Virus record (IMG/VR): IMGVR_UViG_3300025127_000023 | Coordinates: 5,533 to 69,532 of that record | Direction: 5' to 3' (one strand) | DNA length: 64,000 nt | Source of the DNA: a virus | Shown here: positions 1-64,000 of the stretch, piece by piece | Position numbering within the stretch: position 1 is the first letter of the stretch | Layout of the letters: every line of letters begins with the position of its first letter | The notes under the pieces: model-generated | What the model was told of the DNA's origin: nothing | Database searches by the model: none | What the model saw: the letters and a program-made list of their open reading frames with translations, nothing else | Program-made: the position numbers and the translations under genes

Positions 1-4
1 AGAA

Positions 5-1999
5 TTGGTTGATGAGATTACAGAAGGTATTGAAATTAAAGTAGAACCAAACTCAAACTTCATTTTAGGCGGCTCGGCTCATTTTGGAAGCGACGCGCAT
101 TTTGATAACAGAACACTCAACCACATGTTTTCACAATTGCAAAACTTGGTCAACAAAGAGCAACGCAAGCACCACGCACCATTAGAGGAATTGGCATCGG
201 AGGCGGCACAGGATAGAGATGTTGTTGATGACGACGCGCCACCACCAATGGGACAACAAGAAGAAGTCAATCCCGCTAAGGTGTTCAACAAAAAGCATCA
301 CCAATTCAACCACCCTATGCTTTACTTCCACAAAGGACGAATGATGACACACGCTGAAATGCGCGCATACGACGACCATGACGGTTTTGATTCACATGCT
401 GTGTCGCCACATAAGATAGAAAAGTGGTTTGCGCGCAATGGCGACCCAACGCAACGCATGAAGATGAAAGACTACAAAAAATTGTTGAAGAATAGAAACT
501 ATCCGTTTGACCTTTATGCACCGCACCCCGATGATGACCCGTTGCGATTCGGCAACAAACCGTCCGATATATTGGGCGCGTTCAAAAGGCAAGGACCAAC
601 TGCTCGCGAAGCACAAGATTATGACAAGAAGCGAGCCGAAAAAATGAAGAAAAGAATTGCTGAAATGGAGGCTGAAAAAATAAAGCCGTTCATGAAAGGA
701 CGCACAATACTCCGCCATAACAATGAGTTCAACCAACTCGCGGACGAGTTAGGGATGCCGGTTGACAGCGATGAAGGCTTTGCGGGTAAGTTCTTTGAAG
801 GTCATCAATTGCATTATTCACTGCAAGATTTCCACGACGAAGCGCAGAAATGGTTTATGCCAACCGCGCCAACATTAGACGACAAGGGTAAGCCGATACC
901 GGGTGCTTATCAACAACCGATTGAGGGTGAAGCCCCACTTCATACAGAATTGTCGGACGCGATTGACAACCACCTTGAGAAAGAGTTTGAGCAATTCCTA
1001 AGAATGAAAGCAATCATGCACACCATCAATATGCAAAGAGAAGGTGATGCGCCACCACAGGAGGGTGAAATAACGGTAGCGCAATTCCGTCAAATGAATC
1101 AACCGGCTGAAATGGGTGGTGATGTCAAGGGAATGATGAACTTGAACGCGAAGATTGACGCAATTATTGAAGGCGCGAAGGGTCAAGATAGCGAAACAGG
1201 CAGAACAATTTATCGCTTTGGTGATGAAGACATATCACAGCACGACTACATGGATATGCGCTACAATGATTTGCAAGATGCAGGTCAAAGCGAACCCGAT
1301 ATGTTCACAGATGGCACACACAAAGGTCTTGCTGACATGCTTGATGCATACTTTGTCAACTACGAGAAAAACCCAATGGTTGCGAAGGACAAAAAGTTGG
1401 TCAAGTTTGGCGCGAACATGTATAAAGCGCATTTTTATCCGAACATGATGTTTGAATCGCTGATGAAGCGCAACGATTTGCGCGATTATAATGATTTAGA
1501 GCGCGCGTTAAAGGAAGACCCGGAGTTTGCGCAACAATATGCAATGACGATAGGGTTGGTTGAAGCGCAACACCCGAATTGGCAAGGACTACCGATTGAT
1601 ATTAGCGAACACCTTGATGACTTGAGCCATGTTGGTGGTGTAATGAATGATAAATATGTTCCAAAATACGGCACAGCGAGTCATCCGTTGTCGCAAGCCT
1701 CTCCTGTTGTGCCACAGAAGCCGGACTTGTCGCAGGAGATACAGAACATTCGCGTAATGCAACCTCAAACCGCAACTCAACCCGGAGATTACCCGGTAGT
1801 GGGTAGTGAATACGGATTATCACCGGATGACCCAATGATGACAACCCCAATCTCGCAACAGATACCTCCAATCACAGGTCAAGAGCAAGGCGGAGAGCAG
1901 ACAACGCCGCGACCAATGCCCGCGATGATGAACCCTCAATACCCCGGTGTGGAGATACCACCACCTGCTGACGATGACACGCCACCGCCGATGAGTTGA
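5..1999 (+). CDS. Hypothetical protein, 5'-truncated at window edge; acidic, Pro/Gln-rich C-terminus; possible internal virion protein
   Basis: 664-aa ORF open to the window edge; DDDAPPPM and DDDTPPPM motifs; no family recognised. Confidence 0.75.
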   Translation: MVDEITEGIEIKVEPNSNFILGGSAHFGSDAHFDNRTLNHMFSQLQNLVNKEQRKHHAPLEELASEAAQDRDVVDDDAPPPMGQQEEVNPAKVFNKKHHQFNHPMLYFHKGRMMTHAEMRAYDDHDGFDSHAVSPHKIEKWFARNGDPTQRMKMKDYKKLLKNRNYPFDLYAPHPDDDPLRFGNKPSDILGAFKRQGPTAREAQDYDKKRAEKMKKRIAEMEAEKIKPFMKGRTILRHNNEFNQLADELGMPVDSDEGFAGKFFEGHQLHYSLQDFHDEAQKWFMPTAPTLDDKGKPIPGAYQQPIEGEAPLHTELSDAIDNHLEKEFEQFLRMKAIMHTINMQREGDAPPQEGEITVAQFRQMNQPAEMGGDVKGMMNLNAKIDAIIEGAKGQDSETGRTIYRFGDEDISQHDYMDMRYNDLQDAGQSEPDMFTDGTHKGLADMLDAYFVNYEKNPMVAKDKKLVKFGANMYKAHFYPNMMFESLMKRNDLRDYNDLERALKEDPEFAQQYAMTIGLVEAQHPNWQGLPIDISEHLDDLSHVGGVMNDKYVPKYGTASHPLSQASPVVPQKPDLSQEIQNIRVMQPQTATQPGDYPVVGSEYGLSPDDPMMTTPISQQIPPITGQEQGGEQTTPRPMPAMMNPQYPGVEIPPPADDDTPPPMS

Positions 2000-2034
2000 G
2001 TTCTTGATTTCTCGGTCTTGTCTTGAACAATACA

Positions 2035-2057
2035 TTTATCGTTATTGTAGCGATAAA
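2035..2057. other. Intergenic hairpin (10-bp stem with one G-U pair, 3-nt loop)
   Basis: TTTATCGTTA-TTG-TAGCGATAAA in the longest non-coding gap of the window. Confidence 0.5.
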
Positions 2058-2092
2058 GAAACAAGAAAACAAGAATAAGGTGAATCAAATAC

Positions 2093-2100
2093 CTTTATTT
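2093..2100 (+). promoter_or_regulatory. Putative archaeal TATA box for the GTPase operon
   Basis: CTTTATTT upstream of GAGGGA SD (2124) and ATG 2135. Confidence 0.35.
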
Positions 2101-2134
2101 GATGCACACTTCACCCTACAACCGAGGGAACGCT

Positions 2135-2674
2135 ATGCAATCGGGCAGTAATCCACATAACAAAGACGAATTGAGAATACTTGGGCTGATTTCTTTCGTA
2201 TCAGTCTTGGTGGGGTGCGCTGTCGCGGTGTTTGACGCAGAATTGTGGCTTGTTGACCACAATAGCGTCCGCACGAACGCGCTGACATACACAATGGGCG
2301 CATTTACGCTACAAGGAATGTCATATTTCCTTTGGAAGATGCTTGCACAAGACTCAATGGACCAAAAAGCAAGTCTTGCAAACATGCAAAAGACCATGAC
2401 GCGACAAATGCAAAAGCAACAGATGGGATTCGCGCAAAAACAGATGGAAATTGAGATGAAAAAGCAAGAAATCCTTTTCGCTAACCAATTACAGCAACTT
2501 GAGGATGACCCGGAAGTAATTCAATACCTGCAATTGCAACAAGAGATGCAAGAGGCGGCAGAAGAGGCTATGAACGCACCAAATCATGAAGCGAAGAGCA
2601 AAAAACCAATGAAATTAGGTGCTAATCGCGAGAGAAACGCTGACGGCACTTACAAGAAGAGCAAAAAGGAGTGA
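2135..2674 (+). CDS. Membrane protein, two predicted TM helices plus Gln/Met-rich coiled coil
   Basis: Hydrophobic segments ILGLISFVSVLVGCAVAVF and ALTYTMGAFTLQGMSYFLW followed by a Q/E/K/M-rich helix; SD before ATG 2135. Confidence 0.75.
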   Translation: MQSGSNPHNKDELRILGLISFVSVLVGCAVAVFDAELWLVDHNSVRTNALTYTMGAFTLQGMSYFLWKMLAQDSMDQKASLANMQKTMTRQMQKQQMGFAQKQMEIEMKKQEILFANQLQQLEDDPEVIQYLQLQQEMQEAAEEAMNAPNHEAKSKKPMKLGANRERNADGTYKKSKKE

Positions 2675-2679
2675 AGACG

Positions 2680-2916
2680 ATGGGTTGGTTGTTCAAAACC
2701 CCAAGCGATGACGCTACCGAAGCGACATTACGCGCATTACACACTCAAAATACACTTGATACCTATTACGAGCGCGGAAAGGGTTTACTTTTTGCAATTT
2801 TGCTCGCGGCAATGACAGGATTAGGCGTATCATGGTTTGAATACGGCACAGATTTTAGTCTGTGGGAAAATACTGTTGAATGGGCGCGAAATAAAATTGT
2901 AGGTTGGGTTTCTTGA
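2680..2916 (+). CDS. Small single-TM membrane protein
   Basis: GGAGTGA SD, ATG 2680; hydrophobic LLFAILLAAMTGLGVSWF. Confidence 0.75.
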   Translation: MGWLFKTPSDDATEATLRALHTQNTLDTYYERGKGLLFAILLAAMTGLGVSWFEYGTDFSLWENTVEWARNKIVGWVS

Positions 2917-2917
2917 T

Positions 2918-3640
2918 ATGGTCGCGACAATGGCGGGTAGCGCGCTCATGGGTGCTGTCGTTTATGGTCGCGAACTGTATAACTTTCTCAAACCGCGCAG
3001 AATTGGCGTGTATGGACCAACTTTAGTCGGGAAAACCACGCTTGATGCGTTTATGAGAACACCGGGAGAGATGGAAGAGGTTGAAGAGCGAACAATGCAC
3101 CCAAAACGCATCTTGGCAAGCGGTCATGTGCTACCAAAAGCAACAAGAAAGCGTATTCGTTGGAAAGGTGAGAAAAGAGTCGTGCATTCGGCAGATATTG
3201 GAGGCCAACAGCGTTTTTGGAATCTATGGATTGATGATATGGTGGATAGGCAAGTGGAAATCGTTATTTTCATGACTGATACTCGCGCACTAAGGGGGAA
3301 CGGCTCACAAGTTATTGATGTTGTTGGAGGATTGGAGTTTCTTGTTGATGCGATGATTGAAAAGCGATGGAATTATCGTCGGTTAAAGACGCGATTGAAA
3401 GGAAAACGATATGCTCCGAAACAAGTGTGGATTATTGCAAACAAAGCGGACGAATGGTGGGATGAGAATGCAAACATTTTGTGGCAATCTAACCGTCTTC
3501 GCGAACATAAAGTGTTTGATGTTCACAGACCTGCAATGCGCAGACTACAAAAAGCGGGAATCCCTTGCCGCGTGTCAATGATGGCTACAAACATAGGGTG
3601 GAATGTTGAAAAGACACTGCTTGAAATGCTTACATGGTGA
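2918..3640 (+). CDS. Small Ras-superfamily GTPase, Arf/Sar-like
   Basis: G1 GPTLVGKT (3014-3037), G3 DIGGQ (3194-3208) followed by RFWNLW, VIFMTD strand, G4 ANKAD (3437-3451), N-terminal hydrophobic/amphipathic extension. Confidence 0.88.
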   Translation: MVATMAGSALMGAVVYGRELYNFLKPRRIGVYGPTLVGKTTLDAFMRTPGEMEEVEERTMHPKRILASGHVLPKATRKRIRWKGEKRVVHSADIGGQQRFWNLWIDDMVDRQVEIVIFMTDTRALRGNGSQVIDVVGGLEFLVDAMIEKRWNYRRLKTRLKGKRYAPKQVWIIANKADEWWDENANILWQSNRLREHKVFDVHRPAMRRLQKAGIPCRVSMMATNIGWNVEKTLLEMLTW

Positions 3641-3646
3641 TGAAAT

Positions 3647-4540
3647 ATGCTTAGAAATAAATCGCAAACCGAACTATTACGCCTTGCCGCACAGACGAAC
3701 ATGCCCTTAGCGCAAATGCAACAGCAAGCGCAATTACAAGCCGCGATGCAAGAGCATTCGGGCGTAATTGAAGTGCCTCAAGTTAATTTTTACCCTTCAC
3801 GACACCCTAACCCGGCAAAAGCGCGCCGCAAGGACATTAAGCAAGCATATCGCTTGTTGAAACCGACAAAGAGGAGCATTTTTTCACCTCGCAGATGGTT
3901 TTTTGGTGGTAAATACCGATACAACACCAACACAATGCGATGCGTTATTGATGGGGCAGATGTTGAGAATCTTATCCGTTTAGCGGGCAACATTTACGAC
4001 CAAATTATTGATGATGAAACGGGCAAGTCCTTGTGGGAGTTGTATTTTCACAATCCGGTCACAGGAGAGCCGGAAGCGTTTGTAGCGCGCGAAAATGTGA
4101 CAAGCGGGCGCAAATTACGCGGAACTTACTGTCCCGAACATTTGCATTTGTATCACATGCTGACAAAATGGGAACGCGAAGAAGAAGCCGAGCAAGAAGC
4201 GAAAGGAGGAACGCTCAAGGCGAAACTCAAGAAGGGTGTGTCGGTGGTAGCAGTTCCTATCAACACCATCAAGAAAAAGGACAACACGCCACCAACACTT
4301 GCTAAATACCAACCATTCTTTGAAATGCTCAAGCAAGACAACATTCCTGTCACTCACATGACGAATAACGCGACAGGGGTGAACGACTTGGTTGTTGTTG
4401 TCTTTGATATGCGCCAATTCCAATCGGGAGGCAACACAAGGGTGCTTTTTGACGCGTTAGCGATGCATCAAATGCAACAACAGGCCGCGCAAATGCAACC
4501 AATGCCCTTACCGACAGAATCAAATGATGGGAGCGCGTGA
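3647..4540 (+). CDS. Hypothetical protein, Gln-rich termini, possible Zn site (CVID...CPEH)
   Basis: 297-aa ORF with GGTGA SD, 6 nt after the GTPase stop. Confidence 0.8.
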   Translation: MLRNKSQTELLRLAAQTNMPLAQMQQQAQLQAAMQEHSGVIEVPQVNFYPSRHPNPAKARRKDIKQAYRLLKPTKRSIFSPRRWFFGGKYRYNTNTMRCVIDGADVENLIRLAGNIYDQIIDDETGKSLWELYFHNPVTGEPEAFVARENVTSGRKLRGTYCPEHLHLYHMLTKWEREEEAEQEAKGGTLKAKLKKGVSVVAVPINTIKKKDNTPPTLAKYQPFFEMLKQDNIPVTHMTNNATGVNDLVVVVFDMRQFQSGGNTRVLFDALAMHQMQQQAAQMQPMPLPTESNDGSA

Positions 4541-4549
4541 GGTGGTATC

Positions 4550-5128
4550 ATGGTGTGGCCTTTCAATGGTAATCAGCAACAACAGCAACCGCAAGGTGCA
4601 TTGAATCTTGGTTTGCCGAACGGACAACAACAAGTGTCAAATCAACAACAGCAGTGGGGACAGCAACAGCAATACGGTTTCCAATATCAAGCACCTCCTT
4701 CGGAGATGGAGATTTTGTCCGCGATGATAACAAGCAATCCAATGATTGACAAATGGCTCTCCGATAACAACGGAGAGAACATGAACATGCTTGTTTCGTT
4801 GTTAAGTAGTCTTGTCGCGGTATCAATGAACACGATTCTTGCAAACACGCGCTTAATTGAAGATGGGGACGGCTACAAGTTTGATTTTAGCGGCGTTCAA
4901 GGTATGCCAACGGCTGATAGCGTCATGATGAGTCAAACACAAATCCTCAACAAAGCGTCTAACAATGTTCAGCAAAAAACCATGCAGTTTCAACAAATGG
5001 TTAATGTAGCCAATCAAGGAATTATGCAAGGTATGTTGAATGAAGCGATGACTGACCCCGGTATGATGCAAAGTGTTGGTGGCGGTCTTGGTTCGTTAGT
5101 GCGCGGATTAGCAACAGGTGGTCGTTAA
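4550..5128 (+). CDS. Gln-rich hypothetical protein with C-terminal amphipathic helix
   Basis: GAGGTGG SD; poly-Q N-terminus; ends VGGGLGSLVRGLATGGR. Confidence 0.8.
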   Translation: MVWPFNGNQQQQQPQGALNLGLPNGQQQVSNQQQQWGQQQQYGFQYQAPPSEMEILSAMITSNPMIDKWLSDNNGENMNMLVSLLSSLVAVSMNTILANTRLIEDGDGYKFDFSGVQGMPTADSVMMSQTQILNKASNNVQQKTMQFQQMVNVANQGIMQGMLNEAMTDPGMMQSVGGGLGSLVRGLATGGR

Positions 5129-5129
5129 G

Positions 5130-5375
5130 ATGCAAAGTGGAGATTGGACGGGCGGTTTGTTCACCGCCATTAGCGATTTTAGCAACATGCGTAAATCAGT
5201 CATCGTTGACATGATTATGGTTCAACTTATCAGTCTAACACTTGGCTGTTTTATCATCATCGCGTTCAACAGCAACAGCATGAGTTCAACAAACTTGTCG
5301 TATTTGCTTGTTGTTCTGTTTGCGCTATTCAGTTTTACCGGAATTGTTTATCGCAGATTTGCGCATCAAGGTTGA
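5130..5375 (+). CDS. Small two-TM membrane protein
   Basis: Two hydrophobic stretches and a basic C-terminus; ATG 5130 directly after the upstream stop. Confidence 0.75.
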   Translation: MQSGDWTGGLFTAISDFSNMRKSVIVDMIMVQLISLTLGCFIIIAFNSNSMSSTNLSYLLVVLFALFSFTGIVYRRFAHQG

Positions 5376-5621
5376 CCACTTACCAATCGGGCATTCGCTT
5401 GACCTTAGCGTTGTTTTGAAGTTCATGAAACAGCCACATAATTCACAACGCGGAGCATCATAGTGTTCGCAAGTGTGGCAAACCTTCAATCTTCTATCGC
5501 GCTCTTCATTATCCACCTTTCTGTTCAGTAAAGAGTCTTTAACACCCTTGCCAAGACTGATTGCGGCAGTTTTGTTAAGCGGAATGCCCGCAATTCGGGG
5601 TGTCTTTTTCAAAGGGCGCAT
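5325..5621 (-). CDS. Cys-rich Zn-binding protein (DUF6171-like)
   Basis: RLKVCHTC...CELCGCFM...KT...CPIGKW pattern; TTGAAA box 29 nt upstream of ATG 5621. Confidence 0.75.
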   Translation of the reverse strand: MRPLKKTPRIAGIPLNKTAAISLGKGVKDSLLNRKVDNEERDRRLKVCHTCEHYDAPRCELCGCFMNFKTTLRSSECPIGKWSTLMRKSAINNSGKTE

Positions 5622-5642
5622 CAAAAACGCTATAACACAATG

Positions 5643-5652
5643 ATTTTCAAGT
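5643..5652. promoter_or_regulatory. Putative bidirectional TATA-like element between divergent leaderless genes
   Basis: TTCAAG (+, 5646) is 27 nt before GTG 5673; TTGAAA (-, 5650) is 29 nt before ATG 5621. Confidence 0.45.
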
Positions 5653-5672
5653 GTTTCGCCATGCCCTTACAT

Positions 5673-6341
5673 GTGGGCGAAAGAATTACGCGAGCATCTT
5701 GTAACTTTTGTCAAGACCCGGAACGCGATATGTTGGAAGAATTGATGCGTGATGGAATTATCACTGCGAAGCAATTGGATAAAGACAAAGGTTGGCGCGA
5801 AGGAACAGCAGACCGCCACTTCCGCAACCACATGGGTGAATACCACATGGGCGCAAACAGCGATTGCGCGTTTTGCACATCGCCTAAACGCGAGTCGCTT
5901 GAAAAAGCATACTATAATGCAACGATGACTACAAATGAAATCGCAGAAGACATCGGTATGCCGGAATCAAGCGTGTATCACCATCTCAAATATCACTTCA
6001 AGCCTATTGTGCAAAAAGGTGCGGCGGACATCATCGCTATTGAAGCAGGAAACGAAATGACATCAATCCGCAATAATCTAAATCGTTTGAATGGTGAATT
6101 GGGTTTCTTTCTTGATGATGCAGACCGTAATGACCCACAATATGTGCGCAACATTGTATCGCTTCACAAAGAAGTTCGCGACACAATCAACATGATGATG
6201 AAGATTCAAGACCGCGCCGCAGGTAATGTGACAGAAAATATCAACGCGCAAACGATTAACATTCTCAAGGTTGAGTTAGCGAAGGAATCTCCCGAAGTGT
6301 GGCGCAGATTGCGAGGTAAACTGATGGGTGATGAGGCATGA
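5673..6341 (+). CDS. Tandem CxxC-HTH DNA-binding protein with coiled coil; possible terminase small subunit
   Basis: CNFC...RHFRNH and CAFC...HHLKYH repeats with HTH-like spacing; start uncertain (GTG 5673 or ATG 5661); first gene of the block containing TerL. Confidence 0.6.
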   Translation: MGERITRASCNFCQDPERDMLEELMRDGIITAKQLDKDKGWREGTADRHFRNHMGEYHMGANSDCAFCTSPKRESLEKAYYNATMTTNEIAEDIGMPESSVYHHLKYHFKPIVQKGAADIIAIEAGNEMTSIRNNLNRLNGELGFFLDDADRNDPQYVRNIVSLHKEVRDTINMMMKIQDRAAGNVTENINAQTINILKVELAKESPEVWRRLRGKLMGDEA

Positions 6342-6766
6342 ATGAAGAGAAGGCAGTGTATGTGCCATTTATTCAATGCGATGACATTACAGACAACGAC
6401 CTGTTGTTGTTGAGTCGCCCATTAACGACAGAAGAGTTCCCGCGTTTTTTCAAACTTACACATCATGTCATTGACCGATGGCATCATGCAGTGAGCAATA
6501 TGGCTCCCTCCATTTATGCGGAGTATCATACGCACAGGGGTATTCTTCGCGATGTTGAAACTCAATTCAAAATACTCATGGTTGATGATGGCGAGAAGTT
6601 CATTCAAACAAAGAGCATACTCGCGCATCAATTAAGCGCAGTTCATCTTATTTTCACCTCTTACGCGTCTGCATTTACGGGTAATGAAGATGTGTGCATC
6701 TTCTATTACAACATACCGAGTGTTCTCCAAAGGTCTTTTGAAGCGATATGCAATGGTGATGACTAA
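6338..6766 (+). CDS. Hypothetical protein
   Basis: 142-aa ORF, ATGA overlap, GGTGA SD. Confidence 0.75.
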   Translation: MNEEKAVYVPFIQCDDITDNDLLLLSRPLTTEEFPRFFKLTHHVIDRWHHAVSNMAPSIYAEYHTHRGILRDVETQFKILMVDDGEKFIQTKSILAHQLSAVHLIFTSYASAFTGNEDVCIFYYNIPSVLQRSFEAICNGDD

Positions 6767-8049
6767 TGCCGATGGGAGAGGGGACAGGTAGCACATCGGG
6801 ATTGAGATTCAATCCGCGATATAGCGCGGAAGAATTAGAAGAAGATTCAAACACAGGTCGCGAAGACTCGGAAGAGCGAGCAAAGCACAATGCGAAGAAG
6901 CAAGAGAAGCAGGAGAAGCGCGCTCGTTTGTTGCAAGGTATTCAACACTTACAAATCAAAATACCACAGCAAAACAAAGAAGATGAAGAACGACCTACCG
7001 AAGAAGCAGGTGAACTTGCAGGGCAAGTCGGACAGGCTGACGCGATTGATGGTGCTAATCCACGCGCTAACGGTCAAGGCATGGGTGTTATGACAGGCGA
7101 ACCAATGGACCTCGCGTTTGATGTCATAAAAAAAAAGTCAAAAGACGAACCCAAATACGACAGGGACAAGCCTCAACCCACTACAACCATTGACACTGTT
7201 CGTGCGCGACAACGCGCAGAAAGAGGCAGAAAGAGAAGCAAAGGTAAGAAGACTCTTGAAACTGTGAAAAACAAGCGACGCAAAAGAGAAGGCAAACCGC
7301 TAAGGACAGGTTCAAAGCGTAATACAAAAGGTGTCACGCGACAAAGAGCAGGAACGCAAGCCGGATTGCTTTCACCTGCTTACAGCAGAATGTCCCCAAT
7401 TTACTCTCGTTATGTAAGTCAATTTACAGGGCGAGGGCAACGATATGCGCGACCGGCAATTGCGTTCGCCAATCCAAGAGCAAAAGCGGCACAGCGACAA
7501 AGAGATGAAACAAGAGAACAGCAACCAACTCAAGATTTAGCACCTCCAATTCCTACCATTACCACAGAATCAAGAGTGCCACACGCTCGCCGTGGTTCGC
7601 CGGAGCATCGCGATGCGTTACTTGGGCCAAAAAAGATTCACACGCCCCGCAAACCAAAAACACCAATGGGTGCGGAACACTCACAGGCCACTGATTTGGC
7701 AATGGGCGGCTCATCACCACTTGGAGATTCAGCAGTTCTTGCGTCGCTTGAGTTCATCAAGAAAGGACCGATAGGCGATTACTTGAGAGCAAGAGCGTCA
7801 AGACCGCGCATGACTCATGCTGACAAAATTGAGTATCGCAGACTCGTTGCTAAGTTGGAGAAATTGTTACGCGGATTGCGTAAAGCCGACGCTTCGCTTG
7901 ACCCTGCACCCGATGGTCCAACTCCTAACGCGCATCGTCGCATGACTTCTTCACCAACAGGCGCGACAGAATCCGACCCGGATGATGACCCTACAATGTG
8001 GGGCGCACACGCTTACGGTTTGTATGTGAGAAGGGGTGGTATGACATGA
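6766..8049 (+). CDS. Basic low-complexity protein carrying GEPMDLAFDVIK tag; candidate internal virion protein
   Basis: 427-aa ORF, Arg/Lys-rich centre, tag at 7096-7131. Confidence 0.75.
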   Translation: MPMGEGTGSTSGLRFNPRYSAEELEEDSNTGREDSEERAKHNAKKQEKQEKRARLLQGIQHLQIKIPQQNKEDEERPTEEAGELAGQVGQADAIDGANPRANGQGMGVMTGEPMDLAFDVIKKKSKDEPKYDRDKPQPTTTIDTVRARQRAERGRKRSKGKKTLETVKNKRRKREGKPLRTGSKRNTKGVTRQRAGTQAGLLSPAYSRMSPIYSRYVSQFTGRGQRYARPAIAFANPRAKAAQRQRDETREQQPTQDLAPPIPTITTESRVPHARRGSPEHRDALLGPKKIHTPRKPKTPMGAEHSQATDLAMGGSSPLGDSAVLASLEFIKKGPIGDYLRARASRPRMTHADKIEYRRLVAKLEKLLRGLRKADASLDPAPDGPTPNAHRRMTSSPTGATESDPDDDPTMWGAHAYGLYVRRGGMT

Positions 8050-9881
8050 TTATCTTGAAGGGTAAGGGTGTATTCAAGCAACTGCCCGATGGCACATTGG
8101 TGCGTATGTCGTTCCCCGGCCCGGATTCACCACACGATGAGATGTCCCACTTTCACATAGACCATAAAACCAACAAACCACACGCGGAGATTCCCGACGA
8201 TATGCGTTATTGGCCGAAAGAAGCGGCGGCTCGCTTCTATGCTGACGAACTTATCGCGCAAGGTTATCCGAAAGAGAAGGCTTTGGGTTTCGCGAAGAAT
8301 GTGATGAACCAAGCAACGGCACGATTCAACGCAATTAAGAATAAACACGGTGATGACAAAAACAAACTCCCGCGTCCGTTTGACGAGAACGGTGAATTGA
8401 ACCCTGCTTACAAGACAAACACATACGGCACTCACGAAGCAAGAAGAGTTCCTTCATCTCGCAGAAAAACAACCAACCACCGTGGTGATGTTATCAATCT
8501 CCACGCTAACAACGCGCCACACCCAACAGCAGGTCGCGCATTGGAGTCTGCCGCGTTCCATACTCACAAAGAGTTTCAAGACCTCAACAAAGAGTTGGGT
8601 TTTGAGAGTCAATTGGGGTTAAGGTCAAATGTTCTTGAACCTCAACATATCATACGCGCACCGGGCGAAGATGGAAAAATGCGTGGACTGTTGCGACGAT
8701 ACAATTCAAATGAGCGCGACCCTACTCACCCCGATAACACACATGCATTCCCCGAACATCATCGTGAAGCGCGACGCAATCAAGCCTTTTACGGTCAAAT
8801 CAGTCCGTTTGATATTCTTGCAACTGTGGCTCAAAGACACCCGCGCTTCTTTATTCCACACACAGGGGCAGGTCGCCCTCCTGCAAATGTCATTGAAGAC
8901 TTGATGGCTCAAGGTGTAGGTAAACAATTGGCAAATCAAATGGCTCGCGCACCTATTGCTCAAGCCATGTTGGGGCGAGGTAAACAAGGTTCGGGAACTC
9001 AATTCAACAACTTGCTCAATTCAATTAGCAACCACTTGGAGATAAAGCAAAATCCCGATGTTGCCAATCTATATCGGAAACACAAGGGTCAATTCGCGAA
9101 GAAAATCAAAGGAATGGATAGAGGACGAACCGATGGTGCAATTCGTTTGATGGCGATGTTGAAAACAGCGCAAGAGTTAGATTCCGATGTGAATGCGGCT
9201 CTTGGTTCATCTCCCGCCCCTCAATCAGTCATTGAAGGTTGGAACTCATTTTCTGTCCAACAAGGGGGCGAACCTGTTGACTTTGAAGCAATGGGTATCG
9301 CAGATGACCACCATGTAATGAGCAATAGAATTGACCCCGACACAGCGCACTATTACGACACAATCCCTCATCACATTGACATGGACGACACAGCAGGTGC
9401 GCCGGGTGGCGCGTTGCCTCCGCCCGATGGTGGCGATGGTGGAGCAGGTGGCGGTCCACCGTTAGACCAACTTACTCAAGAGCCATCTGCTGATGACCCG
9501 TTCGCGGCTCAAGGTGGAAGCACAGGATTCCGCGCAACAGGTGGGTTCTCACCGTTTCCCGCATTCGCGCCACAGTTTGACCCCGACCAATTCAAGTTCT
9601 CCGAAGACGACCCGATGGGTGCTATCGCGACAATCATGGAACGCGTTCAGCGACACGATACATGGGAAGATGCGAGCATCATGAAATCTGTTTCACGCGT
9701 CAATCTCAATCCAAAAAACGCACACGACATGCGATTTTTGGCAAAGAAAGTTGAACTTGAACCGGCTGATGTTCGCGCTATCGCGATGAGTATTGGGGAT
9801 TGGGATAGAGTTGCGAAACATTTTCAAGTAGGACGCGATGTGGTTGATATTATCAAAGCGTCATGCATGGAGGTCTTATAA
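8046..9881 (+). CDS. Hypothetical protein, His-rich; candidate internal virion protein
   Basis: GGGGTGG SD before ATG 8046; begins MIILK; FSEDDPMGAI motif near C-terminus. Confidence 0.78.
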   Translation: MIILKGKGVFKQLPDGTLVRMSFPGPDSPHDEMSHFHIDHKTNKPHAEIPDDMRYWPKEAAARFYADELIAQGYPKEKALGFAKNVMNQATARFNAIKNKHGDDKNKLPRPFDENGELNPAYKTNTYGTHEARRVPSSRRKTTNHRGDVINLHANNAPHPTAGRALESAAFHTHKEFQDLNKELGFESQLGLRSNVLEPQHIIRAPGEDGKMRGLLRRYNSNERDPTHPDNTHAFPEHHREARRNQAFYGQISPFDILATVAQRHPRFFIPHTGAGRPPANVIEDLMAQGVGKQLANQMARAPIAQAMLGRGKQGSGTQFNNLLNSISNHLEIKQNPDVANLYRKHKGQFAKKIKGMDRGRTDGAIRLMAMLKTAQELDSDVNAALGSSPAPQSVIEGWNSFSVQQGGEPVDFEAMGIADDHHVMSNRIDPDTAHYYDTIPHHIDMDDTAGAPGGALPPPDGGDGGAGGGPPLDQLTQEPSADDPFAAQGGSTGFRATGGFSPFPAFAPQFDPDQFKFSEDDPMGAIATIMERVQRHDTWEDASIMKSVSRVNLNPKNAHDMRFLAKKVELEPADVRAIAMSIGDWDRVAKHFQVGRDVVDIIKASCMEVL

Positions 9882-11500
9882 TGAATATGAAAGACGAAAT
9901 ACAATGGAATAGTAGCATGATGCAAGATGGGGTAATCCTCGGAACAATGGAATATATGTATAAAAAAGGACACACTTTGCAAGAAGCAAATTATGTCCTC
10001 TTTGATGACACCGACAACTCTTACGCGCCTATTCTAAAGGCGATGTCAAGCGTCAACCAAACTCACCCCGACATTCTTCTCAAAGAAATGATTACCAAGA
10101 ATCCACAGGCTCAACAGTTGCAACAGCAACAACGACCGCAGGGGCAAGCACTTGCAGGGGCAGGTGGTGCAACTCAATTTGGAGGCAACGCCCCGCGTGG
10201 CATGATAATGGACCAATCACAAAACTACCGCGCTACAAGTGCAGGAGATATGCGTCGCGAAGGACGAGCCAATCGTGCTGAAATAAAACAACAACGCAAA
10301 ACTCAAAGATTGCAAGAGCGCGCGGAGGCAGGTAAACCTATAACAGCAGGTGAATACGCGAGTGCCGCAGGTGCTAAAGCGAAAGAAATGGGCGGTCGCG
10401 CTCTTGATGCGGCAGGTCGCAGTATCGCGGCAGGTGCAAGAGGCGCAAGAGAAAAAGGGCGACAGGCTCTTGGTGCGGCAAAAGATTTCTTCTCCGGCAG
10501 AATGGGTCGCGAAGCAGACGGTTCAGCCAAAGAGGGATTCCGCGCAAGAATGTCAAGATTGGCACAAGGTATCAAGAACACTCCAAAAGCGATAGTTGAA
10601 GGCACAACCTCAAGGCGCGGTCGTATCAGCAACGAAGGATTAAGAACAGACCAAGACGAGGAGATTCGTCGTTACAAAGACAGTATGCACAGTGGTGGAA
10701 CTCAAGCCCAAAAGGATGAGTTGAAAGAATTGGAAGCGAAACGCGCGGAAACTCAAGCGAAAATAGATGACCCAAGAGCGAAGATGAGTTTGCGACGCAG
10801 GATTAGGGACATCGGAGAACGCGGAACATCACTCCCTCTCCAAGAAGAAGAAGCACCTCCAATGACAGAAGAAGCACCTCCAATGACAGAAGAAGCACCT
10901 CCAATGACAGAAGAAGCACCTCCAATGACAGAAGAAGCACCGGCAGATACACCACCACCAATGGAAGGGCCGACAACAGCAAAGCCCGAAACAGCATCAC
11001 CAATCCCAACACCTGTGGAAGCAGTTGAGGGAGGCGCAAGCGCACCGGCTGTTGAAGCGGCGGCTACTGACACAGCAATGCCGGAAGAAGACCTTTACGC
11101 GAACTTTTCGGGAGATGAAGCGTTCGGTGGTGCAAAAACAACGCGAGGTAAAACTTCTCGCGCACTTGTTGATGCAATGAGAGGCTACGAAGGAAAAGAC
11201 TTTGGTGAGTTAGAAGAGGCGGTAAGAGGCGTTCCTACAAAGAGTGGGGGTAGGCGAAGACTGACACCTTATCACCGAAGAATGATGGAACAACACGCTA
11301 AGAGGCGAGGATTTGGACCGGATATGGACGACGATTCACCGCCACCAATGGAAGCACCAAAAGCACCGAAACCACCGAAAGCCGACGAACCACCTCCAAT
11401 GGAAGAAGAAGAAGAAGTCAAAGCGCGACCTTTGGTTGCCTTTAGCGAAGACCCGATGAGTAGCGCATGGAACGCGTTGATGATTTTGAAGCACAGGTGA
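9881..11500 (+). CDS. Low-complexity protein with EEAPPMT repeats and C-terminal DPMSSAWNALMILK tag
   Basis: GGAGGT SD before ATG 9881; Ala/Arg-rich then acidic Pro-rich. Confidence 0.78.
   Translation: MNMKDEIQWNSSMMQDGVILGTMEYMYKKGHTLQEANYVLFDDTDNSYAPILKAMSSVNQTHPDILLKEMITKNPQAQQLQQQQRPQGQALAGAGGATQFGGNAPRGMIMDQSQNYRATSAGDMRREGRANRAEIKQQRKTQRLQERAEAGKPITAGEYASAAGAKAKEMGGRALDAAGRSIAAGARGAREKGRQALGAAKDFFSGRMGREADGSAKEGFRARMSRLAQGIKNTPKAIVEGTTSRRGRISNEGLRTDQDEEIRRYKDSMHSGGTQAQKDELKELEAKRAETQAKIDDPRAKMSLRRRIRDIGERGTSLPLQEEEAPPMTEEAPPMTEEAPPMTEEAPPMTEEAPADTPPPMEGPTTAKPETASPIPTPVEAVEGGASAPAVEAAATDTAMPEEDLYANFSGDEAFGGAKTTRGKTSRALVDAMRGYEGKDFGELEEAVRGVPTKSGGRRRLTPYHRRMMEQHAKRRGFGPDMDDDSPPPMEAPKAPKPPKADEPPPMEEEEEVKARPLVAFSEDPMSSAWNALMILKHR
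10847..10941 (+). repeat. Perfect 21-bp coding tandem repeat, 4.5 copies
   Basis: GAAGAAGCACCTCCAATGACA at 10847, 10868, 10889, 10910 and partial at 10931. Confidence 0.95.
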
Positions 11501-11509
11501 TGATGGGCT

Positions 11510-12910
11510 ATGGAGGGCTTGAGCCTTGAAACCCTTGAAGAAATTGACTATGAAGTAGCGAAGCGCGACTTCAAGTTCTTCTTTGAGGACATTCTCGGCT
11601 TTCAACTCTCATGGCATCACGAAGAATGGTTCAACAATCTTGAAGCACAACGCAGATATTGTGTTAAAGCGGCGCGTGACCACGGTAAATCAACACTGTT
11701 TCTCGGCTACCTTCTGTGGAAAGTCGCGTTCAATCCAAAATGCAAGGCTGTTCTCATCAGCCACAGTTTGCACCAATCCATTCACCACATGAGGACACTC
11801 AACGACCTCATAGATGGCATACCGTTTCTCGCGAAGATGAAGAAAGCAGATTCGTGGTCAAAGACATTCTTTGGTTTCACGAACGGTTCAAACATCAGCG
11901 CGAAGTCGGTCGGTGGTGCAATTCGTGGTATTCACCCCGACCTCATTCTTTGCGACGACATTCTGTGGGGAACGACAGATACGGAACTACAAAGAGTCGC
12001 GAGTTGGTTCTATGAAGTTCTTGTGCCAACCCTGCACCACTCGTCAAAACTGATGATTGTCGGAACACCGTTTACACCAACTGACCTTTACACCGAATTG
12101 GAACAGCGTGAGGGGTATTTGGTTGAAACTTATCCCGCAATTGATGCGAAGGGTGTCGCTCTTTGGCCGGAACGATGGGACTTGGAATCGCTTGATGCGC
12201 GTCGCAACGACATGCCCGCCATTGCATTTGCGCGTGAGTATTTGTGCGAACCAATGGACGATATGAGCAGTTTGTTCCCGTCTGTTGTTTTGCAAGCCGC
12301 GAAGGACAGCGACTTGACATTGCTCAATCGCGCAGTTGGCGACCCCGATGACCAATACTTCGTCGGTTGGGACCCTGCTATTTCATCGGACAGAAGTGCT
12401 GACTACACGGTTATGGTTGTGCTTCGTCGTCCATCAACGAATCCCGAACTGCTTGAGTTGGTTCATGTTGTTCGCAGAAAGAACATGGACTTCCGCACAC
12501 AGATTACGGAGATTCAAAAAATCAACGCGAAGTTTAATCCCGATGTGATTGAACTTGAAGCCAACAACTTTCAGCGTGTTTTTGCAACTGAACTTCGCGC
12601 GGACACAGACTTACCAATTAAGACATTTATATCCACACGCCAACGCCGAGAGTCGCTACTCATGGGTTTGGTCATGCGTTTTGAGAAAGAGCAAATGAGG
12701 CTACCGTGGGGCGATGAGTCTTCCCGAACCCTTATGAGCGAGTTAGAACGCGAACTACTCATGTTTGGTATGTCCAAGAAGGGCAAGTTGGATAGCATCG
12801 GTCGCCACGATGACTTTGCTATCGCTCTCGCATTGGCGCATTGGGGAACAACCGAGTTCCGCGAACGAATTGTGGATATTGACGAAATGATGGCGGGGTT
12901 GATTGATTGA
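11510..12910 (+). CDS. terL: Terminase large subunit
   Basis: Walker A AARDHGKST, Walker B LILCDD, GTP coupling motif, RNase H-like VGWDPA and HDDFAIALALA. Confidence 0.95.
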   Translation: MEGLSLETLEEIDYEVAKRDFKFFFEDILGFQLSWHHEEWFNNLEAQRRYCVKAARDHGKSTLFLGYLLWKVAFNPKCKAVLISHSLHQSIHHMRTLNDLIDGIPFLAKMKKADSWSKTFFGFTNGSNISAKSVGGAIRGIHPDLILCDDILWGTTDTELQRVASWFYEVLVPTLHHSSKLMIVGTPFTPTDLYTELEQREGYLVETYPAIDAKGVALWPERWDLESLDARRNDMPAIAFAREYLCEPMDDMSSLFPSVVLQAAKDSDLTLLNRAVGDPDDQYFVGWDPAISSDRSADYTVMVVLRRPSTNPELLELVHVVRRKNMDFRTQITEIQKINAKFNPDVIELEANNFQRVFATELRADTDLPIKTFISTRQRRESLLMGLVMRFEKEQMRLPWGDESSRTLMSELERELLMFGMSKKGKLDSIGRHDDFAIALALAHWGTTEFRERIVDIDEMMAGLID

Positions 12911-13320
12911 CTGAATACGAATACATAATGCATGAGCCGATTACGGCAGAAGAATTAGCGATGATGAGTGATGAAGATATTGCAAAAGAAGTTTCATTTT
13001 GCAATTGCTGTTCACCTTTTGAATTGGCAAATGAAGTTCTCAAAGCCAAAAAAAGAAGTAAACCATTTCACGGCTACAATCCAAACAAGCACAGTCGCAA
13101 GGGTGGATTGAATGCTAAAGGTCGTGCCGCCGCGAAGCGAAAAAGTGGCGCGAATCTCAAACCACCTGTCACAACGAAACCGAGCAAATTGAAAGCCGGT
13201 AGTAAGAAGGCCAACCGCCGCAAATCTTTTTGCGCGCGGATGGGTGGCGTAAAAGGTCCGACGAGTAAGAAAGGCAAACTTACACCGAAGGGCGCGGCGT
13301 TAAGGAGGTGGAATTGTTGA
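12907..13320 (+). CDS. Small basic protein (GGLNAKGR...RRKSFCARM...RWNC, DUF6321-like) behind an acidic leader and tag
   Basis: TTGA overlap with terL; motif recalled from marine phage proteins; PFELANEVLK precedes the basic domain. Confidence 0.75.
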   Translation: MTEYEYIMHEPITAEELAMMSDEDIAKEVSFCNCCSPFELANEVLKAKKRSKPFHGYNPNKHSRKGGLNAKGRAAAKRKSGANLKPPVTTKPSKLKAGSKKANRRKSFCARMGGVKGPTSKKGKLTPKGAALRRWNC

Positions 13321-13547
13321 AGCCAATAGATGAAGCATGGTATGTATTAAAAGAAGATAATGACGATGACGCGAAAGCAAAAAAGGACATCATCGCTTGC
13401 TTGAAAAAAGAAGGCGGTGCTTGTAGTTTAGACGACTGTTGTAAAGCATGTGGTCAGTCAAAAGAGGATTGTAAGAAACTCATCAACCAAATGGATAATG
13501 TCAAAATTAGCCCTCATGGTGATGTCATTTTGATGGACGGACTGTGA
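13317..13547 (+). CDS. Small Cys-containing, possibly winged-helix protein with N-terminal PIDEAWYVLK tag
   Basis: GGAGGTG SD at 13304, TTG start overlapping upstream TGA. Confidence 0.7.
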   Translation: MKPIDEAWYVLKEDNDDDAKAKKDIIACLKKEGGACSLDDCCKACGQSKEDCKKLINQMDNVKISPHGDVILMDGL

Positions 13548-13551
13548 TAAT

Positions 13552-13752
13552 ATGAACGAAGAATGCAATTGCGACCATTGCGTGTGCAACAATGCCGCGT
13601 TTGAAATGTTGGAGAAGAAACTTTGTCCCGCAGGTAAAGCGGCGGCGAAAAGAAAGTTCAAGGTTTATCCGTCTGCGTATGCAAACGGTTGGGCTGTTCA
13701 ATACTGTCGCGGTAAGTTCCGTGGCGGTAAAAAGAAGGGGAAGAAGAAATGA
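13552..13752 (+). CDS. Small basic protein with YPSAYANGW motif
   Basis: 66-aa ORF; NAAFEMLEK leader then Lys-rich domain. Confidence 0.75.
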   Translation: MNEECNCDHCVCNNAAFEMLEKKLCPAGKAAAKRKFKVYPSAYANGWAVQYCRGKFRGGKKKGKKK

Positions 13753-13961
13753 TACCAAGTGAAGCACTTGAAGAAGCGTGGGGCTTGATGAAGGGCAAGA
13801 AAGATGCTCCGAATTACAGACCATGTGAAAGCAATAAGTGCTGTGGCAACTGCAAAGCATGGGACGAATCAGCGACAGATAATCCAAAAACAGGCTATTG
13901 TGAATGGTATGATTTTACTTGCCGCGCAGATTACACATGTGATGCATGGGCCGGTAAGTGA
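13749..13961 (+). CDS. HiPIP-like small Cys-rich protein with ALEEAWGLMK tag
   Basis: Y...CGNC..W...GYC...C.AW spacing resembles high-potential Fe-S proteins. Confidence 0.6.
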   Translation: MIPSEALEEAWGLMKGKKDAPNYRPCESNKCCGNCKAWDESATDNPKTGYCEWYDFTCRADYTCDAWAGK

Positions 13962-13966
13962 TTGTC

Positions 13967-15370
13967 ATGTGGTCGGGGTCAATTCTCAAAGACGAAGCGT
14001 TTGAAAATGTCTTTGAGTCGCTATTGAAAAACTCAATTCAAGGCGGTAAAATTGGCGATGGTGAACCTACAACTTCCGCAGGTCAAGGAGAATTAGCCGG
14101 TGCGACTGACCCACCAAAACCAAACAAGATACAGGAAGAGGAAGAGGAAGACAAAATTGTTGATGCTGTCACACAACGACTGAAAAAGAACATGCCGCAA
14201 AACGGTTGGTTTCAATCAATGTTTGGTAAAGACGCGGAAGCGATGGTCAAAGAATTGCGAATGGCTCGTCGCGAAAGAAAGGATATGCGAGATGATATTG
14301 ACCTTGCAATCAACGCCATACGATTAGCAAAGCGTGAAGAGGTTGATTCAACACTCAAGTCAATTTCATGGACGGAGAATCACCTTTCATCTATACGCGG
14401 TCTTGGTGTGTCCGACAGGGACTTGCAAGCGTTGAGAAAACACGGTTCTTCGCGAGAGTTTGCTTTGAGGCGAGCATGTAGTGAATGGGAGAAGGCGAAT
14501 GATGTCATCTCAAAATTGGCTCAAGTTGAAGGTGATTTTGACGAAAACCAATTGGAAATGTGGTTGCAAGCAAATCAAATGAGAAAAGACGCGAAGAAGC
14601 AATGGAAGCAAACATTGCATTCAATTGACAATATCAAAAAGCAAGAGGCCATTTGGCTTACGCGCGCAACAAATGTCCTTACAGAAAGAGGACCGCTATC
14701 ATCAAATGAGATTTTTAATTCAATCGGTTCTCCGAAACATCTTAGCGTTCGCAAAATGGCATCGCTGTTGAAGATGCATGGTGTTGAATACGACATTGAG
14801 AAAATAGGGACGAACTACGGAATAGTCCGCGATGACTTTGTTATTGTCAAGGATATTTGGGCTTATGCGGCAGGTTTCCTTGACGCTGATGGCTACATCA
14901 CAATTACGAAGCGAGGCGAACCAAGAGCCGGTTTTGTCGCGACGGGTGGCCGTGGTAAGATTCATTGTGAGCAGTTGCACAAATCTCTCGGTTGTGGTGT
15001 GCTACAAACTGATTTGAAAATACACAAGAACAGTAAACGCACACAACATCGTCTTCAATTCTATGGCGCGGATGATTTGAGAAAACTACTGAAAGGTATT
15101 CGCCCACATTTGCAAATGAAGAAAGCACAGGCTACTGCTGTCTTGCAGTTGCTTGATTTGAGGGGGGCTAAGAGCAACCTTGTGAAAGCAAGAAGGGACG
15201 AACTTTACCGCGTAGTGAAGTGGGAAAATTGGAAAGATGTTCCCGAAGAGCGCGATAAGTTGCTCCGAGAGTGGAAAGTTGAAGAGCATGAAGTTCTTGC
15301 ATGGGGACAACGGGACAACGAAGTTATCCGACTCGTTGATGATGTTCACCGCATAGAGAGGTTGATTTGA
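13967..15370 (+). CDS. Multidomain protein with C-terminal single-motif LAGLIDADG endonuclease domain
   Basis: YAAGFLDADG at 14864-14893 with downstream LGCG and HLQMKKAQA features; long helical N-terminal region. Confidence 0.85.
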   Translation: MWSGSILKDEAFENVFESLLKNSIQGGKIGDGEPTTSAGQGELAGATDPPKPNKIQEEEEEDKIVDAVTQRLKKNMPQNGWFQSMFGKDAEAMVKELRMARRERKDMRDDIDLAINAIRLAKREEVDSTLKSISWTENHLSSIRGLGVSDRDLQALRKHGSSREFALRRACSEWEKANDVISKLAQVEGDFDENQLEMWLQANQMRKDAKKQWKQTLHSIDNIKKQEAIWLTRATNVLTERGPLSSNEIFNSIGSPKHLSVRKMASLLKMHGVEYDIEKIGTNYGIVRDDFVIVKDIWAYAAGFLDADGYITITKRGEPRAGFVATGGRGKIHCEQLHKSLGCGVLQTDLKIHKNSKRTQHRLQFYGADDLRKLLKGIRPHLQMKKAQATAVLQLLDLRGAKSNLVKARRDELYRVVKWENWKDVPEERDKLLREWKVEEHEVLAWGQRDNEVIRLVDDVHRIERLI

Positions 15371-17214
15371 TGGCAGAAGAAAAGAGAGGCGTAGTTGGCC
15401 GTTTTCTATCTTCGCTATCAAAACCATTCCGAAGACGAACCACACCCGAACCTATTATGCCTTTATGGAAGGCAGGTATTCAAGAGCCTGTCCTTGTTCA
15501 AGGTGTGAGCATTCCTGCTCTTTACGCGACAGTGCAAGAATCTGTTGTGTTGAGAACAACAATCAACACGCTTTGCCAAGAAGTGTTTAGGCGCGGTCAT
15601 TATTGGCAAAAGAAGTTTCACAAGAAATGCACCAACTGCGGAGAAGAATACAAACACGACACTGTTGAGCAATGTCGCGTTTGCGGCAACGAAGAGTTTG
15701 ATGTTCCCGATGTTGACCAAATCCTTTACCCGCGTTGGTTTTTGGAACAAAGAAACAGTATGGACCAATCATTTATGGATGTTATGCGCGAGATTGAGTG
15801 GGACTTGGATATTGTTGATGACGCATTTCTAATTCTCATCAAGGAGTATTTTATTGACCCCGATAACGGAGAGATTTCGTTCTTCCGTATTAAAGAAATC
15901 ATGCGTGGCGACCCAACCTTCATGCGAATAGTCGCTGATAAAAGAGGGTCGCGTGGTGGCAGGTATCTTATTTGTCCTGTTCACCGCGACAAAACTTATC
16001 CTCACAATGGCGACCATCACAACTGCGATGTAGCCGGATGCGGATTACCTCTCCAAGATGTTCATTACATCAACACAGCAGGTAGTGGTAAAACGCAGTA
16101 TTACATTGACGGTGAGATTATTCACACAAGCAAATACAATCCGTCAAAACTGTATGGTCGTAGCCCTGTTGCTACAATGTGGCGACAGGCACAAACACTC
16201 ACAGCGATGGACAATTACATTTACCTCGCGTATCAAAAGCGAAGAATACCTCGCGGTGTTCTCGCAATCACAACCGATAACATTCAATCAACTGCATCGT
16301 TTTGGAAGGGCGCAGAAGAAAAGATGGAGCGCGACCCTCACTACATTCCGAAAGTTGGTATTGAATCAGCATCGGGTCGTGGTAAAGTTGAGTTCGTGCG
16401 TTTTATGGATAGCCTTGATGAAATGCAATACGCGCAAGTTCGTGATGAAGTAAGAATGCGAATTGCCGCGTTCTATGGCGTATCAAGCATTTTCATGATG
16501 GACGCGGGCAAGTCCGGTGGACTCAACAATGAGGGTATGCAAATCCTTGTAACAAATCGCGCTGTTGAATACGGACAGAAAATCTATGCGAAGAATCTTT
16601 TTCCGCGATTACTTCAAGCGATGGGTGTTGAAGATTGGGAATTGACACTTTATCCGAACGAAGAAGAGGATGATGTTACAAGACTACGCCGCGATGAGCA
16701 AGAAGTCAATATCGCACAGCGTATGCAACAACTTGGTTTCCAAGCAGAACTTACAGAAGATGCAGGTCGCGACATACGATTCGTTTACTCAAAGCCCGAC
16801 CCACAGGAACAACAACAACAACCACCACAAGGCGGAGGCGGCGCACCTCCGATGGGTGGCGCACCTCCTATGCCCGGTGGCGGAATGCCTATGCCGCCAC
16901 AACAAGGGCTACCTCCGGGCGGGGGAATGATGCCACCCGGAGGCGGGGGGCTACCTCCGGGCGGCGGACCTCCGCCCGGCCAACAAGGGCAACCAATCAT
17001 GATGATGGAGAAAGGGGGCATGGTTGGTCTTGGTGAAGGCACAGGGCAACGCGATAACGGACCTGCGCCTCTTTCATCCGAAACTCATCTAAGCGGTTCT
17101 CCGAAAACAAAGAAAAATCAACGCGGCTCGGAAAAAACCATTACTGAACAAGCACTTGATGCGGTTGATGCCGCGAAAGACCCAACAAGCAAGAACAAAG
17201 AAAGCGGGTTTTAA
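15370..17214 (+). CDS. Portal protein with Zn-ribbon insertions and Pro/Gly/Gln-rich tail
   Basis: EIIHTSKYNP...LYGRSP, IPRGVL, RIAAFYGV motifs typical of HK97-family portals; position between terL and protease. Confidence 0.9.
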   Translation: MAEEKRGVVGRFLSSLSKPFRRRTTPEPIMPLWKAGIQEPVLVQGVSIPALYATVQESVVLRTTINTLCQEVFRRGHYWQKKFHKKCTNCGEEYKHDTVEQCRVCGNEEFDVPDVDQILYPRWFLEQRNSMDQSFMDVMREIEWDLDIVDDAFLILIKEYFIDPDNGEISFFRIKEIMRGDPTFMRIVADKRGSRGGRYLICPVHRDKTYPHNGDHHNCDVAGCGLPLQDVHYINTAGSGKTQYYIDGEIIHTSKYNPSKLYGRSPVATMWRQAQTLTAMDNYIYLAYQKRRIPRGVLAITTDNIQSTASFWKGAEEKMERDPHYIPKVGIESASGRGKVEFVRFMDSLDEMQYAQVRDEVRMRIAAFYGVSSIFMMDAGKSGGLNNEGMQILVTNRAVEYGQKIYAKNLFPRLLQAMGVEDWELTLYPNEEEDDVTRLRRDEQEVNIAQRMQQLGFQAELTEDAGRDIRFVYSKPDPQEQQQQPPQGGGGAPPMGGAPPMPGGGMPMPPQQGLPPGGGMMPPGGGGLPPGGGPPPGQQGQPIMMMEKGGMVGLGEGTGQRDNGPAPLSSETHLSGSPKTKKNQRGSEKTITEQALDAVDAAKDPTSKNKESGF

Positions 17215-17224
17215 GTGCCGATAC

Positions 17225-17231
17225 CTTCAAG
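17225..17231 (+). promoter_or_regulatory. Putative TATA-like box
   Basis: CTTCAAG, with TTCAAG 30 nt before ATG 17256, in an intergenic gap. Confidence 0.4.
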
Positions 17232-17255
17232 AGTCGGGCGGTAGTGGGGTTATCC

Positions 17256-17597
17256 ATGACCGACCTACTGAATAAGATGGACCCGATGGTTCGTAAGTTG
17301 GAAACCGCGATGGCGGAGTTCAAAGTTGCTCTCGCAAACAACGACCTTGTATCAGCAGAACAATTTCTGCGCAGTATTCAATCAACAAGCGATTATCTCG
17401 CTGATGATGTCACCGCGATTTACAAATCGCAAACTGATAACAAAATTGAAGGTGTCAACGACCGATACGCGGGTGGCGTTCCTGTAATGCAATTCAACAG
17501 TATTGAAAATGTCATTGCTAAAGGAGAAGCGCGACCTTTGGGCTATATTGGCCCGGACAGAATCGGCGGCGTTTTCAAAAAGCAAGGGCAGGTGTGA
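17256..17597 (+). CDS. Hypothetical head-module protein
   Basis: ORF downstream of portal; helical N-terminus. Confidence 0.75.
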   Translation: MTDLLNKMDPMVRKLETAMAEFKVALANNDLVSAEQFLRSIQSTSDYLADDVTAIYKSQTDNKIEGVNDRYAGGVPVMQFNSIENVIAKGEARPLGYIGPDRIGGVFKKQGQV

Positions 17598-17600
17598 TAC

Positions 17601-17951
17601 TTGAGTGATGAACCCAACGCTATGTTATTGATGAAAGCACTCATTGGTAAAATGGAGAGCATGGACGCGGAATTGAACATGTTGCGAAAGCAAGTGTCTA
17701 ATCCTCAAGCCATGCTTCGTAAGTCGGGATTTGTCAAAGCCATAACACCTGCGAGCGAAGATGTATGGGGCGACCCACTTCGCGGCGACCGCGACGAAGT
17801 TATCGCTAAAGCAGGTGATGGAGTCAACGAAAGTTTAGGTATAGCAATGCCATCAACAAATGAAGAATGGCACGAAATGAGTTGGGAAGATATTCACGCG
17901 ATGGCAAATGTCGCCGCAGAAGCAGAAGGAAGGAGGATTGACCCACAATGA
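17601..17951 (+). CDS. Scaffold-like protein with coiled coil and MSWEDIHAMA motif
   Basis: C-terminal motif matches the C-terminus of the protease-scaffold gene. Confidence 0.75.
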   Translation: MSDEPNAMLLMKALIGKMESMDAELNMLRKQVSNPQAMLRKSGFVKAITPASEDVWGDPLRGDRDEVIAKAGDGVNESLGIAMPSTNEEWHEMSWEDIHAMANVAAEAEGRRIDPQ

Positions 17952-18286
17952 AACCAATGAAAGTTGAAGCAGGTGAACACGCGCCCGATTTAGAAGCACT
18001 ACTCAAAGAAGCCAAAGCCGTTGAAGGCAAGTTTGGTTCAAAGAATGCTGACGCGTTCCAAAGTGTTCGCGGTGTTGAAACTGTCAAGCCCGGTTATTAT
18101 TGGACGAATCAAATGCCGGTTGATGTTGAAGATGTCAAGCGCGCTGAACCAAAGGCCGAGTCTGTTGACCTAAGCAATATCAAAGCGAATCCACATGAAG
18201 GCGCACTACCTGCTCACGAAAACAACGCAGGTGGCGACCCGGATAAAAGCCCACCAAGCGCGTTTAATCTAACAGACTACTATTGA
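17948..18286 (+). CDS. Hypothetical head-module protein
   Basis: GGAGG SD, ATGA overlap. Confidence 0.75.
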   Translation: MKPMKVEAGEHAPDLEALLKEAKAVEGKFGSKNADAFQSVRGVETVKPGYYWTNQMPVDVEDVKRAEPKAESVDLSNIKANPHEGALPAHENNAGGDPDKSPPSAFNLTDYY

Positions 18287-18298
18287 GGTGGTGGTCGT

Positions 18299-21200
18299 GT
18301 GTCAAAAGAGAATGCAGTTCGTTATCACCAACGCGTGATGAACGACTACATTCAAGCACGATTCATTCACAAATCCGAAGCACTCAACGAAGCCGCAGAT
18401 GTTCTGTTCAGCAGAAACAATTTGCTCAATTACGGCTACGCGCTACCACCATTTATTCGCGAAGTTGAAGCGCATATCCAAAAGGCTGTTGAGATTGAAA
18501 GAACAGCACAAGACCAACAGCCCGGCGCGCCGAATGTAGGCGAGCAGGGGTATGGTGAATCCGCAACCCTCTCCGATAGAGCATGGCGGCGTATGATGCG
18601 TGAAGGCCACGCAGGAGCGCAGACAGGTGTGGGTAAACGGCACTCGCGAAAAATGCGCGATGTTGTCGGAAGAGATTTAGACACAGATGACCCGAATCCA
18701 AAAGCGCGCAGAAGGGCGTTAGAACGCATATACCGTTGGCGAGGTAATCACAGCGAAAACCGTCAACACACCGAGTTCCAACCTCATAAGGCGCATCATT
18801 TAGCAAAACTCGGCTTCTTTGGTCGTCCGGGCGCAACACCTAACCTACACGGTCATACTCCGTTGGCCTTCAATCTCATTCAAGAAACATATCATCGTTC
18901 ACCCGGCAAATTGGACGAGATGATGATTGAGGCTGAAAAGCACATGCCACCTGCCACGACAAGCGACCTCATGCTTGGTAAGTGGAGTGGTGATGGTGTC
19001 ACACATGATAAATTGAGAAAGCAAGCGTTGAGAAGGTTTAGGGAAGCGCATAGAGAAAAGTTCCCTCAAAGCAGACAGCCCGACATCAATGATTTTTTCC
19101 ACCACAAGATGTATGAGTTGCGCGGCGTTCCAAGCGACCAATTGTTTGATAGCGACTTGTATGACCAAGACACAGGACAGATGACCTACGCGAACATTGA
19201 TGACATGGTGAAACAAAACCGACATCGCGAGATGGGATTCTTACCCGTTATGCTTGGTATCACGATGCTTGACTATGAAGACCAACTCAAAGTAATTGAT
19301 TGGATGGTGAGTGGCGGAGGCGCAAAAACAGACGAGAACGGGAAGTTCCTTGCCTCCGAGAGTTTTGATGATTCGCTACTTGAAGAGGCGTTTGGTAATG
19401 AGCGACATGCGCGCGGTTTCGTATCTCGCAACATGAAGTTGTTTTCCAAAGCATTGCATCAACTCTATTCCGGCTTCCCCGGCAGTTCACATGCAGGAAC
19501 AGTCGCGGGACGACCAAGCGATGAGCAGATGAAAGGGTTTCAAGACCGTTCACCAAAACTTGTTTTGGACGCAGAAGGTAATTGGCAACGCGTCGCAGGT
19601 AAGAACTCAATCCAAAGAAGGCGCGAAGAGTTTGCGAAAGACCCCGAAGCGGTCAATGACAGTTGGCGACAGAAGGGTATCAAGTTTGACGCAGACCGTT
19701 ATGATGAGATGATTGAAGAAGTGCTTGGTAGGGATATAGCGGCGAACATTCGTAAAGTGACAGGCATCAAACACAAGAAGGAAATGCCGATTATTCCCGA
19801 CTTTGAATATGCAATCAAGTTGGGTATCGTGTCGCCCGAAGATGTGCAAGAAGCACAGAATCACATTGTAGCGAGCGCGAATCATCAAATATCCACGGCA
19901 GAACACTTCGGTTTGCTTGAGAATTACAACCACACTCACAAATTGAAAGACCACACTTTTCATCCGAAGGACAAACCGGAATACGAAGAAACACCGCTTG
20001 ACTTTGTTGTTCACGCTTTAGGTAATGGTATGGGTTCACTTTCGCGCGAATGGCATGAGATAGCAGACGCTTTTGCGGAGTTTGCCCCCGGTGTGTTTTT
20101 CAGCAACTTGGCGAAAGAAGTGCCTCCGAAGATTTTCCCTTCTCGCGGCCTTCCCGATACGAGAGGCAACTACAAAGGCAACAAACCCGTTATGCAAAGT
20201 TGGCAATACACCGACGACATGAGCAACGCTGAAAGGATTGAACACGCCAAGTCTTTGCGAAGATGGCTCAATGAAATGGGCGCGAGTAAAGAAGAAAAGG
20301 ATAGCGCGGAAGCGAGATTAGCGGACGGTAAACGAGTTGAATATGAAGCCTATCCAAGCCGACCCGATGGTAAGTCGCAATCACAAGCAACGCGCGAAAT
20401 AATGTCTTTGCCGGAAGATGAAAACAGACCGGGAGAGGGTAGCCTTGATTTGGACTTCTCTCAAGAAGAGTTTGAGATGGCTTTGAAAAACAATCCTCAA
20501 TACTACCCCGCGTCGCCGGGATTGAACTTCTTGCATTGTTTACTCCCTTACAGCATAGACATGCCGATGGGTGGTATTCTGTCCGCAGAAGCAAAGTCGG
20601 GCAGAACCAACAACAACTATTCCTATCACCCTTCATCAACGCATAGAGCGCAAAGAGCCGCCGCGATGAGAGAAGCGGATGACGGAAGGACATTTCGCAG
20701 TGGTCAACAGATTTACAGTGAATTGGAACAGGCGACCAAAAAGCGTGGATTTTACGACCATTCATACAACACCAATCTAACCAAAGACGACGCTCTCGCG
20801 ATGTTAGCAAGAAAGCATTTGTTGGTCGCTAACGCGCATCATCATCCGACAACTCACGATGAAAAACATCACGAAGAGTGGAAGGAGAGAGCCGCGAACT
20901 CAAAGTCAATCCTGTCGTCCAAAGACCACAAAGATGTCTTGGGGCGACCCGACGCTGATATGGCAAGTGAGTTGGTTGGCACTGAACCATTTGAAGACTA
21001 CGGCAGTGCGATATACGACAGCGAGCAATACACGAAAGCGTTGGGTGCGCATGGTGATGGTAAGATTTTGAGAGTTCAAGCCTTGCACAACAAGTCATTT
21101 GCAGGATTGGGGGAACTGAAAGAGTTCATTCTCGCGAACACAACCGACGCGAAAGGAACACCTGTTGGTGAATTGGACTATGGCACACGAAAAAGAATCT

Positions 21201-24200
21201 TGGAGAGTGCAGAAGAAGGAGAGTTCAAAGGCTTCTATGTCAATGATGAGGGACAAGTGAAACGCTTGAACAGCGCGCCTTCCGAGCAACAACACTATCA
21301 GTGGGCTTGCAAAACAATCCGTGAAAGAGTCCGCGATGCAGTAAGAGATGGTAAAGAGGACATCGCTGACTTGGCAACTCAACAACTGCATCAACAAATG
21401 AAACACGCGCACAAAGTAACGGGTGTCAATCCAACACCATCTCCACATGAGCGTATGCAATACGAAATAGACCACGCGCTACAAACACATGAAGCAACAA
21501 AATTAGCAACAAAAGTCTTCATTCCTCTTATTCAAGCAACTCACCCTAACGCTCTCCGCACAGGAACAGCGCGAGAAAACAACGAGGCTCACCCGAACAT
21601 GGCAGTTGTTTACAACATGGCTGAACGGTTTATGCGAAACAAGACACCGGAACAGCGCGAGAAGTTCCTTAGAGATGGCAAAGTGCATTATCTCAAAGAA
21701 GACGGTGATGTTGGAGAACTTGACATAGCGGACTTTTGTAGTGAAGATTTGAGAAATGAAATCCGCGACTTTACAGTTCCGCGCATGTCGTTTACTGAAC
21801 CTGCGCCGGACTTGAGAAACGCGGAACAGCACTTCGCACCTTTGGCAACCAAAGGTCAAGAACCAACGGGCAATCATGTGCTTGAAGCGTTTGTCAATGG
21901 CGATATAGGTCGTCAAGACCCCGAATTAGGAAAGGAATACAGAATTGTTCAAACCGTCTTTAATAGAGCGCGTAATGCATGTAAGGACAAAAACAGCACC
22001 GAGGAATTGATGAAGCGAGTGTATGCCCGATACATTCCTCACAACAAGGACAGTCAAGAACCAATTGAGAACGCGAAGCATAATTTCATTCGCAATTTAG
22101 GCGACCATCATCATGAAGGAACATATCGCGTGGACGGTCAAACTGTAATCCCGTTGATGAGTGGCGGAGAGGGGGTTAGTATGCATGAGGCTCATGGTAA
22201 TAGGCGGCGTAATGAGTTTATCTCACAAAGGACAGAAATCAAGGCGTTGAACGCTGTGTTGCAGGACATCAAATCTCAAACACAAGGCACACCTTATGCC
22301 TCCGACTTGGGCGACACATTTACCTTGATGGCTCAAAAGAAAGCGATGCAGAAACTACCGAGAAAATTGAAGGAGGTCTTCGCTGAACTCGCGAACCCAA
22401 CGAAGTTGAAAGGTGAGAGGGGAGCCGCACCTGCTAAATTGATACAGCAAAAAGTCGGAGGTCGTCATCCCGACCACGCGCCTCTTCCTGCTATCAGTGA
22501 TTGCTTGGCGGGTAAAGACCAAGTAGGAATAACTGCTGACCCTGCCTTCTTATTCCGCGATGCTTACATGGGACATGAAGACCCCGAAAGCAACAAACTG
22601 TTGTTGGATAATCCGAAGAAGAACCACTTTCACCAATCAGCAGGGCGGCATGTAGCGCATGTATCTCCCGATTTGCTGAAAGATTGCTTTGAAGGAATGA
22701 ACAATTACGATGGTTCAATTTACCAAAACCATGAGCAACAACCATTACAGATTACTTCTTCTCAACTACCGGCGGGAGAGGGCATGAACACAGACCAACG
22801 CGCCGCACAAGTCGCAATGGACGCGGCAACCAACAACTCGCAACAGTTCTTTCAACTGTGCGCGGATAGGGTCACAGACGATACTTTACTCATCAAAGAT
22901 GATGGCAGACCTGTTCCTATCAAATCAATGCACAGAATCTTTGACCTTGATGATTTGAAACACCTTCGCGGATTTAGCGGCGATTGGATTGCTTCGCACA
23001 TACCAAGCGGTGAGCCTGTCATTCTGCAAAAGAAAGGTAAGCGCGTCAAAGCATACAACGCGGAGATGAAACTTGTTGAGTTAGCAGACTGTTGTGAAGA
23101 GGACATTCCTAAAGTGAATGACAAAGATTTCGTTGTTCACGCCGTCGTTGGTGATAGGATGGTTTACTTCATTGATTTGCTTGAAGCAGGTGATGAGAAG
23201 ACACACAACATGCCCGCCAAAGATAGGGTAAGACACTTACGCGCACAATTTGAATCAACAGAAACCGTCAAGATGCCCGAACCATACAACACAAAACGCA
23301 GTGATGATGCAGGTTTGGCGCAAGCGGTTTCGTTGTTGCGCGACGAAGCACCAAGCGATATTCTGTTGCGCGATGCTTCTGCTACCTACATGAGAGGCGA
23401 GATACGACACCCGAAGTGGATTTTGTTAAGCAAGGAAAAGAAGGTTGATGTCATCGTTCTTGACCGCAAAGGCACAAATTATCGCATCGGTGTTGGTCCA
23501 ATCATGCACCCCGAAAACTACGGTTCGCGTTCTGTTGAGTTTGAAGGCAATCATTACATGGATATTGGAAGCGCGAAAGGACCGAGAGGTTTTGACAAAG
23601 GGGAGTATGTGAGTGTATTCTGCACAGGCGTTTCATCCAATCAAGCCGAACACCCTGTATTCACAATCCGTTCTGCGCGTATTGACCGTGATGCTCACCC
23701 TCAAGCGGCGGATAGCGTTGAGTCGCTATCCATCATGCTTGGTGAATCCAAAGTGCCACACCGAGCGCGATTGAAGAAAGGTCGCATTCACATTGAGTTC
23801 CCTGCGGTTCATGATGAAGTCATTTACGATGTCATCAAAGAAGACGGTGGTTGGATGCTGAAACCACAGAAGAGTATGTGGGGGACTGATGATTACTTGT
23901 TCAAACTGTCCGAAGATATGCGACAGTTTTGGCAACCAATTGCAACAGTGTTGTTGAAGCGCGACTCCGAGAAGATGATTGACAGGGTTAATCGCGATGA
24001 AGACGATGAAGTGAAACCGGAAGAACCCGCAGGACACAGAAAAGAACGAAAAAAGATACTCCCGAAAGAAGAAGAAATCATCAAACGCGGTCTTGAGTTG
24101 CTTGAGCGATTGCGTAAGGAGAAGATAACACACACCGGAGTTGAAGGTCTTGGTGTTGATTTCGCAGATGCAGATGTTGAGTCCCCGCGAGGTCCAACAA

Positions 24201-24367
24201 CCAACATGAATGATGACACAATGCCGGACTTTGACCCTGCGGCTCGCGAATACAAAGAAAAACCTGCCGAAACCAACAAAAAAACGAAGCGTATTCGCAC
24301 CACTGAAGGCGAAGAAGCCATCACTGACCATCGCGGCAACATCACAATTACTGACCCGCGCGTTTGA
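18299..24367 (+). CDS. 2022-aa protein with C-terminal degenerate ATP-dependent DNA ligase-like domain
   Basis: WIASHIPSGEPV (motif I position), YFIDLL, ILLRDASATYMRG...KWILL, DVIVL OB-fold-like start; GAGGTGG SD before GTG. Confidence 0.8.
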   Translation: MSKENAVRYHQRVMNDYIQARFIHKSEALNEAADVLFSRNNLLNYGYALPPFIREVEAHIQKAVEIERTAQDQQPGAPNVGEQGYGESATLSDRAWRRMMREGHAGAQTGVGKRHSRKMRDVVGRDLDTDDPNPKARRRALERIYRWRGNHSENRQHTEFQPHKAHHLAKLGFFGRPGATPNLHGHTPLAFNLIQETYHRSPGKLDEMMIEAEKHMPPATTSDLMLGKWSGDGVTHDKLRKQALRRFREAHREKFPQSRQPDINDFFHHKMYELRGVPSDQLFDSDLYDQDTGQMTYANIDDMVKQNRHREMGFLPVMLGITMLDYEDQLKVIDWMVSGGGAKTDENGKFLASESFDDSLLEEAFGNERHARGFVSRNMKLFSKALHQLYSGFPGSSHAGTVAGRPSDEQMKGFQDRSPKLVLDAEGNWQRVAGKNSIQRRREEFAKDPEAVNDSWRQKGIKFDADRYDEMIEEVLGRDIAANIRKVTGIKHKKEMPIIPDFEYAIKLGIVSPEDVQEAQNHIVASANHQISTAEHFGLLENYNHTHKLKDHTFHPKDKPEYEETPLDFVVHALGNGMGSLSREWHEIADAFAEFAPGVFFSNLAKEVPPKIFPSRGLPDTRGNYKGNKPVMQSWQYTDDMSNAERIEHAKSLRRWLNEMGASKEEKDSAEARLADGKRVEYEAYPSRPDGKSQSQATREIMSLPEDENRPGEGSLDLDFSQEEFEMALKNNPQYYPASPGLNFLHCLLPYSIDMPMGGILSAEAKSGRTNNNYSYHPSSTHRAQRAAAMREADDGRTFRSGQQIYSELEQATKKRGFYDHSYNTNLTKDDALAMLARKHLLVANAHHHPTTHDEKHHEEWKERAANSKSILSSKDHKDVLGRPDADMASELVGTEPFEDYGSAIYDSEQYTKALGAHGDGKILRVQALHNKSFAGLGELKEFILANTTDAKGTPVGELDYGTRKRILESAEEGEFKGFYVNDEGQVKRLNSAPSEQQHYQWACKTIRERVRDAVRDGKEDIADLATQQLHQQMKHAHKVTGVNPTPSPHERMQYEIDHALQTHEATKLATKVFIPLIQATHPNALRTGTARENNEAHPNMAVVYNMAERFMRNKTPEQREKFLRDGKVHYLKEDGDVGELDIADFCSEDLRNEIRDFTVPRMSFTEPAPDLRNAEQHFAPLATKGQEPTGNHVLEAFVNGDIGRQDPELGKEYRIVQTVFNRARNACKDKNSTEELMKRVYARYIPHNKDSQEPIENAKHNFIRNLGDHHHEGTYRVDGQTVIPLMSGGEGVSMHEAHGNRRRNEFISQRTEIKALNAVLQDIKSQTQGTPYASDLGDTFTLMAQKKAMQKLPRKLKEVFAELANPTKLKGERGAAPAKLIQQKVGGRHPDHAPLPAISDCLAGKDQVGITADPAFLFRDAYMGHEDPESNKLLLDNPKKNHFHQSAGRHVAHVSPDLLKDCFEGMNNYDGSIYQNHEQQPLQITSSQLPAGEGMNTDQRAAQVAMDAATNNSQQFFQLCADRVTDDTLLIKDDGRPVPIKSMHRIFDLDDLKHLRGFSGDWIASHIPSGEPVILQKKGKRVKAYNAEMKLVELADCCEEDIPKVNDKDFVVHAVVGDRMVYFIDLLEAGDEKTHNMPAKDRVRHLRAQFESTETVKMPEPYNTKRSDDAGLAQAVSLLRDEAPSDILLRDASATYMRGEIRHPKWILLSKEKKVDVIVLDRKGTNYRIGVGPIMHPENYGSRSVEFEGNHYMDIGSAKGPRGFDKGEYVSVFCTGVSSNQAEHPVFTIRSARIDRDAHPQAADSVESLSIMLGESKVPHRARLKKGRIHIEFPAVHDEVIYDVIKEDGGWMLKPQKSMWGTDDYLFKLSEDMRQFWQPIATVLLKRDSEKMIDRVNRDEDDEVKPEEPAGHRKERKKILPKEEEIIKRGLELLERLRKEKITHTGVEGLGVDFADADVESPRGPTTNMNDDTMPDFDPAAREYKEKPAETNKKTKRIRTTEGEEAITDHRGNITITDPRV

Positions 24368-24370
24368 TAT
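24363..24370 (+). promoter_or_regulatory. Putative TATA-like box for the protease/capsid operon
   Basis: TTTGATAT about 31 nt before an ATG (24395) that lacks an SD. Confidence 0.4.
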
Positions 24371-24394
24371 ACTTGTAGCGCATGAACGAAGACA

Positions 24395-25840
24395 ATGGCA
24401 ATTCTTGCACCCTCTCAATCCACCCCTCTTGTTCTCAAGGGGTTCGGTGATGATTTGGTTGTCGCAGGTTATGCTTCTGTTGAGATGGTTGACAAGCAAG
24501 GCGACCTCATTACTCGCGGTGCTTTGAAAGATGCGTTTAACGGATTCATGAAAGCAGAAGGATTCCGCAATGTGCAACTTGCACACTCTAACATTCAAGT
24601 GGGAACAGTGATTCCCTCTTACACTGACAGCAATGGCCGCGTATGGAAGTCCGAAGTGGACGATACCGGAATGTTTGTTGTCATTCAACTACGCGGCGAT
24701 ATTGAAAAGGCTCGCGAAGTTGCATCCGAAATCCGCAAGGGCAACCTGCGGTCGTTCTCAATAGGCGGTCAAGCCTTTGAGCGCGTCAACAAAAGCGACG
24801 CTACTCGCGGAGATTACCGCGAGATTCGTCGTATGGAACTCCATGAGGTTACGATTTGTGAGAAGGGTATCAATCCCGAAGCGCAGTTTCGCATTCTCAA
24901 GGAAGACACAGGTGATACAATGACTGACCCAATGAGCGAACTACAAAGCGTATTAGAAAGGCTATCCAAGAAATTGGATGACGAAGAAGACGACAAGAAA
25001 AAGAAGGACGAGGATTCCGAAAAAGGGAAAATGCCTCGTTCACTTGACCCCGATGGCGACGGCGACCCCGGACCATTCGGTGATAAACCAAAGATGAAAA
25101 CTCCACCTCGCGACGACGACGACGACGAAGACCCGGAAATGGGAATGTATGAGGACGACGACGACGACGAGGATGACGAGAACGAAGACATGATGTATGG
25201 TGATGACATGACAGCAAAAGCAGAAGATATGATAACGATGGACTATCTCAATTGGCTTGAGCAAACAGCAAAGAGTCAAGGACATGACATTGCTGACGCT
25301 CGCGCCCATTTTGATAGCGTGAACAAAGGATATGGACCGGGCGAGCCGGGCTACACCCACCGAGGACAAGGTTCTCTTGAGGGTGCAGGTGAAGGCGAAT
25401 CCTCCAAGCGACCGAAAATGGACTTTGGTGCGGCTCCAAAAGGCAACACCAATGTCATCAAAGCGACTGAATACTTGAACAGTGAAAATGTTTCACAGTC
25501 CGATATTGAAGCCGCTTACGAAGTTTACAAGGCGGCGGCTACTGAACAGCAGTTCAAAGGCTCACTTGGCAACTACTTCGCAGAAAGGCTCGCGGCAGAA
25601 CAGACTATCGCGAAGAACGAGAAGGCAAAGACCGAGTTTGATGCTCGCAAGCCTCTTCTTGAACTCCAAAAGGCTGTTGTCGCGCTTGACCAACGCATCA
25701 GCAATGTTTCAACCACAGGAGAAACTTTCGCAAAGAGTGCTGACAGCACTTCAATTCGCGTTCCCGATACTACTGAAATGGCAAACATGTCGTGGGATGA
25801 TGTTCACCGACTTGCCGACAAAGCATTGAGGGGAGAGTGA
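24395..25840 (+). CDS. Prohead protease fused to acidic scaffold domain
   Basis: GYASVEMVDKQGD, His motif LAHSN, Ser motif SFSIGG, EVTICEKGINPEA; acidic and coiled-coil C-terminal half; directly upstream of MCP. Confidence 0.92.
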   Translation: MAILAPSQSTPLVLKGFGDDLVVAGYASVEMVDKQGDLITRGALKDAFNGFMKAEGFRNVQLAHSNIQVGTVIPSYTDSNGRVWKSEVDDTGMFVVIQLRGDIEKAREVASEIRKGNLRSFSIGGQAFERVNKSDATRGDYREIRRMELHEVTICEKGINPEAQFRILKEDTGDTMTDPMSELQSVLERLSKKLDDEEDDKKKKDEDSEKGKMPRSLDPDGDGDPGPFGDKPKMKTPPRDDDDDEDPEMGMYEDDDDDEDDENEDMMYGDDMTAKAEDMITMDYLNWLEQTAKSQGHDIADARAHFDSVNKGYGPGEPGYTHRGQGSLEGAGEGESSKRPKMDFGAAPKGNTNVIKATEYLNSENVSQSDIEAAYEVYKAAATEQQFKGSLGNYFAERLAAEQTIAKNEKAKTEFDARKPLLELQKAVVALDQRISNVSTTGETFAKSADSTSIRVPDTTEMANMSWDDVHRLADKALRGE

Positions 25841-25845
25841 TTAAA

Positions 25846-27012
25846 ATGGCACGAAATTATGTAAGAACAGTTCAAGACATGGAGCGATACTACTACGGTG
25901 GTGCGGCTCAAACCGGATATACCTACTCAAGTGGCGACATTTTGAAGGCTGACAGCCCTCTTATGTCAACCACCGCAGGAACTTACCAAGCAGTTTACGG
26001 ACGCAAAGTTTGGTCGCAGTTGAACCAAGAGTTCAACGCGTTTTCAATCTTGCCGAAGAAGCCGTGGGAGCGCAGTGGATGGCGTATTCTTACCGAGCGC
26101 GCCTCCTTCACAAAGGGCGGCGGTGTTGCTGAAAACGCAACGCTACCGGAAACCTCCCGACCGGAGTTCCTGCATGTGGCCGCAAAGCCAAAGACCATCG
26201 CGCATACTTTTGACTTGTCCGAAGTGAGCATGTTCTTGTCCGACAAGGACGATGGTATGGGCGATGTCCGCCAAGTTCTCAAAGAAGAGATGGGTAAGCA
26301 CCACGCGGAGCATGTCAATCTCATGATGCTTGAAGATGTTACGACTCCTGCCGGAAACGACTTTGAATCTCTTGACAGGCTCACTTCCGACCCTGCCAAG
26401 CAGACCACCACGCAAGGTGCAGTGAACACCCTTACCGACCACGACATGTATTCAATTACTCGCGACGGTAGTGCGGCATTCCACAGTGCAGAAGTTGACA
26501 TTGGCGGCGACGCTTCAACTTCCGCGACCAACCGAAACCTATCGCTGAACCAACTTGATGGTCTATTCCAACAGATTTGGACTCGCGGTGGTAATCCAAA
26601 GGTCATGCTAACAGGATATGATACGCTTATGCGCACTCAACAACTGTTGCAATCCCAACAGCGATTCATGGACTCCAAGAGAATCACACCTACTTACTCC
26701 GGTGTGAAAGGTGTTCCGGGTATTGAAGCAGGTTTCATCGTTGCTACTTACAACGGTGTCCCAATCATCCCAACAAAGGATATGCCGGACGACAGCGCGA
26801 CCTCCGCAGGTTCACTGTCCCGTATCTATTACCTTGACACTGACTACTTGTGGTTCCAAACTGCTATACCAACGCAATACTTTGAGTCCGGTATTGAAAC
26901 CGGCGACCCATTCGCGATTAACCGTCTTGGACAAGAGGGGCTTTACCGAACAATGGGCGAACTTTGGTGTTCGTTCTTTGGTGCAAGCGGGAGTATTCGC
27001 AACCTACAATGA
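25846..27012 (+). CDS. Major capsid protein (HK97 fold)
   Basis: 388 aa after protease; GVAENATLP, GIEAGFIVATYNGVPIIP, IYYLDTDYL segments typical of archaeal tailed-virus MCPs. Confidence 0.9.
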   Translation: MARNYVRTVQDMERYYYGGAAQTGYTYSSGDILKADSPLMSTTAGTYQAVYGRKVWSQLNQEFNAFSILPKKPWERSGWRILTERASFTKGGGVAENATLPETSRPEFLHVAAKPKTIAHTFDLSEVSMFLSDKDDGMGDVRQVLKEEMGKHHAEHVNLMMLEDVTTPAGNDFESLDRLTSDPAKQTTTQGAVNTLTDHDMYSITRDGSAAFHSAEVDIGGDASTSATNRNLSLNQLDGLFQQIWTRGGNPKVMLTGYDTLMRTQQLLQSQQRFMDSKRITPTYSGVKGVPGIEAGFIVATYNGVPIIPTKDMPDDSATSAGSLSRIYYLDTDYLWFQTAIPTQYFESGIETGDPFAINRLGQEGLYRTMGELWCSFFGASGSIRNLQ

Positions 27013-27027
27013 AGGAGATGATGAAGA

Positions 27028-27426
27028 ATGGCAATTACATACACAACGAGTGGAAGCGCAGTATTTACAGAAAGTTTTAGTTTGGACCTCTATGCGGGGA
27101 CTCTTACTACCGATGAAGAATGGCTCAAGGGTGGCGCATCAGCCGCATACCCCGGAAACCTTGATGGATTCCTTGCCGCGAACACCGAGGCAAACCCTGC
27201 TACAACGGGGTTGAAATTGGTTTGCGGTAAGTTCACTACCGTCCTTGCAAATGACGAAACCGTGACCCTTTCGGGCGATGCATCAAAGATTGTTGCAGTG
27301 CTTGTCGGTGCTACGAGTGTCGCCAACGCGGGTGTTGATTTGAAGAACATCACCAATGGTGTTGCTCAATTCACTGTCGTCGGCGCACCGGGAACGAATG
27401 TCACCGCATGGATGATTGTTGCTTGA
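27028..27426 (+). CDS. Probable minor capsid/decoration protein
   Basis: Beta-rich 132 aa directly after MCP; GGAGATGA SD. Confidence 0.6.
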   Translation: MAITYTTSGSAVFTESFSLDLYAGTLTTDEEWLKGGASAAYPGNLDGFLAANTEANPATTGLKLVCGKFTTVLANDETVTLSGDASKIVAVLVGATSVANAGVDLKNITNGVAQFTVVGAPGTNVTAWMIVA

Positions 27427-27437
27427 GGCTGATTTCC

Positions 27438-27809
27438 ATGCCTACTGTAACCTATCGCGGCGAGCAAAAAGCCGGTCGCAATATGGGTCCGATGGGGTAT
27501 TGGATTTGGGGTAAACCCGAACACAAGAGTCAAGAATGGATTGACGAGTTCGCGAAGGGTCTTACGAAAGACTTCTTGGTTGACGGAGTTCCTTTTGTTT
27601 TGTCCGCGTCGGAAGACGAGGGCAACGATGGGCTTCCCGACATGAAGTGGACGAAAGGCGACATCATGACTTGGATGGATGACAACGGCGTTGAATACAG
27701 CGCACTGAACACCAAAGCCAAGTTGCTCGCGAAAGTGGACGAACACCTTAACCCAACCGAAGACTCTATGACCGAAGGCGACATGGAAGACACAACAGGA
27801 GATGAATAA
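27438..27809 (+). CDS. Acidic protein with HeH/SAP-like bihelical motif
   Basis: WTKGDIMTWMDDNGVEYSALNTKAKLLAKV. Confidence 0.65.
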   Translation: MPTVTYRGEQKAGRNMGPMGYWIWGKPEHKSQEWIDEFAKGLTKDFLVDGVPFVLSASEDEGNDGLPDMKWTKGDIMTWMDDNGVEYSALNTKAKLLAKVDEHLNPTEDSMTEGDMEDTTGDE

Positions 27810-27811
27810 AC

Positions 27812-28057
27812 ATGGCATTTACAAGCGATAACAGACCACATGTATTGGGAGATTTGATAGCAATTACCGGCACTGTCGCCAACGGCGACACAAGTGTTGA
27901 CCTTAGCGACTTCATGAGTGAGATTCTCATGGCGCAAGTTCAACCTTCCCACGCGTCGGGAACTGCAAGCGTAGCGAAGGTAGCAGGAACAACTGTTTCC
28001 TTCTCGGACATTTCTCACGCATCGGGCGGGCGACTATTTGCACTTGGCAAGCGGTAA
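27812..28057 (+). CDS. Small beta-rich virion protein
   Basis: 81-aa ORF, GGAGATGA SD, head-neck position. Confidence 0.7.
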   Translation: MAFTSDNRPHVLGDLIAITGTVANGDTSVDLSDFMSEILMAQVQPSHASGTASVAKVAGTTVSFSDISHASGGRLFALGKR

Positions 28058-28068
28058 GGTGATTCACC

Positions 28069-28233
28069 TTGCCTGTCACTGTGCATGAGTTCACACCCAA
28101 TCAAGCAACCATTACAGATGCCACCATTGCCGGTGGTATCGCGACGGTTCTAAACGGTATTGGAGGCGCGCCTATTTTGGCTGTCACGGCTTACGCGTGT
28201 CAAGGGAACATCTATGTAGTCGTCGTCCAATGA
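28069..28233 (+). CDS. 54-aa small protein not in ORF track (MPVTVHEFTPNQ...GNIYVVVVQ)
   Basis: AGGTGA SD, TTG start, fills the gap between neighbours. Confidence 0.7.
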   Translation: MPVTVHEFTPNQATITDATIAGGIATVLNGIGGAPILAVTAYACQGNIYVVVVQ

Positions 28234-28246
28234 AGGCGGTGATAGC

Positions 28247-28519
28247 ATGGGACTGACAGCGCAAGACATTCACAGAATGGCAAAGCAGGGTTGGACTCAT
28301 GCCGAAGGCGACATGGTGAAAACCGATGAGCGCGACAAGTTAAAAGGCGTTATCAAACAGCAGAACATTCGTTCGCGAAACATTCGCGATGTTCTCAACA
28401 TCGGTAGCGGCACTCGTTGTCGCCACTGTGGTATGCTTCACTTCTGTTATCTTGAGCGTTGCGGCTCTTGCAGTAAACCGATGGAATACAACCTCGGTAA
28501 AGTGGAGAAGGTGATTTAA
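28247..28519 (+). CDS. Zn-ribbon protein
   Basis: CRHC...CGSC; GGTGA SD. Confidence 0.8.
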   Translation: MGLTAQDIHRMAKQGWTHAEGDMVKTDERDKLKGVIKQQNIRSRNIRDVLNIGSGTRCRHCGMLHFCYLERCGSCSKPMEYNLGKVEKVI

Positions 28520-30114
28520 TGCCGACCGTGTTTCAAACAGGAGAGCGCGCACCAAGACCGCTTGACCCAACACGACTGTATTACACAACACCGCAGAAGG
28601 TCGCAGACATCTTACAGATACCACTACCCGACCCTGTTTATCTTGTAAGCGATACCAACACAAGCGGAACAACAGCGACAATCACAGCAACCGATTTTCG
28701 CCACACCGGATTTGAAGTTGGTGATAAGATTGAGATTGCAAGCGATGTTGAAATGGGTGAAGAATTAACCCTCACCAATGTTTCGCGCGATGGTAGCAAT
28801 GTTATCTTAACATGGGTTGGTGGTGTGGCGGGAGATTACGATACTGCCGATAACGCGTATGTTCAACCGCTACAATCATTCACCAATGGCAAAAGAAAGG
28901 GTATAACCAAATCAGCCGTTGAAACGCTTATCTTGCGAACGCAGGATAAGATTGACAACCTCACAAACAACTCATGGCGACCGATGTTGCAGACAGCCGA
29001 GTATGTCAATTTTGACACCTACAAACCATACCGACGAAGATACTACACTGATTATGTTGGTTCTGTCCCTCTTTACTTCCGCAATGTTCAGCAAGTGTTG
29101 AGGCTTGAAGTATGGCAGGGGCATGAGTATCGCGAAGTCGCGGCGGCAGAATGCAGATTGAAGGTTCTTGATTTCATGAAACTGACAGCAGACACAGACA
29201 AGGTGTTCTTGTGTCCGGGTGGTGGCGGCATCGCTACACTCACTGTTGGTGATGGGGCTTCCAAGTTCCGCGCGCAATTTGACAATGCCTCCACAGCACA
29301 GCAGTTATCCGACCTCATCAACAAAGACTTGCGAAGAGGTAAGAATGGTATTGTGTTCTCACCATCGTTTAGTTTTGACGATGCGGGAGGCACAGATGGC
29401 TCGGTTGTCGCGAATGTTCATCATGAGTTTATGTCATCAGCAAATGCTGACTACGGTAGCGCGCAAATCAAAATTACATCTATGCGCAGGGGTGAAGGTG
29501 GCGAAACATCAACCATCGCGATAACAGATGAAGACGGAATACAGATGTCCGGTTCGGAGTCTTGTCAAGGCACTGTTTCATCATCAACCACCGGACCAAA
29601 TACAATCACATTCACCACAGGTAGCGAGTTTGCTCCGTTCGGCCTCATCAAGATTGGCACATCTATTGGCTACTACACAAGCATTGCAAGCGGTGTCATG
29701 AATGGCGTTGTCAATCTTCATGGCGACATCATGGCGGCGGCTACAAACGGTGCTATCATCCACCAACGCAAGTTTACCATTGATTATGTTGGTTCAACAA
29801 CAGGTGATGAAGCGCGTCTTCGCGATTGGTGGGCTGATTACGACTTGGGTATCATTTACTTCAACAACACATACCCCTATTTCTCATGGAACGCGGTCAA
29901 GGTATCGTATGTTTATGGTGAACGATATGTTGAGAAAGCCATTGAGGACATTTGCACGAAACTTGTCGCGATGGATTTGATTCTATCCGATGACCGAAGC
30001 GTGTTGCTACCCGAAGGAACACAGAATGTGGACTTGGGTTCAAAGTATCAATTGCTCAAGGCTCAAGTGGCAGAAACCCTACCGCGCTATGTGGAGGTGA
30101 TGACGCTTGAGTGA
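28519..30114 (+). CDS. Probable head-tail adaptor/neck protein with inserted domains
   Basis: YTTPQKVADIL N-terminus, VKVSYVYG...AIEDICTKLVA C-terminus resembling head-tail connector families; position. Confidence 0.7.
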   Translation: MPTVFQTGERAPRPLDPTRLYYTTPQKVADILQIPLPDPVYLVSDTNTSGTTATITATDFRHTGFEVGDKIEIASDVEMGEELTLTNVSRDGSNVILTWVGGVAGDYDTADNAYVQPLQSFTNGKRKGITKSAVETLILRTQDKIDNLTNNSWRPMLQTAEYVNFDTYKPYRRRYYTDYVGSVPLYFRNVQQVLRLEVWQGHEYREVAAAECRLKVLDFMKLTADTDKVFLCPGGGGIATLTVGDGASKFRAQFDNASTAQQLSDLINKDLRRGKNGIVFSPSFSFDDAGGTDGSVVANVHHEFMSSANADYGSAQIKITSMRRGEGGETSTIAITDEDGIQMSGSESCQGTVSSSTTGPNTITFTTGSEFAPFGLIKIGTSIGYYTSIASGVMNGVVNLHGDIMAAATNGAIIHQRKFTIDYVGSTTGDEARLRDWWADYDLGIIYFNNTYPYFSWNAVKVSYVYGERYVEKAIEDICTKLVAMDLILSDDRSVLLPEGTQNVDLGSKYQLLKAQVAETLPRYVEVMTLE

Positions 30115-30367
30115 GATATTTAGCAAAGACATGCTGAAAGACATCAAGCCGGTTATCGCGAAAATGCGCGAGCAAATGATATGGTCAAGAGAAGGACGCG
30201 TTTACCTTGTCGCTTCTGCTGACGCGTATGGCTATGAAGTCAACAGTCAAGGCGACATTCTTCTCAAAGACGGTTCAAAGATGACACCTAAACACCCCGA
30301 CTACAACACGATTGTGGGTAAAGCAAAGCAAGAGGCTCGCAACAGTCCGATATGGGGGGAGTTTTGA
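30107..30367 (+). CDS. Hypothetical neck-region protein
   Basis: GGAGGTGA SD, TTG start. Confidence 0.65.
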   Translation: MSEIFSKDMLKDIKPVIAKMREQMIWSREGRVYLVASADAYGYEVNSQGDILLKDGSKMTPKHPDYNTIVGKAKQEARNSPIWGEF

Positions 30368-30804
30368 TGGCTCTTGAATCCGTTGAACTCATCAAGAAAT
30401 TATTCAATGAGGGTTGGAATCGTGGCAACACATCGCAAAGAAAGCCAACCATTCAAGACATCACAACCGTTGACCCCGGCGGTAAGCGTCTTGACTTGGC
30501 GCGTTCCGATGCAATTGTTCTATACGAAACAGCGCACAACGAAGAGCAACCCGAAGTGTTTTACGATTTCGTCCACACGCGTATAAATGTGACAGTGGAC
30601 GCGAGAACAATGGAGGGTCGCGCTCAACTGTCAAAGATGGAAGACGAGGTTCGGCGCATCGTCCACGCGAACAGAAAAGGCGATGGGCTTAATTTTGACC
30701 GATTACTCTATAAAACAAGAACTGACCTTTCGGACAGGACGAAGCGGTTGCACCGCATGACATTTCAAGTTGAGATAGTAATATTCAGCGAACTGATAGC
30801 ATAA
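30367..30804 (+). CDS. Probable tail terminator/completion protein
   Basis: 145 aa directly before the tail tube gene; alpha/beta pattern. Confidence 0.6.
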   Translation: MALESVELIKKLFNEGWNRGNTSQRKPTIQDITTVDPGGKRLDLARSDAIVLYETAHNEEQPEVFYDFVHTRINVTVDARTMEGRAQLSKMEDEVRRIVHANRKGDGLNFDRLLYKTRTDLSDRTKRLHRMTFQVEIVIFSELIA

Positions 30805-30820
30805 TGAAGAGGGAAAAAAG

Positions 30821-32755
30821 ATGGCATCAACGATATACAAGGGTGATTTGGCAGAAGTGACATTCGGACACGAATGTGGAATAGTGATAGCGCATGGGTC
30901 GTTTGGCGGAGTGGATTTTTCCATCGCTACAAGCGGCGACATTTCAACGATTACATTCGCGAACGGCGCAAACGGTTTCTTCTCATCCGGTTCAAATCTG
31001 CGATACCCTGCCGGAATGCTTGTTGGTTCACAACTACGCGTTATTGGCGGAAACGCTTACGCAAGCGATGACTTTTCAACAAAAGGACACACTTACACCA
31101 TTGTCGCGAACAGTGGAACAGAACTCAAAGTTTCTCCTGCTATGAAATCAACCGGCGCAAGTGCCGCAGGTGATGAGTTAATGATTGACACCATCGGAAC
31201 ACCAACCGTTGACACAGGAATGGCATACCACGCTAACGCTTTATCATCCGATGAAACCGTCCTTACTGACCAATTCGTTGGTCTTGCCGCAACCATCGCG
31301 TTGCCGGAAACCAAAGTGGAAATCCGCCGAAGCCATGTTGTTGGCATTGGCCGTGATGTTGTTATCCAAGAACCTCAAAGCATGAAGAACGAAGGTGGCT
31401 CTATGGAGATGATGTTCAACAGTGCGCGTTGGCTATACTACGCTCTTGGCGCGTATGTTGTTGATGAGCCTTCTGCTGTCAAAGCGACATGTTCGGGACA
31501 CACTGAAAAGGACATCGCCGCAGGTGATACCTACTTTGCATTTACAGGAACAATGAGCAACAAACCCACTGTTGGTGAATACCTGCTTATTGTTGACGGC
31601 ACAGCCGTTGACTTCCCTCGCGACAACCCTGCCGCCGCTTCAAAGAAATGGGGTGCTGATGGTGTTGGAACTGATATGGAAAACGCAGAACGCAATGAGA
31701 TTCGCCGTGTTATCGCGATTGATGAAACATTGACCGAGCGAAGAATCCATGTTGATGAACCATTTACCTTTGACCATGCCGTTGGAAACATGACGCAAAA
31801 AGTTCTTGCTTACGATGCCGCTTCTTCAAACGGTTCTCCACATTTTGACACCGCCGCAGGAACATTCGGTGCAATCACCAACCGACAATCCCACTTAATT
31901 TATCAAGGCGCAACCGTTCCTTCGTTTACACTTGAGTCAAGCATCCGCACACGCAATACCGGCTCATTCAACGCTAACGCGTTGTCCGACAAGTCGTTGG
32001 CCGCGCCGGGAACTGCAAGTGATAGTAAACAACTTACGCGCGTTTGGCGAGGTTGCAAAGTCAAAGACTTCTCACTCGCGGCTGACGCTGATGCAGAAGT
32101 AAAACTCTCCATCAACTTTGATGCGCTTTACTGCTACACCGATACAGGTCGTCTTGAAAACAGCAACAAAGGCGACCGATACACCGCACATCGTATGTTT
32201 GAAAACATTGCAAACAGTGGTGTAAACCGAAAGATAGCAGGTATCGCACCAAACACCGAGAAACCTTACTTCTTTTACAACGGTTCAATCACTGCATTTG
32301 GTATCAATCTCGCGCAAATCACAAACTTCAACATTACAGGCAATAACAACATTGAGAACATTTTGACCGTTCGCGGTTCTTCTCTTGCAGAAGCACGAAA
32401 CAGCGCAGGACAGTCGCTTGAGCAAGTGCCATTCGGCGGCTCGCGATTCCCGTCTTTGACTATTGAAAAGCAAGTTGAGTATGAATGTGCATTGACTATC
32501 ATCGTTGCAGACCCACTTCTATGGCATGAATACCGAACCAACCGTTCTCACGGTAGCGACGAACCAATCACACTTTCACTTACCAAAGCGGGCGCAGGTA
32601 GCAACCGCGAAGAGGTCACAATTGTCATTGATGACTACATCATCAGCGAAGCACCGCTACCAATCCCCGAAGACAAAGGGCCAATCAAATCGGAAATCAA
32701 GATTATGCCAAAGCACATGCGCGTAATCTCACATGATGCATTCTTAGGACTGTGA
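30821..32755 (+). CDS. Probable major tail tube protein with inserted domains
   Basis: PSFTLE...RVWRGCKVKDFSL tube-like motifs; followed by chaperone pair and tape measure; no sheath gene seen. Confidence 0.75.
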   Translation: MASTIYKGDLAEVTFGHECGIVIAHGSFGGVDFSIATSGDISTITFANGANGFFSSGSNLRYPAGMLVGSQLRVIGGNAYASDDFSTKGHTYTIVANSGTELKVSPAMKSTGASAAGDELMIDTIGTPTVDTGMAYHANALSSDETVLTDQFVGLAATIALPETKVEIRRSHVVGIGRDVVIQEPQSMKNEGGSMEMMFNSARWLYYALGAYVVDEPSAVKATCSGHTEKDIAAGDTYFAFTGTMSNKPTVGEYLLIVDGTAVDFPRDNPAAASKKWGADGVGTDMENAERNEIRRVIAIDETLTERRIHVDEPFTFDHAVGNMTQKVLAYDAASSNGSPHFDTAAGTFGAITNRQSHLIYQGATVPSFTLESSIRTRNTGSFNANALSDKSLAAPGTASDSKQLTRVWRGCKVKDFSLAADADAEVKLSINFDALYCYTDTGRLENSNKGDRYTAHRMFENIANSGVNRKIAGIAPNTEKPYFFYNGSITAFGINLAQITNFNITGNNNIENILTVRGSSLAEARNSAGQSLEQVPFGGSRFPSLTIEKQVEYECALTIIVADPLLWHEYRTNRSHGSDEPITLSLTKAGAGSNREEVTIVIDDYIISEAPLPIPEDKGPIKSEIKIMPKHMRVISHDAFLGL

Positions 32756-32760
32756 GGGCA

Positions 32761-33174
32761 ATGAAAGAACTGAACATAGCATGGGAACTTCTCAAGATGG
32801 GAGAAGACTACGGCGATGTATCAATCGCGTTAGACCAACGAGCAGAAGAAGAGCGCGCAAGAAAGGATGCCATTGAGCGACACAACGCAATGGCGCGTAA
32901 GCGATTGATGGAACAGATGCAATATCCAAACATGGCTTTACAACGAGGGGATGACCCTAAAGAGGTTGCTATGCACCATCCATCAATGAAGATGCCAAAG
33001 AAAAAGGACAAGATAAAGTTTCCAAACCTCATGACTGACAGCCCGGAACGCCTACGAGAACTTGCTCCTAACGCGAACTTGGTGGATAGCAACGCGCCGC
33101 CTGTTCCGCAGACCGACCCAAACCCTCTCGGTTTGAGTATGGATAAGTTGAAAGAGTTGCAAAGGCAGGGATAA
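32761..33174 (+). CDS. Hypothetical protein with N-terminal ELNIAWELLK tag
   Basis: GAGG SD before ATG 32761; charged helical content unlike tail proteins. Confidence 0.7.
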   Translation: MKELNIAWELLKMGEDYGDVSIALDQRAEEERARKDAIERHNAMARKRLMEQMQYPNMALQRGDDPKEVAMHHPSMKMPKKKDKIKFPNLMTDSPERLRELAPNANLVDSNAPPVPQTDPNPLGLSMDKLKELQRQG

Positions 33175-33177
33175 GAC

Positions 33178-33585
33178 ATGAGAAAGAGTTTGCACCTCGG
33201 AGATGAGCGAAGAGTTCCACTTGAAGAAGTGATTGAAGAAGTCGTTGAAGAAGAAATCTTCAATCCCGAAGCCGCGAAAGCGGATGATAACCCATTCCCC
33301 GAAGAAGAAGTGGTTGAGGAAACCACACCTCTTGAAGAAGAAGGACCCACAGATTACGATTCCATGACCGTTGAAGAATTGCGCGCGCTTTGCCGAGCGC
33401 GAGGATTGCCGGTTGCAGGAAAGAAGGCGGATTTAGTTGCCCGTCTATTGGACGCGGATGCCCCCTCGGAAGAGGCTGTTGAAGTGGCCGAAGATGCCCC
33501 CTCGGAAGAGGCAGTATCAAGCGACGAAACAGGAAGTGTAAGTAATGAATCCGAACCAAACGAAACAACCGACGCAGTTGGTTGA
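33178..33585 (+). CDS. Acidic protein with SAP domain
   Basis: YDSMTVEELRALCRARGLPVAGKKADLVARL. Confidence 0.8.
   Translation: MRKSLHLGDERRVPLEEVIEEVVEEEIFNPEAAKADDNPFPEEEVVEETTPLEEEGPTDYDSMTVEELRALCRARGLPVAGKKADLVARLLDADAPSEEAVEVAEDAPSEEAVSSDETGSVSNESEPNETTDAVG
33457..33512 (+). repeat. 20-bp coding direct repeat, 2 copies
   Basis: GATGCCCCCTCGGAAGAGGC at 33457 and 33493. Confidence 0.9.
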
Positions 33586-33934
33586 CAGCGCAGTAAGCCT
33601 ACTTGTAAAAACGAGTGCAATTGAACATATGATACGAGCAGACCCCGACAACCCGGACATCGGGTTGAAGATATGGGTTCGCGAGTTATCCTTTATGCAG
33701 ATGCAAAACGCACTCAAGACATTCGTAAACATTGGCACTGACGGTTCTATTGACATTGACCTCGCCTCCTATTGGAAGCACATGTTCGCGGAGTGTATTG
33801 AAAAGACCGAGCCGCGCATCACTCCAACACAGATGATGCAACTTAACCCATTCGTAGCCGGACAGATTACCGCGCTACTCCCACAGCCACAGGATTTGAT
33901 TTCAACCCCTTTGAGCGATGGGGCAGACGAATAG
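33545..33934 (+). CDS. Tail assembly chaperone (gpG-like)
   Basis: Position before tape measure; in-frame slippery heptamer near the 3' end. Confidence 0.75.
   Translation: MNPNQTKQPTQLVDSAVSLLVKTSAIEHMIRADPDNPDIGLKIWVRELSFMQMQNALKTFVNIGTDGSIDIDLASYWKHMFAECIEKTEPRITPTQMMQLNPFVAGQITALLPQPQDLISTPLSDGADE
33907..33913 (+). other. Putative -1 programmed ribosomal frameshift site C CCT TTG
   Basis: X XXY YYZ aligned to the reading frame; -1 frame is open into ORF 33952-34212. Confidence 0.75.
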
Positions 33935-34212
33935 ATGAAGTCTATTCGTTCATGAACGCCCCCAATCAGCAAGAACAGGTTGACATTGAAATGATAATGA
34001 ACGCGTCCGCATACTTCGTAGCAAAGCACTATGGTCTAAGCATGGGTCAAGTGTGGGCTATGGACGCAAAAGAGTTTCAAGAATCGTTCGCGTTTGCAAG
34101 CGCGGCTGAACGCCTAAAGGCAGAAGAGATGGAGAAGATGAAGAAAGAATCTAAGGGCAAGATGCGCGTAGCGGGAACAGACGCGGCACAACCGATGCCA
34201 TTTAGCGAATGA
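33907..34212 (+). CDS. Tail assembly chaperone C-terminal extension (gpT-like), likely reached by frameshift
   Basis: -1 frame reads PFERWGRRIDEVYSFMNAP...; no SD before ATG 33952; HYGLSMGQVWAM resembles gpT-like proteins. Confidence 0.7.
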   Translation, partial: PFERWGRRIDEVYSFMNAPNQQEQVDIEMIMNASAYFVAKHYGLSMGQVWAMDAKEFQESFAFASAAERLKAEEMEKMKKESKGKMRVAGTDAAQPMPFSE

Positions 34213-34222
34213 GGGATAACAG

Positions 34223-36004
34223 ATGGCTGACGCAGTGAGAGCAACAGTGGCCGATTTAGACGGCCTTGTTGCTGTCATGAAAGAACTTGGTCTTGTCACC
34301 AAAAATCAAGAGAAGAGCGATGGTATCTTTGAGAAAAGGCGACGCAGTATCAAGAAGACATTTGAGAAGAGTCCGTTTGGTAAAGCGACAAAAAGCCTCA
34401 AAGGGTATTTCAAATCATTCAAGCAACTCGGAGAATACACCGTTAAAGCGCGTAGCGTAGGTGATGAGAAATTAGCACAGATGGAAGAAGAGATGACGGG
34501 ATTGACAAAACTCACCGCTACAATGGTGTTTCACACAGGCATAGCGAAGATAATGAACAAGGTTGCAGGAAAAACCAACAACATCTTTGCAAGGTTGCTA
34601 ATGAGCATTCTCTCACTCGTTTCAATTTTCGCGATGGTAGCGTTTGCTTTCGGTATATTGCTGTTAGCGTTTCAAGGGGCTGATAGCCCGATATTAGACC
34701 TAACAGACGGTTTGTTTGGTATAGACCAAGCCGCGCAGGGTGTAATCATGGCGTTTACAGGTGAAGGCGAAGGTGGTTTGATGGGTGCTATCAATGTCGT
34801 CGCGGCGGCTATGGCTGTCGCAGGAGTGACTTATTTGGCGTTTGGAGGCACAGTAGCGTTGATAGCGGGCGGTGCATTGCTGATAGTCGGAACATTCCAA
34901 CTGATGAAAAAACAGTTTGATGACAACATCGCCGCTTTTGCGGCGGCAACTGTTGTGACATTGGTGTTGGTAGCCGCGTTTATCAAGTGGAAGTTTGCCG
35001 CGCTTGCGGCAAAAACCGTGACATTAGGTGCAGTGAAAGCCACTGTTGGTAGTTTGCTACTCGGAGTTGCCATCATTGTTGGCGGTCTAACAATGCTGTA
35101 TTTATTCGCGACAGGCAAGGTTAGCGGTTGGGTTGGTTGGGCTGTTGCTCTCTTAGGTGCAGGTGCTATCGCCGCAGGTTTGGCTATTTTCTTGGGTCTT
35201 ACTTGGCCGGTTGCTCTTATCATCGCGGCTATTGCTCTTGTTGTTGCCATCGTATATCGGTATTGGGATGAGATTTACGCGTTCTTCAAACCTGCAATAG
35301 ATGTCATTATTATCGCGGCTAAAGCAGTATATGCCGCATTTTTGGTTGCTGTTGATGTTGCGGCGGCTATCGTGATGGGTGTTGTGAAAGCGGTTTGGTT
35401 TGTCATCAGTGGCATTTTCAAAGCATTCGTGTTTACATTCAAACTGCTTTGGAAGGTTGTTTGGGGAGTCATTCAGTTGGGTGTCAAACTCGTTATTGGC
35501 ATATTCAAAATCCTTTCTTGGCCTTTCGTTCAAGCATTCAAGGGTATCAAGTGGTTCTTTGGTTGGCTAATGGGAATGCCGGGTAAAATCAAGGACGCGT
35601 TTATTGGTGGTGTTAAGGCACTCGTCAACGCGATTGCGGGTATATGGAACAAGACGGCAGGTAAATTGCAATTTGATATACCCGATTGGGTCCCTAAAAT
35701 TGGTGGTGGCAGATTCGGCATACCAAAGATACCGTTGCTCGCAAAGGGTGGTATTGTTAATTCACCAACGCTTGCAGTGGTTGGTGAGGATGGACCGGAA
35801 GCGGTAGTGCCGTTAACAAAGAAAAACAATCCACAAGGTATCGGTTTGGGTGGCGGCAACGGACCAATCACGCTTAACATCAATGTAGGCGGAGTGACAG
35901 ACAGAACCGACAAGCGCGCACTTGCTCGCGAAATTGGTGATGCTATCCGCGATGAGATGTTCCGTTCGGGTCGTTCAATGGGAACAAGGAGAGGTGCATT
36001 GTAA
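34223..36004 (+). CDS. Tail tape measure protein
   Basis: Ala/Gly-rich hydrophobic helices with periodic aromatics; C-terminal LAKGGIV...VVGEDGPEAVVPL motif. Confidence 0.85.
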   Translation: MADAVRATVADLDGLVAVMKELGLVTKNQEKSDGIFEKRRRSIKKTFEKSPFGKATKSLKGYFKSFKQLGEYTVKARSVGDEKLAQMEEEMTGLTKLTATMVFHTGIAKIMNKVAGKTNNIFARLLMSILSLVSIFAMVAFAFGILLLAFQGADSPILDLTDGLFGIDQAAQGVIMAFTGEGEGGLMGAINVVAAAMAVAGVTYLAFGGTVALIAGGALLIVGTFQLMKKQFDDNIAAFAAATVVTLVLVAAFIKWKFAALAAKTVTLGAVKATVGSLLLGVAIIVGGLTMLYLFATGKVSGWVGWAVALLGAGAIAAGLAIFLGLTWPVALIIAAIALVVAIVYRYWDEIYAFFKPAIDVIIIAAKAVYAAFLVAVDVAAAIVMGVVKAVWFVISGIFKAFVFTFKLLWKVVWGVIQLGVKLVIGIFKILSWPFVQAFKGIKWFFGWLMGMPGKIKDAFIGGVKALVNAIAGIWNKTAGKLQFDIPDWVPKIGGGRFGIPKIPLLAKGGIVNSPTLAVVGEDGPEAVVPLTKKNNPQGIGLGGGNGPITLNINVGGVTDRTDKRALAREIGDAIRDEMFRSGRSMGTRRGAL

Positions 36005-37215
36005 TGCCAAAGATACGCCTTGTGAGAAAGGACGGTGGGTTGCTGACCCTTGACGCAACATCGTTTAGCATATCCATGAACCGTTCTGTGCCTGTAATTC
36101 CTATTCCTGTTCTTGCTGAAAGAATGGGTATTGATACGAACACTGTCGCGACAGACATACAGATTGACTGTATTTTGGTTGATGATGATTGCGCGGCTAC
36201 GGAGTTTTTGAGTAGGGCGGCATCTTGCACGATTGACTTTGGTGCAGGTGCAGATACGAGCGCAGGGCAAACACAGCAATGGTTCGGGGGCAGTGTTGCA
36301 CTGTCGGACTTGAACGGTAAATCGTTCAACATATCATCGCTGTATCAGTCTTCAAGTCGCATCATTCCCCCTATTCGCGTTTTGTTTGATACTTCAACAG
36401 CAAGTCATTCATCGTCCGGTGGAGGTTCTAATCCAACAACCACTGTCGGTATTCAAGGTATCACCACTGCCGCGCAGTTAGCATCAACCATCAAGACGGC
36501 TCTTGACGCATCCGATTACTCACCAACGCAAGTTGCGACATCGGGCGCGACAACATTCGCGAGTGTATTCTCCACATCAGTCGGGGCAGGTAAACTGTCT
36601 GCAACCGGCAACTCAAAACTCACCATTACGCAGGTTGAATTGGGTGGCAACGGCAACAACGCAACGCCGATATTTTGGACTGATGCAGACAATGAAGACT
36701 TGTCAAAACCCTTCCACACATCGTTCAAAGGTGGTAGCGCGCACGATTGCAGAAGCGCAGGGGATAAGTTGCAAGACCTCATCGGGTATGTTGGTAATGC
36801 TTCTTTGATGGGCGCAGTTGGGAGCGTGTTTGATGTGTTTGGTAGCGAAGCCGGTGGAGAAGCCGGTGGGTTTGACATGACAGGAGAACTCTCAACCATT
36901 AGCGGAGATTTGGGAACTGACTACATTGTAGGCATACAAATCCCCTTTAATTCCTTGATACAGAAAACAGCCGTAAATGCTGACGAGAATAGTTATGTTA
37001 CGCGCAATCTGCTTATTGTTTCCGGTTTGAATAGCGCGGAAGCCCAATCATCAAAGGGCAACACATTACCTTCCGGTGTGGTATTTGATGTGAGCGATAA
37101 GTTCACAGGCATACGCGGGACGGTAGTGGGAATGAGTTTTTCCTACGATGCAGGAAACAACATTTACGAGGGAAGCCTAACATTCCAACCTCTTGATTTC
37201 ATGGTGGGATTGTAA
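36004..37215 (+). CDS. Probable distal tail/baseplate protein
   Basis: Ser/Thr/Gly-rich beta protein directly after tape measure. Confidence 0.6.
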   Translation: MPKIRLVRKDGGLLTLDATSFSISMNRSVPVIPIPVLAERMGIDTNTVATDIQIDCILVDDDCAATEFLSRAASCTIDFGAGADTSAGQTQQWFGGSVALSDLNGKSFNISSLYQSSSRIIPPIRVLFDTSTASHSSSGGGSNPTTTVGIQGITTAAQLASTIKTALDASDYSPTQVATSGATTFASVFSTSVGAGKLSATGNSKLTITQVELGGNGNNATPIFWTDADNEDLSKPFHTSFKGGSAHDCRSAGDKLQDLIGYVGNASLMGAVGSVFDVFGSEAGGEAGGFDMTGELSTISGDLGTDYIVGIQIPFNSLIQKTAVNADENSYVTRNLLIVSGLNSAEAQSSKGNTLPSGVVFDVSDKFTGIRGTVVGMSFSYDAGNNIYEGSLTFQPLDFMVGL

Positions 37216-40200
37216 TGTCAATGTTCGGCAAGACAAGTCATGCGCTATACTTCAACGGAGTTAGCGATAGCGTTGTCTGCCCTCAAGGTGGGTTCACCCA
37301 AACAGGACACAAACTGATTGACGGTAGTGGTAATGTCGCAAGAACTTCCGCGCATGTTGTAAATGACGGGGACGCGTTGCAACACGCGTTCTCCAAGAAC
37401 CAAGCCCTCACTTCATTCACTATTGAAGCATGGGTGTCGCCGGATTGCGGAGGAATTATTGCAACGAAAGAAGGCTCATTTACTTTGAGAATGGGTAGCG
37501 TAGGCGCACCTGCACCTGCTTCGTTTGAAGTTGTGTTGGACAACGGCGTATCAGTTGCCGCACACTCAAAGCACAATTACCCAACAAATGCAGAATCGTT
37601 TATCGCGAACAATAACGGGGTAAGCACCGCGCAAAGAGAACTGTATCATATGTGCGGAGTCTTCACAGGAGAGCAAGTCAAACTCTATGTCAATGGAGAA
37701 GTCATGGCAACTGAAAAGTTGAACGGTAAATACCGAACCAAAATCAATGACCAAGATTTGTATATCGGTGGTCAAGGTGGAGAATATCGTGGCTACATTG
37801 AATCCGTTCATTGGCAACGCGGTCCTAAATCAACCGACCTCAAACCTATTGCGTTCATGAAAGGGTCATCAACAATTGGTCTTTGGAGATTTGAAGAGCC
37901 GGTTGAGATTGACGACAATGTTTACCACATCAAATCAAACGCGTTAGCGGGTGCTACCACACTCACACTTGACACCACGCAAGTGCAAACGCTTTACCGT
38001 TCCATCAGTGGCAAAAGCGACACATTCACCGGCACATACACTCCCGAAAGTCTTGGCAACTATCGCGTTATGAACTCAACACAAAACACAGTTGTTGATG
38101 TCGCGCATAGTCAAATCAATCTTCTCATCAATCCAACCGGAACTGACATCAACACAACGCTACCAAACAGCAAACCACCCGAAAGAGTAAGGTTGTTGAG
38201 CATTCAATCAACAGGCACTATCACGGTATCAAGCACACACCTTGATTTCAACACAACTCCAACGAACGGGTTGCGAGGTATCTTACATGCGCGCACAGCC
38301 TATCATGTAGGCAACAACTTGGCTCACGATAGCACTATTGTCGTGATTCGTTCCGATTTGTTGATTGACAGCCAAAGCGGTAAACCGTATCAAATGCAAG
38401 GTATGGGAACACAAGCGATTGACAGAAACGGTTCTATGGTTGTTGACGAAAGCGGAAATGATTTTCATGGATTCGTCTATTCAAGGCGTTGCTCAATCAA
38501 CGAAGGCGGAAACCCATTTACTGTTTCTGCCGCAAATTGGACTGTTGACGACAGGTTTCAAATCGGACACAACGGGCGACACAGATACAATCACACCGAA
38601 GGTCATTCTTTTTTGAGAATGTTGCCTCCTACATCAAAAGAAGTGATTGAGCGAACGATTGACGGTGTTGCCGATTCAATGAGAGCGACATTCCCTGCCG
38701 CGCATATCGGCATCAAAGAACAGTTGCCAATCAACTCTCGCGTATCAATGTCCTATACAGCCTTCACAGGTTCTATTCGCAGAATCAAAACAGACGCAAC
38801 AACAACGCATGTTGTCCTCAATGGTATGAGAACACACGCGTTAAACAAAGACGGCGTTCTTGCGATAGGTGTTGATGACATACGACCATTTCTTCTCAAA
38901 GGGTTTGGGGTTGACAATGTGGATGACGATAGCACCACTCACAAAATGCACTTATTGCCCGAAGACAAATCCCGTATTGCCATTATGGAGGTATCGGGAA
39001 TATCATCGCTACCGTATGTTGAGATTCACTACAACGCGATTGATTTGACAGGCTCAAAAATGGGTGTCAACAAACCATGTCTGTTGGTTGAAAAGACTGT
39101 GCCAAGTGCAAACACAAGCATTGACGGTGATACAGTCGCCGGACACATTGCAACTGCGGTAGGTGCAACAATTCATTCTGCCGGTGGTATTGTTTCAATC
39201 AGCAAAGACAGCGTTGGTGATGCGCATACGGTAATGAACCCGCACCGTTTAATTGGTGATAACACAGGTGGCACAGAAAAAGAGATTGAAATGGACGAGT
39301 CGCGATTACCTGCTGTTTACACACCTACTAATGCAGAAGACTTGCCTCAATCAGCACCAATTGCTATTCCTTCATCAAACGAAGAAACCTCCCACCCTTC
39401 TGTTTATCATCGGCTTATTCTTTACCCGAACGGAAGAGCGCAAAGCGACCCTCCTATCAATGAAGCACCCGCGCATTATCAAGAACAAGTGCAATTTGCA
39501 TCTCAACAAGGCGCGGCATTTGAAGTATTTGATGTGATTGACAATTACCAACTCAATAACGAACATCACATTATCATTCAACCTGCACAAAAAAATCGCT
39601 CAATGCAGTTATCAAGAACTGTTGGCGCAAGCGATGACCCTAATGACCATACCTTCGCAAGCCTTGAGTTTATTCAAGGTCAAGGAAGAGTCAACTCATT
39701 CCAAGTTGTTGAGAAGAAAGGTAGTCGCGAAGTTGTGTTAAGAGCGCGCGGACTGATGGCAGATGTCGCAGACCAAAGCGCGACATACACAGGTGATGCA
39801 TCACCGGATTCTCACGGTGTCAAAGAAATTATGCCGGGCGCGCCTGTTGTAGCAATCACGCTTGGTGGTGCGGGTCAAGGCGCAATCAACACAAAGCCAT
39901 CTTGGGACCCATCTTCCTTATCTCGCGTTGGTTGGAACACAAGAAGAGCGTGTGGCGCAATCATCACTGCCACACAAAACACCTCAACAGGCTCATTGGA
40001 TTGGCCGTTTGTCAAAACAGCAACAATAACCGTTGCTCCTCTTAACAACGAATCACCCAATCTTGGAAGTTGGGGAACATACTGCTTCCCGCCGGTTGGT
40101 AAAATCTATCTTGACAATGGGGCTTGTGCGCATTACATATCACGAACAGGAACAGATTTCACATTTGATTTAGAAGCAAACGCATATGCGTTAAAATACG

Positions 40201-43200
40201 GAAGAGAAGGTGTATTTCTTAACGCGAATGGCACAACAGCCGATTCGTTTCACGCATGGAAATTAGCCAACACTATCAAACCCGGAACTCAAATCCTTGT
40301 TGATGACAAGTTTGACGAACAAAGCATATGCGCTGATGGCACAACTGTAAACGACAGATTGTTTCAATCGTTGGGAACAATATCGCACGATTACCAACTC
40401 GGCACTCAATACGCTTCAACTCGCGCGCTTGTTGAAATACCAATCTTCCCCAATCAATTTTTTGAAAATCGCGAAGCGGGGATATTCCCCGGACCCGATA
40501 ACAGCATGAAGTTGCATCTTGATGCGACCATGACCGCGCATACTTGGTGTCCTTCACCTGTTGGGCGAAGAAGTCAAAATCGCAACGCAAGAGATGACGA
40601 GATATTTGGACCGTATTACGAACGCAATTACAATGACGAACCTATCCGCGTTGAGGTAGCCAAAGTCTATCAACAAACAGTCAGTGGCAGTATCGGTTAT
40701 TTTGCTCGGTTGATACCAACACACATGACAAGAGTGCCACACAGTAGCCTCACAGCAAGTGGTAGCGTAAGAGGTATGAACGGTCAAAATTGGTTAAGAA
40801 AAGTCTATCTTGAAAATGGTGAATGGTGCTATTATGTCATCAACGATGCTTCACCAAGAAACGACACCACCAATAGCAGAATTGAATTGTTGACATTCGC
40901 GACACACCACAGCGAGAACTTCTTTCAAGACATTCAAGCAGGTTCAGTTTTAACAATCGGGCAATTACCTTACAAGGTCTTCAAACCTCTTGCAAGTGAT
41001 ACCTCGCAGAATACAAAAACTTCTGCTAATGAATACAGAAGGCCATACTACTACGACCGCGCAAACATGCAGACACAGGGAGGAAACTTGGACTATGGTT
41101 TGCGACAGTATGTGAGTGCAATTGAGTTCAAAGCAGGGCCATTATCCAACCCTCACCTTCCCCGTATTGAAACAGGTGTCGCGCAAATCAAAGTGTTAAG
41201 TGTTGTAGCAGTAGGACCGCCCACAGTTGTTGAGTTTGAGAACTTCAAAGGAGTCCTACCAAAAGGAGAATTACCAACCAATTACTTCTATTCCTACATC
41301 AACCTCGCGAACGGAGATGTAGGAACAATTGTTTACCAATCATCAACAGAAGAAACACAAGTCAGCATTGTTCATGGTGGAACTGCGCCTGTTGCGGGCG
41401 ACATCATTGAGATAACCGGAATAACCTCAAGCACTGAATACCCTCAAACCATTCAAGACGGTTGCTTAAACGCGACATGGAATTATCCGTTTTGTCCGGG
41501 TGGATTGCGCTATGGTGATACAATTTGGATGAACATGCACTACACAAACCCTCACGCCATAGAAGGGTTGTTCGCCAAGTCGCGAGGCGTATTGAATGAA
41601 CACGATGTATGGAACGGGTTTAACGGTGGTAAAGGTGAGTTGGCAACACAAGCGCGAGATTCATTACCGATTGAAAACTTCTTAATTGGTAATACCTGCA
41701 TTGAAACTGCGCGTAATTTTGTTCAGCATGTCAACAAAACCATTGAGTTAAATTGGACTGAACTCGGACATTCAACAAACCCTCCCGTTGTCGCATATCT
41801 TGACCCTTACCTAAGCACCGAACAGCATTCTCGCGTTTTACTTTACGATGTTGCACACGACCGTGAGTTTATCGCATTCCATGATTTACACATGCAAGTT
41901 CAATCAAGCGCGGCAACTCCAATTATCAATGAACTTGATGTGGCCGCAGGATTCGCAACTCAAAGAAAGGACAAAAACCCTGCTCGCGGCTCTCCAATTA
42001 CTCAAACAATCAATTCAGTCAGTTATGGATTTGAGGTCATGCAAGGACATTCTCAATTTATTGAGGGTGCATACGCACACGCTTCTTGGTATTTGATGGA
42101 CTACGGCTACCAAACCGCATCAACAGGTCAATTTTCTAAGGCCAATCGTCAAACTCCACACATTGTTAAAACGACTTCTCTTATCAATTCAAAAGAACAT
42201 GACCGGCTTGAACCATCGGTGTTAGATAACGCGCAAGCACAACTCCGACATGCAGAAAACATGCTACACAATGATTCTGCAAAGATACGCGCAAATGCTT
42301 CGGATGCTTACAAGTTCACATCACGCTTCTTTGATACCCCGGACGGAACGCGAGTCATACCTGCGTTCCTTTGCATGAAGGGTAATCGCAGTAGCAACAT
42401 AACCTCAATCAATAGCAACAATGAAAGCGCGAGATTGCAGAACTTACCTCATTGGTATGCGATGGATTTCACAAGAAGACTTACAGTTGATTTTGGAGAA
42501 GTAGGAATACGCGATGGTGTCACAGACATAGAAGCCGCCGCAAAAGAGATTGTTCGCCTTATCAATCAAGCGGGTGCAAAGAATGGTAAGAGTAGCCAAA
42601 GGCGACCCTCCGACCAATACCCCGGCGAAGGAGAACGATTTGACATTAACAGGCGCGCAGTATCAGCAAGTGGTGAAAATACATTTGAACCAAGCGACCC
42701 AACATCAGCGCACCATCATGCAGACTTTGCAACCACAGGTAGCACACATGACCCTGCTCCGTTTTGGGATGACAGCGCATTTACATCATACGATAGAGGT
42801 TCGCACATGGGCTATCTTCGCGCTCATATAGGTCGCGTTGTTGAAGACATTGACGGCAACGAAGGTTTCTCAATCATTATTCACAGCACCGTTCCCGGTG
42901 CGACAGGTCGCAATTTTTGCGTGTGGATGGATAATAGCAAAGGCCAAACAGAATACAAACCGCAATACCTTATTGGTCATGGTGGTCATTTCCGCAACTT
43001 CTTTTGCTCACAGCCCGAAATATCCGGCGAAAACATGCACCCCGCGCCTATGCCAATTGACAAAAACGGGAAACCTTTTGCTCCTATCACTACGCTACGA
43101 CAACACTTACCCATTGATGAAGCACATGGGGACGCGAAAAACTCACAGAATCTTGGTAGCGATGAAGAACTGAATACAAACACTGCGCCAACCCTCAACG

Positions 43201-46200
43201 ATGAAGGAGGGTCAACTCCAAACAGTGAAGCAACCACAGGTCGCAACTCAAACACAATCAACATGGAGTCGTTTGAAGATGAAGGACAGAAGTATGCTGT
43301 TCGCGAAGGTTTGACAAGAGGCACTACTGCGTCCGCAAGAGTCAATTTTGGTGGTATTGTCGCCGCAGGTATTCCGGGTTTTTGTGGCGACGCGGGTAAG
43401 TGGGGCTTCGGTGAAAACGCTGATGCTGAAAACCGATTCCGCAACATTTACGGACAAAATGTTCCAACTACGCACAATGGTTATTCGGTGTATTCTTCTT
43501 ATGTTCCAAGCAACGAAATTGATGGTGATAATCTTGGTGTAGGCACAGACCTATACGGGCTAAAACTCACAGACCATCTTGGTAAAAATCACATTATTCG
43601 CTATGTGTATCGCCAAAACGATGTTGAATACACTCACAAAAATACAGCAATTCCTCCAACTGCTGATGAAGAAATCGTCATTCATTTTGATGACCGCGAT
43701 GTATCACAAGGAGGTTTTACTATTGGTAGCCGAATGTGGGGTTATGGCGCAAGCGGCACACCTGTTGAAGAGTTGCAACCAACATCTTCAAGCCAAAAGA
43801 AAGTGTGGCGAGGCAACACATTCCGAGGCGTTTACGCTCCAAACAGCGCGTATTCGGTCACTGTATCACCAAAGACTGTTCTCAAAACAGGTAGCCTTAG
43901 CGGAACAGGTCATGCATTTACGGCAGGAACAAGCGGCTACGCGGCGGCTACAACATACAATGTTATCATGCAATCTCGGATAGGCGGTGCGGCGGGTAGC
44001 GGAGGGCAAATCCAAGTGACAGTAAACGGTTCGGGACAGGTCACAGGCATTTCAGCACTAACAACAGCCGGAACAGGATATGCTGTCGGTGATGTATTGA
44101 TTATTGATGGCGGTTCGCGAGATGCAACAATTACCGTTGCAAGCGTTACGGCATCAGCCAATTACGCGCACCCTTCAACTTTGATATTGAACGAAGCAGT
44201 AGGATGCGGTATTGATAACACCGGAATATGGCACAACCTTCCCAATGTGGACGATGTTCTTGGTTGGTTGGGCTTCCCCGATAGCGGTTTGATTTGGGTT
44301 GCGATTGATGATGGGAACAATACATCAGCCACAGTTCACGCCGGACCTGCGGGGTTGGTGTATCGCTACGAAGGTAGGACACATAACAGCAAAACGGGAA
44401 CTCACGCGTTCTTTGGATTAACAGGTCCGGGCGCAGACGATTTAGACACATTCTTCAATGTCAATACTCAAGGTCCTCTTTCAACTGCTGACGCAAAAAA
44501 CCCTGTTACCATCAGCCCATTCCTCAATCAAACAACCCTCATCACCGATGAATTGATGGCGGCGGCAACGGCGGCGGCATTTGATTTTGAAGGCGAAGAC
44601 GGAGAAGTGATGTATTTTGATTGTAGCAAAATGTTCACTCCCGATGGACGAACATACGCAGATTGGATGGGTGAGAAGGCACAAACTGCTATTGCTATCA
44701 AAGCGTTTAATCCAAAGAAAAACATACTTCCTCTCAAGGATTTGTTCAGTATTGAGTTGAGTAGGGATTATGGCATTTTATCATCATCAGCAGAAACCTC
44801 CGCATCAGCAAGCGGTGTTTCGGGCGCGGGAGCAAACCCGCACATGGGTGGTTTAACGCGACAAGAAATAAACGAAGGAGTGATGTTTGATGCCGGGTAT
44901 CTGCCCGAAACATTGCTCAACATTACAACGCGTTATCGCGGACACAATGCGAATACCGCCACTCCGGTCATTGTTGATTCCAACAACAACCCAATCAATG
45001 TAAACAATTGGAGAAAGCATTTGCGCGGAGATTATCATACTCGTTATCGTGGCGACCACATCACACCTACATTCAACAACATGCCGATTAAATTGGTTGA
45101 GGCTTCTCGCGGAGGCATAGAGTTTGCTACATCAGCCGGTGGCGGAGGTCAAAATTGGAACGAAGAGGAAGCATATGAAACGCACACACTCATAGGTAGT
45201 GGTAGCGGTGCGCGACACGGTTTGTATTTTGATTGGCGAGGTGCAAGGCTTGCGAAGGACTTTGTTCGCAAAGGGGCAGGTTATGAAACAGGAGATACTT
45301 ACGCGCTTTATGGTTATGAAACGCGCGTAGGCGAAGGAGCAATCACAAAAGGTGTCTTCAACGGCGATGGTTTGGATTATGTCAATTCCGGCGGTCTGCA
45401 AGGAGGTGGTTTTACAATCACAAACGGAGGGACAGGCTACAATCAATCCGGTTTTTATGATGTTGAAGCAATTACAGGCAACGGTGTTGGAGGTAAAGTC
45501 AATATCACCGTTAGCGGAAGCAATGTTATTCTCTCAATTCCCAATGTTCATCATTTTGAAACAGGCGCGGGTTATGCTGTTGGAGATACATTCAAAGTTC
45601 TCGCGGGTAATCTTGACAGCATTATTACCATCACTGCTGTTTCCGGCATCAATTACAATCCCGGTCCTTTGTCTGTCACAGGAACAGGCGCGGCAGATAT
45701 TCAATTGCAAGTCAATGCATTTGGTAAACCAATTGGGTTTGCAGGATTTGTCAACGCGGGAACGGGATATTCTGTCGGTGATACATTTTTGATTACAGGC
45801 ACAGGAGCAACCAACAACGCGGTCTTTACAGTCACAGAAGTTTCGGGAGGTATGGGGACAGGTTACGCGTCCTCAACAACATACAACCTACAAGTGGGGG
45901 GTGTGACTAAAGGACAAGCCCGACTAAAAGTTGACAGCGCGGGAGTTATAGAGGGCATTGAAGCGTTTGTTCAACCGCTTGAATACGGATTGACTTACTC
46001 ACAAGCATTAGATGTTGTTGGTTCGCCGGGTTCGGGAGGTAAAATACAGATTGCAGTTCCGTTTTCGGCAAACTTCACAGTCGGTGTAGTTTCACCGATT
46101 GATAGATACGAAGACCAAGATTACAGATGGGGCGCAGACGGGAGTTATCTTCTTGGGCCTGTTGGTCGCCATCGCGCTTTTGCTACAAACAACCTTGACC

Positions 46201-49200
46201 CGACATCATCACCGAATTACAACCCTGCCGGAGTTCAGCAATTTGGTCGCGAGTTTGCATGGACTGAACCAACAAAGTTGTTTTTGACAGAACAATTCTC
46301 GGTTCTCGTTTATCCAATAGGCGATAAATACATGTTCTTGGGAGCAGATACAACCGAAGGTATTGAACAGATTTGGAGGTTGCAATTGGAGAAATCGTAT
46401 CAAGTCGGTTTAGGTTCTCGCGTTCAAAATGTTGAGGGTATTGATGGTCGCACACTGCGTCTATTTGGACAACGCTACAAAGATACAACCAATCGGATTG
46501 CGGGTATTCGGTTAGACGGAAGCAAAAATGGCGAACCATTGACTTATTTCCGTGGTGCGCATGACAGTGCAGACCACAGCATACCGCTATACTTTGGTGG
46601 AGGGTTTAGCGGTGTTACGCTTGACATCAACGATGGTAGCAAAACAGACTACACCGAGCATAACGAACACCCTTACGCAAGCGGACCAACAGGTAGCGCG
46701 GGTATGCAAGACATTGGTGAAAAAATGGGAGCATACGCGTTGCTTGACACAACAGCAATGATGGCAATGTTCCCCGGAACTCCGTTGTGCGACCAAATGC
46801 ATGGAAGCACAATACCTCCGTTTGCTAATCAAGATGCAATACTTTCAACCGATATGGACGCAGGAGCAAACTCTCATACCATACCAAACTCAATGACTTA
46901 CACCGATGTCAAAATTACGCAACCTGCGCCAATTGTTCTTCGCTTTGCTCATCCATACGCGCGATACACAGACAGCAACAACAGCGTTGCATACATTATC
47001 TTTGGTCCGGGTCAAGCCGCACCTAAACATTGGAAAGGTGAAAGTCAATCAATGACCACATCGGTTGAGCCGTCCGGTAAATGGACTGTTGCCGCGAAGC
47101 ATTACATGACGCAAAATGGAGCGTCTAACACATTTAACTTACTTACCGAAAGCGGTCTTGGATTACCAAACGAATTGAGCAATACAACCCTTAACGGAGG
47201 CACAGACCAATTCTTACCAAGAACCACAGCATACAACACAAGAGATGTTGGAGCGCACAAACTGTTTACGCATTGGGAAACCCCACTTGGTTCACCAAAC
47301 ACCAACTTCAATCAAGCATCATCGCTACATTCTCTCTATGTTTCTAACCACTTTGGTGATGCATCAACACTTGATACAGCCGCTACAATTTACGCGCACC
47401 CATATTCTCACTACCGAATCCAACCAAGATTTGTAAACAACGCTTATTCTATTTCTCTTGCGTCAAAACAAAGCGTCGCGCAATTTCATCTTGATGGTGG
47501 TTATTCTCCCGGTGGTTCTTGGTTTGATGACACCATTCGTAAGAATCCGCCACACCCAATTACAAGCGCAATCATTCAACAATCACAAACAGCAACGGTC
47601 AACGGGGTTGTCATCACGACAGGACTCAACGCGACTATGTTCCGAGTTGGTTCGCAAGTAGCAACAGGTTATGACAAAGATGTTGATGAGGCAAATCCAC
47701 CGACTGATACATTTCTCATTGACGCAACGCGCTGTCAAAACAGCGAAGAGTTGGGTGCTGTAATCGCGGCGGCTATCAACACATGGCCCGGTCCTGCAAA
47801 CCTCAAAGCGATTGGTGGTTCATTCTTGCCATCGTTCCAAGATGCGCAACGCCAAGACAAATACGGTTGGGTTGATTGTTTGGCACTCAATGCTTACGAT
47901 GGCACACACGGCATTATTACTGCGTCTAACACATTACCCGACACCCTACCGGACAGTGGTTGGATTCGCGTTAGCAACAAAGTTGGAGGTGGAACTGATG
48001 TCTTTTACGCTCATTACTCAAACAGAACATCAACACAATTTATTCTTGGTCCAAACTACCGAAGCAACCAAAATGTGCTTGAAGACCCAACAAAAAGCAC
48101 ATCATCCGGTGGTGCGCAATATGGCGTTGTTTCTTCACTTACACCTTCGGGTCATCGCATCTATGTTTGGTCTAAAACCGGAAATCTAAGATGGGATAAC
48201 GGGGCGCAAGAATCACTTATTGGTAGCCGAAACACAGGTGCAACTGCGGCAGACGCACCAACAAATAGCGCATACGACCACTTTGCGGCAACTCAAGTTC
48301 ACTTTTCGGGAGTAGTTGATGCAGTTGATAGAACGCGAGCAGTAGGCGCAGTGGGTTGGCATGGTGAGCGTTATTCCTATCTCAACAGTCTTACAGTTGA
48401 TGGCAAGATAGCGGCAGGTCTTGGTGCTTGGCTACCCGCGTCCGGTTTCAATCCATACGGGCCATCGCAAACATGCCACACAATCAACACAATCAAACAC
48501 TCAATTACAGCATCAGTGAACGAAATATCAAATTACAATGTTGTATTCAGCATTGACTCACACCCCGCAACATCGGGAACACACCAACGACATTATGTTG
48601 CAATCTCATACGAGGGCGACCTACCTATTATTGCTAAAGCCGCGCGAAACGGACAGTCCACTTGTGGAGATATGTTGCAAATGAAGTGGCGTGATACAGG
48701 CACAGGCACAGCAACAATGGGAGGCACAGTTGTTGCGTATCACAATGAGCGTTTCAACAATGACCGATACAGTGCTGAATCAAACGCAGGGCCACATGTT
48801 GAAGCATTCTATGATAGTCAAACGCGTAATCCACTTGACCCCGATGCCGCTATGCAATCCGGCGCATCAACTCAAGCAACACTATTCCAAATGGACGCGT
48901 GTTTGTTCCCAACAGGCGACCTTTTCTTCAACAGCGATTACAACCCCGGAGTCAAAAATTGGTCCGAAGGAACCGAAACCGAACATCTATTTGATAACGA
49001 AGACGCAATCAGCAGGTCAAAAGGATTTACCGATTACGGAAACCACCTTGACAACATTATGACATACGGTAAAACACGCTACGCAGGACGCAATTTCTTT
49101 GTTGAGCATGTTGTTTGGAAAAGAATGAGTGGAGGCAACATTACGCTACCCGCACCAAATGCTCGCGGTCTTGGTTCTGTGCCGTGGCAGATGCACAAAG

Positions 49201-52200
49201 TTGGTGGCAATTATGTCAAGTTTGGTGAGAAAATCTATGGCAACACGCGATTCTCATTTGAAACAACAAACAATTCTATGTTCCCAATTATTCAAGCGCA
49301 AGAATTAGCGCACCCATCGTTGGCTGAACAATTCCCGTATGAAATACGCAACGCTCTTGCCATACCAAACGAAGAGTTGCAGTTTGAACAAATGACTGTT
49401 GTTGACGATACAGGGCAAGAGCATACCCTTGCGGGAGGTTCACCGCTTGGTATTGTTGTTCGCGACTTTAGCAAAATACAAGACCGCGCAACAGAAGGAC
49501 TTGCACCTGCTCTTGCAGGTTCGGGTGTTGAACCGAACATGAAGATTCAATTGCCAAACCATGACGGCATTCCTTCAAACATTCTTGTTCGTAGCGGATA
49601 TGACAGATTGCAAGCATACCAACACGAAACAATCGGTGATGGTGGACTACAACACCCATCGCAACCAAGCGCGTCTGTAAGCACTGCATTTGCAAGCGAT
49701 GGCAAAACACCAACAACAGCCCCGTATTGGGAACAGTTGGGTTATGAACACATTGACCCTCACCCTAACCTCTTCCCCGACAGCACCAACAAACTCAACG
49801 ATGATGATATTCTCAAAACCTCATATGAGCCTCATGACCGCGCGTTGTATTTCCATATTACAAAGATGGGCTACTCATACACAGAACGCGAACCGCTTGG
49901 TATCGTCAATGGTGTAATGACACACAACCCTTTGACTGTTGCTGAAATAGGAAGCAATTTTATTGCTACTAACGAAGACATTGAATCCTTCATATGGCAA
50001 CAAAACCCTACTCGCGATGGACGATACTTCTTATCAATTAACGGAACAATTGCTACATTTACAGGATTGCAAGATGCAAGCGGGGGAGGGGGTTCACCAA
50101 AGAGAAGGTTTAGCGGAGTTGTGTTCGCACCGGACTTTACAGCCAAAGCCGATGATACCATCAAGCCATCGTATTACATTCCCGCAGGAACAACAAGGCA
50201 CTTTGCGGCTCGCAGATTGCGCGACCACGCAGAAGTAAGTGGCAACAGCCCGGACAAACCGCTTACCAATTGGGCGAGCGTAGGAGCAGGTGTCAGCCCC
50301 GCTACTGTTGTTCGTAGTGCTAACAAACTCACACCAATGCCTTTGCCGCGCATGGGACATCATTATGTCACGCCAACGATGGCAACCATGCCGGGTCATT
50401 TGGCTCACCCTGTTTATCAAACACAAGGACAGAAATCCTTTGCTTGTTCTGCCGCAACAATTTCTTCCGAAGCAGAAGAAGGATATGCCAATGTAAAAGA
50501 GCATCGCGATACGCTTGTTTGGTTCTCCGGCACAACTGCACCATCTCCACCAAGCGATGTTCACGGCGATGGATTTACCTTGATGACCGAAACCAAAATC
50601 CGATTTGACGGTTATGGCATTGCAGATGACAGCGCGGCTTGCAATGCGGCAGGAGGACACAGAATTACTCTTGAGAAGGGAACGAATTACAATACATCGT
50701 GGAACTTCCCCGACCCAATGGAAGTAGGTGCATATCAAATTGTTATTCAGCCCAACTTGTTCAGTCAGCAAGTCATGGGTAACAATGCAAACACAGTGTT
50801 TGGTTCAACAAACGCGCCTGTCAATGCGTCGGGTGTAGCGCAAACAACAAAGCCACTGCTAACCGACCAACTTGTAGCGACGGTTGTATCACTCCAATGG
50901 AACACCGACAGATTTGACCTCATTCTTTCGGAAGCAACAATGGCTGATGTGCGCGGTTGCGAAATCTATCTCAACGAAATTATGTTTGATATTGACCCAT
51001 CATCGCGCGAACAATTTACCAACATACCTATGCTTGGTTTGCAAAATCCGTTTGGTATCAATGCGTCATCATCCGGCGCATTTACTCGCCGTTCACTACC
51101 TTATCACCCTAACATGTTCCGACGCGCTACTCCTGCTCGCACAATCACAGTTCCGTGGTGGGCTGTTGCTTACGCAACTCCCGGTGGTGGTTATCCGGTT
51201 ATGTCAAACGGAGGTTGGGGAATGACTGAACATTACCATCCCGACGACTATTACCATTTTTGCCGTTCAACACTTGGCGGAGTTGGCTGTCAATTGACAA
51301 TGACCGGCTATCCTTCTCATTACCTTGATGTTTATACCGAGTATCTTGTGTCGCTAACACCGACATGTATTATCAAGCGTCTTGACAATGGTTCAAACCC
51401 TACAACGCGCAAAATCTATGTTGACAACAACGCTTTGTTCCCTCTTGTCGGTCAAGACTACAAGAACCATAAGTTAGCAATTGAAGGCACAGACGGAGTA
51501 GTTTACAATTTACCATATCAATATCGCGGATATTCAAGCAACCCAACAGCAGGTAGCAACACAACAGTGTTTGAGGGCGTGTCAGCCTCCGCGTATGTTT
51601 GGGGTAAAATTGCAGAAGGTGCTACGGTTCGCTTAACCGGACCATCGGCTACGCTTAACGCAGGAGAAGTTTACACAAACTCCGAAGAAAGCGTAGCCAC
51701 AAGAAACCTACCTCAACTTCTAACAGGAACGCGCGATACCAATTCTGCTAATCCTGCGGACGCGTATTTGTGTCTATGGCATTACAATCTTGGTCGCCCA
51801 ATGACATGGTTTTCGGATTCCGTAGCAAATAGAGCGAGTCCAAACGACCCTGCTTACAACCACGCGGCTCACAACCACTTGCCGGAACACTTTGAAACAG
51901 TCCACTACCATGAGTTTGTTTACGCAATGAGCGATGGGCCATTCAAGTTCCGTATGCGCGGTTGGGACGGACCCGGAGATGGATTGGTTTACGATTGGAC
52001 CGATTCAAACTTCCCTCACCAAGCAGGAACAGATTCAATGACTTCTCCGCGAGAATATCACTACGGTGCATTTTGGCCGGGCGGTCATCGCTTTGGCGCA
52101 CAAATGAGTTCTCTCACTCTTTACGGAACAGCATCGGTTGGTTGGAATCCGACTATTCAAATTGATAACGGAACAAGCGGACTTGCAAACAAAGGTTTGC

Positions 52201-54188
52201 AGATTACTGAAACAGACCCCGCAACCATTACCGATAGTATAAATAGTGTCAGCACAAAACGACGCATACCTCTTGGTTATCGCGTATCAGTGCGACAACC
52301 ATACAACCGTCCGCGTTGGGCTATCAAAGGCGGTCAAGGTTTGCGCGACCCGTATGCTTCTTATCACTTCAATGTTGATGGGCCATTTGTATCACAAGAA
52401 GCGGGGACAGGTAGCACATTTACAGAAACGGGCGGTGGTGGTGGAGCATCAGCAGTTAATTCATCAGTAAATTACACCTCATCATACACAGGTATTCTTG
52501 AACGCCACACTAACGCAAGCGCGCTAATTGGTAGCGATTTGAAAGGACAGCAAGTAAAATACAGTGATGGTCGCAGAATGACAAAATCATTTGGTTGCGC
52601 AGTGCGCAACATCGTCAATCCAACAACAGCATTTAGACTATTTCATGGCGATACACCGGCAGGTCTTGAAGGCACAAATGTTGTCAATCAAAGAGTTAGC
52701 CTTGCGCTTGCTCAAGCACACTACATGGTGGATTGGTGGGGCAACACTGCCGGAGAAGAAGTGCGTCGCTTCCCTGTTCGCGGATTTGGTGTGCGCCCGT
52801 CTTGGGACCCCGAAGACTCATACAACGCAAACGACAGAACAGTGAGCGATGAACCAATGGTGGCGCAAAGGTCAAACACAGGCGCGGCGTTAGCCGTTGT
52901 GGACTTTTACAATCCTGCAACAGCAAAGCGTGTAGGCGACCGAGGCGATGGGCGCGGTGCAAGATGGCCTTCTGTTTTTAATGAAGATGTATTGCAATCA
53001 GTTGATACCGCGCTACAATTGTCCGGTATGGTGTTATCTCATCATACCTCCGAACCTCCATTTACAAACGGGTTTATTCGCCCGTCTAACCTTGAACTTC
53101 AATCATACGAACTACCTCGCGGAATTAGCAACAGGTTGCAAATCAACGCTGATGATGGATTACTTCAACCTGCGGCAATGGTTGGTTCTAACACTGCGGC
53201 AACAGAAAACAAGTTCTTACCGGATGGCATGTCTATTCAAGAACCAATATCGCGGACTTCACCGAAAATTGGTATTGATGCTCACACGCTCGGACAGGAA
53301 GACAAGACATACGCAATTATAGGAACAGAAGCGGTTAGTCTGCATACCGACCGCGCGGTAGGTCAACGATTTATTTTGGAAGGTGGCATTGGAACAGCGA
53401 ATAGAAACATATCCGACTACGATTTGACAGTGTTAAATCTATCAAACAACAACAAACAGGTTATGAGGTTCGGACAAACGCATGGTGTTCCTGCTCTCGG
53501 TGGTTCGTTCATCCTTGAAGTGTCATCTTACACTGCACCTATCAGCGATTTGGGTTGGGGTCGCGCTGGTGCAAGCGCGAGCAACAGAAGTAGTAATCCG
53601 TATCAAACAACCGACAACAATCCGGTTGGTGTAGGTGCTGTTAGAACAAACACAAATGACAAATCAATCAAGTTCTTGTTGCGCCCTGTTAGAGTGTTAG
53701 ACCACAAGCACATTGAGATATTCCGAACAGACAGAACTCACTTTTTGAGTGCAACAGCAGGTGGTCGTTATGGAGTATTTACCTACGATACTCCTTCCGC
53801 AAGAGCAACGGAAGGCACATCAACTTACCTGCGAAGCACTAATCCATCACAAAACAACGCGCCTTATCCTCCGGTCTATTTGTTTGATGAAGGGTCAAGC
53901 ACTGCCGCGCCTGTAAGTTTTGGTCCAAAACTACCGGGTAGTAAATCACCGTCATTTACACTTACGCTTAAACAAGCAGTGACAAGAATGATTGTAAGCA
54001 CAAACACGCTACAACATTATCGTGGCGACGCAAGCAGAAAGCAATCAGTCAGCAACAGCAATGAGTCTTTCATCCGTCATAATTTTTCAGTGCAACCAAG
54101 ATTTACACAAATGCTTTATCCGGGCGATAACCAAAACACAGCAAGCCACGCAAGCGAAAGCAATAGAGCAGACAATAATTTGGATTGA
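37215..54188 (+). CDS. Giant 5657-aa tail/adhesin protein with N-terminal LamG/concanavalin A-like domain
   Basis: FTIEAWV...YHMCGVFTGEQVKLYVNG...LYIGG LamG-like pattern; internal GTGY(A/S)VGD repeats; uninterrupted 17-kb ORF. Confidence 0.85.
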   Translation: MSMFGKTSHALYFNGVSDSVVCPQGGFTQTGHKLIDGSGNVARTSAHVVNDGDALQHAFSKNQALTSFTIEAWVSPDCGGIIATKEGSFTLRMGSVGAPAPASFEVVLDNGVSVAAHSKHNYPTNAESFIANNNGVSTAQRELYHMCGVFTGEQVKLYVNGEVMATEKLNGKYRTKINDQDLYIGGQGGEYRGYIESVHWQRGPKSTDLKPIAFMKGSSTIGLWRFEEPVEIDDNVYHIKSNALAGATTLTLDTTQVQTLYRSISGKSDTFTGTYTPESLGNYRVMNSTQNTVVDVAHSQINLLINPTGTDINTTLPNSKPPERVRLLSIQSTGTITVSSTHLDFNTTPTNGLRGILHARTAYHVGNNLAHDSTIVVIRSDLLIDSQSGKPYQMQGMGTQAIDRNGSMVVDESGNDFHGFVYSRRCSINEGGNPFTVSAANWTVDDRFQIGHNGRHRYNHTEGHSFLRMLPPTSKEVIERTIDGVADSMRATFPAAHIGIKEQLPINSRVSMSYTAFTGSIRRIKTDATTTHVVLNGMRTHALNKDGVLAIGVDDIRPFLLKGFGVDNVDDDSTTHKMHLLPEDKSRIAIMEVSGISSLPYVEIHYNAIDLTGSKMGVNKPCLLVEKTVPSANTSIDGDTVAGHIATAVGATIHSAGGIVSISKDSVGDAHTVMNPHRLIGDNTGGTEKEIEMDESRLPAVYTPTNAEDLPQSAPIAIPSSNEETSHPSVYHRLILYPNGRAQSDPPINEAPAHYQEQVQFASQQGAAFEVFDVIDNYQLNNEHHIIIQPAQKNRSMQLSRTVGASDDPNDHTFASLEFIQGQGRVNSFQVVEKKGSREVVLRARGLMADVADQSATYTGDASPDSHGVKEIMPGAPVVAITLGGAGQGAINTKPSWDPSSLSRVGWNTRRACGAIITATQNTSTGSLDWPFVKTATITVAPLNNESPNLGSWGTYCFPPVGKIYLDNGACAHYISRTGTDFTFDLEANAYALKYGREGVFLNANGTTADSFHAWKLANTIKPGTQILVDDKFDEQSICADGTTVNDRLFQSLGTISHDYQLGTQYASTRALVEIPIFPNQFFENREAGIFPGPDNSMKLHLDATMTAHTWCPSPVGRRSQNRNARDDEIFGPYYERNYNDEPIRVEVAKVYQQTVSGSIGYFARLIPTHMTRVPHSSLTASGSVRGMNGQNWLRKVYLENGEWCYYVINDASPRNDTTNSRIELLTFATHHSENFFQDIQAGSVLTIGQLPYKVFKPLASDTSQNTKTSANEYRRPYYYDRANMQTQGGNLDYGLRQYVSAIEFKAGPLSNPHLPRIETGVAQIKVLSVVAVGPPTVVEFENFKGVLPKGELPTNYFYSYINLANGDVGTIVYQSSTEETQVSIVHGGTAPVAGDIIEITGITSSTEYPQTIQDGCLNATWNYPFCPGGLRYGDTIWMNMHYTNPHAIEGLFAKSRGVLNEHDVWNGFNGGKGELATQARDSLPIENFLIGNTCIETARNFVQHVNKTIELNWTELGHSTNPPVVAYLDPYLSTEQHSRVLLYDVAHDREFIAFHDLHMQVQSSAATPIINELDVAAGFATQRKDKNPARGSPITQTINSVSYGFEVMQGHSQFIEGAYAHASWYLMDYGYQTASTGQFSKANRQTPHIVKTTSLINSKEHDRLEPSVLDNAQAQLRHAENMLHNDSAKIRANASDAYKFTSRFFDTPDGTRVIPAFLCMKGNRSSNITSINSNNESARLQNLPHWYAMDFTRRLTVDFGEVGIRDGVTDIEAAAKEIVRLINQAGAKNGKSSQRRPSDQYPGEGERFDINRRAVSASGENTFEPSDPTSAHHHADFATTGSTHDPAPFWDDSAFTSYDRGSHMGYLRAHIGRVVEDIDGNEGFSIIIHSTVPGATGRNFCVWMDNSKGQTEYKPQYLIGHGGHFRNFFCSQPEISGENMHPAPMPIDKNGKPFAPITTLRQHLPIDEAHGDAKNSQNLGSDEELNTNTAPTLNDEGGSTPNSEATTGRNSNTINMESFEDEGQKYAVREGLTRGTTASARVNFGGIVAAGIPGFCGDAGKWGFGENADAENRFRNIYGQNVPTTHNGYSVYSSYVPSNEIDGDNLGVGTDLYGLKLTDHLGKNHIIRYVYRQNDVEYTHKNTAIPPTADEEIVIHFDDRDVSQGGFTIGSRMWGYGASGTPVEELQPTSSSQKKVWRGNTFRGVYAPNSAYSVTVSPKTVLKTGSLSGTGHAFTAGTSGYAAATTYNVIMQSRIGGAAGSGGQIQVTVNGSGQVTGISALTTAGTGYAVGDVLIIDGGSRDATITVASVTASANYAHPSTLILNEAVGCGIDNTGIWHNLPNVDDVLGWLGFPDSGLIWVAIDDGNNTSATVHAGPAGLVYRYEGRTHNSKTGTHAFFGLTGPGADDLDTFFNVNTQGPLSTADAKNPVTISPFLNQTTLITDELMAAATAAAFDFEGEDGEVMYFDCSKMFTPDGRTYADWMGEKAQTAIAIKAFNPKKNILPLKDLFSIELSRDYGILSSSAETSASASGVSGAGANPHMGGLTRQEINEGVMFDAGYLPETLLNITTRYRGHNANTATPVIVDSNNNPINVNNWRKHLRGDYHTRYRGDHITPTFNNMPIKLVEASRGGIEFATSAGGGGQNWNEEEAYETHTLIGSGSGARHGLYFDWRGARLAKDFVRKGAGYETGDTYALYGYETRVGEGAITKGVFNGDGLDYVNSGGLQGGGFTITNGGTGYNQSGFYDVEAITGNGVGGKVNITVSGSNVILSIPNVHHFETGAGYAVGDTFKVLAGNLDSIITITAVSGINYNPGPLSVTGTGAADIQLQVNAFGKPIGFAGFVNAGTGYSVGDTFLITGTGATNNAVFTVTEVSGGMGTGYASSTTYNLQVGGVTKGQARLKVDSAGVIEGIEAFVQPLEYGLTYSQALDVVGSPGSGGKIQIAVPFSANFTVGVVSPIDRYEDQDYRWGADGSYLLGPVGRHRAFATNNLDPTSSPNYNPAGVQQFGREFAWTEPTKLFLTEQFSVLVYPIGDKYMFLGADTTEGIEQIWRLQLEKSYQVGLGSRVQNVEGIDGRTLRLFGQRYKDTTNRIAGIRLDGSKNGEPLTYFRGAHDSADHSIPLYFGGGFSGVTLDINDGSKTDYTEHNEHPYASGPTGSAGMQDIGEKMGAYALLDTTAMMAMFPGTPLCDQMHGSTIPPFANQDAILSTDMDAGANSHTIPNSMTYTDVKITQPAPIVLRFAHPYARYTDSNNSVAYIIFGPGQAAPKHWKGESQSMTTSVEPSGKWTVAAKHYMTQNGASNTFNLLTESGLGLPNELSNTTLNGGTDQFLPRTTAYNTRDVGAHKLFTHWETPLGSPNTNFNQASSLHSLYVSNHFGDASTLDTAATIYAHPYSHYRIQPRFVNNAYSISLASKQSVAQFHLDGGYSPGGSWFDDTIRKNPPHPITSAIIQQSQTATVNGVVITTGLNATMFRVGSQVATGYDKDVDEANPPTDTFLIDATRCQNSEELGAVIAAAINTWPGPANLKAIGGSFLPSFQDAQRQDKYGWVDCLALNAYDGTHGIITASNTLPDTLPDSGWIRVSNKVGGGTDVFYAHYSNRTSTQFILGPNYRSNQNVLEDPTKSTSSGGAQYGVVSSLTPSGHRIYVWSKTGNLRWDNGAQESLIGSRNTGATAADAPTNSAYDHFAATQVHFSGVVDAVDRTRAVGAVGWHGERYSYLNSLTVDGKIAAGLGAWLPASGFNPYGPSQTCHTINTIKHSITASVNEISNYNVVFSIDSHPATSGTHQRHYVAISYEGDLPIIAKAARNGQSTCGDMLQMKWRDTGTGTATMGGTVVAYHNERFNNDRYSAESNAGPHVEAFYDSQTRNPLDPDAAMQSGASTQATLFQMDACLFPTGDLFFNSDYNPGVKNWSEGTETEHLFDNEDAISRSKGFTDYGNHLDNIMTYGKTRYAGRNFFVEHVVWKRMSGGNITLPAPNARGLGSVPWQMHKVGGNYVKFGEKIYGNTRFSFETTNNSMFPIIQAQELAHPSLAEQFPYEIRNALAIPNEELQFEQMTVVDDTGQEHTLAGGSPLGIVVRDFSKIQDRATEGLAPALAGSGVEPNMKIQLPNHDGIPSNILVRSGYDRLQAYQHETIGDGGLQHPSQPSASVSTAFASDGKTPTTAPYWEQLGYEHIDPHPNLFPDSTNKLNDDDILKTSYEPHDRALYFHITKMGYSYTEREPLGIVNGVMTHNPLTVAEIGSNFIATNEDIESFIWQQNPTRDGRYFLSINGTIATFTGLQDASGGGGSPKRRFSGVVFAPDFTAKADDTIKPSYYIPAGTTRHFAARRLRDHAEVSGNSPDKPLTNWASVGAGVSPATVVRSANKLTPMPLPRMGHHYVTPTMATMPGHLAHPVYQTQGQKSFACSAATISSEAEEGYANVKEHRDTLVWFSGTTAPSPPSDVHGDGFTLMTETKIRFDGYGIADDSAACNAAGGHRITLEKGTNYNTSWNFPDPMEVGAYQIVIQPNLFSQQVMGNNANTVFGSTNAPVNASGVAQTTKPLLTDQLVATVVSLQWNTDRFDLILSEATMADVRGCEIYLNEIMFDIDPSSREQFTNIPMLGLQNPFGINASSSGAFTRRSLPYHPNMFRRATPARTITVPWWAVAYATPGGGYPVMSNGGWGMTEHYHPDDYYHFCRSTLGGVGCQLTMTGYPSHYLDVYTEYLVSLTPTCIIKRLDNGSNPTTRKIYVDNNALFPLVGQDYKNHKLAIEGTDGVVYNLPYQYRGYSSNPTAGSNTTVFEGVSASAYVWGKIAEGATVRLTGPSATLNAGEVYTNSEESVATRNLPQLLTGTRDTNSANPADAYLCLWHYNLGRPMTWFSDSVANRASPNDPAYNHAAHNHLPEHFETVHYHEFVYAMSDGPFKFRMRGWDGPGDGLVYDWTDSNFPHQAGTDSMTSPREYHYGAFWPGGHRFGAQMSSLTLYGTASVGWNPTIQIDNGTSGLANKGLQITETDPATITDSINSVSTKRRIPLGYRVSVRQPYNRPRWAIKGGQGLRDPYASYHFNVDGPFVSQEAGTGSTFTETGGGGGASAVNSSVNYTSSYTGILERHTNASALIGSDLKGQQVKYSDGRRMTKSFGCAVRNIVNPTTAFRLFHGDTPAGLEGTNVVNQRVSLALAQAHYMVDWWGNTAGEEVRRFPVRGFGVRPSWDPEDSYNANDRTVSDEPMVAQRSNTGAALAVVDFYNPATAKRVGDRGDGRGARWPSVFNEDVLQSVDTALQLSGMVLSHHTSEPPFTNGFIRPSNLELQSYELPRGISNRLQINADDGLLQPAAMVGSNTAATENKFLPDGMSIQEPISRTSPKIGIDAHTLGQEDKTYAIIGTEAVSLHTDRAVGQRFILEGGIGTANRNISDYDLTVLNLSNNNKQVMRFGQTHGVPALGGSFILEVSSYTAPISDLGWGRAGASASNRSSNPYQTTDNNPVGVGAVRTNTNDKSIKFLLRPVRVLDHKHIEIFRTDRTHFLSATAGGRYGVFTYDTPSARATEGTSTYLRSTNPSQNNAPYPPVYLFDEGSSTAAPVSFGPKLPGSKSPSFTLTLKQAVTRMIVSTNTLQHYRGDASRKQSVSNSNESFIRHNFSVQPRFTQMLYPGDNQNTASHASESNRADNNLD

Positions 54189-54193
54189 TTTAC

Positions 54194-55969
54194 ATGTCTT
54201 ACGCAATACCTTCACCAACAAACGCAACCTATGTTGCGCGACCTACGGGAAGAAGTGATGCTGTTCATGATGAAGTTGCAAGCAAAATACAGCAACCGAA
54301 GTTTGTTGATAATGCAGTTCACCATGTTCGCTACGAAGCGGCATCTATTGGTGATACAAACGACAGAACAACAGTGATAAAAAAGCCATTACCAAACGAT
54401 TTTGCAATGACGCATGAGCGAAGATACACTTACGCAGAAGAAGAATCAGCATTGCGTTTATCTCATGTTGATAGGAACACACAGCCGTATTACAACGGCG
54501 AGTTGATGACAACCACTTCAACACTGCCCCCACTACTTCTTGATGCAGAAGACGCAGGAAACAGATTAGCACCCGAACGAATTATTGATACAGAATATGG
54601 TTCGCGCTTGATACTCAAGAACATGAGAGGTAAAACATTGGAAGATTTCAAAATGGGACAAACAACTCACTTTCGTTTAGCGCACATGATTTCTGTTGGA
54701 TTGAGAACCACCGACCTTGTTGAGAGATTATTCACCAACTCACTACACGGATTAAACAGTGTAAGTATCGGCTTACCTATGAACGCGGCAAACAACAGTC
54801 CAAGCAGACTAAAGCACAGCAGAACATTTCTCGCAAAGGACTTCTATGACACAGCCATTCCTGCCGCAATACGCGCAGTAGCAAGACACGACCATTACTC
54901 CTTGTTCCATGACAGGTTCGGCAATTTCATCTATGCTCCAAAAATGTTCAAGGTGATTGATAGAGAAATAGGGCAGAAGCGCGGTGCAGGTTCGGTTTCA
55001 AGCGACCCAATCACAGAATCAGCAAACAGAATTATGTTGCAGGGTAAACCACAAGCACTGAATGATGAAATCTCAATCATCGTTGATGATGCAGAAGCGC
55101 AGAAAAAAGAAGGAGTAATCCGACAAATGAGAGTTCGCGATGCAACAGCAACAAATATCACAAAGGGTCGCAGAAGCGCAAATCAGTTTTTGAGGCTTAA
55201 CAGAAAAGCGCAAGGTGCAATTAAAACAGACCAACACGCGCGCTCTTGGGATTTAGAACCGGGCGAAGTTGTTGATTTCAAAGCACCATCGTCCGATGTA
55301 AACACCAAGAAAGCAATTATTGAATTAACGCACGAATCTATTGGTGAGTCAGCATTCCAACTTGCGTCTTACGAAAGTGGACTTGAAGGTGTCATCAACG
55401 CATTTGCTGATGACGCGGACGCAGATAGTGAAGACAAAGCACCGGACAGGTCAAACCAAATACAGGTCATTGAAAAAAGCGGTGTAGGTCGCGCACAATT
55501 CAAAACGATAGGTGCAGTGTCAACGCGAACAGTATCAGCCACAACTGCGAGAATCAAAACAGACGCGACTATTACTCACGCCAACCTTGCTCCGAATGTG
55601 CATTCGGGTTTTCTTATCGGGCATCGCCATGCAGATATGACAGGCGCAAGCCGTGGTGCAATTGGCAGTGGTTTCTCAAAGAGAACAAGCGGAACATTCA
55701 GCACTACAACAATTACAGTGGGGGCAAACGAAACAGACCCATTCCCAAGTGCAGGGTATCTAACATTGATTTTCATTGATGCGACACCAACTTACAGCGT
55801 CGCGACAGTCGCATACACCGGCAAAACGGCCACTACCTTTACGGGCGTTAGCATTGTAGCCCCAAGTGGCGGAACCATACCCGCGACCATTAGCGAAATT
55901 AAATTACTACGACCACGCGCGCATGAAATGAGGACTGTAAAGACATTGAAGAAAACGAGGAGATTGTAA
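54194..55969 (+). CDS. Probable baseplate hub/tail protein
   Basis: LFHDRFGNFIY and WDLEPGEVVDF segments resembling hub proteins; start may be TTG 54185. Confidence 0.6.
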   Translation: MSYAIPSPTNATYVARPTGRSDAVHDEVASKIQQPKFVDNAVHHVRYEAASIGDTNDRTTVIKKPLPNDFAMTHERRYTYAEEESALRLSHVDRNTQPYYNGELMTTTSTLPPLLLDAEDAGNRLAPERIIDTEYGSRLILKNMRGKTLEDFKMGQTTHFRLAHMISVGLRTTDLVERLFTNSLHGLNSVSIGLPMNAANNSPSRLKHSRTFLAKDFYDTAIPAAIRAVARHDHYSLFHDRFGNFIYAPKMFKVIDREIGQKRGAGSVSSDPITESANRIMLQGKPQALNDEISIIVDDAEAQKKEGVIRQMRVRDATATNITKGRRSANQFLRLNRKAQGAIKTDQHARSWDLEPGEVVDFKAPSSDVNTKKAIIELTHESIGESAFQLASYESGLEGVINAFADDADADSEDKAPDRSNQIQVIEKSGVGRAQFKTIGAVSTRTVSATTARIKTDATITHANLAPNVHSGFLIGHRHADMTGASRGAIGSGFSKRTSGTFSTTTITVGANETDPFPSAGYLTLIFIDATPTYSVATVAYTGKTATTFTGVSIVAPSGGTIPATISEIKLLRPRAHEMRTVKTLKKTRRL

Positions 55970-56316
55970 TGCCGATGCTAAATGCCGTAAAACGAAGACT
56001 TGTTGAGAACCTTGCAGGTCTTGTCAATGAGTTGCACATTGGAAGCGACGGAACAGTAGCCTCATCGGAAGACGGAGGCGCAAGAACAATGGCTCGCGTT
56101 AGCCCCACGGTAACGATTATTGACGACAGCAGTATTTTGATTGAGGGTTCATTTAACACATCGCATGTTTTTTCAACGCCTATCAAAGAAGTTTACTTGC
56201 AATACAAAGACCCTACAACGGGAGAGTTTGTGCCTGTTTACCGCGCAGATATTAACCCGCTAACCAAGAACGCACAGAACGAAGTGCGATTTTCATTCAT
56301 TATGGAGTTAGATTGA
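55969..56316 (+). CDS. Small tail/baseplate protein
   Basis: GAGGAG SD; beta-rich, IKEVYL...TKNAQNEVRFSF. Confidence 0.7.
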   Translation: MPMLNAVKRRLVENLAGLVNELHIGSDGTVASSEDGGARTMARVSPTVTIIDDSSILIEGSFNTSHVFSTPIKEVYLQYKDPTTGEFVPVYRADINPLTKNAQNEVRFSFIMELD

Positions 56317-56317
56317 G

Positions 56318-58381
56318 ATGACGAAGGACGCACTATCGGGACACACAGCCGCGCAAAATACGCTTGGCGCAGACGGATTGAGAGATGGAGATGCGATGTC
56401 ATCAGCGACATTGACGAATACGCTACAAGGCATTCATGGTAGTGGACTTCTGCGCTTGGAAGACAACGCATTCACCGCGTCAAACCGCAACAACCCTATG
56501 CTTCAACCGGGCGCAATAACAAGAGCATCAGCATTCACTTTGACAATCACAGGAGGATATGTTGTGCTTGATGGTGTGCTATACGAGTTCGCAGGTGGTC
56601 CGGGCGGTAGCGCAACAATGACATTGGGCGACGCAAATCACGGTTCGGGTGGTGTTGCTTTAGCCGCAACGGGAGAAGAAGCACTGTATGTCATTTATGT
56701 CGCGGCAAACAACGGAATATCCAATGTTCACTACGAAGGTGGGAGTCCGGTCAATGTTTCAAATGGCCTTTATCCGACCATTCCTTCTCAATATCTTACA
56801 GATTATGACACTGCAAACGCAAACACCAACATGAAAACGGTTGTGTTGGCTGTTGTTCGCGTCAAATACAAGTCATCGGGTGGAGGCTCGCATAGTGTTG
56901 ACATTCAAGAAATCAACGATAAGCGCGTATTCCTGCCTTCTTCTATTCGCTACATGCCTCCGGTATCGTCGGGTGGTTTAGCAAGCAACAGGGTAAGTGA
57001 TGGAAGCGCAGAAGGTATCAACACAATGACGCACCTCAAAGACTTGCTACACACAGCAGGAGATGCGGGCGATATAGCAGTAGGCGACAGCATTACTGCG
57101 CTATGGCCGAGCCATCCACGATACGATTTATCGGCAGACCCGCAAGTAGCCGCAACATCAAGCAACCCCGGATTCGGTCAAGGACCATCGCGAGGAAAAG
57201 ACCTTGATGGGAATTATGTCAAGAACGCATTGTATTTTGCAGGACGCAACAACGAAGGCACAGGACATTACTCGGTGCGCCTTGACGGACAAGGCGTTGA
57301 AGGGTCGCAAACAGAAATCACAGGGAGCATCACAAAAACAATCACTTCCGATGGAGATTCTTTTATCATGCTCAAAGTCGCGGCAGGTCAAGCCGTGACA
57401 CTAAACCCCGAAAGAGATGCAAGCGCGAACTACAAGTTTCCCGAAGGCCATATCATTGAAGTCTGCAACGAGGGTGTTGCGGGCAAAGGAAACATTGTGT
57501 TTGACAATCAAACATCACCTGCGGGCGTAAACGCAACATTGACTCCCGGCGACCGCGCTACTTTCGTGTATGAGGGTAGCAAGTGGATGAGTTGCAATTA
57601 TCCGATTGCGGGCGGTGGAGTGACAGATGGCGACAAAGGCGACATTACCGTGAGCAGTGGTGGCAATACTTGGACGATTGACAACGACGCAGTGACTTAC
57701 GCGAAGATACAAGATGTGTCCGCAACAAACAGATTACTCGGTCGTGATAGCGCGGGTGCAGGTGTGATTGAAGAAATCAGCCCTGCTGATGTGCGGACCA
57801 TGTTGAATGTCGCTGATGGCGCAACAGCCAATGCGGGAACAGTGACGAGCGTAACCGGCACACTACCCATCAGTTCAACGGGTGGTGCAACACCGGCAAT
57901 CAGCATCGGGGCGGCATCGGGAACTGCCGCAGGTTCAATGAGTTCCGCGCACTTCACTAAACTAAACGGAATTGCTACGGGCGCGACAGCATATACTGAC
58001 CTCAATGCGGTATCGGCAGTTGAAACCGCAGGTTCTATCACATTAGCGACTACGGCGACTTTTAGAGCATCAAGAAGCATTGTTCTGCCCGTCGCCGCCG
58101 CGACTCTTCAACTTGATAGAGGATTACACGCGGGAGTGGTTGTGATATGCCCCGGTGGTCAAGCAGTCAATCTCCCCGACCCTGCGGCGGCACAAGACGG
58201 AGATACCTATGTGGTTATCAATGTCAATGTGCCTACAACGGGAGCGATTACAATTGATAGAAGCGGCTTTGGTGGTCAAGTTTTGAACGGTGCGCCTACA
58301 AATGGTTCGCTTCCCGCGCATGAGGCTGTTACTATAATTTACACAGGCGCGGTGACAGGTTGGTATGGAATAGGATTGTGA
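56318..58381 (+). CDS. Tail fibre protein
   Basis: Gly/Ala/Thr-rich; DGDKGDITVS...WTID and KLNGIATGAT fibre motifs. Confidence 0.8.
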   Translation: MTKDALSGHTAAQNTLGADGLRDGDAMSSATLTNTLQGIHGSGLLRLEDNAFTASNRNNPMLQPGAITRASAFTLTITGGYVVLDGVLYEFAGGPGGSATMTLGDANHGSGGVALAATGEEALYVIYVAANNGISNVHYEGGSPVNVSNGLYPTIPSQYLTDYDTANANTNMKTVVLAVVRVKYKSSGGGSHSVDIQEINDKRVFLPSSIRYMPPVSSGGLASNRVSDGSAEGINTMTHLKDLLHTAGDAGDIAVGDSITALWPSHPRYDLSADPQVAATSSNPGFGQGPSRGKDLDGNYVKNALYFAGRNNEGTGHYSVRLDGQGVEGSQTEITGSITKTITSDGDSFIMLKVAAGQAVTLNPERDASANYKFPEGHIIEVCNEGVAGKGNIVFDNQTSPAGVNATLTPGDRATFVYEGSKWMSCNYPIAGGGVTDGDKGDITVSSGGNTWTIDNDAVTYAKIQDVSATNRLLGRDSAGAGVIEEISPADVRTMLNVADGATANAGTVTSVTGTLPISSTGGATPAISIGAASGTAAGSMSSAHFTKLNGIATGATAYTDLNAVSAVETAGSITLATTATFRASRSIVLPVAAATLQLDRGLHAGVVVICPGGQAVNLPDPAAAQDGDTYVVINVNVPTTGAITIDRSGFGGQVLNGAPTNGSLPAHEAVTIIYTGAVTGWYGIGL

Positions 58382-58385
58382 TACC

Positions 58386-59108
58386 ATGTGGGGAATGACA
58401 GCGATGAAGAAAGGCACTTCTATGAAAGACAAGAAGAAGCGCGCAGGTGGAGGTGCGCCACCATCAACAGGAACATACCCTTCTGTTGTAGGACCGGGTA
58501 TTGACATAGGTTGTATGTCAGTAACTTTGAATCCTGCCGGAAGTCATTTACACGCGAGCGTATTTTTGAGAGATTCCCAAGATGCGGCAGGTTTTCTTCA
58601 AATAACAAATGCCGGAGGTGTAAATCTAAACTCCCCTGCCGCACCCGAAGTTGAAATTGCTGATTACATCGCTACGGCTATTCAAGGCGAAACTCCCATC
58701 AATGGCGGTAGCGGGAGTGCTATGCAACCGGGTGTTATTCATACGCTTGGCGCACCCCATAACGGTAATGTCACGCTTGTATTTCGTATGTCCACTGATG
58801 AATCAACAGGTGCTTTTGGTAATGGTGAGTTCGTTGATGTTGCAATGGTTCACAACCCATCGGGCGTTAGCATAACGGCGATAAATGGCTCCCCTCCCGC
58901 GCAGGTCGCTTTCACTCCCGGCATTCCACCTACGGGTCAAACAATGATTGAGTTTGGCGCGTTAAGTGGTGGTGAAACAGTCATCTTGGAGTTCAAAATA
59001 ACAGGTCATGCTAAGGCAGGAAACTTCTCATCGGCTATAATATCCCCGCCGGTATCGGGTTCAACTTTGAAAGTAGGCTCTTGCTATGTTCAAATTACAT
59101 TTAATTGA
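58386..59108 (+). CDS. Beta-rich protein, possibly fibre-associated
   Basis: 240-aa Gly/Pro-rich ORF after the fibre. Confidence 0.65.
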   Translation: MWGMTAMKKGTSMKDKKKRAGGGAPPSTGTYPSVVGPGIDIGCMSVTLNPAGSHLHASVFLRDSQDAAGFLQITNAGGVNLNSPAAPEVEIADYIATAIQGETPINGGSGSAMQPGVIHTLGAPHNGNVTLVFRMSTDESTGAFGNGEFVDVAMVHNPSGVSITAINGSPPAQVAFTPGIPPTGQTMIEFGALSGGETVILEFKITGHAKAGNFSSAIISPPVSGSTLKVGSCYVQITFN

Positions 59109-59117
59109 GATGATAAC

Positions 59118-59324
59118 ATGGGTAAATTAAAAGATAGATTAAGCCAAACCTGCGTAAGTTGCAAACAAAGCGTTCTTGCGCGTCGCGTTGAGGGTCGCTA
59201 TGTTAATGAACGAGAAACGCGTCTGCTGATTTGGGAGTGTCCTCAATGTGGTCATCTGTGGCAAGACTCGCGACTCACTACACCGAAGTTCAAAAAGCAC
59301 AAAATAGGTGATATGAATGTCTAA
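59118..59324 (+). CDS. Zn-ribbon protein
   Basis: CVSC...WECPQCGHLW. Confidence 0.8.
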   Translation: MGKLKDRLSQTCVSCKQSVLARRVEGRYVNERETRLLIWECPQCGHLWQDSRLTTPKFKKHKIGDMNV

Positions 59325-60672
59325 GAAAATCAAGCGCGACAAAGAACAGAAAGGTAAAACTGCTGTTTTAGTTATCGCGGTTGGTAAGCATCCCAAGATG
59401 GGTCCGGGTCCGCGCAAAGTCAAGAAAGCGGAAGAGCGCAAATCAAAATCTCAAATGCGTCGTGAGCGACGCGCGGCAAAACAAGCCAAGCGCGAGGCAT
59501 CGGGTGAAGAAAAGAAAGACGCTTCCGAGGCAGGACGAGAAGCAACCAAGAAATTGCAGATGTCCCAACGAGCCAAGAGGCATTACGACCGAATGAAGCA
59601 AAGCGGCGACCCCTCCGATGTGCGCGATTATGTTGAAAGACGAAGAATCAACATGAGGGATTTGGCAGAAGAGTTGGGTATCAGCACCGTTGACCTCGGA
59701 AGGCTCAATGTTGAGCAGGGTGCATTCCAAGCGGCGATTGACAAGTTGGCCGGTGATGAAGCAAAATCTCGCAAAGACGCGCATGAAGAGTTCATGAACA
59801 GGATTGGAGGTATGTCAATTGATGACATGGCGGGCAACTTTGCTTTAACACCGAAAGGTGGTGGCGGATTAACAAACGCGCAAAAAGAACAACTCGCAAG
59901 AATGATAGGTGTTCAAGCCACAGACATTCGTGAAAACAGCCCAATGCTTGAGAACAGAAAGTTGGACTTGTATAACGCAATGAAGGACATGGGACAACAG
60001 GCTTTCGCTACCCGACGACAACAACGGCAATCAAACCGAGCAGAACGACAAGCAAGAAGAGAATCAAGAAGAGAACGAAAGATGGGTGCGGGCAAGTCAA
60101 TTCATTTCACATCGGGTTATGACCCGAAGATGCTTGAGCAGATTGCCGCAACTCGCGGTATATCAGTTGAACAACTCTATGACATGCTTACAGGTAAAGA
60201 TGGAGGGGACGAAGAAGCATTGAACCCGCGCGGAGATTTTAGGGAGAGAGAAGATTCGCAGATGAGAACTGCTCCATCGGGACTTTTCACAACACCGTTC
60301 GCTACAACTCACGGAACAGGTATCAAAGAAACATCAAAGAAGAAGCCCGAAGTTCGCGGTGATATTTCCGGTGAGCGCGGTTCTTCTTTGAGAGGAACGG
60401 GGGCTGTTGAGGATGCAATGCATGGGTTTAGACCACCTGTTTCTTTTGGGACTTCACGCGTTGGGGAGTATCACTTACAACCCGACCAAGAAATAAATTA
60501 TGACGAGGTGGATAGAACAATGGAAAATTACCAAAGAGGAGAACCAATGGAGTTAGCCTTCCGCATACTCAAAGAGGGTATGTGCAAAGGCGATGATTGC
60601 AAAGGCTGTAAGAAATGCCACAAGTGCAAAAACTGTGGCACTAAAGAGGAATGCGCAAAAATGGGCTGTTGA
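59317..60672 (+). CDS. Basic modular protein with GEPMELAFRILK tag and Cys-rich C-terminal peptide
   Basis: AGGTGA SD; tag at 60538-60573. Confidence 0.8.
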   Translation: MSKKIKRDKEQKGKTAVLVIAVGKHPKMGPGPRKVKKAEERKSKSQMRRERRAAKQAKREASGEEKKDASEAGREATKKLQMSQRAKRHYDRMKQSGDPSDVRDYVERRRINMRDLAEELGISTVDLGRLNVEQGAFQAAIDKLAGDEAKSRKDAHEEFMNRIGGMSIDDMAGNFALTPKGGGGLTNAQKEQLARMIGVQATDIRENSPMLENRKLDLYNAMKDMGQQAFATRRQQRQSNRAERQARRESRRERKMGAGKSIHFTSGYDPKMLEQIAATRGISVEQLYDMLTGKDGGDEEALNPRGDFREREDSQMRTAPSGLFTTPFATTHGTGIKETSKKKPEVRGDISGERGSSLRGTGAVEDAMHGFRPPVSFGTSRVGEYHLQPDQEINYDEVDRTMENYQRGEPMELAFRILKEGMCKGDDCKGCKKCHKCKNCGTKEECAKMGC

Positions 60673-60674
60673 GC

Positions 60675-60836
60675 ATGGCCGTAAGCGCAGAATGGATTAG
60701 ACGCATGAACAAGCGTTGGATGCCATTTTGCGGTGCTTGCTATGCTGACGACTTTTTAACACTTGGACCGTGGGGACATTGCAGGAGTTGCGAAGAGAAG
60801 AGGGAGGAGTATGAATTACGCAATCATTATCCGTAA
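60675..60836 (+). CDS. Small Zn-finger protein
   Basis: CGAC...CRSC; ATG 2 nt after upstream stop. Confidence 0.55.
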   Translation: MAVSAEWIRRMNKRWMPFCGACYADDFLTLGPWGHCRSCEEKREEYELRNHYP

Positions 60837-62136
60837 GCGTCAAACCGAGTTGGGAGAATACCCCGGTTTTGAAGACGAGGCGTTTTCCTCCTACGGCCCA
60901 ATCACAGAATATCATGGAACGGCTTACGCGCCCGAAATAGACCGTGGCGGATTACAAGGTAATGTGATGTCGCCGCATAGAGCCGTTCGTCCTCCCGCAG
61001 ACATGGAAGGAAAACCCGTTGTTTACACAACTACCGACAAGAAACTCGCACAACAATGGGCTGAACAGCAAACGAAGAGAATGAACAAGTTTGGTAAAGA
61101 GAAGCGTAAACCAAGAGTTGTTGCCATTAGGGGGCAAGGACTTGACTACACTCCCGACCCGAAACAAGACGCAAAGAGTAGTTTCCAACAAGGGGAAGTT
61201 CGTGTAAGAACACCCAACATTCCGCGTAAAAGATTGGTAGTGCGAAAACATGCTGAATCGCCCGAAGCCAAGAAGCACAAGAAGGAATACGACACCAAGT
61301 ATGAATCAACACCAAAGCGCAAGAAGTATCGTGCTGAACTAACCCAAGAACGACGCAAGCGTGGAGTCGCGGGCAAAGGAGGCAAGGACATGAGCCACAC
61401 AGCGAGAGGCACGATTGTTCCCGAAGACCGTCATGCTAACCGCGCAAGGCATTTCAAAGAACGAGGCACACTCAAGAAGAATCTCAACCGATGGTTCAAG
61501 GAGAAGTGGGTTGATGTTTCGCGCACAGGTAAAGACGGTAAGCATCCTCCGTGTGGACGCAGTAAAGCCAAGAAAGGTAGCAAGGGCTACCCAAAGTGCC
61601 GACCAAGCGTGAAGGTATCAAGTAAGACACCGAAGACCTCCGGTTCTATGTCAACAGGAGAGAAGCGCGCGGCCACCAAACGCAAGCGTAGCAAGAAGCA
61701 AGGTGTAGGTGGCAAGCCGACAATCGTGAAAGAACAGAAGAAGTTGTTTCAGCCCGGCATAAGACAAACCAATCTATTCAACGACCAAACAGCGTTAGTG
61801 CCAACCGACTTTGCGGCAGAACAGAAAGCGAGAGAAGAGGCACAAAGACTTGCGCAAGATAAAGAAGCGCGCCGTCAAGCACAAATGGTGAAAGTGCGAG
61901 AGATGAAGTTGAAACCTCTTGACAAGTTTGGTATGTTGAAGATGCAAATGGCGAACGCGCAAATGATATTGAAAGGCGAATGCCCGACTCCGCATAAAGG
62001 GGCATATCGCAGTATGCAAGAAGCACAAGAAGCCGCGCAATATCAATCACGACAAGCAGGGCGACCAATCAGCGCATACAGATGTGTTAGTATGGGTGGC
62101 AAAGGTTGCGGAATGTTTCATTTAACAAGCGGATGA
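60811..62136 (+). CDS. Modular protein: ADP-ribosyltransferase-like domain, HNH-like basic module, RWFKEKW module, coiled segment, Zn-binding module
   Basis: GGAGG SD before ATG 60811; YHGT, VYTTTD..LA..WA, QGEVRV; KDMSH...NRAR; CGR...YPKCRP; C..K..Y...AYRC...C..FHLT. Confidence 0.75.
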   Translation: MNYAIIIRKRQTELGEYPGFEDEAFSSYGPITEYHGTAYAPEIDRGGLQGNVMSPHRAVRPPADMEGKPVVYTTTDKKLAQQWAEQQTKRMNKFGKEKRKPRVVAIRGQGLDYTPDPKQDAKSSFQQGEVRVRTPNIPRKRLVVRKHAESPEAKKHKKEYDTKYESTPKRKKYRAELTQERRKRGVAGKGGKDMSHTARGTIVPEDRHANRARHFKERGTLKKNLNRWFKEKWVDVSRTGKDGKHPPCGRSKAKKGSKGYPKCRPSVKVSSKTPKTSGSMSTGEKRAATKRKRSKKQGVGGKPTIVKEQKKLFQPGIRQTNLFNDQTALVPTDFAAEQKAREEAQRLAQDKEARRQAQMVKVREMKLKPLDKFGMLKMQMANAQMILKGECPTPHKGAYRSMQEAQEAAQYQSRQAGRPISAYRCVSMGGKGCGMFHLTSG

Positions 62137-62141
62137 GAAGG

Positions 62142-62150
62142 TTTATTTTT
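62142..62150 (+). promoter_or_regulatory. T-rich element: TATA-like box and/or archaeal oligo-T terminator
   Basis: TTTATTTTT just after the stop at 62136 and 29 nt before ATG 62171. Confidence 0.4.
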
Positions 62151-62170
62151 TACACCGCTATGGGGTAAAC

Positions 62171-62329
62171 ATGTGGTATTACCTTACGCTATTTTTAGTC
62201 GCCTTTCTTGCAGGTTTCCTAACAATGTGGTTCGCCTTTGACGACATCGGAACTGAAATCGTCTTCTTTGAAAGCGAAGAAGAACTCCAACAAATGCATT
62301 GGGAAGGTTTGAGGAAAGGTCCTCAATAA
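62171..62329 (+). CDS. 52-aa single-TM protein not in ORF track (MWYYLTLFLVAFLAGFLTMW...)
   Basis: GGGGT SD-like site, hydrophobic N-terminus, acidic tail. Confidence 0.65.
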   Translation: MWYYLTLFLVAFLAGFLTMWFAFDDIGTEIVFFESEEELQQMHWEGLRKGPQ

Positions 62330-62455
62330 TCACTCTTCTTCGGAATCCATCTCGCCCGCTATGTTGTTGACTCGGAAGAGCAGATAATCAACTACGCGGT
62401 AGCCAATCTCAATCACGACCAACAACCCAAGCAGTAAGCCAACTTCTCTCCACAT
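62330..62455 (-). CDS. 41-aa single-TM protein not in ORF track (MWREVGLLLGLLVVIEIG...DSEEE)
   Basis: ATG 5 nt after the chaperonin stop; hydrophobic N-terminus, acidic tail. Confidence 0.6.
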   Translation of the reverse strand: MWREVGLLLGLLVVIEIGYRVVDYLLFRVNNIAGEMDSEEE

Positions 62456-62460
62456 GGTTA

Positions 62461-63963
62461 TCACTTACGCGCAACAATGTCATCAATACGAAGAATGGCT
62501 GTTGCAACTTCCGTAGCACTTGTAATAATTTGACGAACCAACATTGTAGGTTCAACAACGCCTTGTTTGAATGTGTTGCAAACAGAACCAACGCCTTCAT
62601 CGTTGATGAACAGTCCGTGATTGGAAGGACAAGAACGCAACTCCATGACAACATCAAGTGGGTCCATACCTGCATTCGCGGCAATAGCGGCAGGAACAAT
62701 CTCAAGAGAGTCAGCATACGCTTCAAGGCACATACGCTCTCTTGCGCTCATTCCACTCTCTTTTTGAGCATGGTTGCGAACAGCAACAGATGCTTTGGAT
62801 AACGCCGCACCGCCACCTGCAAGAACACCATCTCCTGTGTCCTGCAAATATAGACAAGTTACACCAAGCGCGTCATCAAAGGCTCTTTCGTATTCGTCAA
62901 GTGTTTGACGGGTAGCACCGCGAACAACCATCGTTACGACGCTTGCCTTTGGCACTATCACCGATACATAGTCAAGGTCGCCAATGCGCTCATTCTTGAC
63001 GCACGACTTCTTGATTGGCTTGATGTCTTCGTTTAGCGCATCAGTGTAATGATGATAGCAAGGCTCACCTGTAATTCGTGTTAGCGCATCCATGTCGGAT
63101 TGTTGAAGTCTGCTTACGACACCGACACCCTTCTGCGACAAATACTTGACAACTGCTTCATGCACACCATCACGCACAAAGAGAACATCGCACAATTCAG
63201 CAATCTCCTGTGCGGCATGTCCAAGCATAGCCATCTCTTGTTGCTTGATTTGTTGAAGTTGAGCAGGGTCAGTTACTTGCATTTGCACTTCGGATAAATC
63301 AAATCCTTCAAGGCCACCATCAAGTAATAACATTCGCGCATCTTTGAATTGTTCTTCCGTTGGGATTGCAAAGTCTTTGTTCAACACTAACCCTTCATCA
63401 TAATACGAATCCTTCATTGAACCTCCTGCTTGAGTGATGATGCGAACTCGGTCAACATCTCCCTCAACAGCATTTGCAACTGCTACACACAACGATGCCG
63501 CGTCATCTAAATGGCTTTCTGCGGCTTTGCCTCGTAGTGCTGTCTTTGCAATCGCAATCTCATCTCCGGTATGGCCTTGCCCTTCAACAGCGTCCATTGC
63601 GATTTGACTTGCTGTGTTGTATGCACGAACAATTGTTTGAGGGTGAATCCCTCTTAACAGCAATCCTTCACTCAACGCAAGCATCTGTCCGCCAAGAACA
63701 ACAACACTTGTCGTTCCGTCTTTGCAAACCTGCTCTTGCGTTTGACTGATACCAACCATCATCTTCGCACCGGGGTGCGCAGTATCAAGTTCGCGCAGTA
63801 TCGTTACGCCATCGTTAGTCACAATCGTATGTCCTTGTTCATCAACAAGCATCTTGTCCATACCCGCAGGACCAAGAGTTGACCTCACGGTTTCTGCGAT
63901 GTTTACTGCGGCTCGTATGTTGCTGATTTGGGCTTCTCTTCCATTTTTCCTTTCGTCTGTCAT
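62461..63963 (-). CDS. Viral group II chaperonin (thermosome-like)
   Basis: STLGPAGMDKML, VTNDGVTIL, KDGTTS, AGGGA, GVVEP, ILRIDD; GGAGG SD before ATG 63963. Confidence 0.95.
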   Translation of the reverse strand: MTDERKNGREAQISNIRAAVNIAETVRSTLGPAGMDKMLVDEQGHTIVTNDGVTILRELDTAHPGAKMMVGISQTQEQVCKDGTTSVVVLGGQMLALSEGLLLRGIHPQTIVRAYNTASQIAMDAVEGQGHTGDEIAIAKTALRGKAAESHLDDAASLCVAVANAVEGDVDRVRIITQAGGSMKDSYYDEGLVLNKDFAIPTEEQFKDARMLLLDGGLEGFDLSEVQMQVTDPAQLQQIKQQEMAMLGHAAQEIAELCDVLFVRDGVHEAVVKYLSQKGVGVVSRLQQSDMDALTRITGEPCYHHYTDALNEDIKPIKKSCVKNERIGDLDYVSVIVPKASVVTMVVRGATRQTLDEYERAFDDALGVTCLYLQDTGDGVLAGGGAALSKASVAVRNHAQKESGMSARERMCLEAYADSLEIVPAAIAANAGMDPLDVVMELRSCPSNHGLFINDEGVGSVCNTFKQGVVEPTMLVRQIITSATEVATAILRIDDIVARK

Positions 63964-64000
63964 GTCTATTCCTCCTTCCAAAGCACCTCAATATCTGTGA

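What the first reader, a model, noticed from the sequence alone, without database searches (positions are those of the whole stretch)
2135..5375. Six-gene GTPase, membrane protein and Gln-rich operon: candidate membrane-remodelling or egress system
Six tightly coupled genes (gaps of 1-9 nt) lie between an upstream promoter region and a convergent gene: a 2-TM coiled-coil protein, a 1-TM protein, the GTPase, a Gln-rich Zn-site protein, a poly-Q protein ending in an amphipathic helix, and a 2-TM protein. No holin or lysin is recognisable elsewhere in the window. Inference: a GTPase-switched membrane complex for lysis or egress, membrane-anchored assembly, or superinfection exclusion, with Q-rich regions driving polymer or condensate formation.
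Basis: inference. Interest (0 to 1): 0.82.

Follow-up and report, generated by a model that had tools for sequence, protein, structure and literature searches.

The report
Membrane GTPase gene cassette of magroviruses
A tailed virus of marine archaea carries a tightly packed, strongly conserved set of six genes built around its own very unusual small GTP switch and several small membrane proteins, which may be how these abundant ocean viruses reshape or break the host membrane, although no function has been tested.

Summary
Window 2135-5375 carries six same-strand genes with junctions from -11 to +9 nt, and a convergent gene overlaps the last one. All six are under purifying selection, with dN/dS 0.03-0.18.

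They keep one order in 80 of 80 related IMG/VR loci. All six are present in 30 of 30 loci found through the terminase instead.

Gene 3 is a real Ras-superfamily GTPase. It has motifs G1-G5 and 524 Foldseek PDB matches at E<=0.001. It forms an isolated, virus-only family that is no closer to Arf than to Ras-like GTPases in depth-matched profile tests.

Genes 1, 2 and 6 have hydrophobic membrane segments. Genes 1 and 5 are the most Gln/Met-rich of 42 genes. Gene 4 has invariant Cys/His residues and no fold match.

A TATA-like element precedes gene 1 in 30 of 32 loci. A deeper virus clade keeps genes 1, 3 and 4, and probably 2.

Function is untested. My best reading is a GTP-switched membrane complex used late in infection, probably for egress (about 0.35). 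No searched paper describes it. This scan has already found the same cassette on other magrovirus genomes.

The parts
2077..2134 (+). Promoter-like leader of the cassette. It holds a TATA-like CTTTAT at 2093-2098 (-42 to -37 of the ATG), a GAGGG Shine-Dalgarno-like element at 2124-2128, and an inverted repeat AAGGT...ACCTT at 2077-2095.
   Evidence: Sequence read. A TATA-like pentamer lies at -50..-28 in 30 of 32 loci against 7% of random places (the pattern was chosen after seeing the sequences). An SD-like element is present in 27 of 32 loci against 20%.
2135..2674 (+). Gene 1, 179 aa. It has a strong membrane segment (residues 15-33) and a weaker second one (about 49-70). A long Gln/Met/Glu/Lys-rich region poor in Pro and Gly follows. 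Then come a conserved P.H..K.PL.LG motif and a basic tail.
   Evidence: dN/dS 0.03-0.18. Also found by HMM in the deep clade, 5 of 5 loci, E 1e-11 to 1e-17.
2671..2916 (+). Gene 2, 81 aa (78 aa from ATG 2680). It has a nearly invariant acidic N-terminal motif (F8, D13, D14, E17, T19, L20, H24, N27, D30, Y33, E34). One membrane segment (38-56) and a Trp-rich acidic tail follow.
   Evidence: dN/dS 0.06-0.07. A 72-aa counterpart sits in the same place in the deep clade; hhalign probability 39%, E 3e-4.
2918..3640 (+). Gene 3, 240 aa, a divergent Ras-superfamily small GTPase. It has a hydrophobic N-terminal helix (3-24) followed by KPRR. Motifs: G1 G33-T41 (GPTLVGKTT), G3 D93-G96 (DIGGQ), G4 N175-D178 (NKAD), G5 M222-T224 (ISA in distant members). 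A family-specific insert in switch I carries invariant TPGEM, RTxH and RKR.
   Evidence: dN/dS 0.03-0.06.
3647..4540 (+). Gene 4, 297 aa, soluble. Both ends are Gln/Met-rich. The core has invariant C99, C162, H165, H167 and H170 (motif TYCPEHLHLYH), a candidate metal site.
   Evidence: No PDB fold match at E<=0.001. One unnamed BFVD match. 653 relatives, none of the 120 listed with a Pfam domain or a functional name. Present in the deep clade, 5 of 5 loci, E 1e-33 to 1e-42.
4550..5128 (+). Gene 5, 192 aa, nearly uncharged (Gln 15.6%, Met 8.9%, Gly 10.9%). It has a variable poly-Gln/Gly start, a conserved PPSEMEI motif, a moderately hydrophobic helix (80-98) and a Gly-rich tail.
   Evidence: dN/dS 0.08-0.17. 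The deep-clade counterpart is recognised only by position and composition.
5118..5375 (+). Gene 6, 85 aa (81 aa from ATG 5130). It has two membrane segments (32-50, 60-78), an invariant DMxMVQ at the start of the first, and a short basic end.
   Evidence: dN/dS 0.12-0.13. Not found in the deep clade.
5325..5624 (-). Convergent neighbour, 99 aa, DUF6171 (Cys-rich). It overlaps gene 6 by 51 nt and is syntenic with the cassette.
   Evidence: Pfam PF19668 E 3e-8. phrog_13558 E 2.5e-14. Found in 76 of 80 loci.
5640..6341 (+). Next neighbour, 233 aa, with Cys pairs and a helix-turn-helix; a probable DNA-binding regulator. It is syntenic with the cassette.
   Evidence: Sub-threshold HTH Pfam hits, E 1.5e-4 to 0.06. 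Found in 80 of 80 loci.

Best explanation
This is a virus-only operon of magroviruses (tailed viruses of marine group II archaea). It runs in the same direction as the head and tail genes.

Proposed mechanism:
- A very divergent small GTPase is held at the cytoplasmic face of the host membrane by its hydrophobic N-terminal helix.
- It sits there with three small membrane proteins (genes 1, 2 and 6). By the positive-inside rule, their soluble parts all face the cytoplasm.
- It also works with two soluble partners: gene 4 (Cys/His core) and gene 5 (Gln/Met/Gly-rich).
- The GTPase acts as a nucleotide-dependent switch or timer. It decides when and where the membrane proteins and their Gln/Met-rich partners assemble.
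- Most likely this deforms or breaches the host membrane at the end of infection (egress).

Shown:
- The genes, their packing, their conservation and their purifying selection.
- The GTPase motifs and fold.
- The hydrophobic segments.
- The conserved promoter-like leader.
- The restriction of the family to these viruses.

Inferred:
- Membrane location and topology.
- Complex formation and the switch role.
- Gene 4 as a regulator, by analogy with zinc-bearing Arf GAPs, Sec23 and ArvC.
- The egress role.
For: Operon anatomy.

Synteny in 80 IMG/VR loci found through the GTPase:
- GTPase, gene 4 and gene 8: 80 of 80.
- Genes 2 and 6: 79 of 80.
- Genes 1 and 5: 78 of 80.
- Order and strand are always the same. 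The misses for genes 1 and 2 fall at truncated locus ends (L034, L044). The others are tblastn misses of the fast-diverging genes 5 and 6 (L055, L065, L077).

All six genes are present in 30 of 30 loci found through TerL that have at least 9.5 kb upstream.

dN/dS is 0.03-0.18 for all six.

GTPase:
- Invariant G1, G3 and G4; G5 reads ISA in distant members.
- AF2 model pLDDT 70, pTM 0.70.
- 524 PDB chains at Foldseek E<=0.001, headed by Rab and Ras.

The N-terminal helix 3-24 is followed by KPRR.

Hydrophobic segments occur in genes 1, 2 and 6. Elsewhere in the window, only the tape measure and one 52-aa ORF have them among likely genes.

Genes 5 and 1 rank first and second of 42 genes for Gln+Met.

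A TATA-like element precedes gene 1 in 30 of 32 loci, against 7% of random places.

The core survives in a deep clade on 105-143 kb contigs, in a different neighbourhood directly after the chaperonin.

Literature:
- The egress machinery of archaeal tailed viruses is 'still completely uncharacterized' (passages of PMC10791045).
- An archaeal small GTPase with an N-terminal helix, ArvA, drives vesicle formation together with a Zn-ribbon partner (passages of PMC10927574).
- In magroviruses the morphogenetic and replication modules are said to be transcribed in opposite directions (passage of PMC12999244). The cassette shares the direction of the morphogenetic genes.
Against: No experiment exists and no interaction evidence was obtained.

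- No holin, lysin or any lysis family matches genes 1-6 in Pfam or PHROGs.
- The N-terminal helix of the GTPase is only moderately hydrophobic. It passes no 19-residue window at Kyte-Doolittle 1.4, and its hydrophobic moment is 0.21-0.37. Neither a transmembrane nor an in-plane anchor is established.
- The switch II Gln is not conserved; it is Q, E, D or H across clades. Hydrolysis may be unusual or slow.
- Switch I of the model is low confidence, pLDDT under 50 for residues 40-74.
- Gene 6 is missing from the deep clade, and gene 5 is recognisable there only by composition. The six-gene set is therefore not universal.
- Late timing is inferred from gene direction only.
- The RNA-library contigs that touch the cassette are short. 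The tool warns that they do not show transcription.
Confidence: 0.35

Rival explanations
1. This is a membrane-remodelling or membrane-anchoring device that is not lytic. The cassette builds a membrane-attached platform or vesicles for replication or assembly. Alternatively it takes over the host's vesicle formation in the manner of ArvA, with the Gln/Met-rich proteins as a matrix.
For: The anatomy is the same as above. ArvA shows that archaeal small GTPases can drive vesiculation. The low-charge Gln/Met/Gly-rich gene 5 and the Gln/Met-rich ends of gene 4 look more like matrix or scaffold than like pore formers.
Against: ArvB (PF09846) is absent from the viral record. No DUF2072 or DUF2073 Pfam hit exists in genes 1-8. 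Tailed viruses have no membrane of their own. There is no evidence of compartments in infected marine group II cells.
Confidence: 0.2
2. This is superinfection exclusion or another inter-virus conflict function. The membrane complex blocks DNA entry by later-arriving viruses, with the GTPase as sensor or regulator.
For: Small membrane proteins commonly serve this role in phages (general knowledge, not tested here). The cassette has its own promoter-like element.
Against: Exclusion genes are usually variable accessory genes. This cassette was in every relative examined and is under strong purifying selection. It also survives in a deep clade. It points the same way as the structural genes.
Confidence: 0.1
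3. This is host takeover through a signalling GTPase. The viral GTPase mimics or competes with a host small GTPase that controls division, polarity or envelope growth, for example to stop division and enlarge the cell.
For: The protein is a true Ras-superfamily switch. Archaea use small GTPases for membrane processes.
Against: There is no detectable cellular counterpart. The whole-library HMM search lists 85 representatives, most of them shorter than the 240-residue profile. Every full-length distant one that I read keeps this family's N-terminal helix and G motifs. Only 3 of 185,579 species genomes match, all on short contigs of discordant taxa. A mimic would be expected to resemble its model. 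The obligate linkage to membrane proteins is not explained.
Confidence: 0.1
4. This is a targeting or insertion aid for viral membrane proteins, in the manner of SR-beta. An N-terminally anchored Arf-like GTPase and Met-rich partners would bind hydrophobic peptides.
For: The architecture, an N-terminal hydrophobic helix followed directly by a GTPase, is the same as in SR-beta (recalled). Pfam SRPRB gives sub-threshold hits in 2 of 10 family members. Genes 1 and 5 are Met-rich.
Against: The SRPRB hits are far below threshold (best E 0.089). No SRP-like RNA or SR-alpha-like partner was seen. The only obvious clients would be the cassette's own small proteins.
Confidence: 0.05

Closest known systems
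Arf family GTPases (Arf, Arl, Sar1), including the Asgard ArfR proteins (GerdArfR1, PDB 8OUN)
   Same: Small Ras-superfamily GTPase with a helix directly upstream of G1. Switch II reads DIGGQQRFWNLW against DLGGQLHFRNLW of 8OUN in the printed alignment. 8OUN is the best GTPase in the PDB profile search and is GerdArfR1-GDP (passages of bioRxiv 10.1101/2024.02.28.582541). Single Asgard Arf-like proteins match the viral profile at hhalign probability 90-93% in 3 of 4 cases.
   Different: The 8OUN match is not significant (E 0.29). Pfam Arf scores 12.2 bits against a cut-off of 22.3. No Arf-family chain is among the 46 Foldseek rows printed, which run to rank 50 with gaps; they are Rab, Ras, Ral, Rac and other Ras-like GTPases. 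In depth-matched profile tests, Arf-like triples score 54.4 (A1) and 62.6 (A7). Ras-like triples have medians of 40.8 and 60.7 and ranges that include the Arf values. The viral protein is 240 aa, with a long switch I insert and a longer G3-G4 region. The catalytic Gln is not conserved.
ArvABC (OapABC) vesiculation system of Euryarchaeota
   Same: An archaeal-world small GTPase with an N-terminal membrane-binding helix. It is encoded in an operon with small partners, one of which carries a metal-binding Cys motif and is proposed as a GAP. It acts on the cytoplasmic membrane (passages of PMC10927574).
   Different: No OapB/ArvB (PF09846) is found in the viral record. No DUF2072 or DUF2073 hit exists in genes 1-8. 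The viral partners are membrane proteins and Gln/Met-rich proteins, which ArvABC lacks. Direct comparison with an ArvA sequence could not be made because none was obtainable with the tools.
Phage holin-based lysis cassettes
   Same: Several small proteins with one or two membrane segments and short charged ends, clustered in the late-direction gene block upstream of the terminase. This placement resembles lysis cassettes of many tailed phages (recalled).
   Different: No match to any holin, spanin or endolysin family. No lysin is present. A GTPase and Gln/Met-rich proteins are not parts of known holin systems. The holins reported for other Poseidoniales viruses belong to Adrikavirales and sit beside an amidase (passages of PMC11706807).
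SR-beta (signal recognition particle receptor beta subunit)
   Same: An N-terminal hydrophobic anchor directly followed by an Arf-like GTPase domain of similar total length (recalled). Sub-threshold Pfam SRPRB hits in 2 of 10 members.
   Different: The hits are far below the gathering score. There is no SR-alpha-like partner. The context is viral.

Membership tests
Ras superfamily of small GTPases (TRAFAC class) | G1 GxxxxGK[ST], G3 DxxG, G4 NKxD and G5 SA-type motifs, in order | tested here: met
   G33-T41, D93-G96 and N175-D178 are invariant in 22 sequences. G5 is MAT in the window's clade and ISA in distant members.
Ras superfamily of small GTPases (TRAFAC class) | Small GTPase fold | tested here: met
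   AF2 model pLDDT 70.3, pTM 0.70. 524 PDB chains at Foldseek E<=0.001; the best is Rab27B at E 9e-7, with TM 0.40-0.55.
Arf family (Arf/Arl/Sar1/ArfR) | Score over the curated Pfam Arf threshold | tested here: not met
   12.2 bits against a cut-off of 22.3. Sub-threshold Arf hits in 5 of 10 members, equal to MMR_HSR1 at 5 of 10.
Arf family (Arf/Arl/Sar1/ArfR) | Closer to Arf than to other small GTPase families | tested here: inconclusive
   Depth-matched hhalign gives Arf-like 54.4 against a Ras-like median of 40.8 (range 25.0-60.6) with A1. With A7 it gives 62.6 against 60.7 (range 47.5-76.7). References came from one Asgard genome only.
Arf family (Arf/Arl/Sar1/ArfR) | N-terminal amphipathic helix that binds membrane in the GTP state. 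This is the hallmark according to bioRxiv 10.1101/2024.02.28.582541. | tested here: inconclusive
   A helix at 3-24 is predicted, with pLDDT 47-71. Hydrophobic moment is 0.21-0.37 and mean hydrophobicity 0.25-0.42. The helix is 22 residues long and rich in Gly, Ala and Ser, so an anchor and an in-plane helix cannot be told apart.
Arf family (Arf/Arl/Sar1/ArfR) | Interswitch toggle between the GDP and GTP forms | not testable with these tools
   This needs structures of both nucleotide states. Residues 40-74, the region between G1 and strand 2 where switch I should lie, have pLDDT under 50 in the model.
ArvABC (OapABC) | ArvB (OapB, PF09846) next to the GTPase | tested here: not met
   No match in the viral record. 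The control genomes Haloferax volcanii and Methanosarcina acetivorans do match.
ArvABC (OapABC) | ArvC Zn-ribbon (DUF2072) nearby | tested here: not met
   No such Pfam hit in genes 1-8 at E<=1. Gene 4 has invariant Cys/His residues but no detectable relation.
ArvABC (OapABC) | GTPase orthologous to ArvA | not tested
Holin-endolysin lysis cassette | Match to a known holin, spanin or endolysin family | tested here: not met
   No such Pfam or PHROG match for genes 1-6. There is also none among the other window proteins scanned.
Holin-endolysin lysis cassette | Small proteins with 1-3 membrane segments and charged ends | tested here: met
   Gene 2 has 1 segment and gene 6 has 2, by hydropathy only. 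This feature is not specific to holins.

The most novel reading that the evidence does not exclude
The cassette is the long-sought lysis or egress machine of a major group of archaeal tailed viruses. A virus-encoded, membrane-tethered small GTPase works as a clock. It triggers holin-like small membrane proteins and Gln/Met-rich partners to rupture the host envelope. This would be the first egress system known for archaeal head-tailed viruses. It would also be the first small-GTPase membrane switch encoded by a virus of prokaryotes, evolved apart from Arf, Sar1 and ArvA.
Probability: 0.25. Interest if true: 0.9.

Novelty: new variant of a known kind. Interest (0 to 1): 0.68.

Why it matters
Magroviruses are reported as the third most abundant marine virus group, after SAR11 phages and cyanophages (passage of PMC5434244). 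A 2024 review states that the egress machinery of archaeal tailed viruses is completely uncharacterised (PMC10791045).

This cassette is virus-specific, was found in every related locus examined and is strongly conserved. It concentrates most of the window's small membrane proteins around a GTP switch. That gives a concrete, clonable candidate for the unknown membrane step.

It also adds an isolated branch to the Ras superfamily. The branch joins a GTPase to a hydrophobic N-terminal helix outside eukaryotes and Asgard archaea. This bears on how often such membrane switches arose.

Tried and rejected
Complex prediction of the GTPase with gene 4 (residues 38-262) gave 'no answer', score 0.01 against a mark of 0.32. 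It counts neither for nor against binding.

Structure of gene 4: the model has pLDDT 65.6. It has no PDB match at E<=0.001 and only one unnamed BFVD match, so no function could be drawn from it.

ESM Atlas searches for genes 4 and 5 gave no usable hit and no model.

Sequence and profile searches of the PDB with the GTPase found nothing significant. The best hits were RecA P-loop E 0.14 and 8OUN E 0.29.

tblastn of the GTPase against 50,697 phage records found no match.

Metatranscriptomes:
- One search found only small shares, at most 0.05 of the sampled words, in seawater RNA libraries.
- Laying four runs gave short Logan contigs on 2296-2645 (X2), 3245-3480 (X1) and 5037-5214 (X3, across the gene 5/6 junction), plus pieces outside the cassette.
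- The tool states that such contigs do not show transcription, a single transcript or expression level.
- Parts without cover mean nothing. I draw no timing or co-transcription from this.

Distant GTPase members P0197 and P0157 gave no IMG/VR loci, so their gene context is unknown.

Coiled coil in gene 1: the heptad test was negative.

A shared operator was rejected as not significant. AAGGTGAATCAA with up to 2 mismatches gives 12 matches against 8.1 expected. The inverted repeat AAGGT N3-12 ACCTT occurs twice against 0.39 expected, and 7 of 100 shuffles reach that.

Rejected readings:
- MglA-like: the viral protein has DxxG, while MglA (as I recall) has TxxG.
- Ribosome-assembly GTPase: there are only sub-threshold MMR_HSR1 hits and no extra domain.
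- Scaffold or virion protein: it lies outside the protease-capsid block, but this was not tested by proteomics.

Literature for 'not in print':
- A search for 'magrovirus' found 22 papers.
- 'GTPase' has 0 occurrences in the main texts of PMC5434244, PMC11706807, PMC10160649, PMC8651126, PMC12999244 and PMC5332604.
- 'Poseidoniales' + 'virus' + 'GTPase' found 3 unrelated papers.
- 'archaeal virus' / 'small GTPase' / 'Caudoviricetes' found nothing on viral GTPases.
- One search was a badly framed search and gave nothing useful.
- Supplementary annotation tables of these papers were closed and may list a GTPase annotation. Three JGI records already name family members 'GTPase SAR1 family protein'.

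Full report
WHAT IS THERE

The window is bases 5533-69532 of a 69.5-kb linear virus record that is estimated to be 66% complete. It is a head-tailed virus of the magrovirus type. The hallmark genes are:
- large terminase, 11510-12910
- portal, 15367-17214
- prohead protease, 24395-25840
- major capsid protein, 25837-27012
- tail tube, 30821-32755
- tape measure, 34223-36004
- a thermosome-like chaperonin, 62461-63981 on the minus strand

Chaperonins close to those of marine group II archaea are what first tied such genomes to that host (passage of PMC5332604).

| Gene | Coordinates | Length |
|---|---|---|
| 1 | 2135-2674 | 179 aa |
| 2 | 2671-2916 | 81 aa |
| 3 | 2918-3640 | 240 aa |
| 4 | 3647-4540 | 297 aa |
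| 5 | 4550-5128 | 192 aa |
| 6 | 5118-5375 | 85 aa |

Junctions are -4 or +5, +1, +6, +9 and -11 or +1 nt, depending on whether GTG or the next ATG starts genes 2 and 6. Gene 7 (5325-5624, minus strand, DUF6171) overlaps the end of gene 6 by 51 nt.

ARE THEY REAL AND DO THEY BELONG TOGETHER

Pairwise dN/dS against relatives is 0.03-0.18 for all six genes, with dS near or beyond saturation. So even the 81- and 85-codon ORFs encode proteins.

A scan of IMG/VR with the GTPase confirmed 135 of 149 candidate stretches, and the best 80 were kept. In those 80 loci, with GTPase identity from 94% down to 54%, tblastn found:
- the GTPase, gene 4 and gene 8 in 80 of 80
- genes 2 and 6 in 79
- genes 1 and 5 in 78
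- gene 7 in 76

Order and strand were always the same. The misses for genes 1 and 2 lie at truncated locus ends (L034, L044). The rest are tblastn misses of fast-diverging small or low-complexity genes (L055 and L065 for gene 5; L077 for gene 6).

To avoid finding the cassette through its own gene, I also fetched 80 loci through TerL. All 30 loci with at least 9.5 kb upstream of TerL hold all six genes by HMM, with the GTPase 8.0-8.9 kb upstream of TerL. Loci with shorter flanks hold no more than their upstream flank can reach, with no gene out of order. These loci are close relatives (TerL at least 78% identical), and many are the same contigs as before.

A DEEPER CLADE

The whole-library HMM search (1.84 billion representatives) found only 85 proteins at E<=0.001. 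Most are shorter than the 240-residue profile.

The full-length distant members that I read keep the N-terminal hydrophobic helix and the G motifs.

Five IMG/VR loci of the P0126 type were examined: L082-L085 and L114. Three of them lie on contigs of 105-143 kb, one on a 42-kb contig and one on a 7-kb contig. All five encode:
- a gene 1 relative (E 1e-11 to 1e-17)
- the GTPase
- a gene 4 relative (E 1e-33 to 1e-42)

In L084, read in detail:
- A 72-aa protein in the place of gene 2 has the same N-terminal IFK..DD..E motif and one membrane segment (hhalign probability 39%).
- A 278-aa Gln/Gly/Met-rich protein sits in the place of gene 5, with no profile support (probability 4%).
- There is no gene 6.
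- The cassette directly follows the chaperonin gene.

So the core is genes 1-(2)-3-4, and it has moved as a block.

THE GTPASE

Invariant residues in 22 sequences give:
- G1: G33xxxxGKTT41
- G3: D93xxG96
- G4: N175KAD178
- A G5 that reads MAT here and ISA(R/L/K) in distant members

The AlphaFold2 model has pLDDT 70.3 and pTM 0.70. Residues 40-74 are low confidence. It matches 524 PDB chains at Foldseek E<=0.001. The 46 rows printed, which run to rank 50, are Rab, Ras, Ral, Rac and other Ras-like GTPases, with TM 0.40-0.55, and none is an Arf-family chain.

Sequence methods barely see it:
- Pfam Arf scores 12.2 bits against a cut-off of 22.3.
- The PDB profile search gives no significant match. 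Its best GTPase is 8OUN at E 0.29, which is the Asgard Arf-related GerdArfR1.
- Across ten family members, the sub-threshold Pfam hits are spread over MMR_HSR1 (5), Arf (5), GTP_EFTU (4), Roc (3) and SRPRB (2).

Arf-like traits are the helix before G1 and the switch II string DIGGQQRFWNLW (8OUN has DLGGQLHFRNLW).

To test for a specific affinity, I took Arf-like and Ras-like GTPases from one Asgard genome. I compared them by hhalign with the viral profiles at equal alignment depth:

| Viral profile | Arf-like triple | Ras-like triples, median (range) |
|---|---|---|
| A1 | 54.4 | 40.8 (25.0-60.6) |
| A7 (more diverse) | 62.6 | 60.7 (47.5-76.7) |

The two reference groups match each other far better (probability 99.4%, E 1e-21) than either matches the viral family.

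The protein is therefore an isolated, deep branch of the Ras superfamily. It has some Arf-like features but is not a demonstrable Arf family member.

The switch II Gln is replaced by Glu, Asp or His in other clades.

Only 3 of 185,579 species genomes hold a relative. Each is on an 8-16 kb contig of a MAG labelled Asgard, Maricaulis or Parvibaculum. I read these as viral contigs binned by mistake.

THE PARTNERS

Hydropathy gives:
- one strong and one weaker segment in gene 1
- one segment in gene 2
- two segments in gene 6
- a moderately hydrophobic helix in gene 5

Among the 48 non-overlapping ORFs of the window, other membrane-like segments occur only in the tape measure, in a 52-aa ORF at 62171-62329, and in two minus-strand ORFs that I take to be spurious.

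Flanking basic residues put the soluble parts of genes 1, 2 and 6 in the cytoplasm (my reading). These parts include the nearly invariant acidic N-terminus of gene 2.

Genes 5 and 1 rank first and second of 42 genes for Gln+Met, at 24.5% and 19.0% against 7.2% overall. Gene 4 has 12 Gln/Met in one 30-residue stretch.

Gene 4 has invariant C99, C162, H165, H167 and H170. It has no fold match. It has 653 relatives, and none of the 120 listed has a domain or a functional name.

None of genes 1, 2, 4, 5 or 6 matches Pfam or PHROGs at a meaningful level.

REGULATION

The 135-nt spacer before gene 1 is AT-rich. It carries CTTTAT 37-42 nt and GAGGG 7-11 nt before the ATG.

A TATA-like pentamer lies at -50..-28 (mode -42) in 30 of 32 diverse loci, against 7% of random places. 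In one of the two exceptions, L053, I think my start call is wrong. The pattern was defined after looking at the sequences, so the contrast is somewhat inflated.

There is no room for promoters between the six genes.

The cassette points the same way as the head and tail genes. In magroviruses the morphogenetic and replication modules are said to be transcribed in opposite directions. Late expression is therefore plausible but not shown.

HOW IT MOST LIKELY WORKS

Everything soluble appears to face the cytoplasm. The only enzyme is a GTP switch with a membrane-seeking helix. The unit is obligate for these viruses.

I therefore read it as a GTP-controlled complex on the inner face of the host membrane.

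Its most likely task is the late membrane step, egress. No component of that step is known in archaeal tailed viruses.

The closest working analogies are:
- Arf/Sar1 with zinc-bearing GAPs
- the euryarchaeal ArvABC vesiculation operon
- phage holin cassettes

It is a member of none of these (see the membership table). I put about 0.35 on the egress reading. The rest is spread over non-lytic remodelling, exclusion, host takeover and protein targeting.

NOVELTY

None of the magrovirus papers I could search mentions a GTPase in its main text. Supplements were closed. JGI's automatic name 'GTPase SAR1 family protein' exists for three members.

This scan has met the same cassette before on other magrovirus genomes, with similar verdicts. 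I re-tested the main points here and added:
- the selection analysis
- the TerL-anchored count
- the promoter-like element
- the whole-library and GTDB searches
- the depth-matched Arf/Ras test
- the ArvB check

Noticed in passing
L266 2-7531 (= window 2-1999 and 5.5 kb upstream in the record): The gene just upstream of the cassette is a giant ORF of at least 2,509 aa, open at the record's end. It is rich in charged residues, and the 664-residue part inside the window has no Pfam or PHROG match. The window thus holds parts of three giant genes (at least 2,509, 2,022 and 5,657 aa). It is poorly conserved: only 4 of 80 loci give a tblastn hit, at 20-41% identity.
   Followed up: partly
window 2680-2697 (start of gene 2): The conserved start of gene 2, MG(W/R)(L/I)FK followed by T, fits the hydrophobic-hydrophobic-Lys pattern. 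Earlier notes on this genome (e1-6212230, e1-6212229) proposed that pattern as protease or targeting sites in head proteins. It may be coincidence.
   Followed up: no
window 5325-5375: Genes 6 and 7 converge and overlap by 51 nt. Similar overlaps (63 and 72 nt) occur in the distant loci L049 and L064. So the two transcription units must end inside each other.
   Followed up: partly
window 2077-2095 and 28056-28070: The inverted repeat AAGGT...ACCTT overlaps the TATA-like element of the cassette. It recurs once, before ORF 28069-28233. That is 2 matches against 0.39 expected, and 7 of 100 shuffles reach 2. It is a possible operator but is not significant.
   Followed up: partly
window 62171-62329: A 52-aa ORF with one strongly hydrophobic segment lies next to the chaperonin gene and has no PHROG match. 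It is another small membrane protein candidate outside the cassette.
   Followed up: partly
window 3206-3208 (GTPase residue Q97): The switch II glutamine is Gln only in the window's clade. Other clades have Glu or Asp, and the deep clade has His. This suggests an unusual or partner-dependent hydrolysis mechanism.
   Followed up: partly
L161, L162, L163: The only GTDB species genomes with the viral GTPase carry it on 8-16 kb contigs of MAGs labelled Promethearchaeati, Maricaulis and Parvibaculum. These are probably magrovirus contigs binned by mistake.
   Followed up: no
window 5640-5675: Gene 8 (Cys pairs plus HTH) probably starts later than ATG 5640. Relatives begin at the residues aligned with its GERITRASC, where the window has a GTG. 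That would leave about 48 nt between the divergent genes 7 and 8.
   Followed up: no
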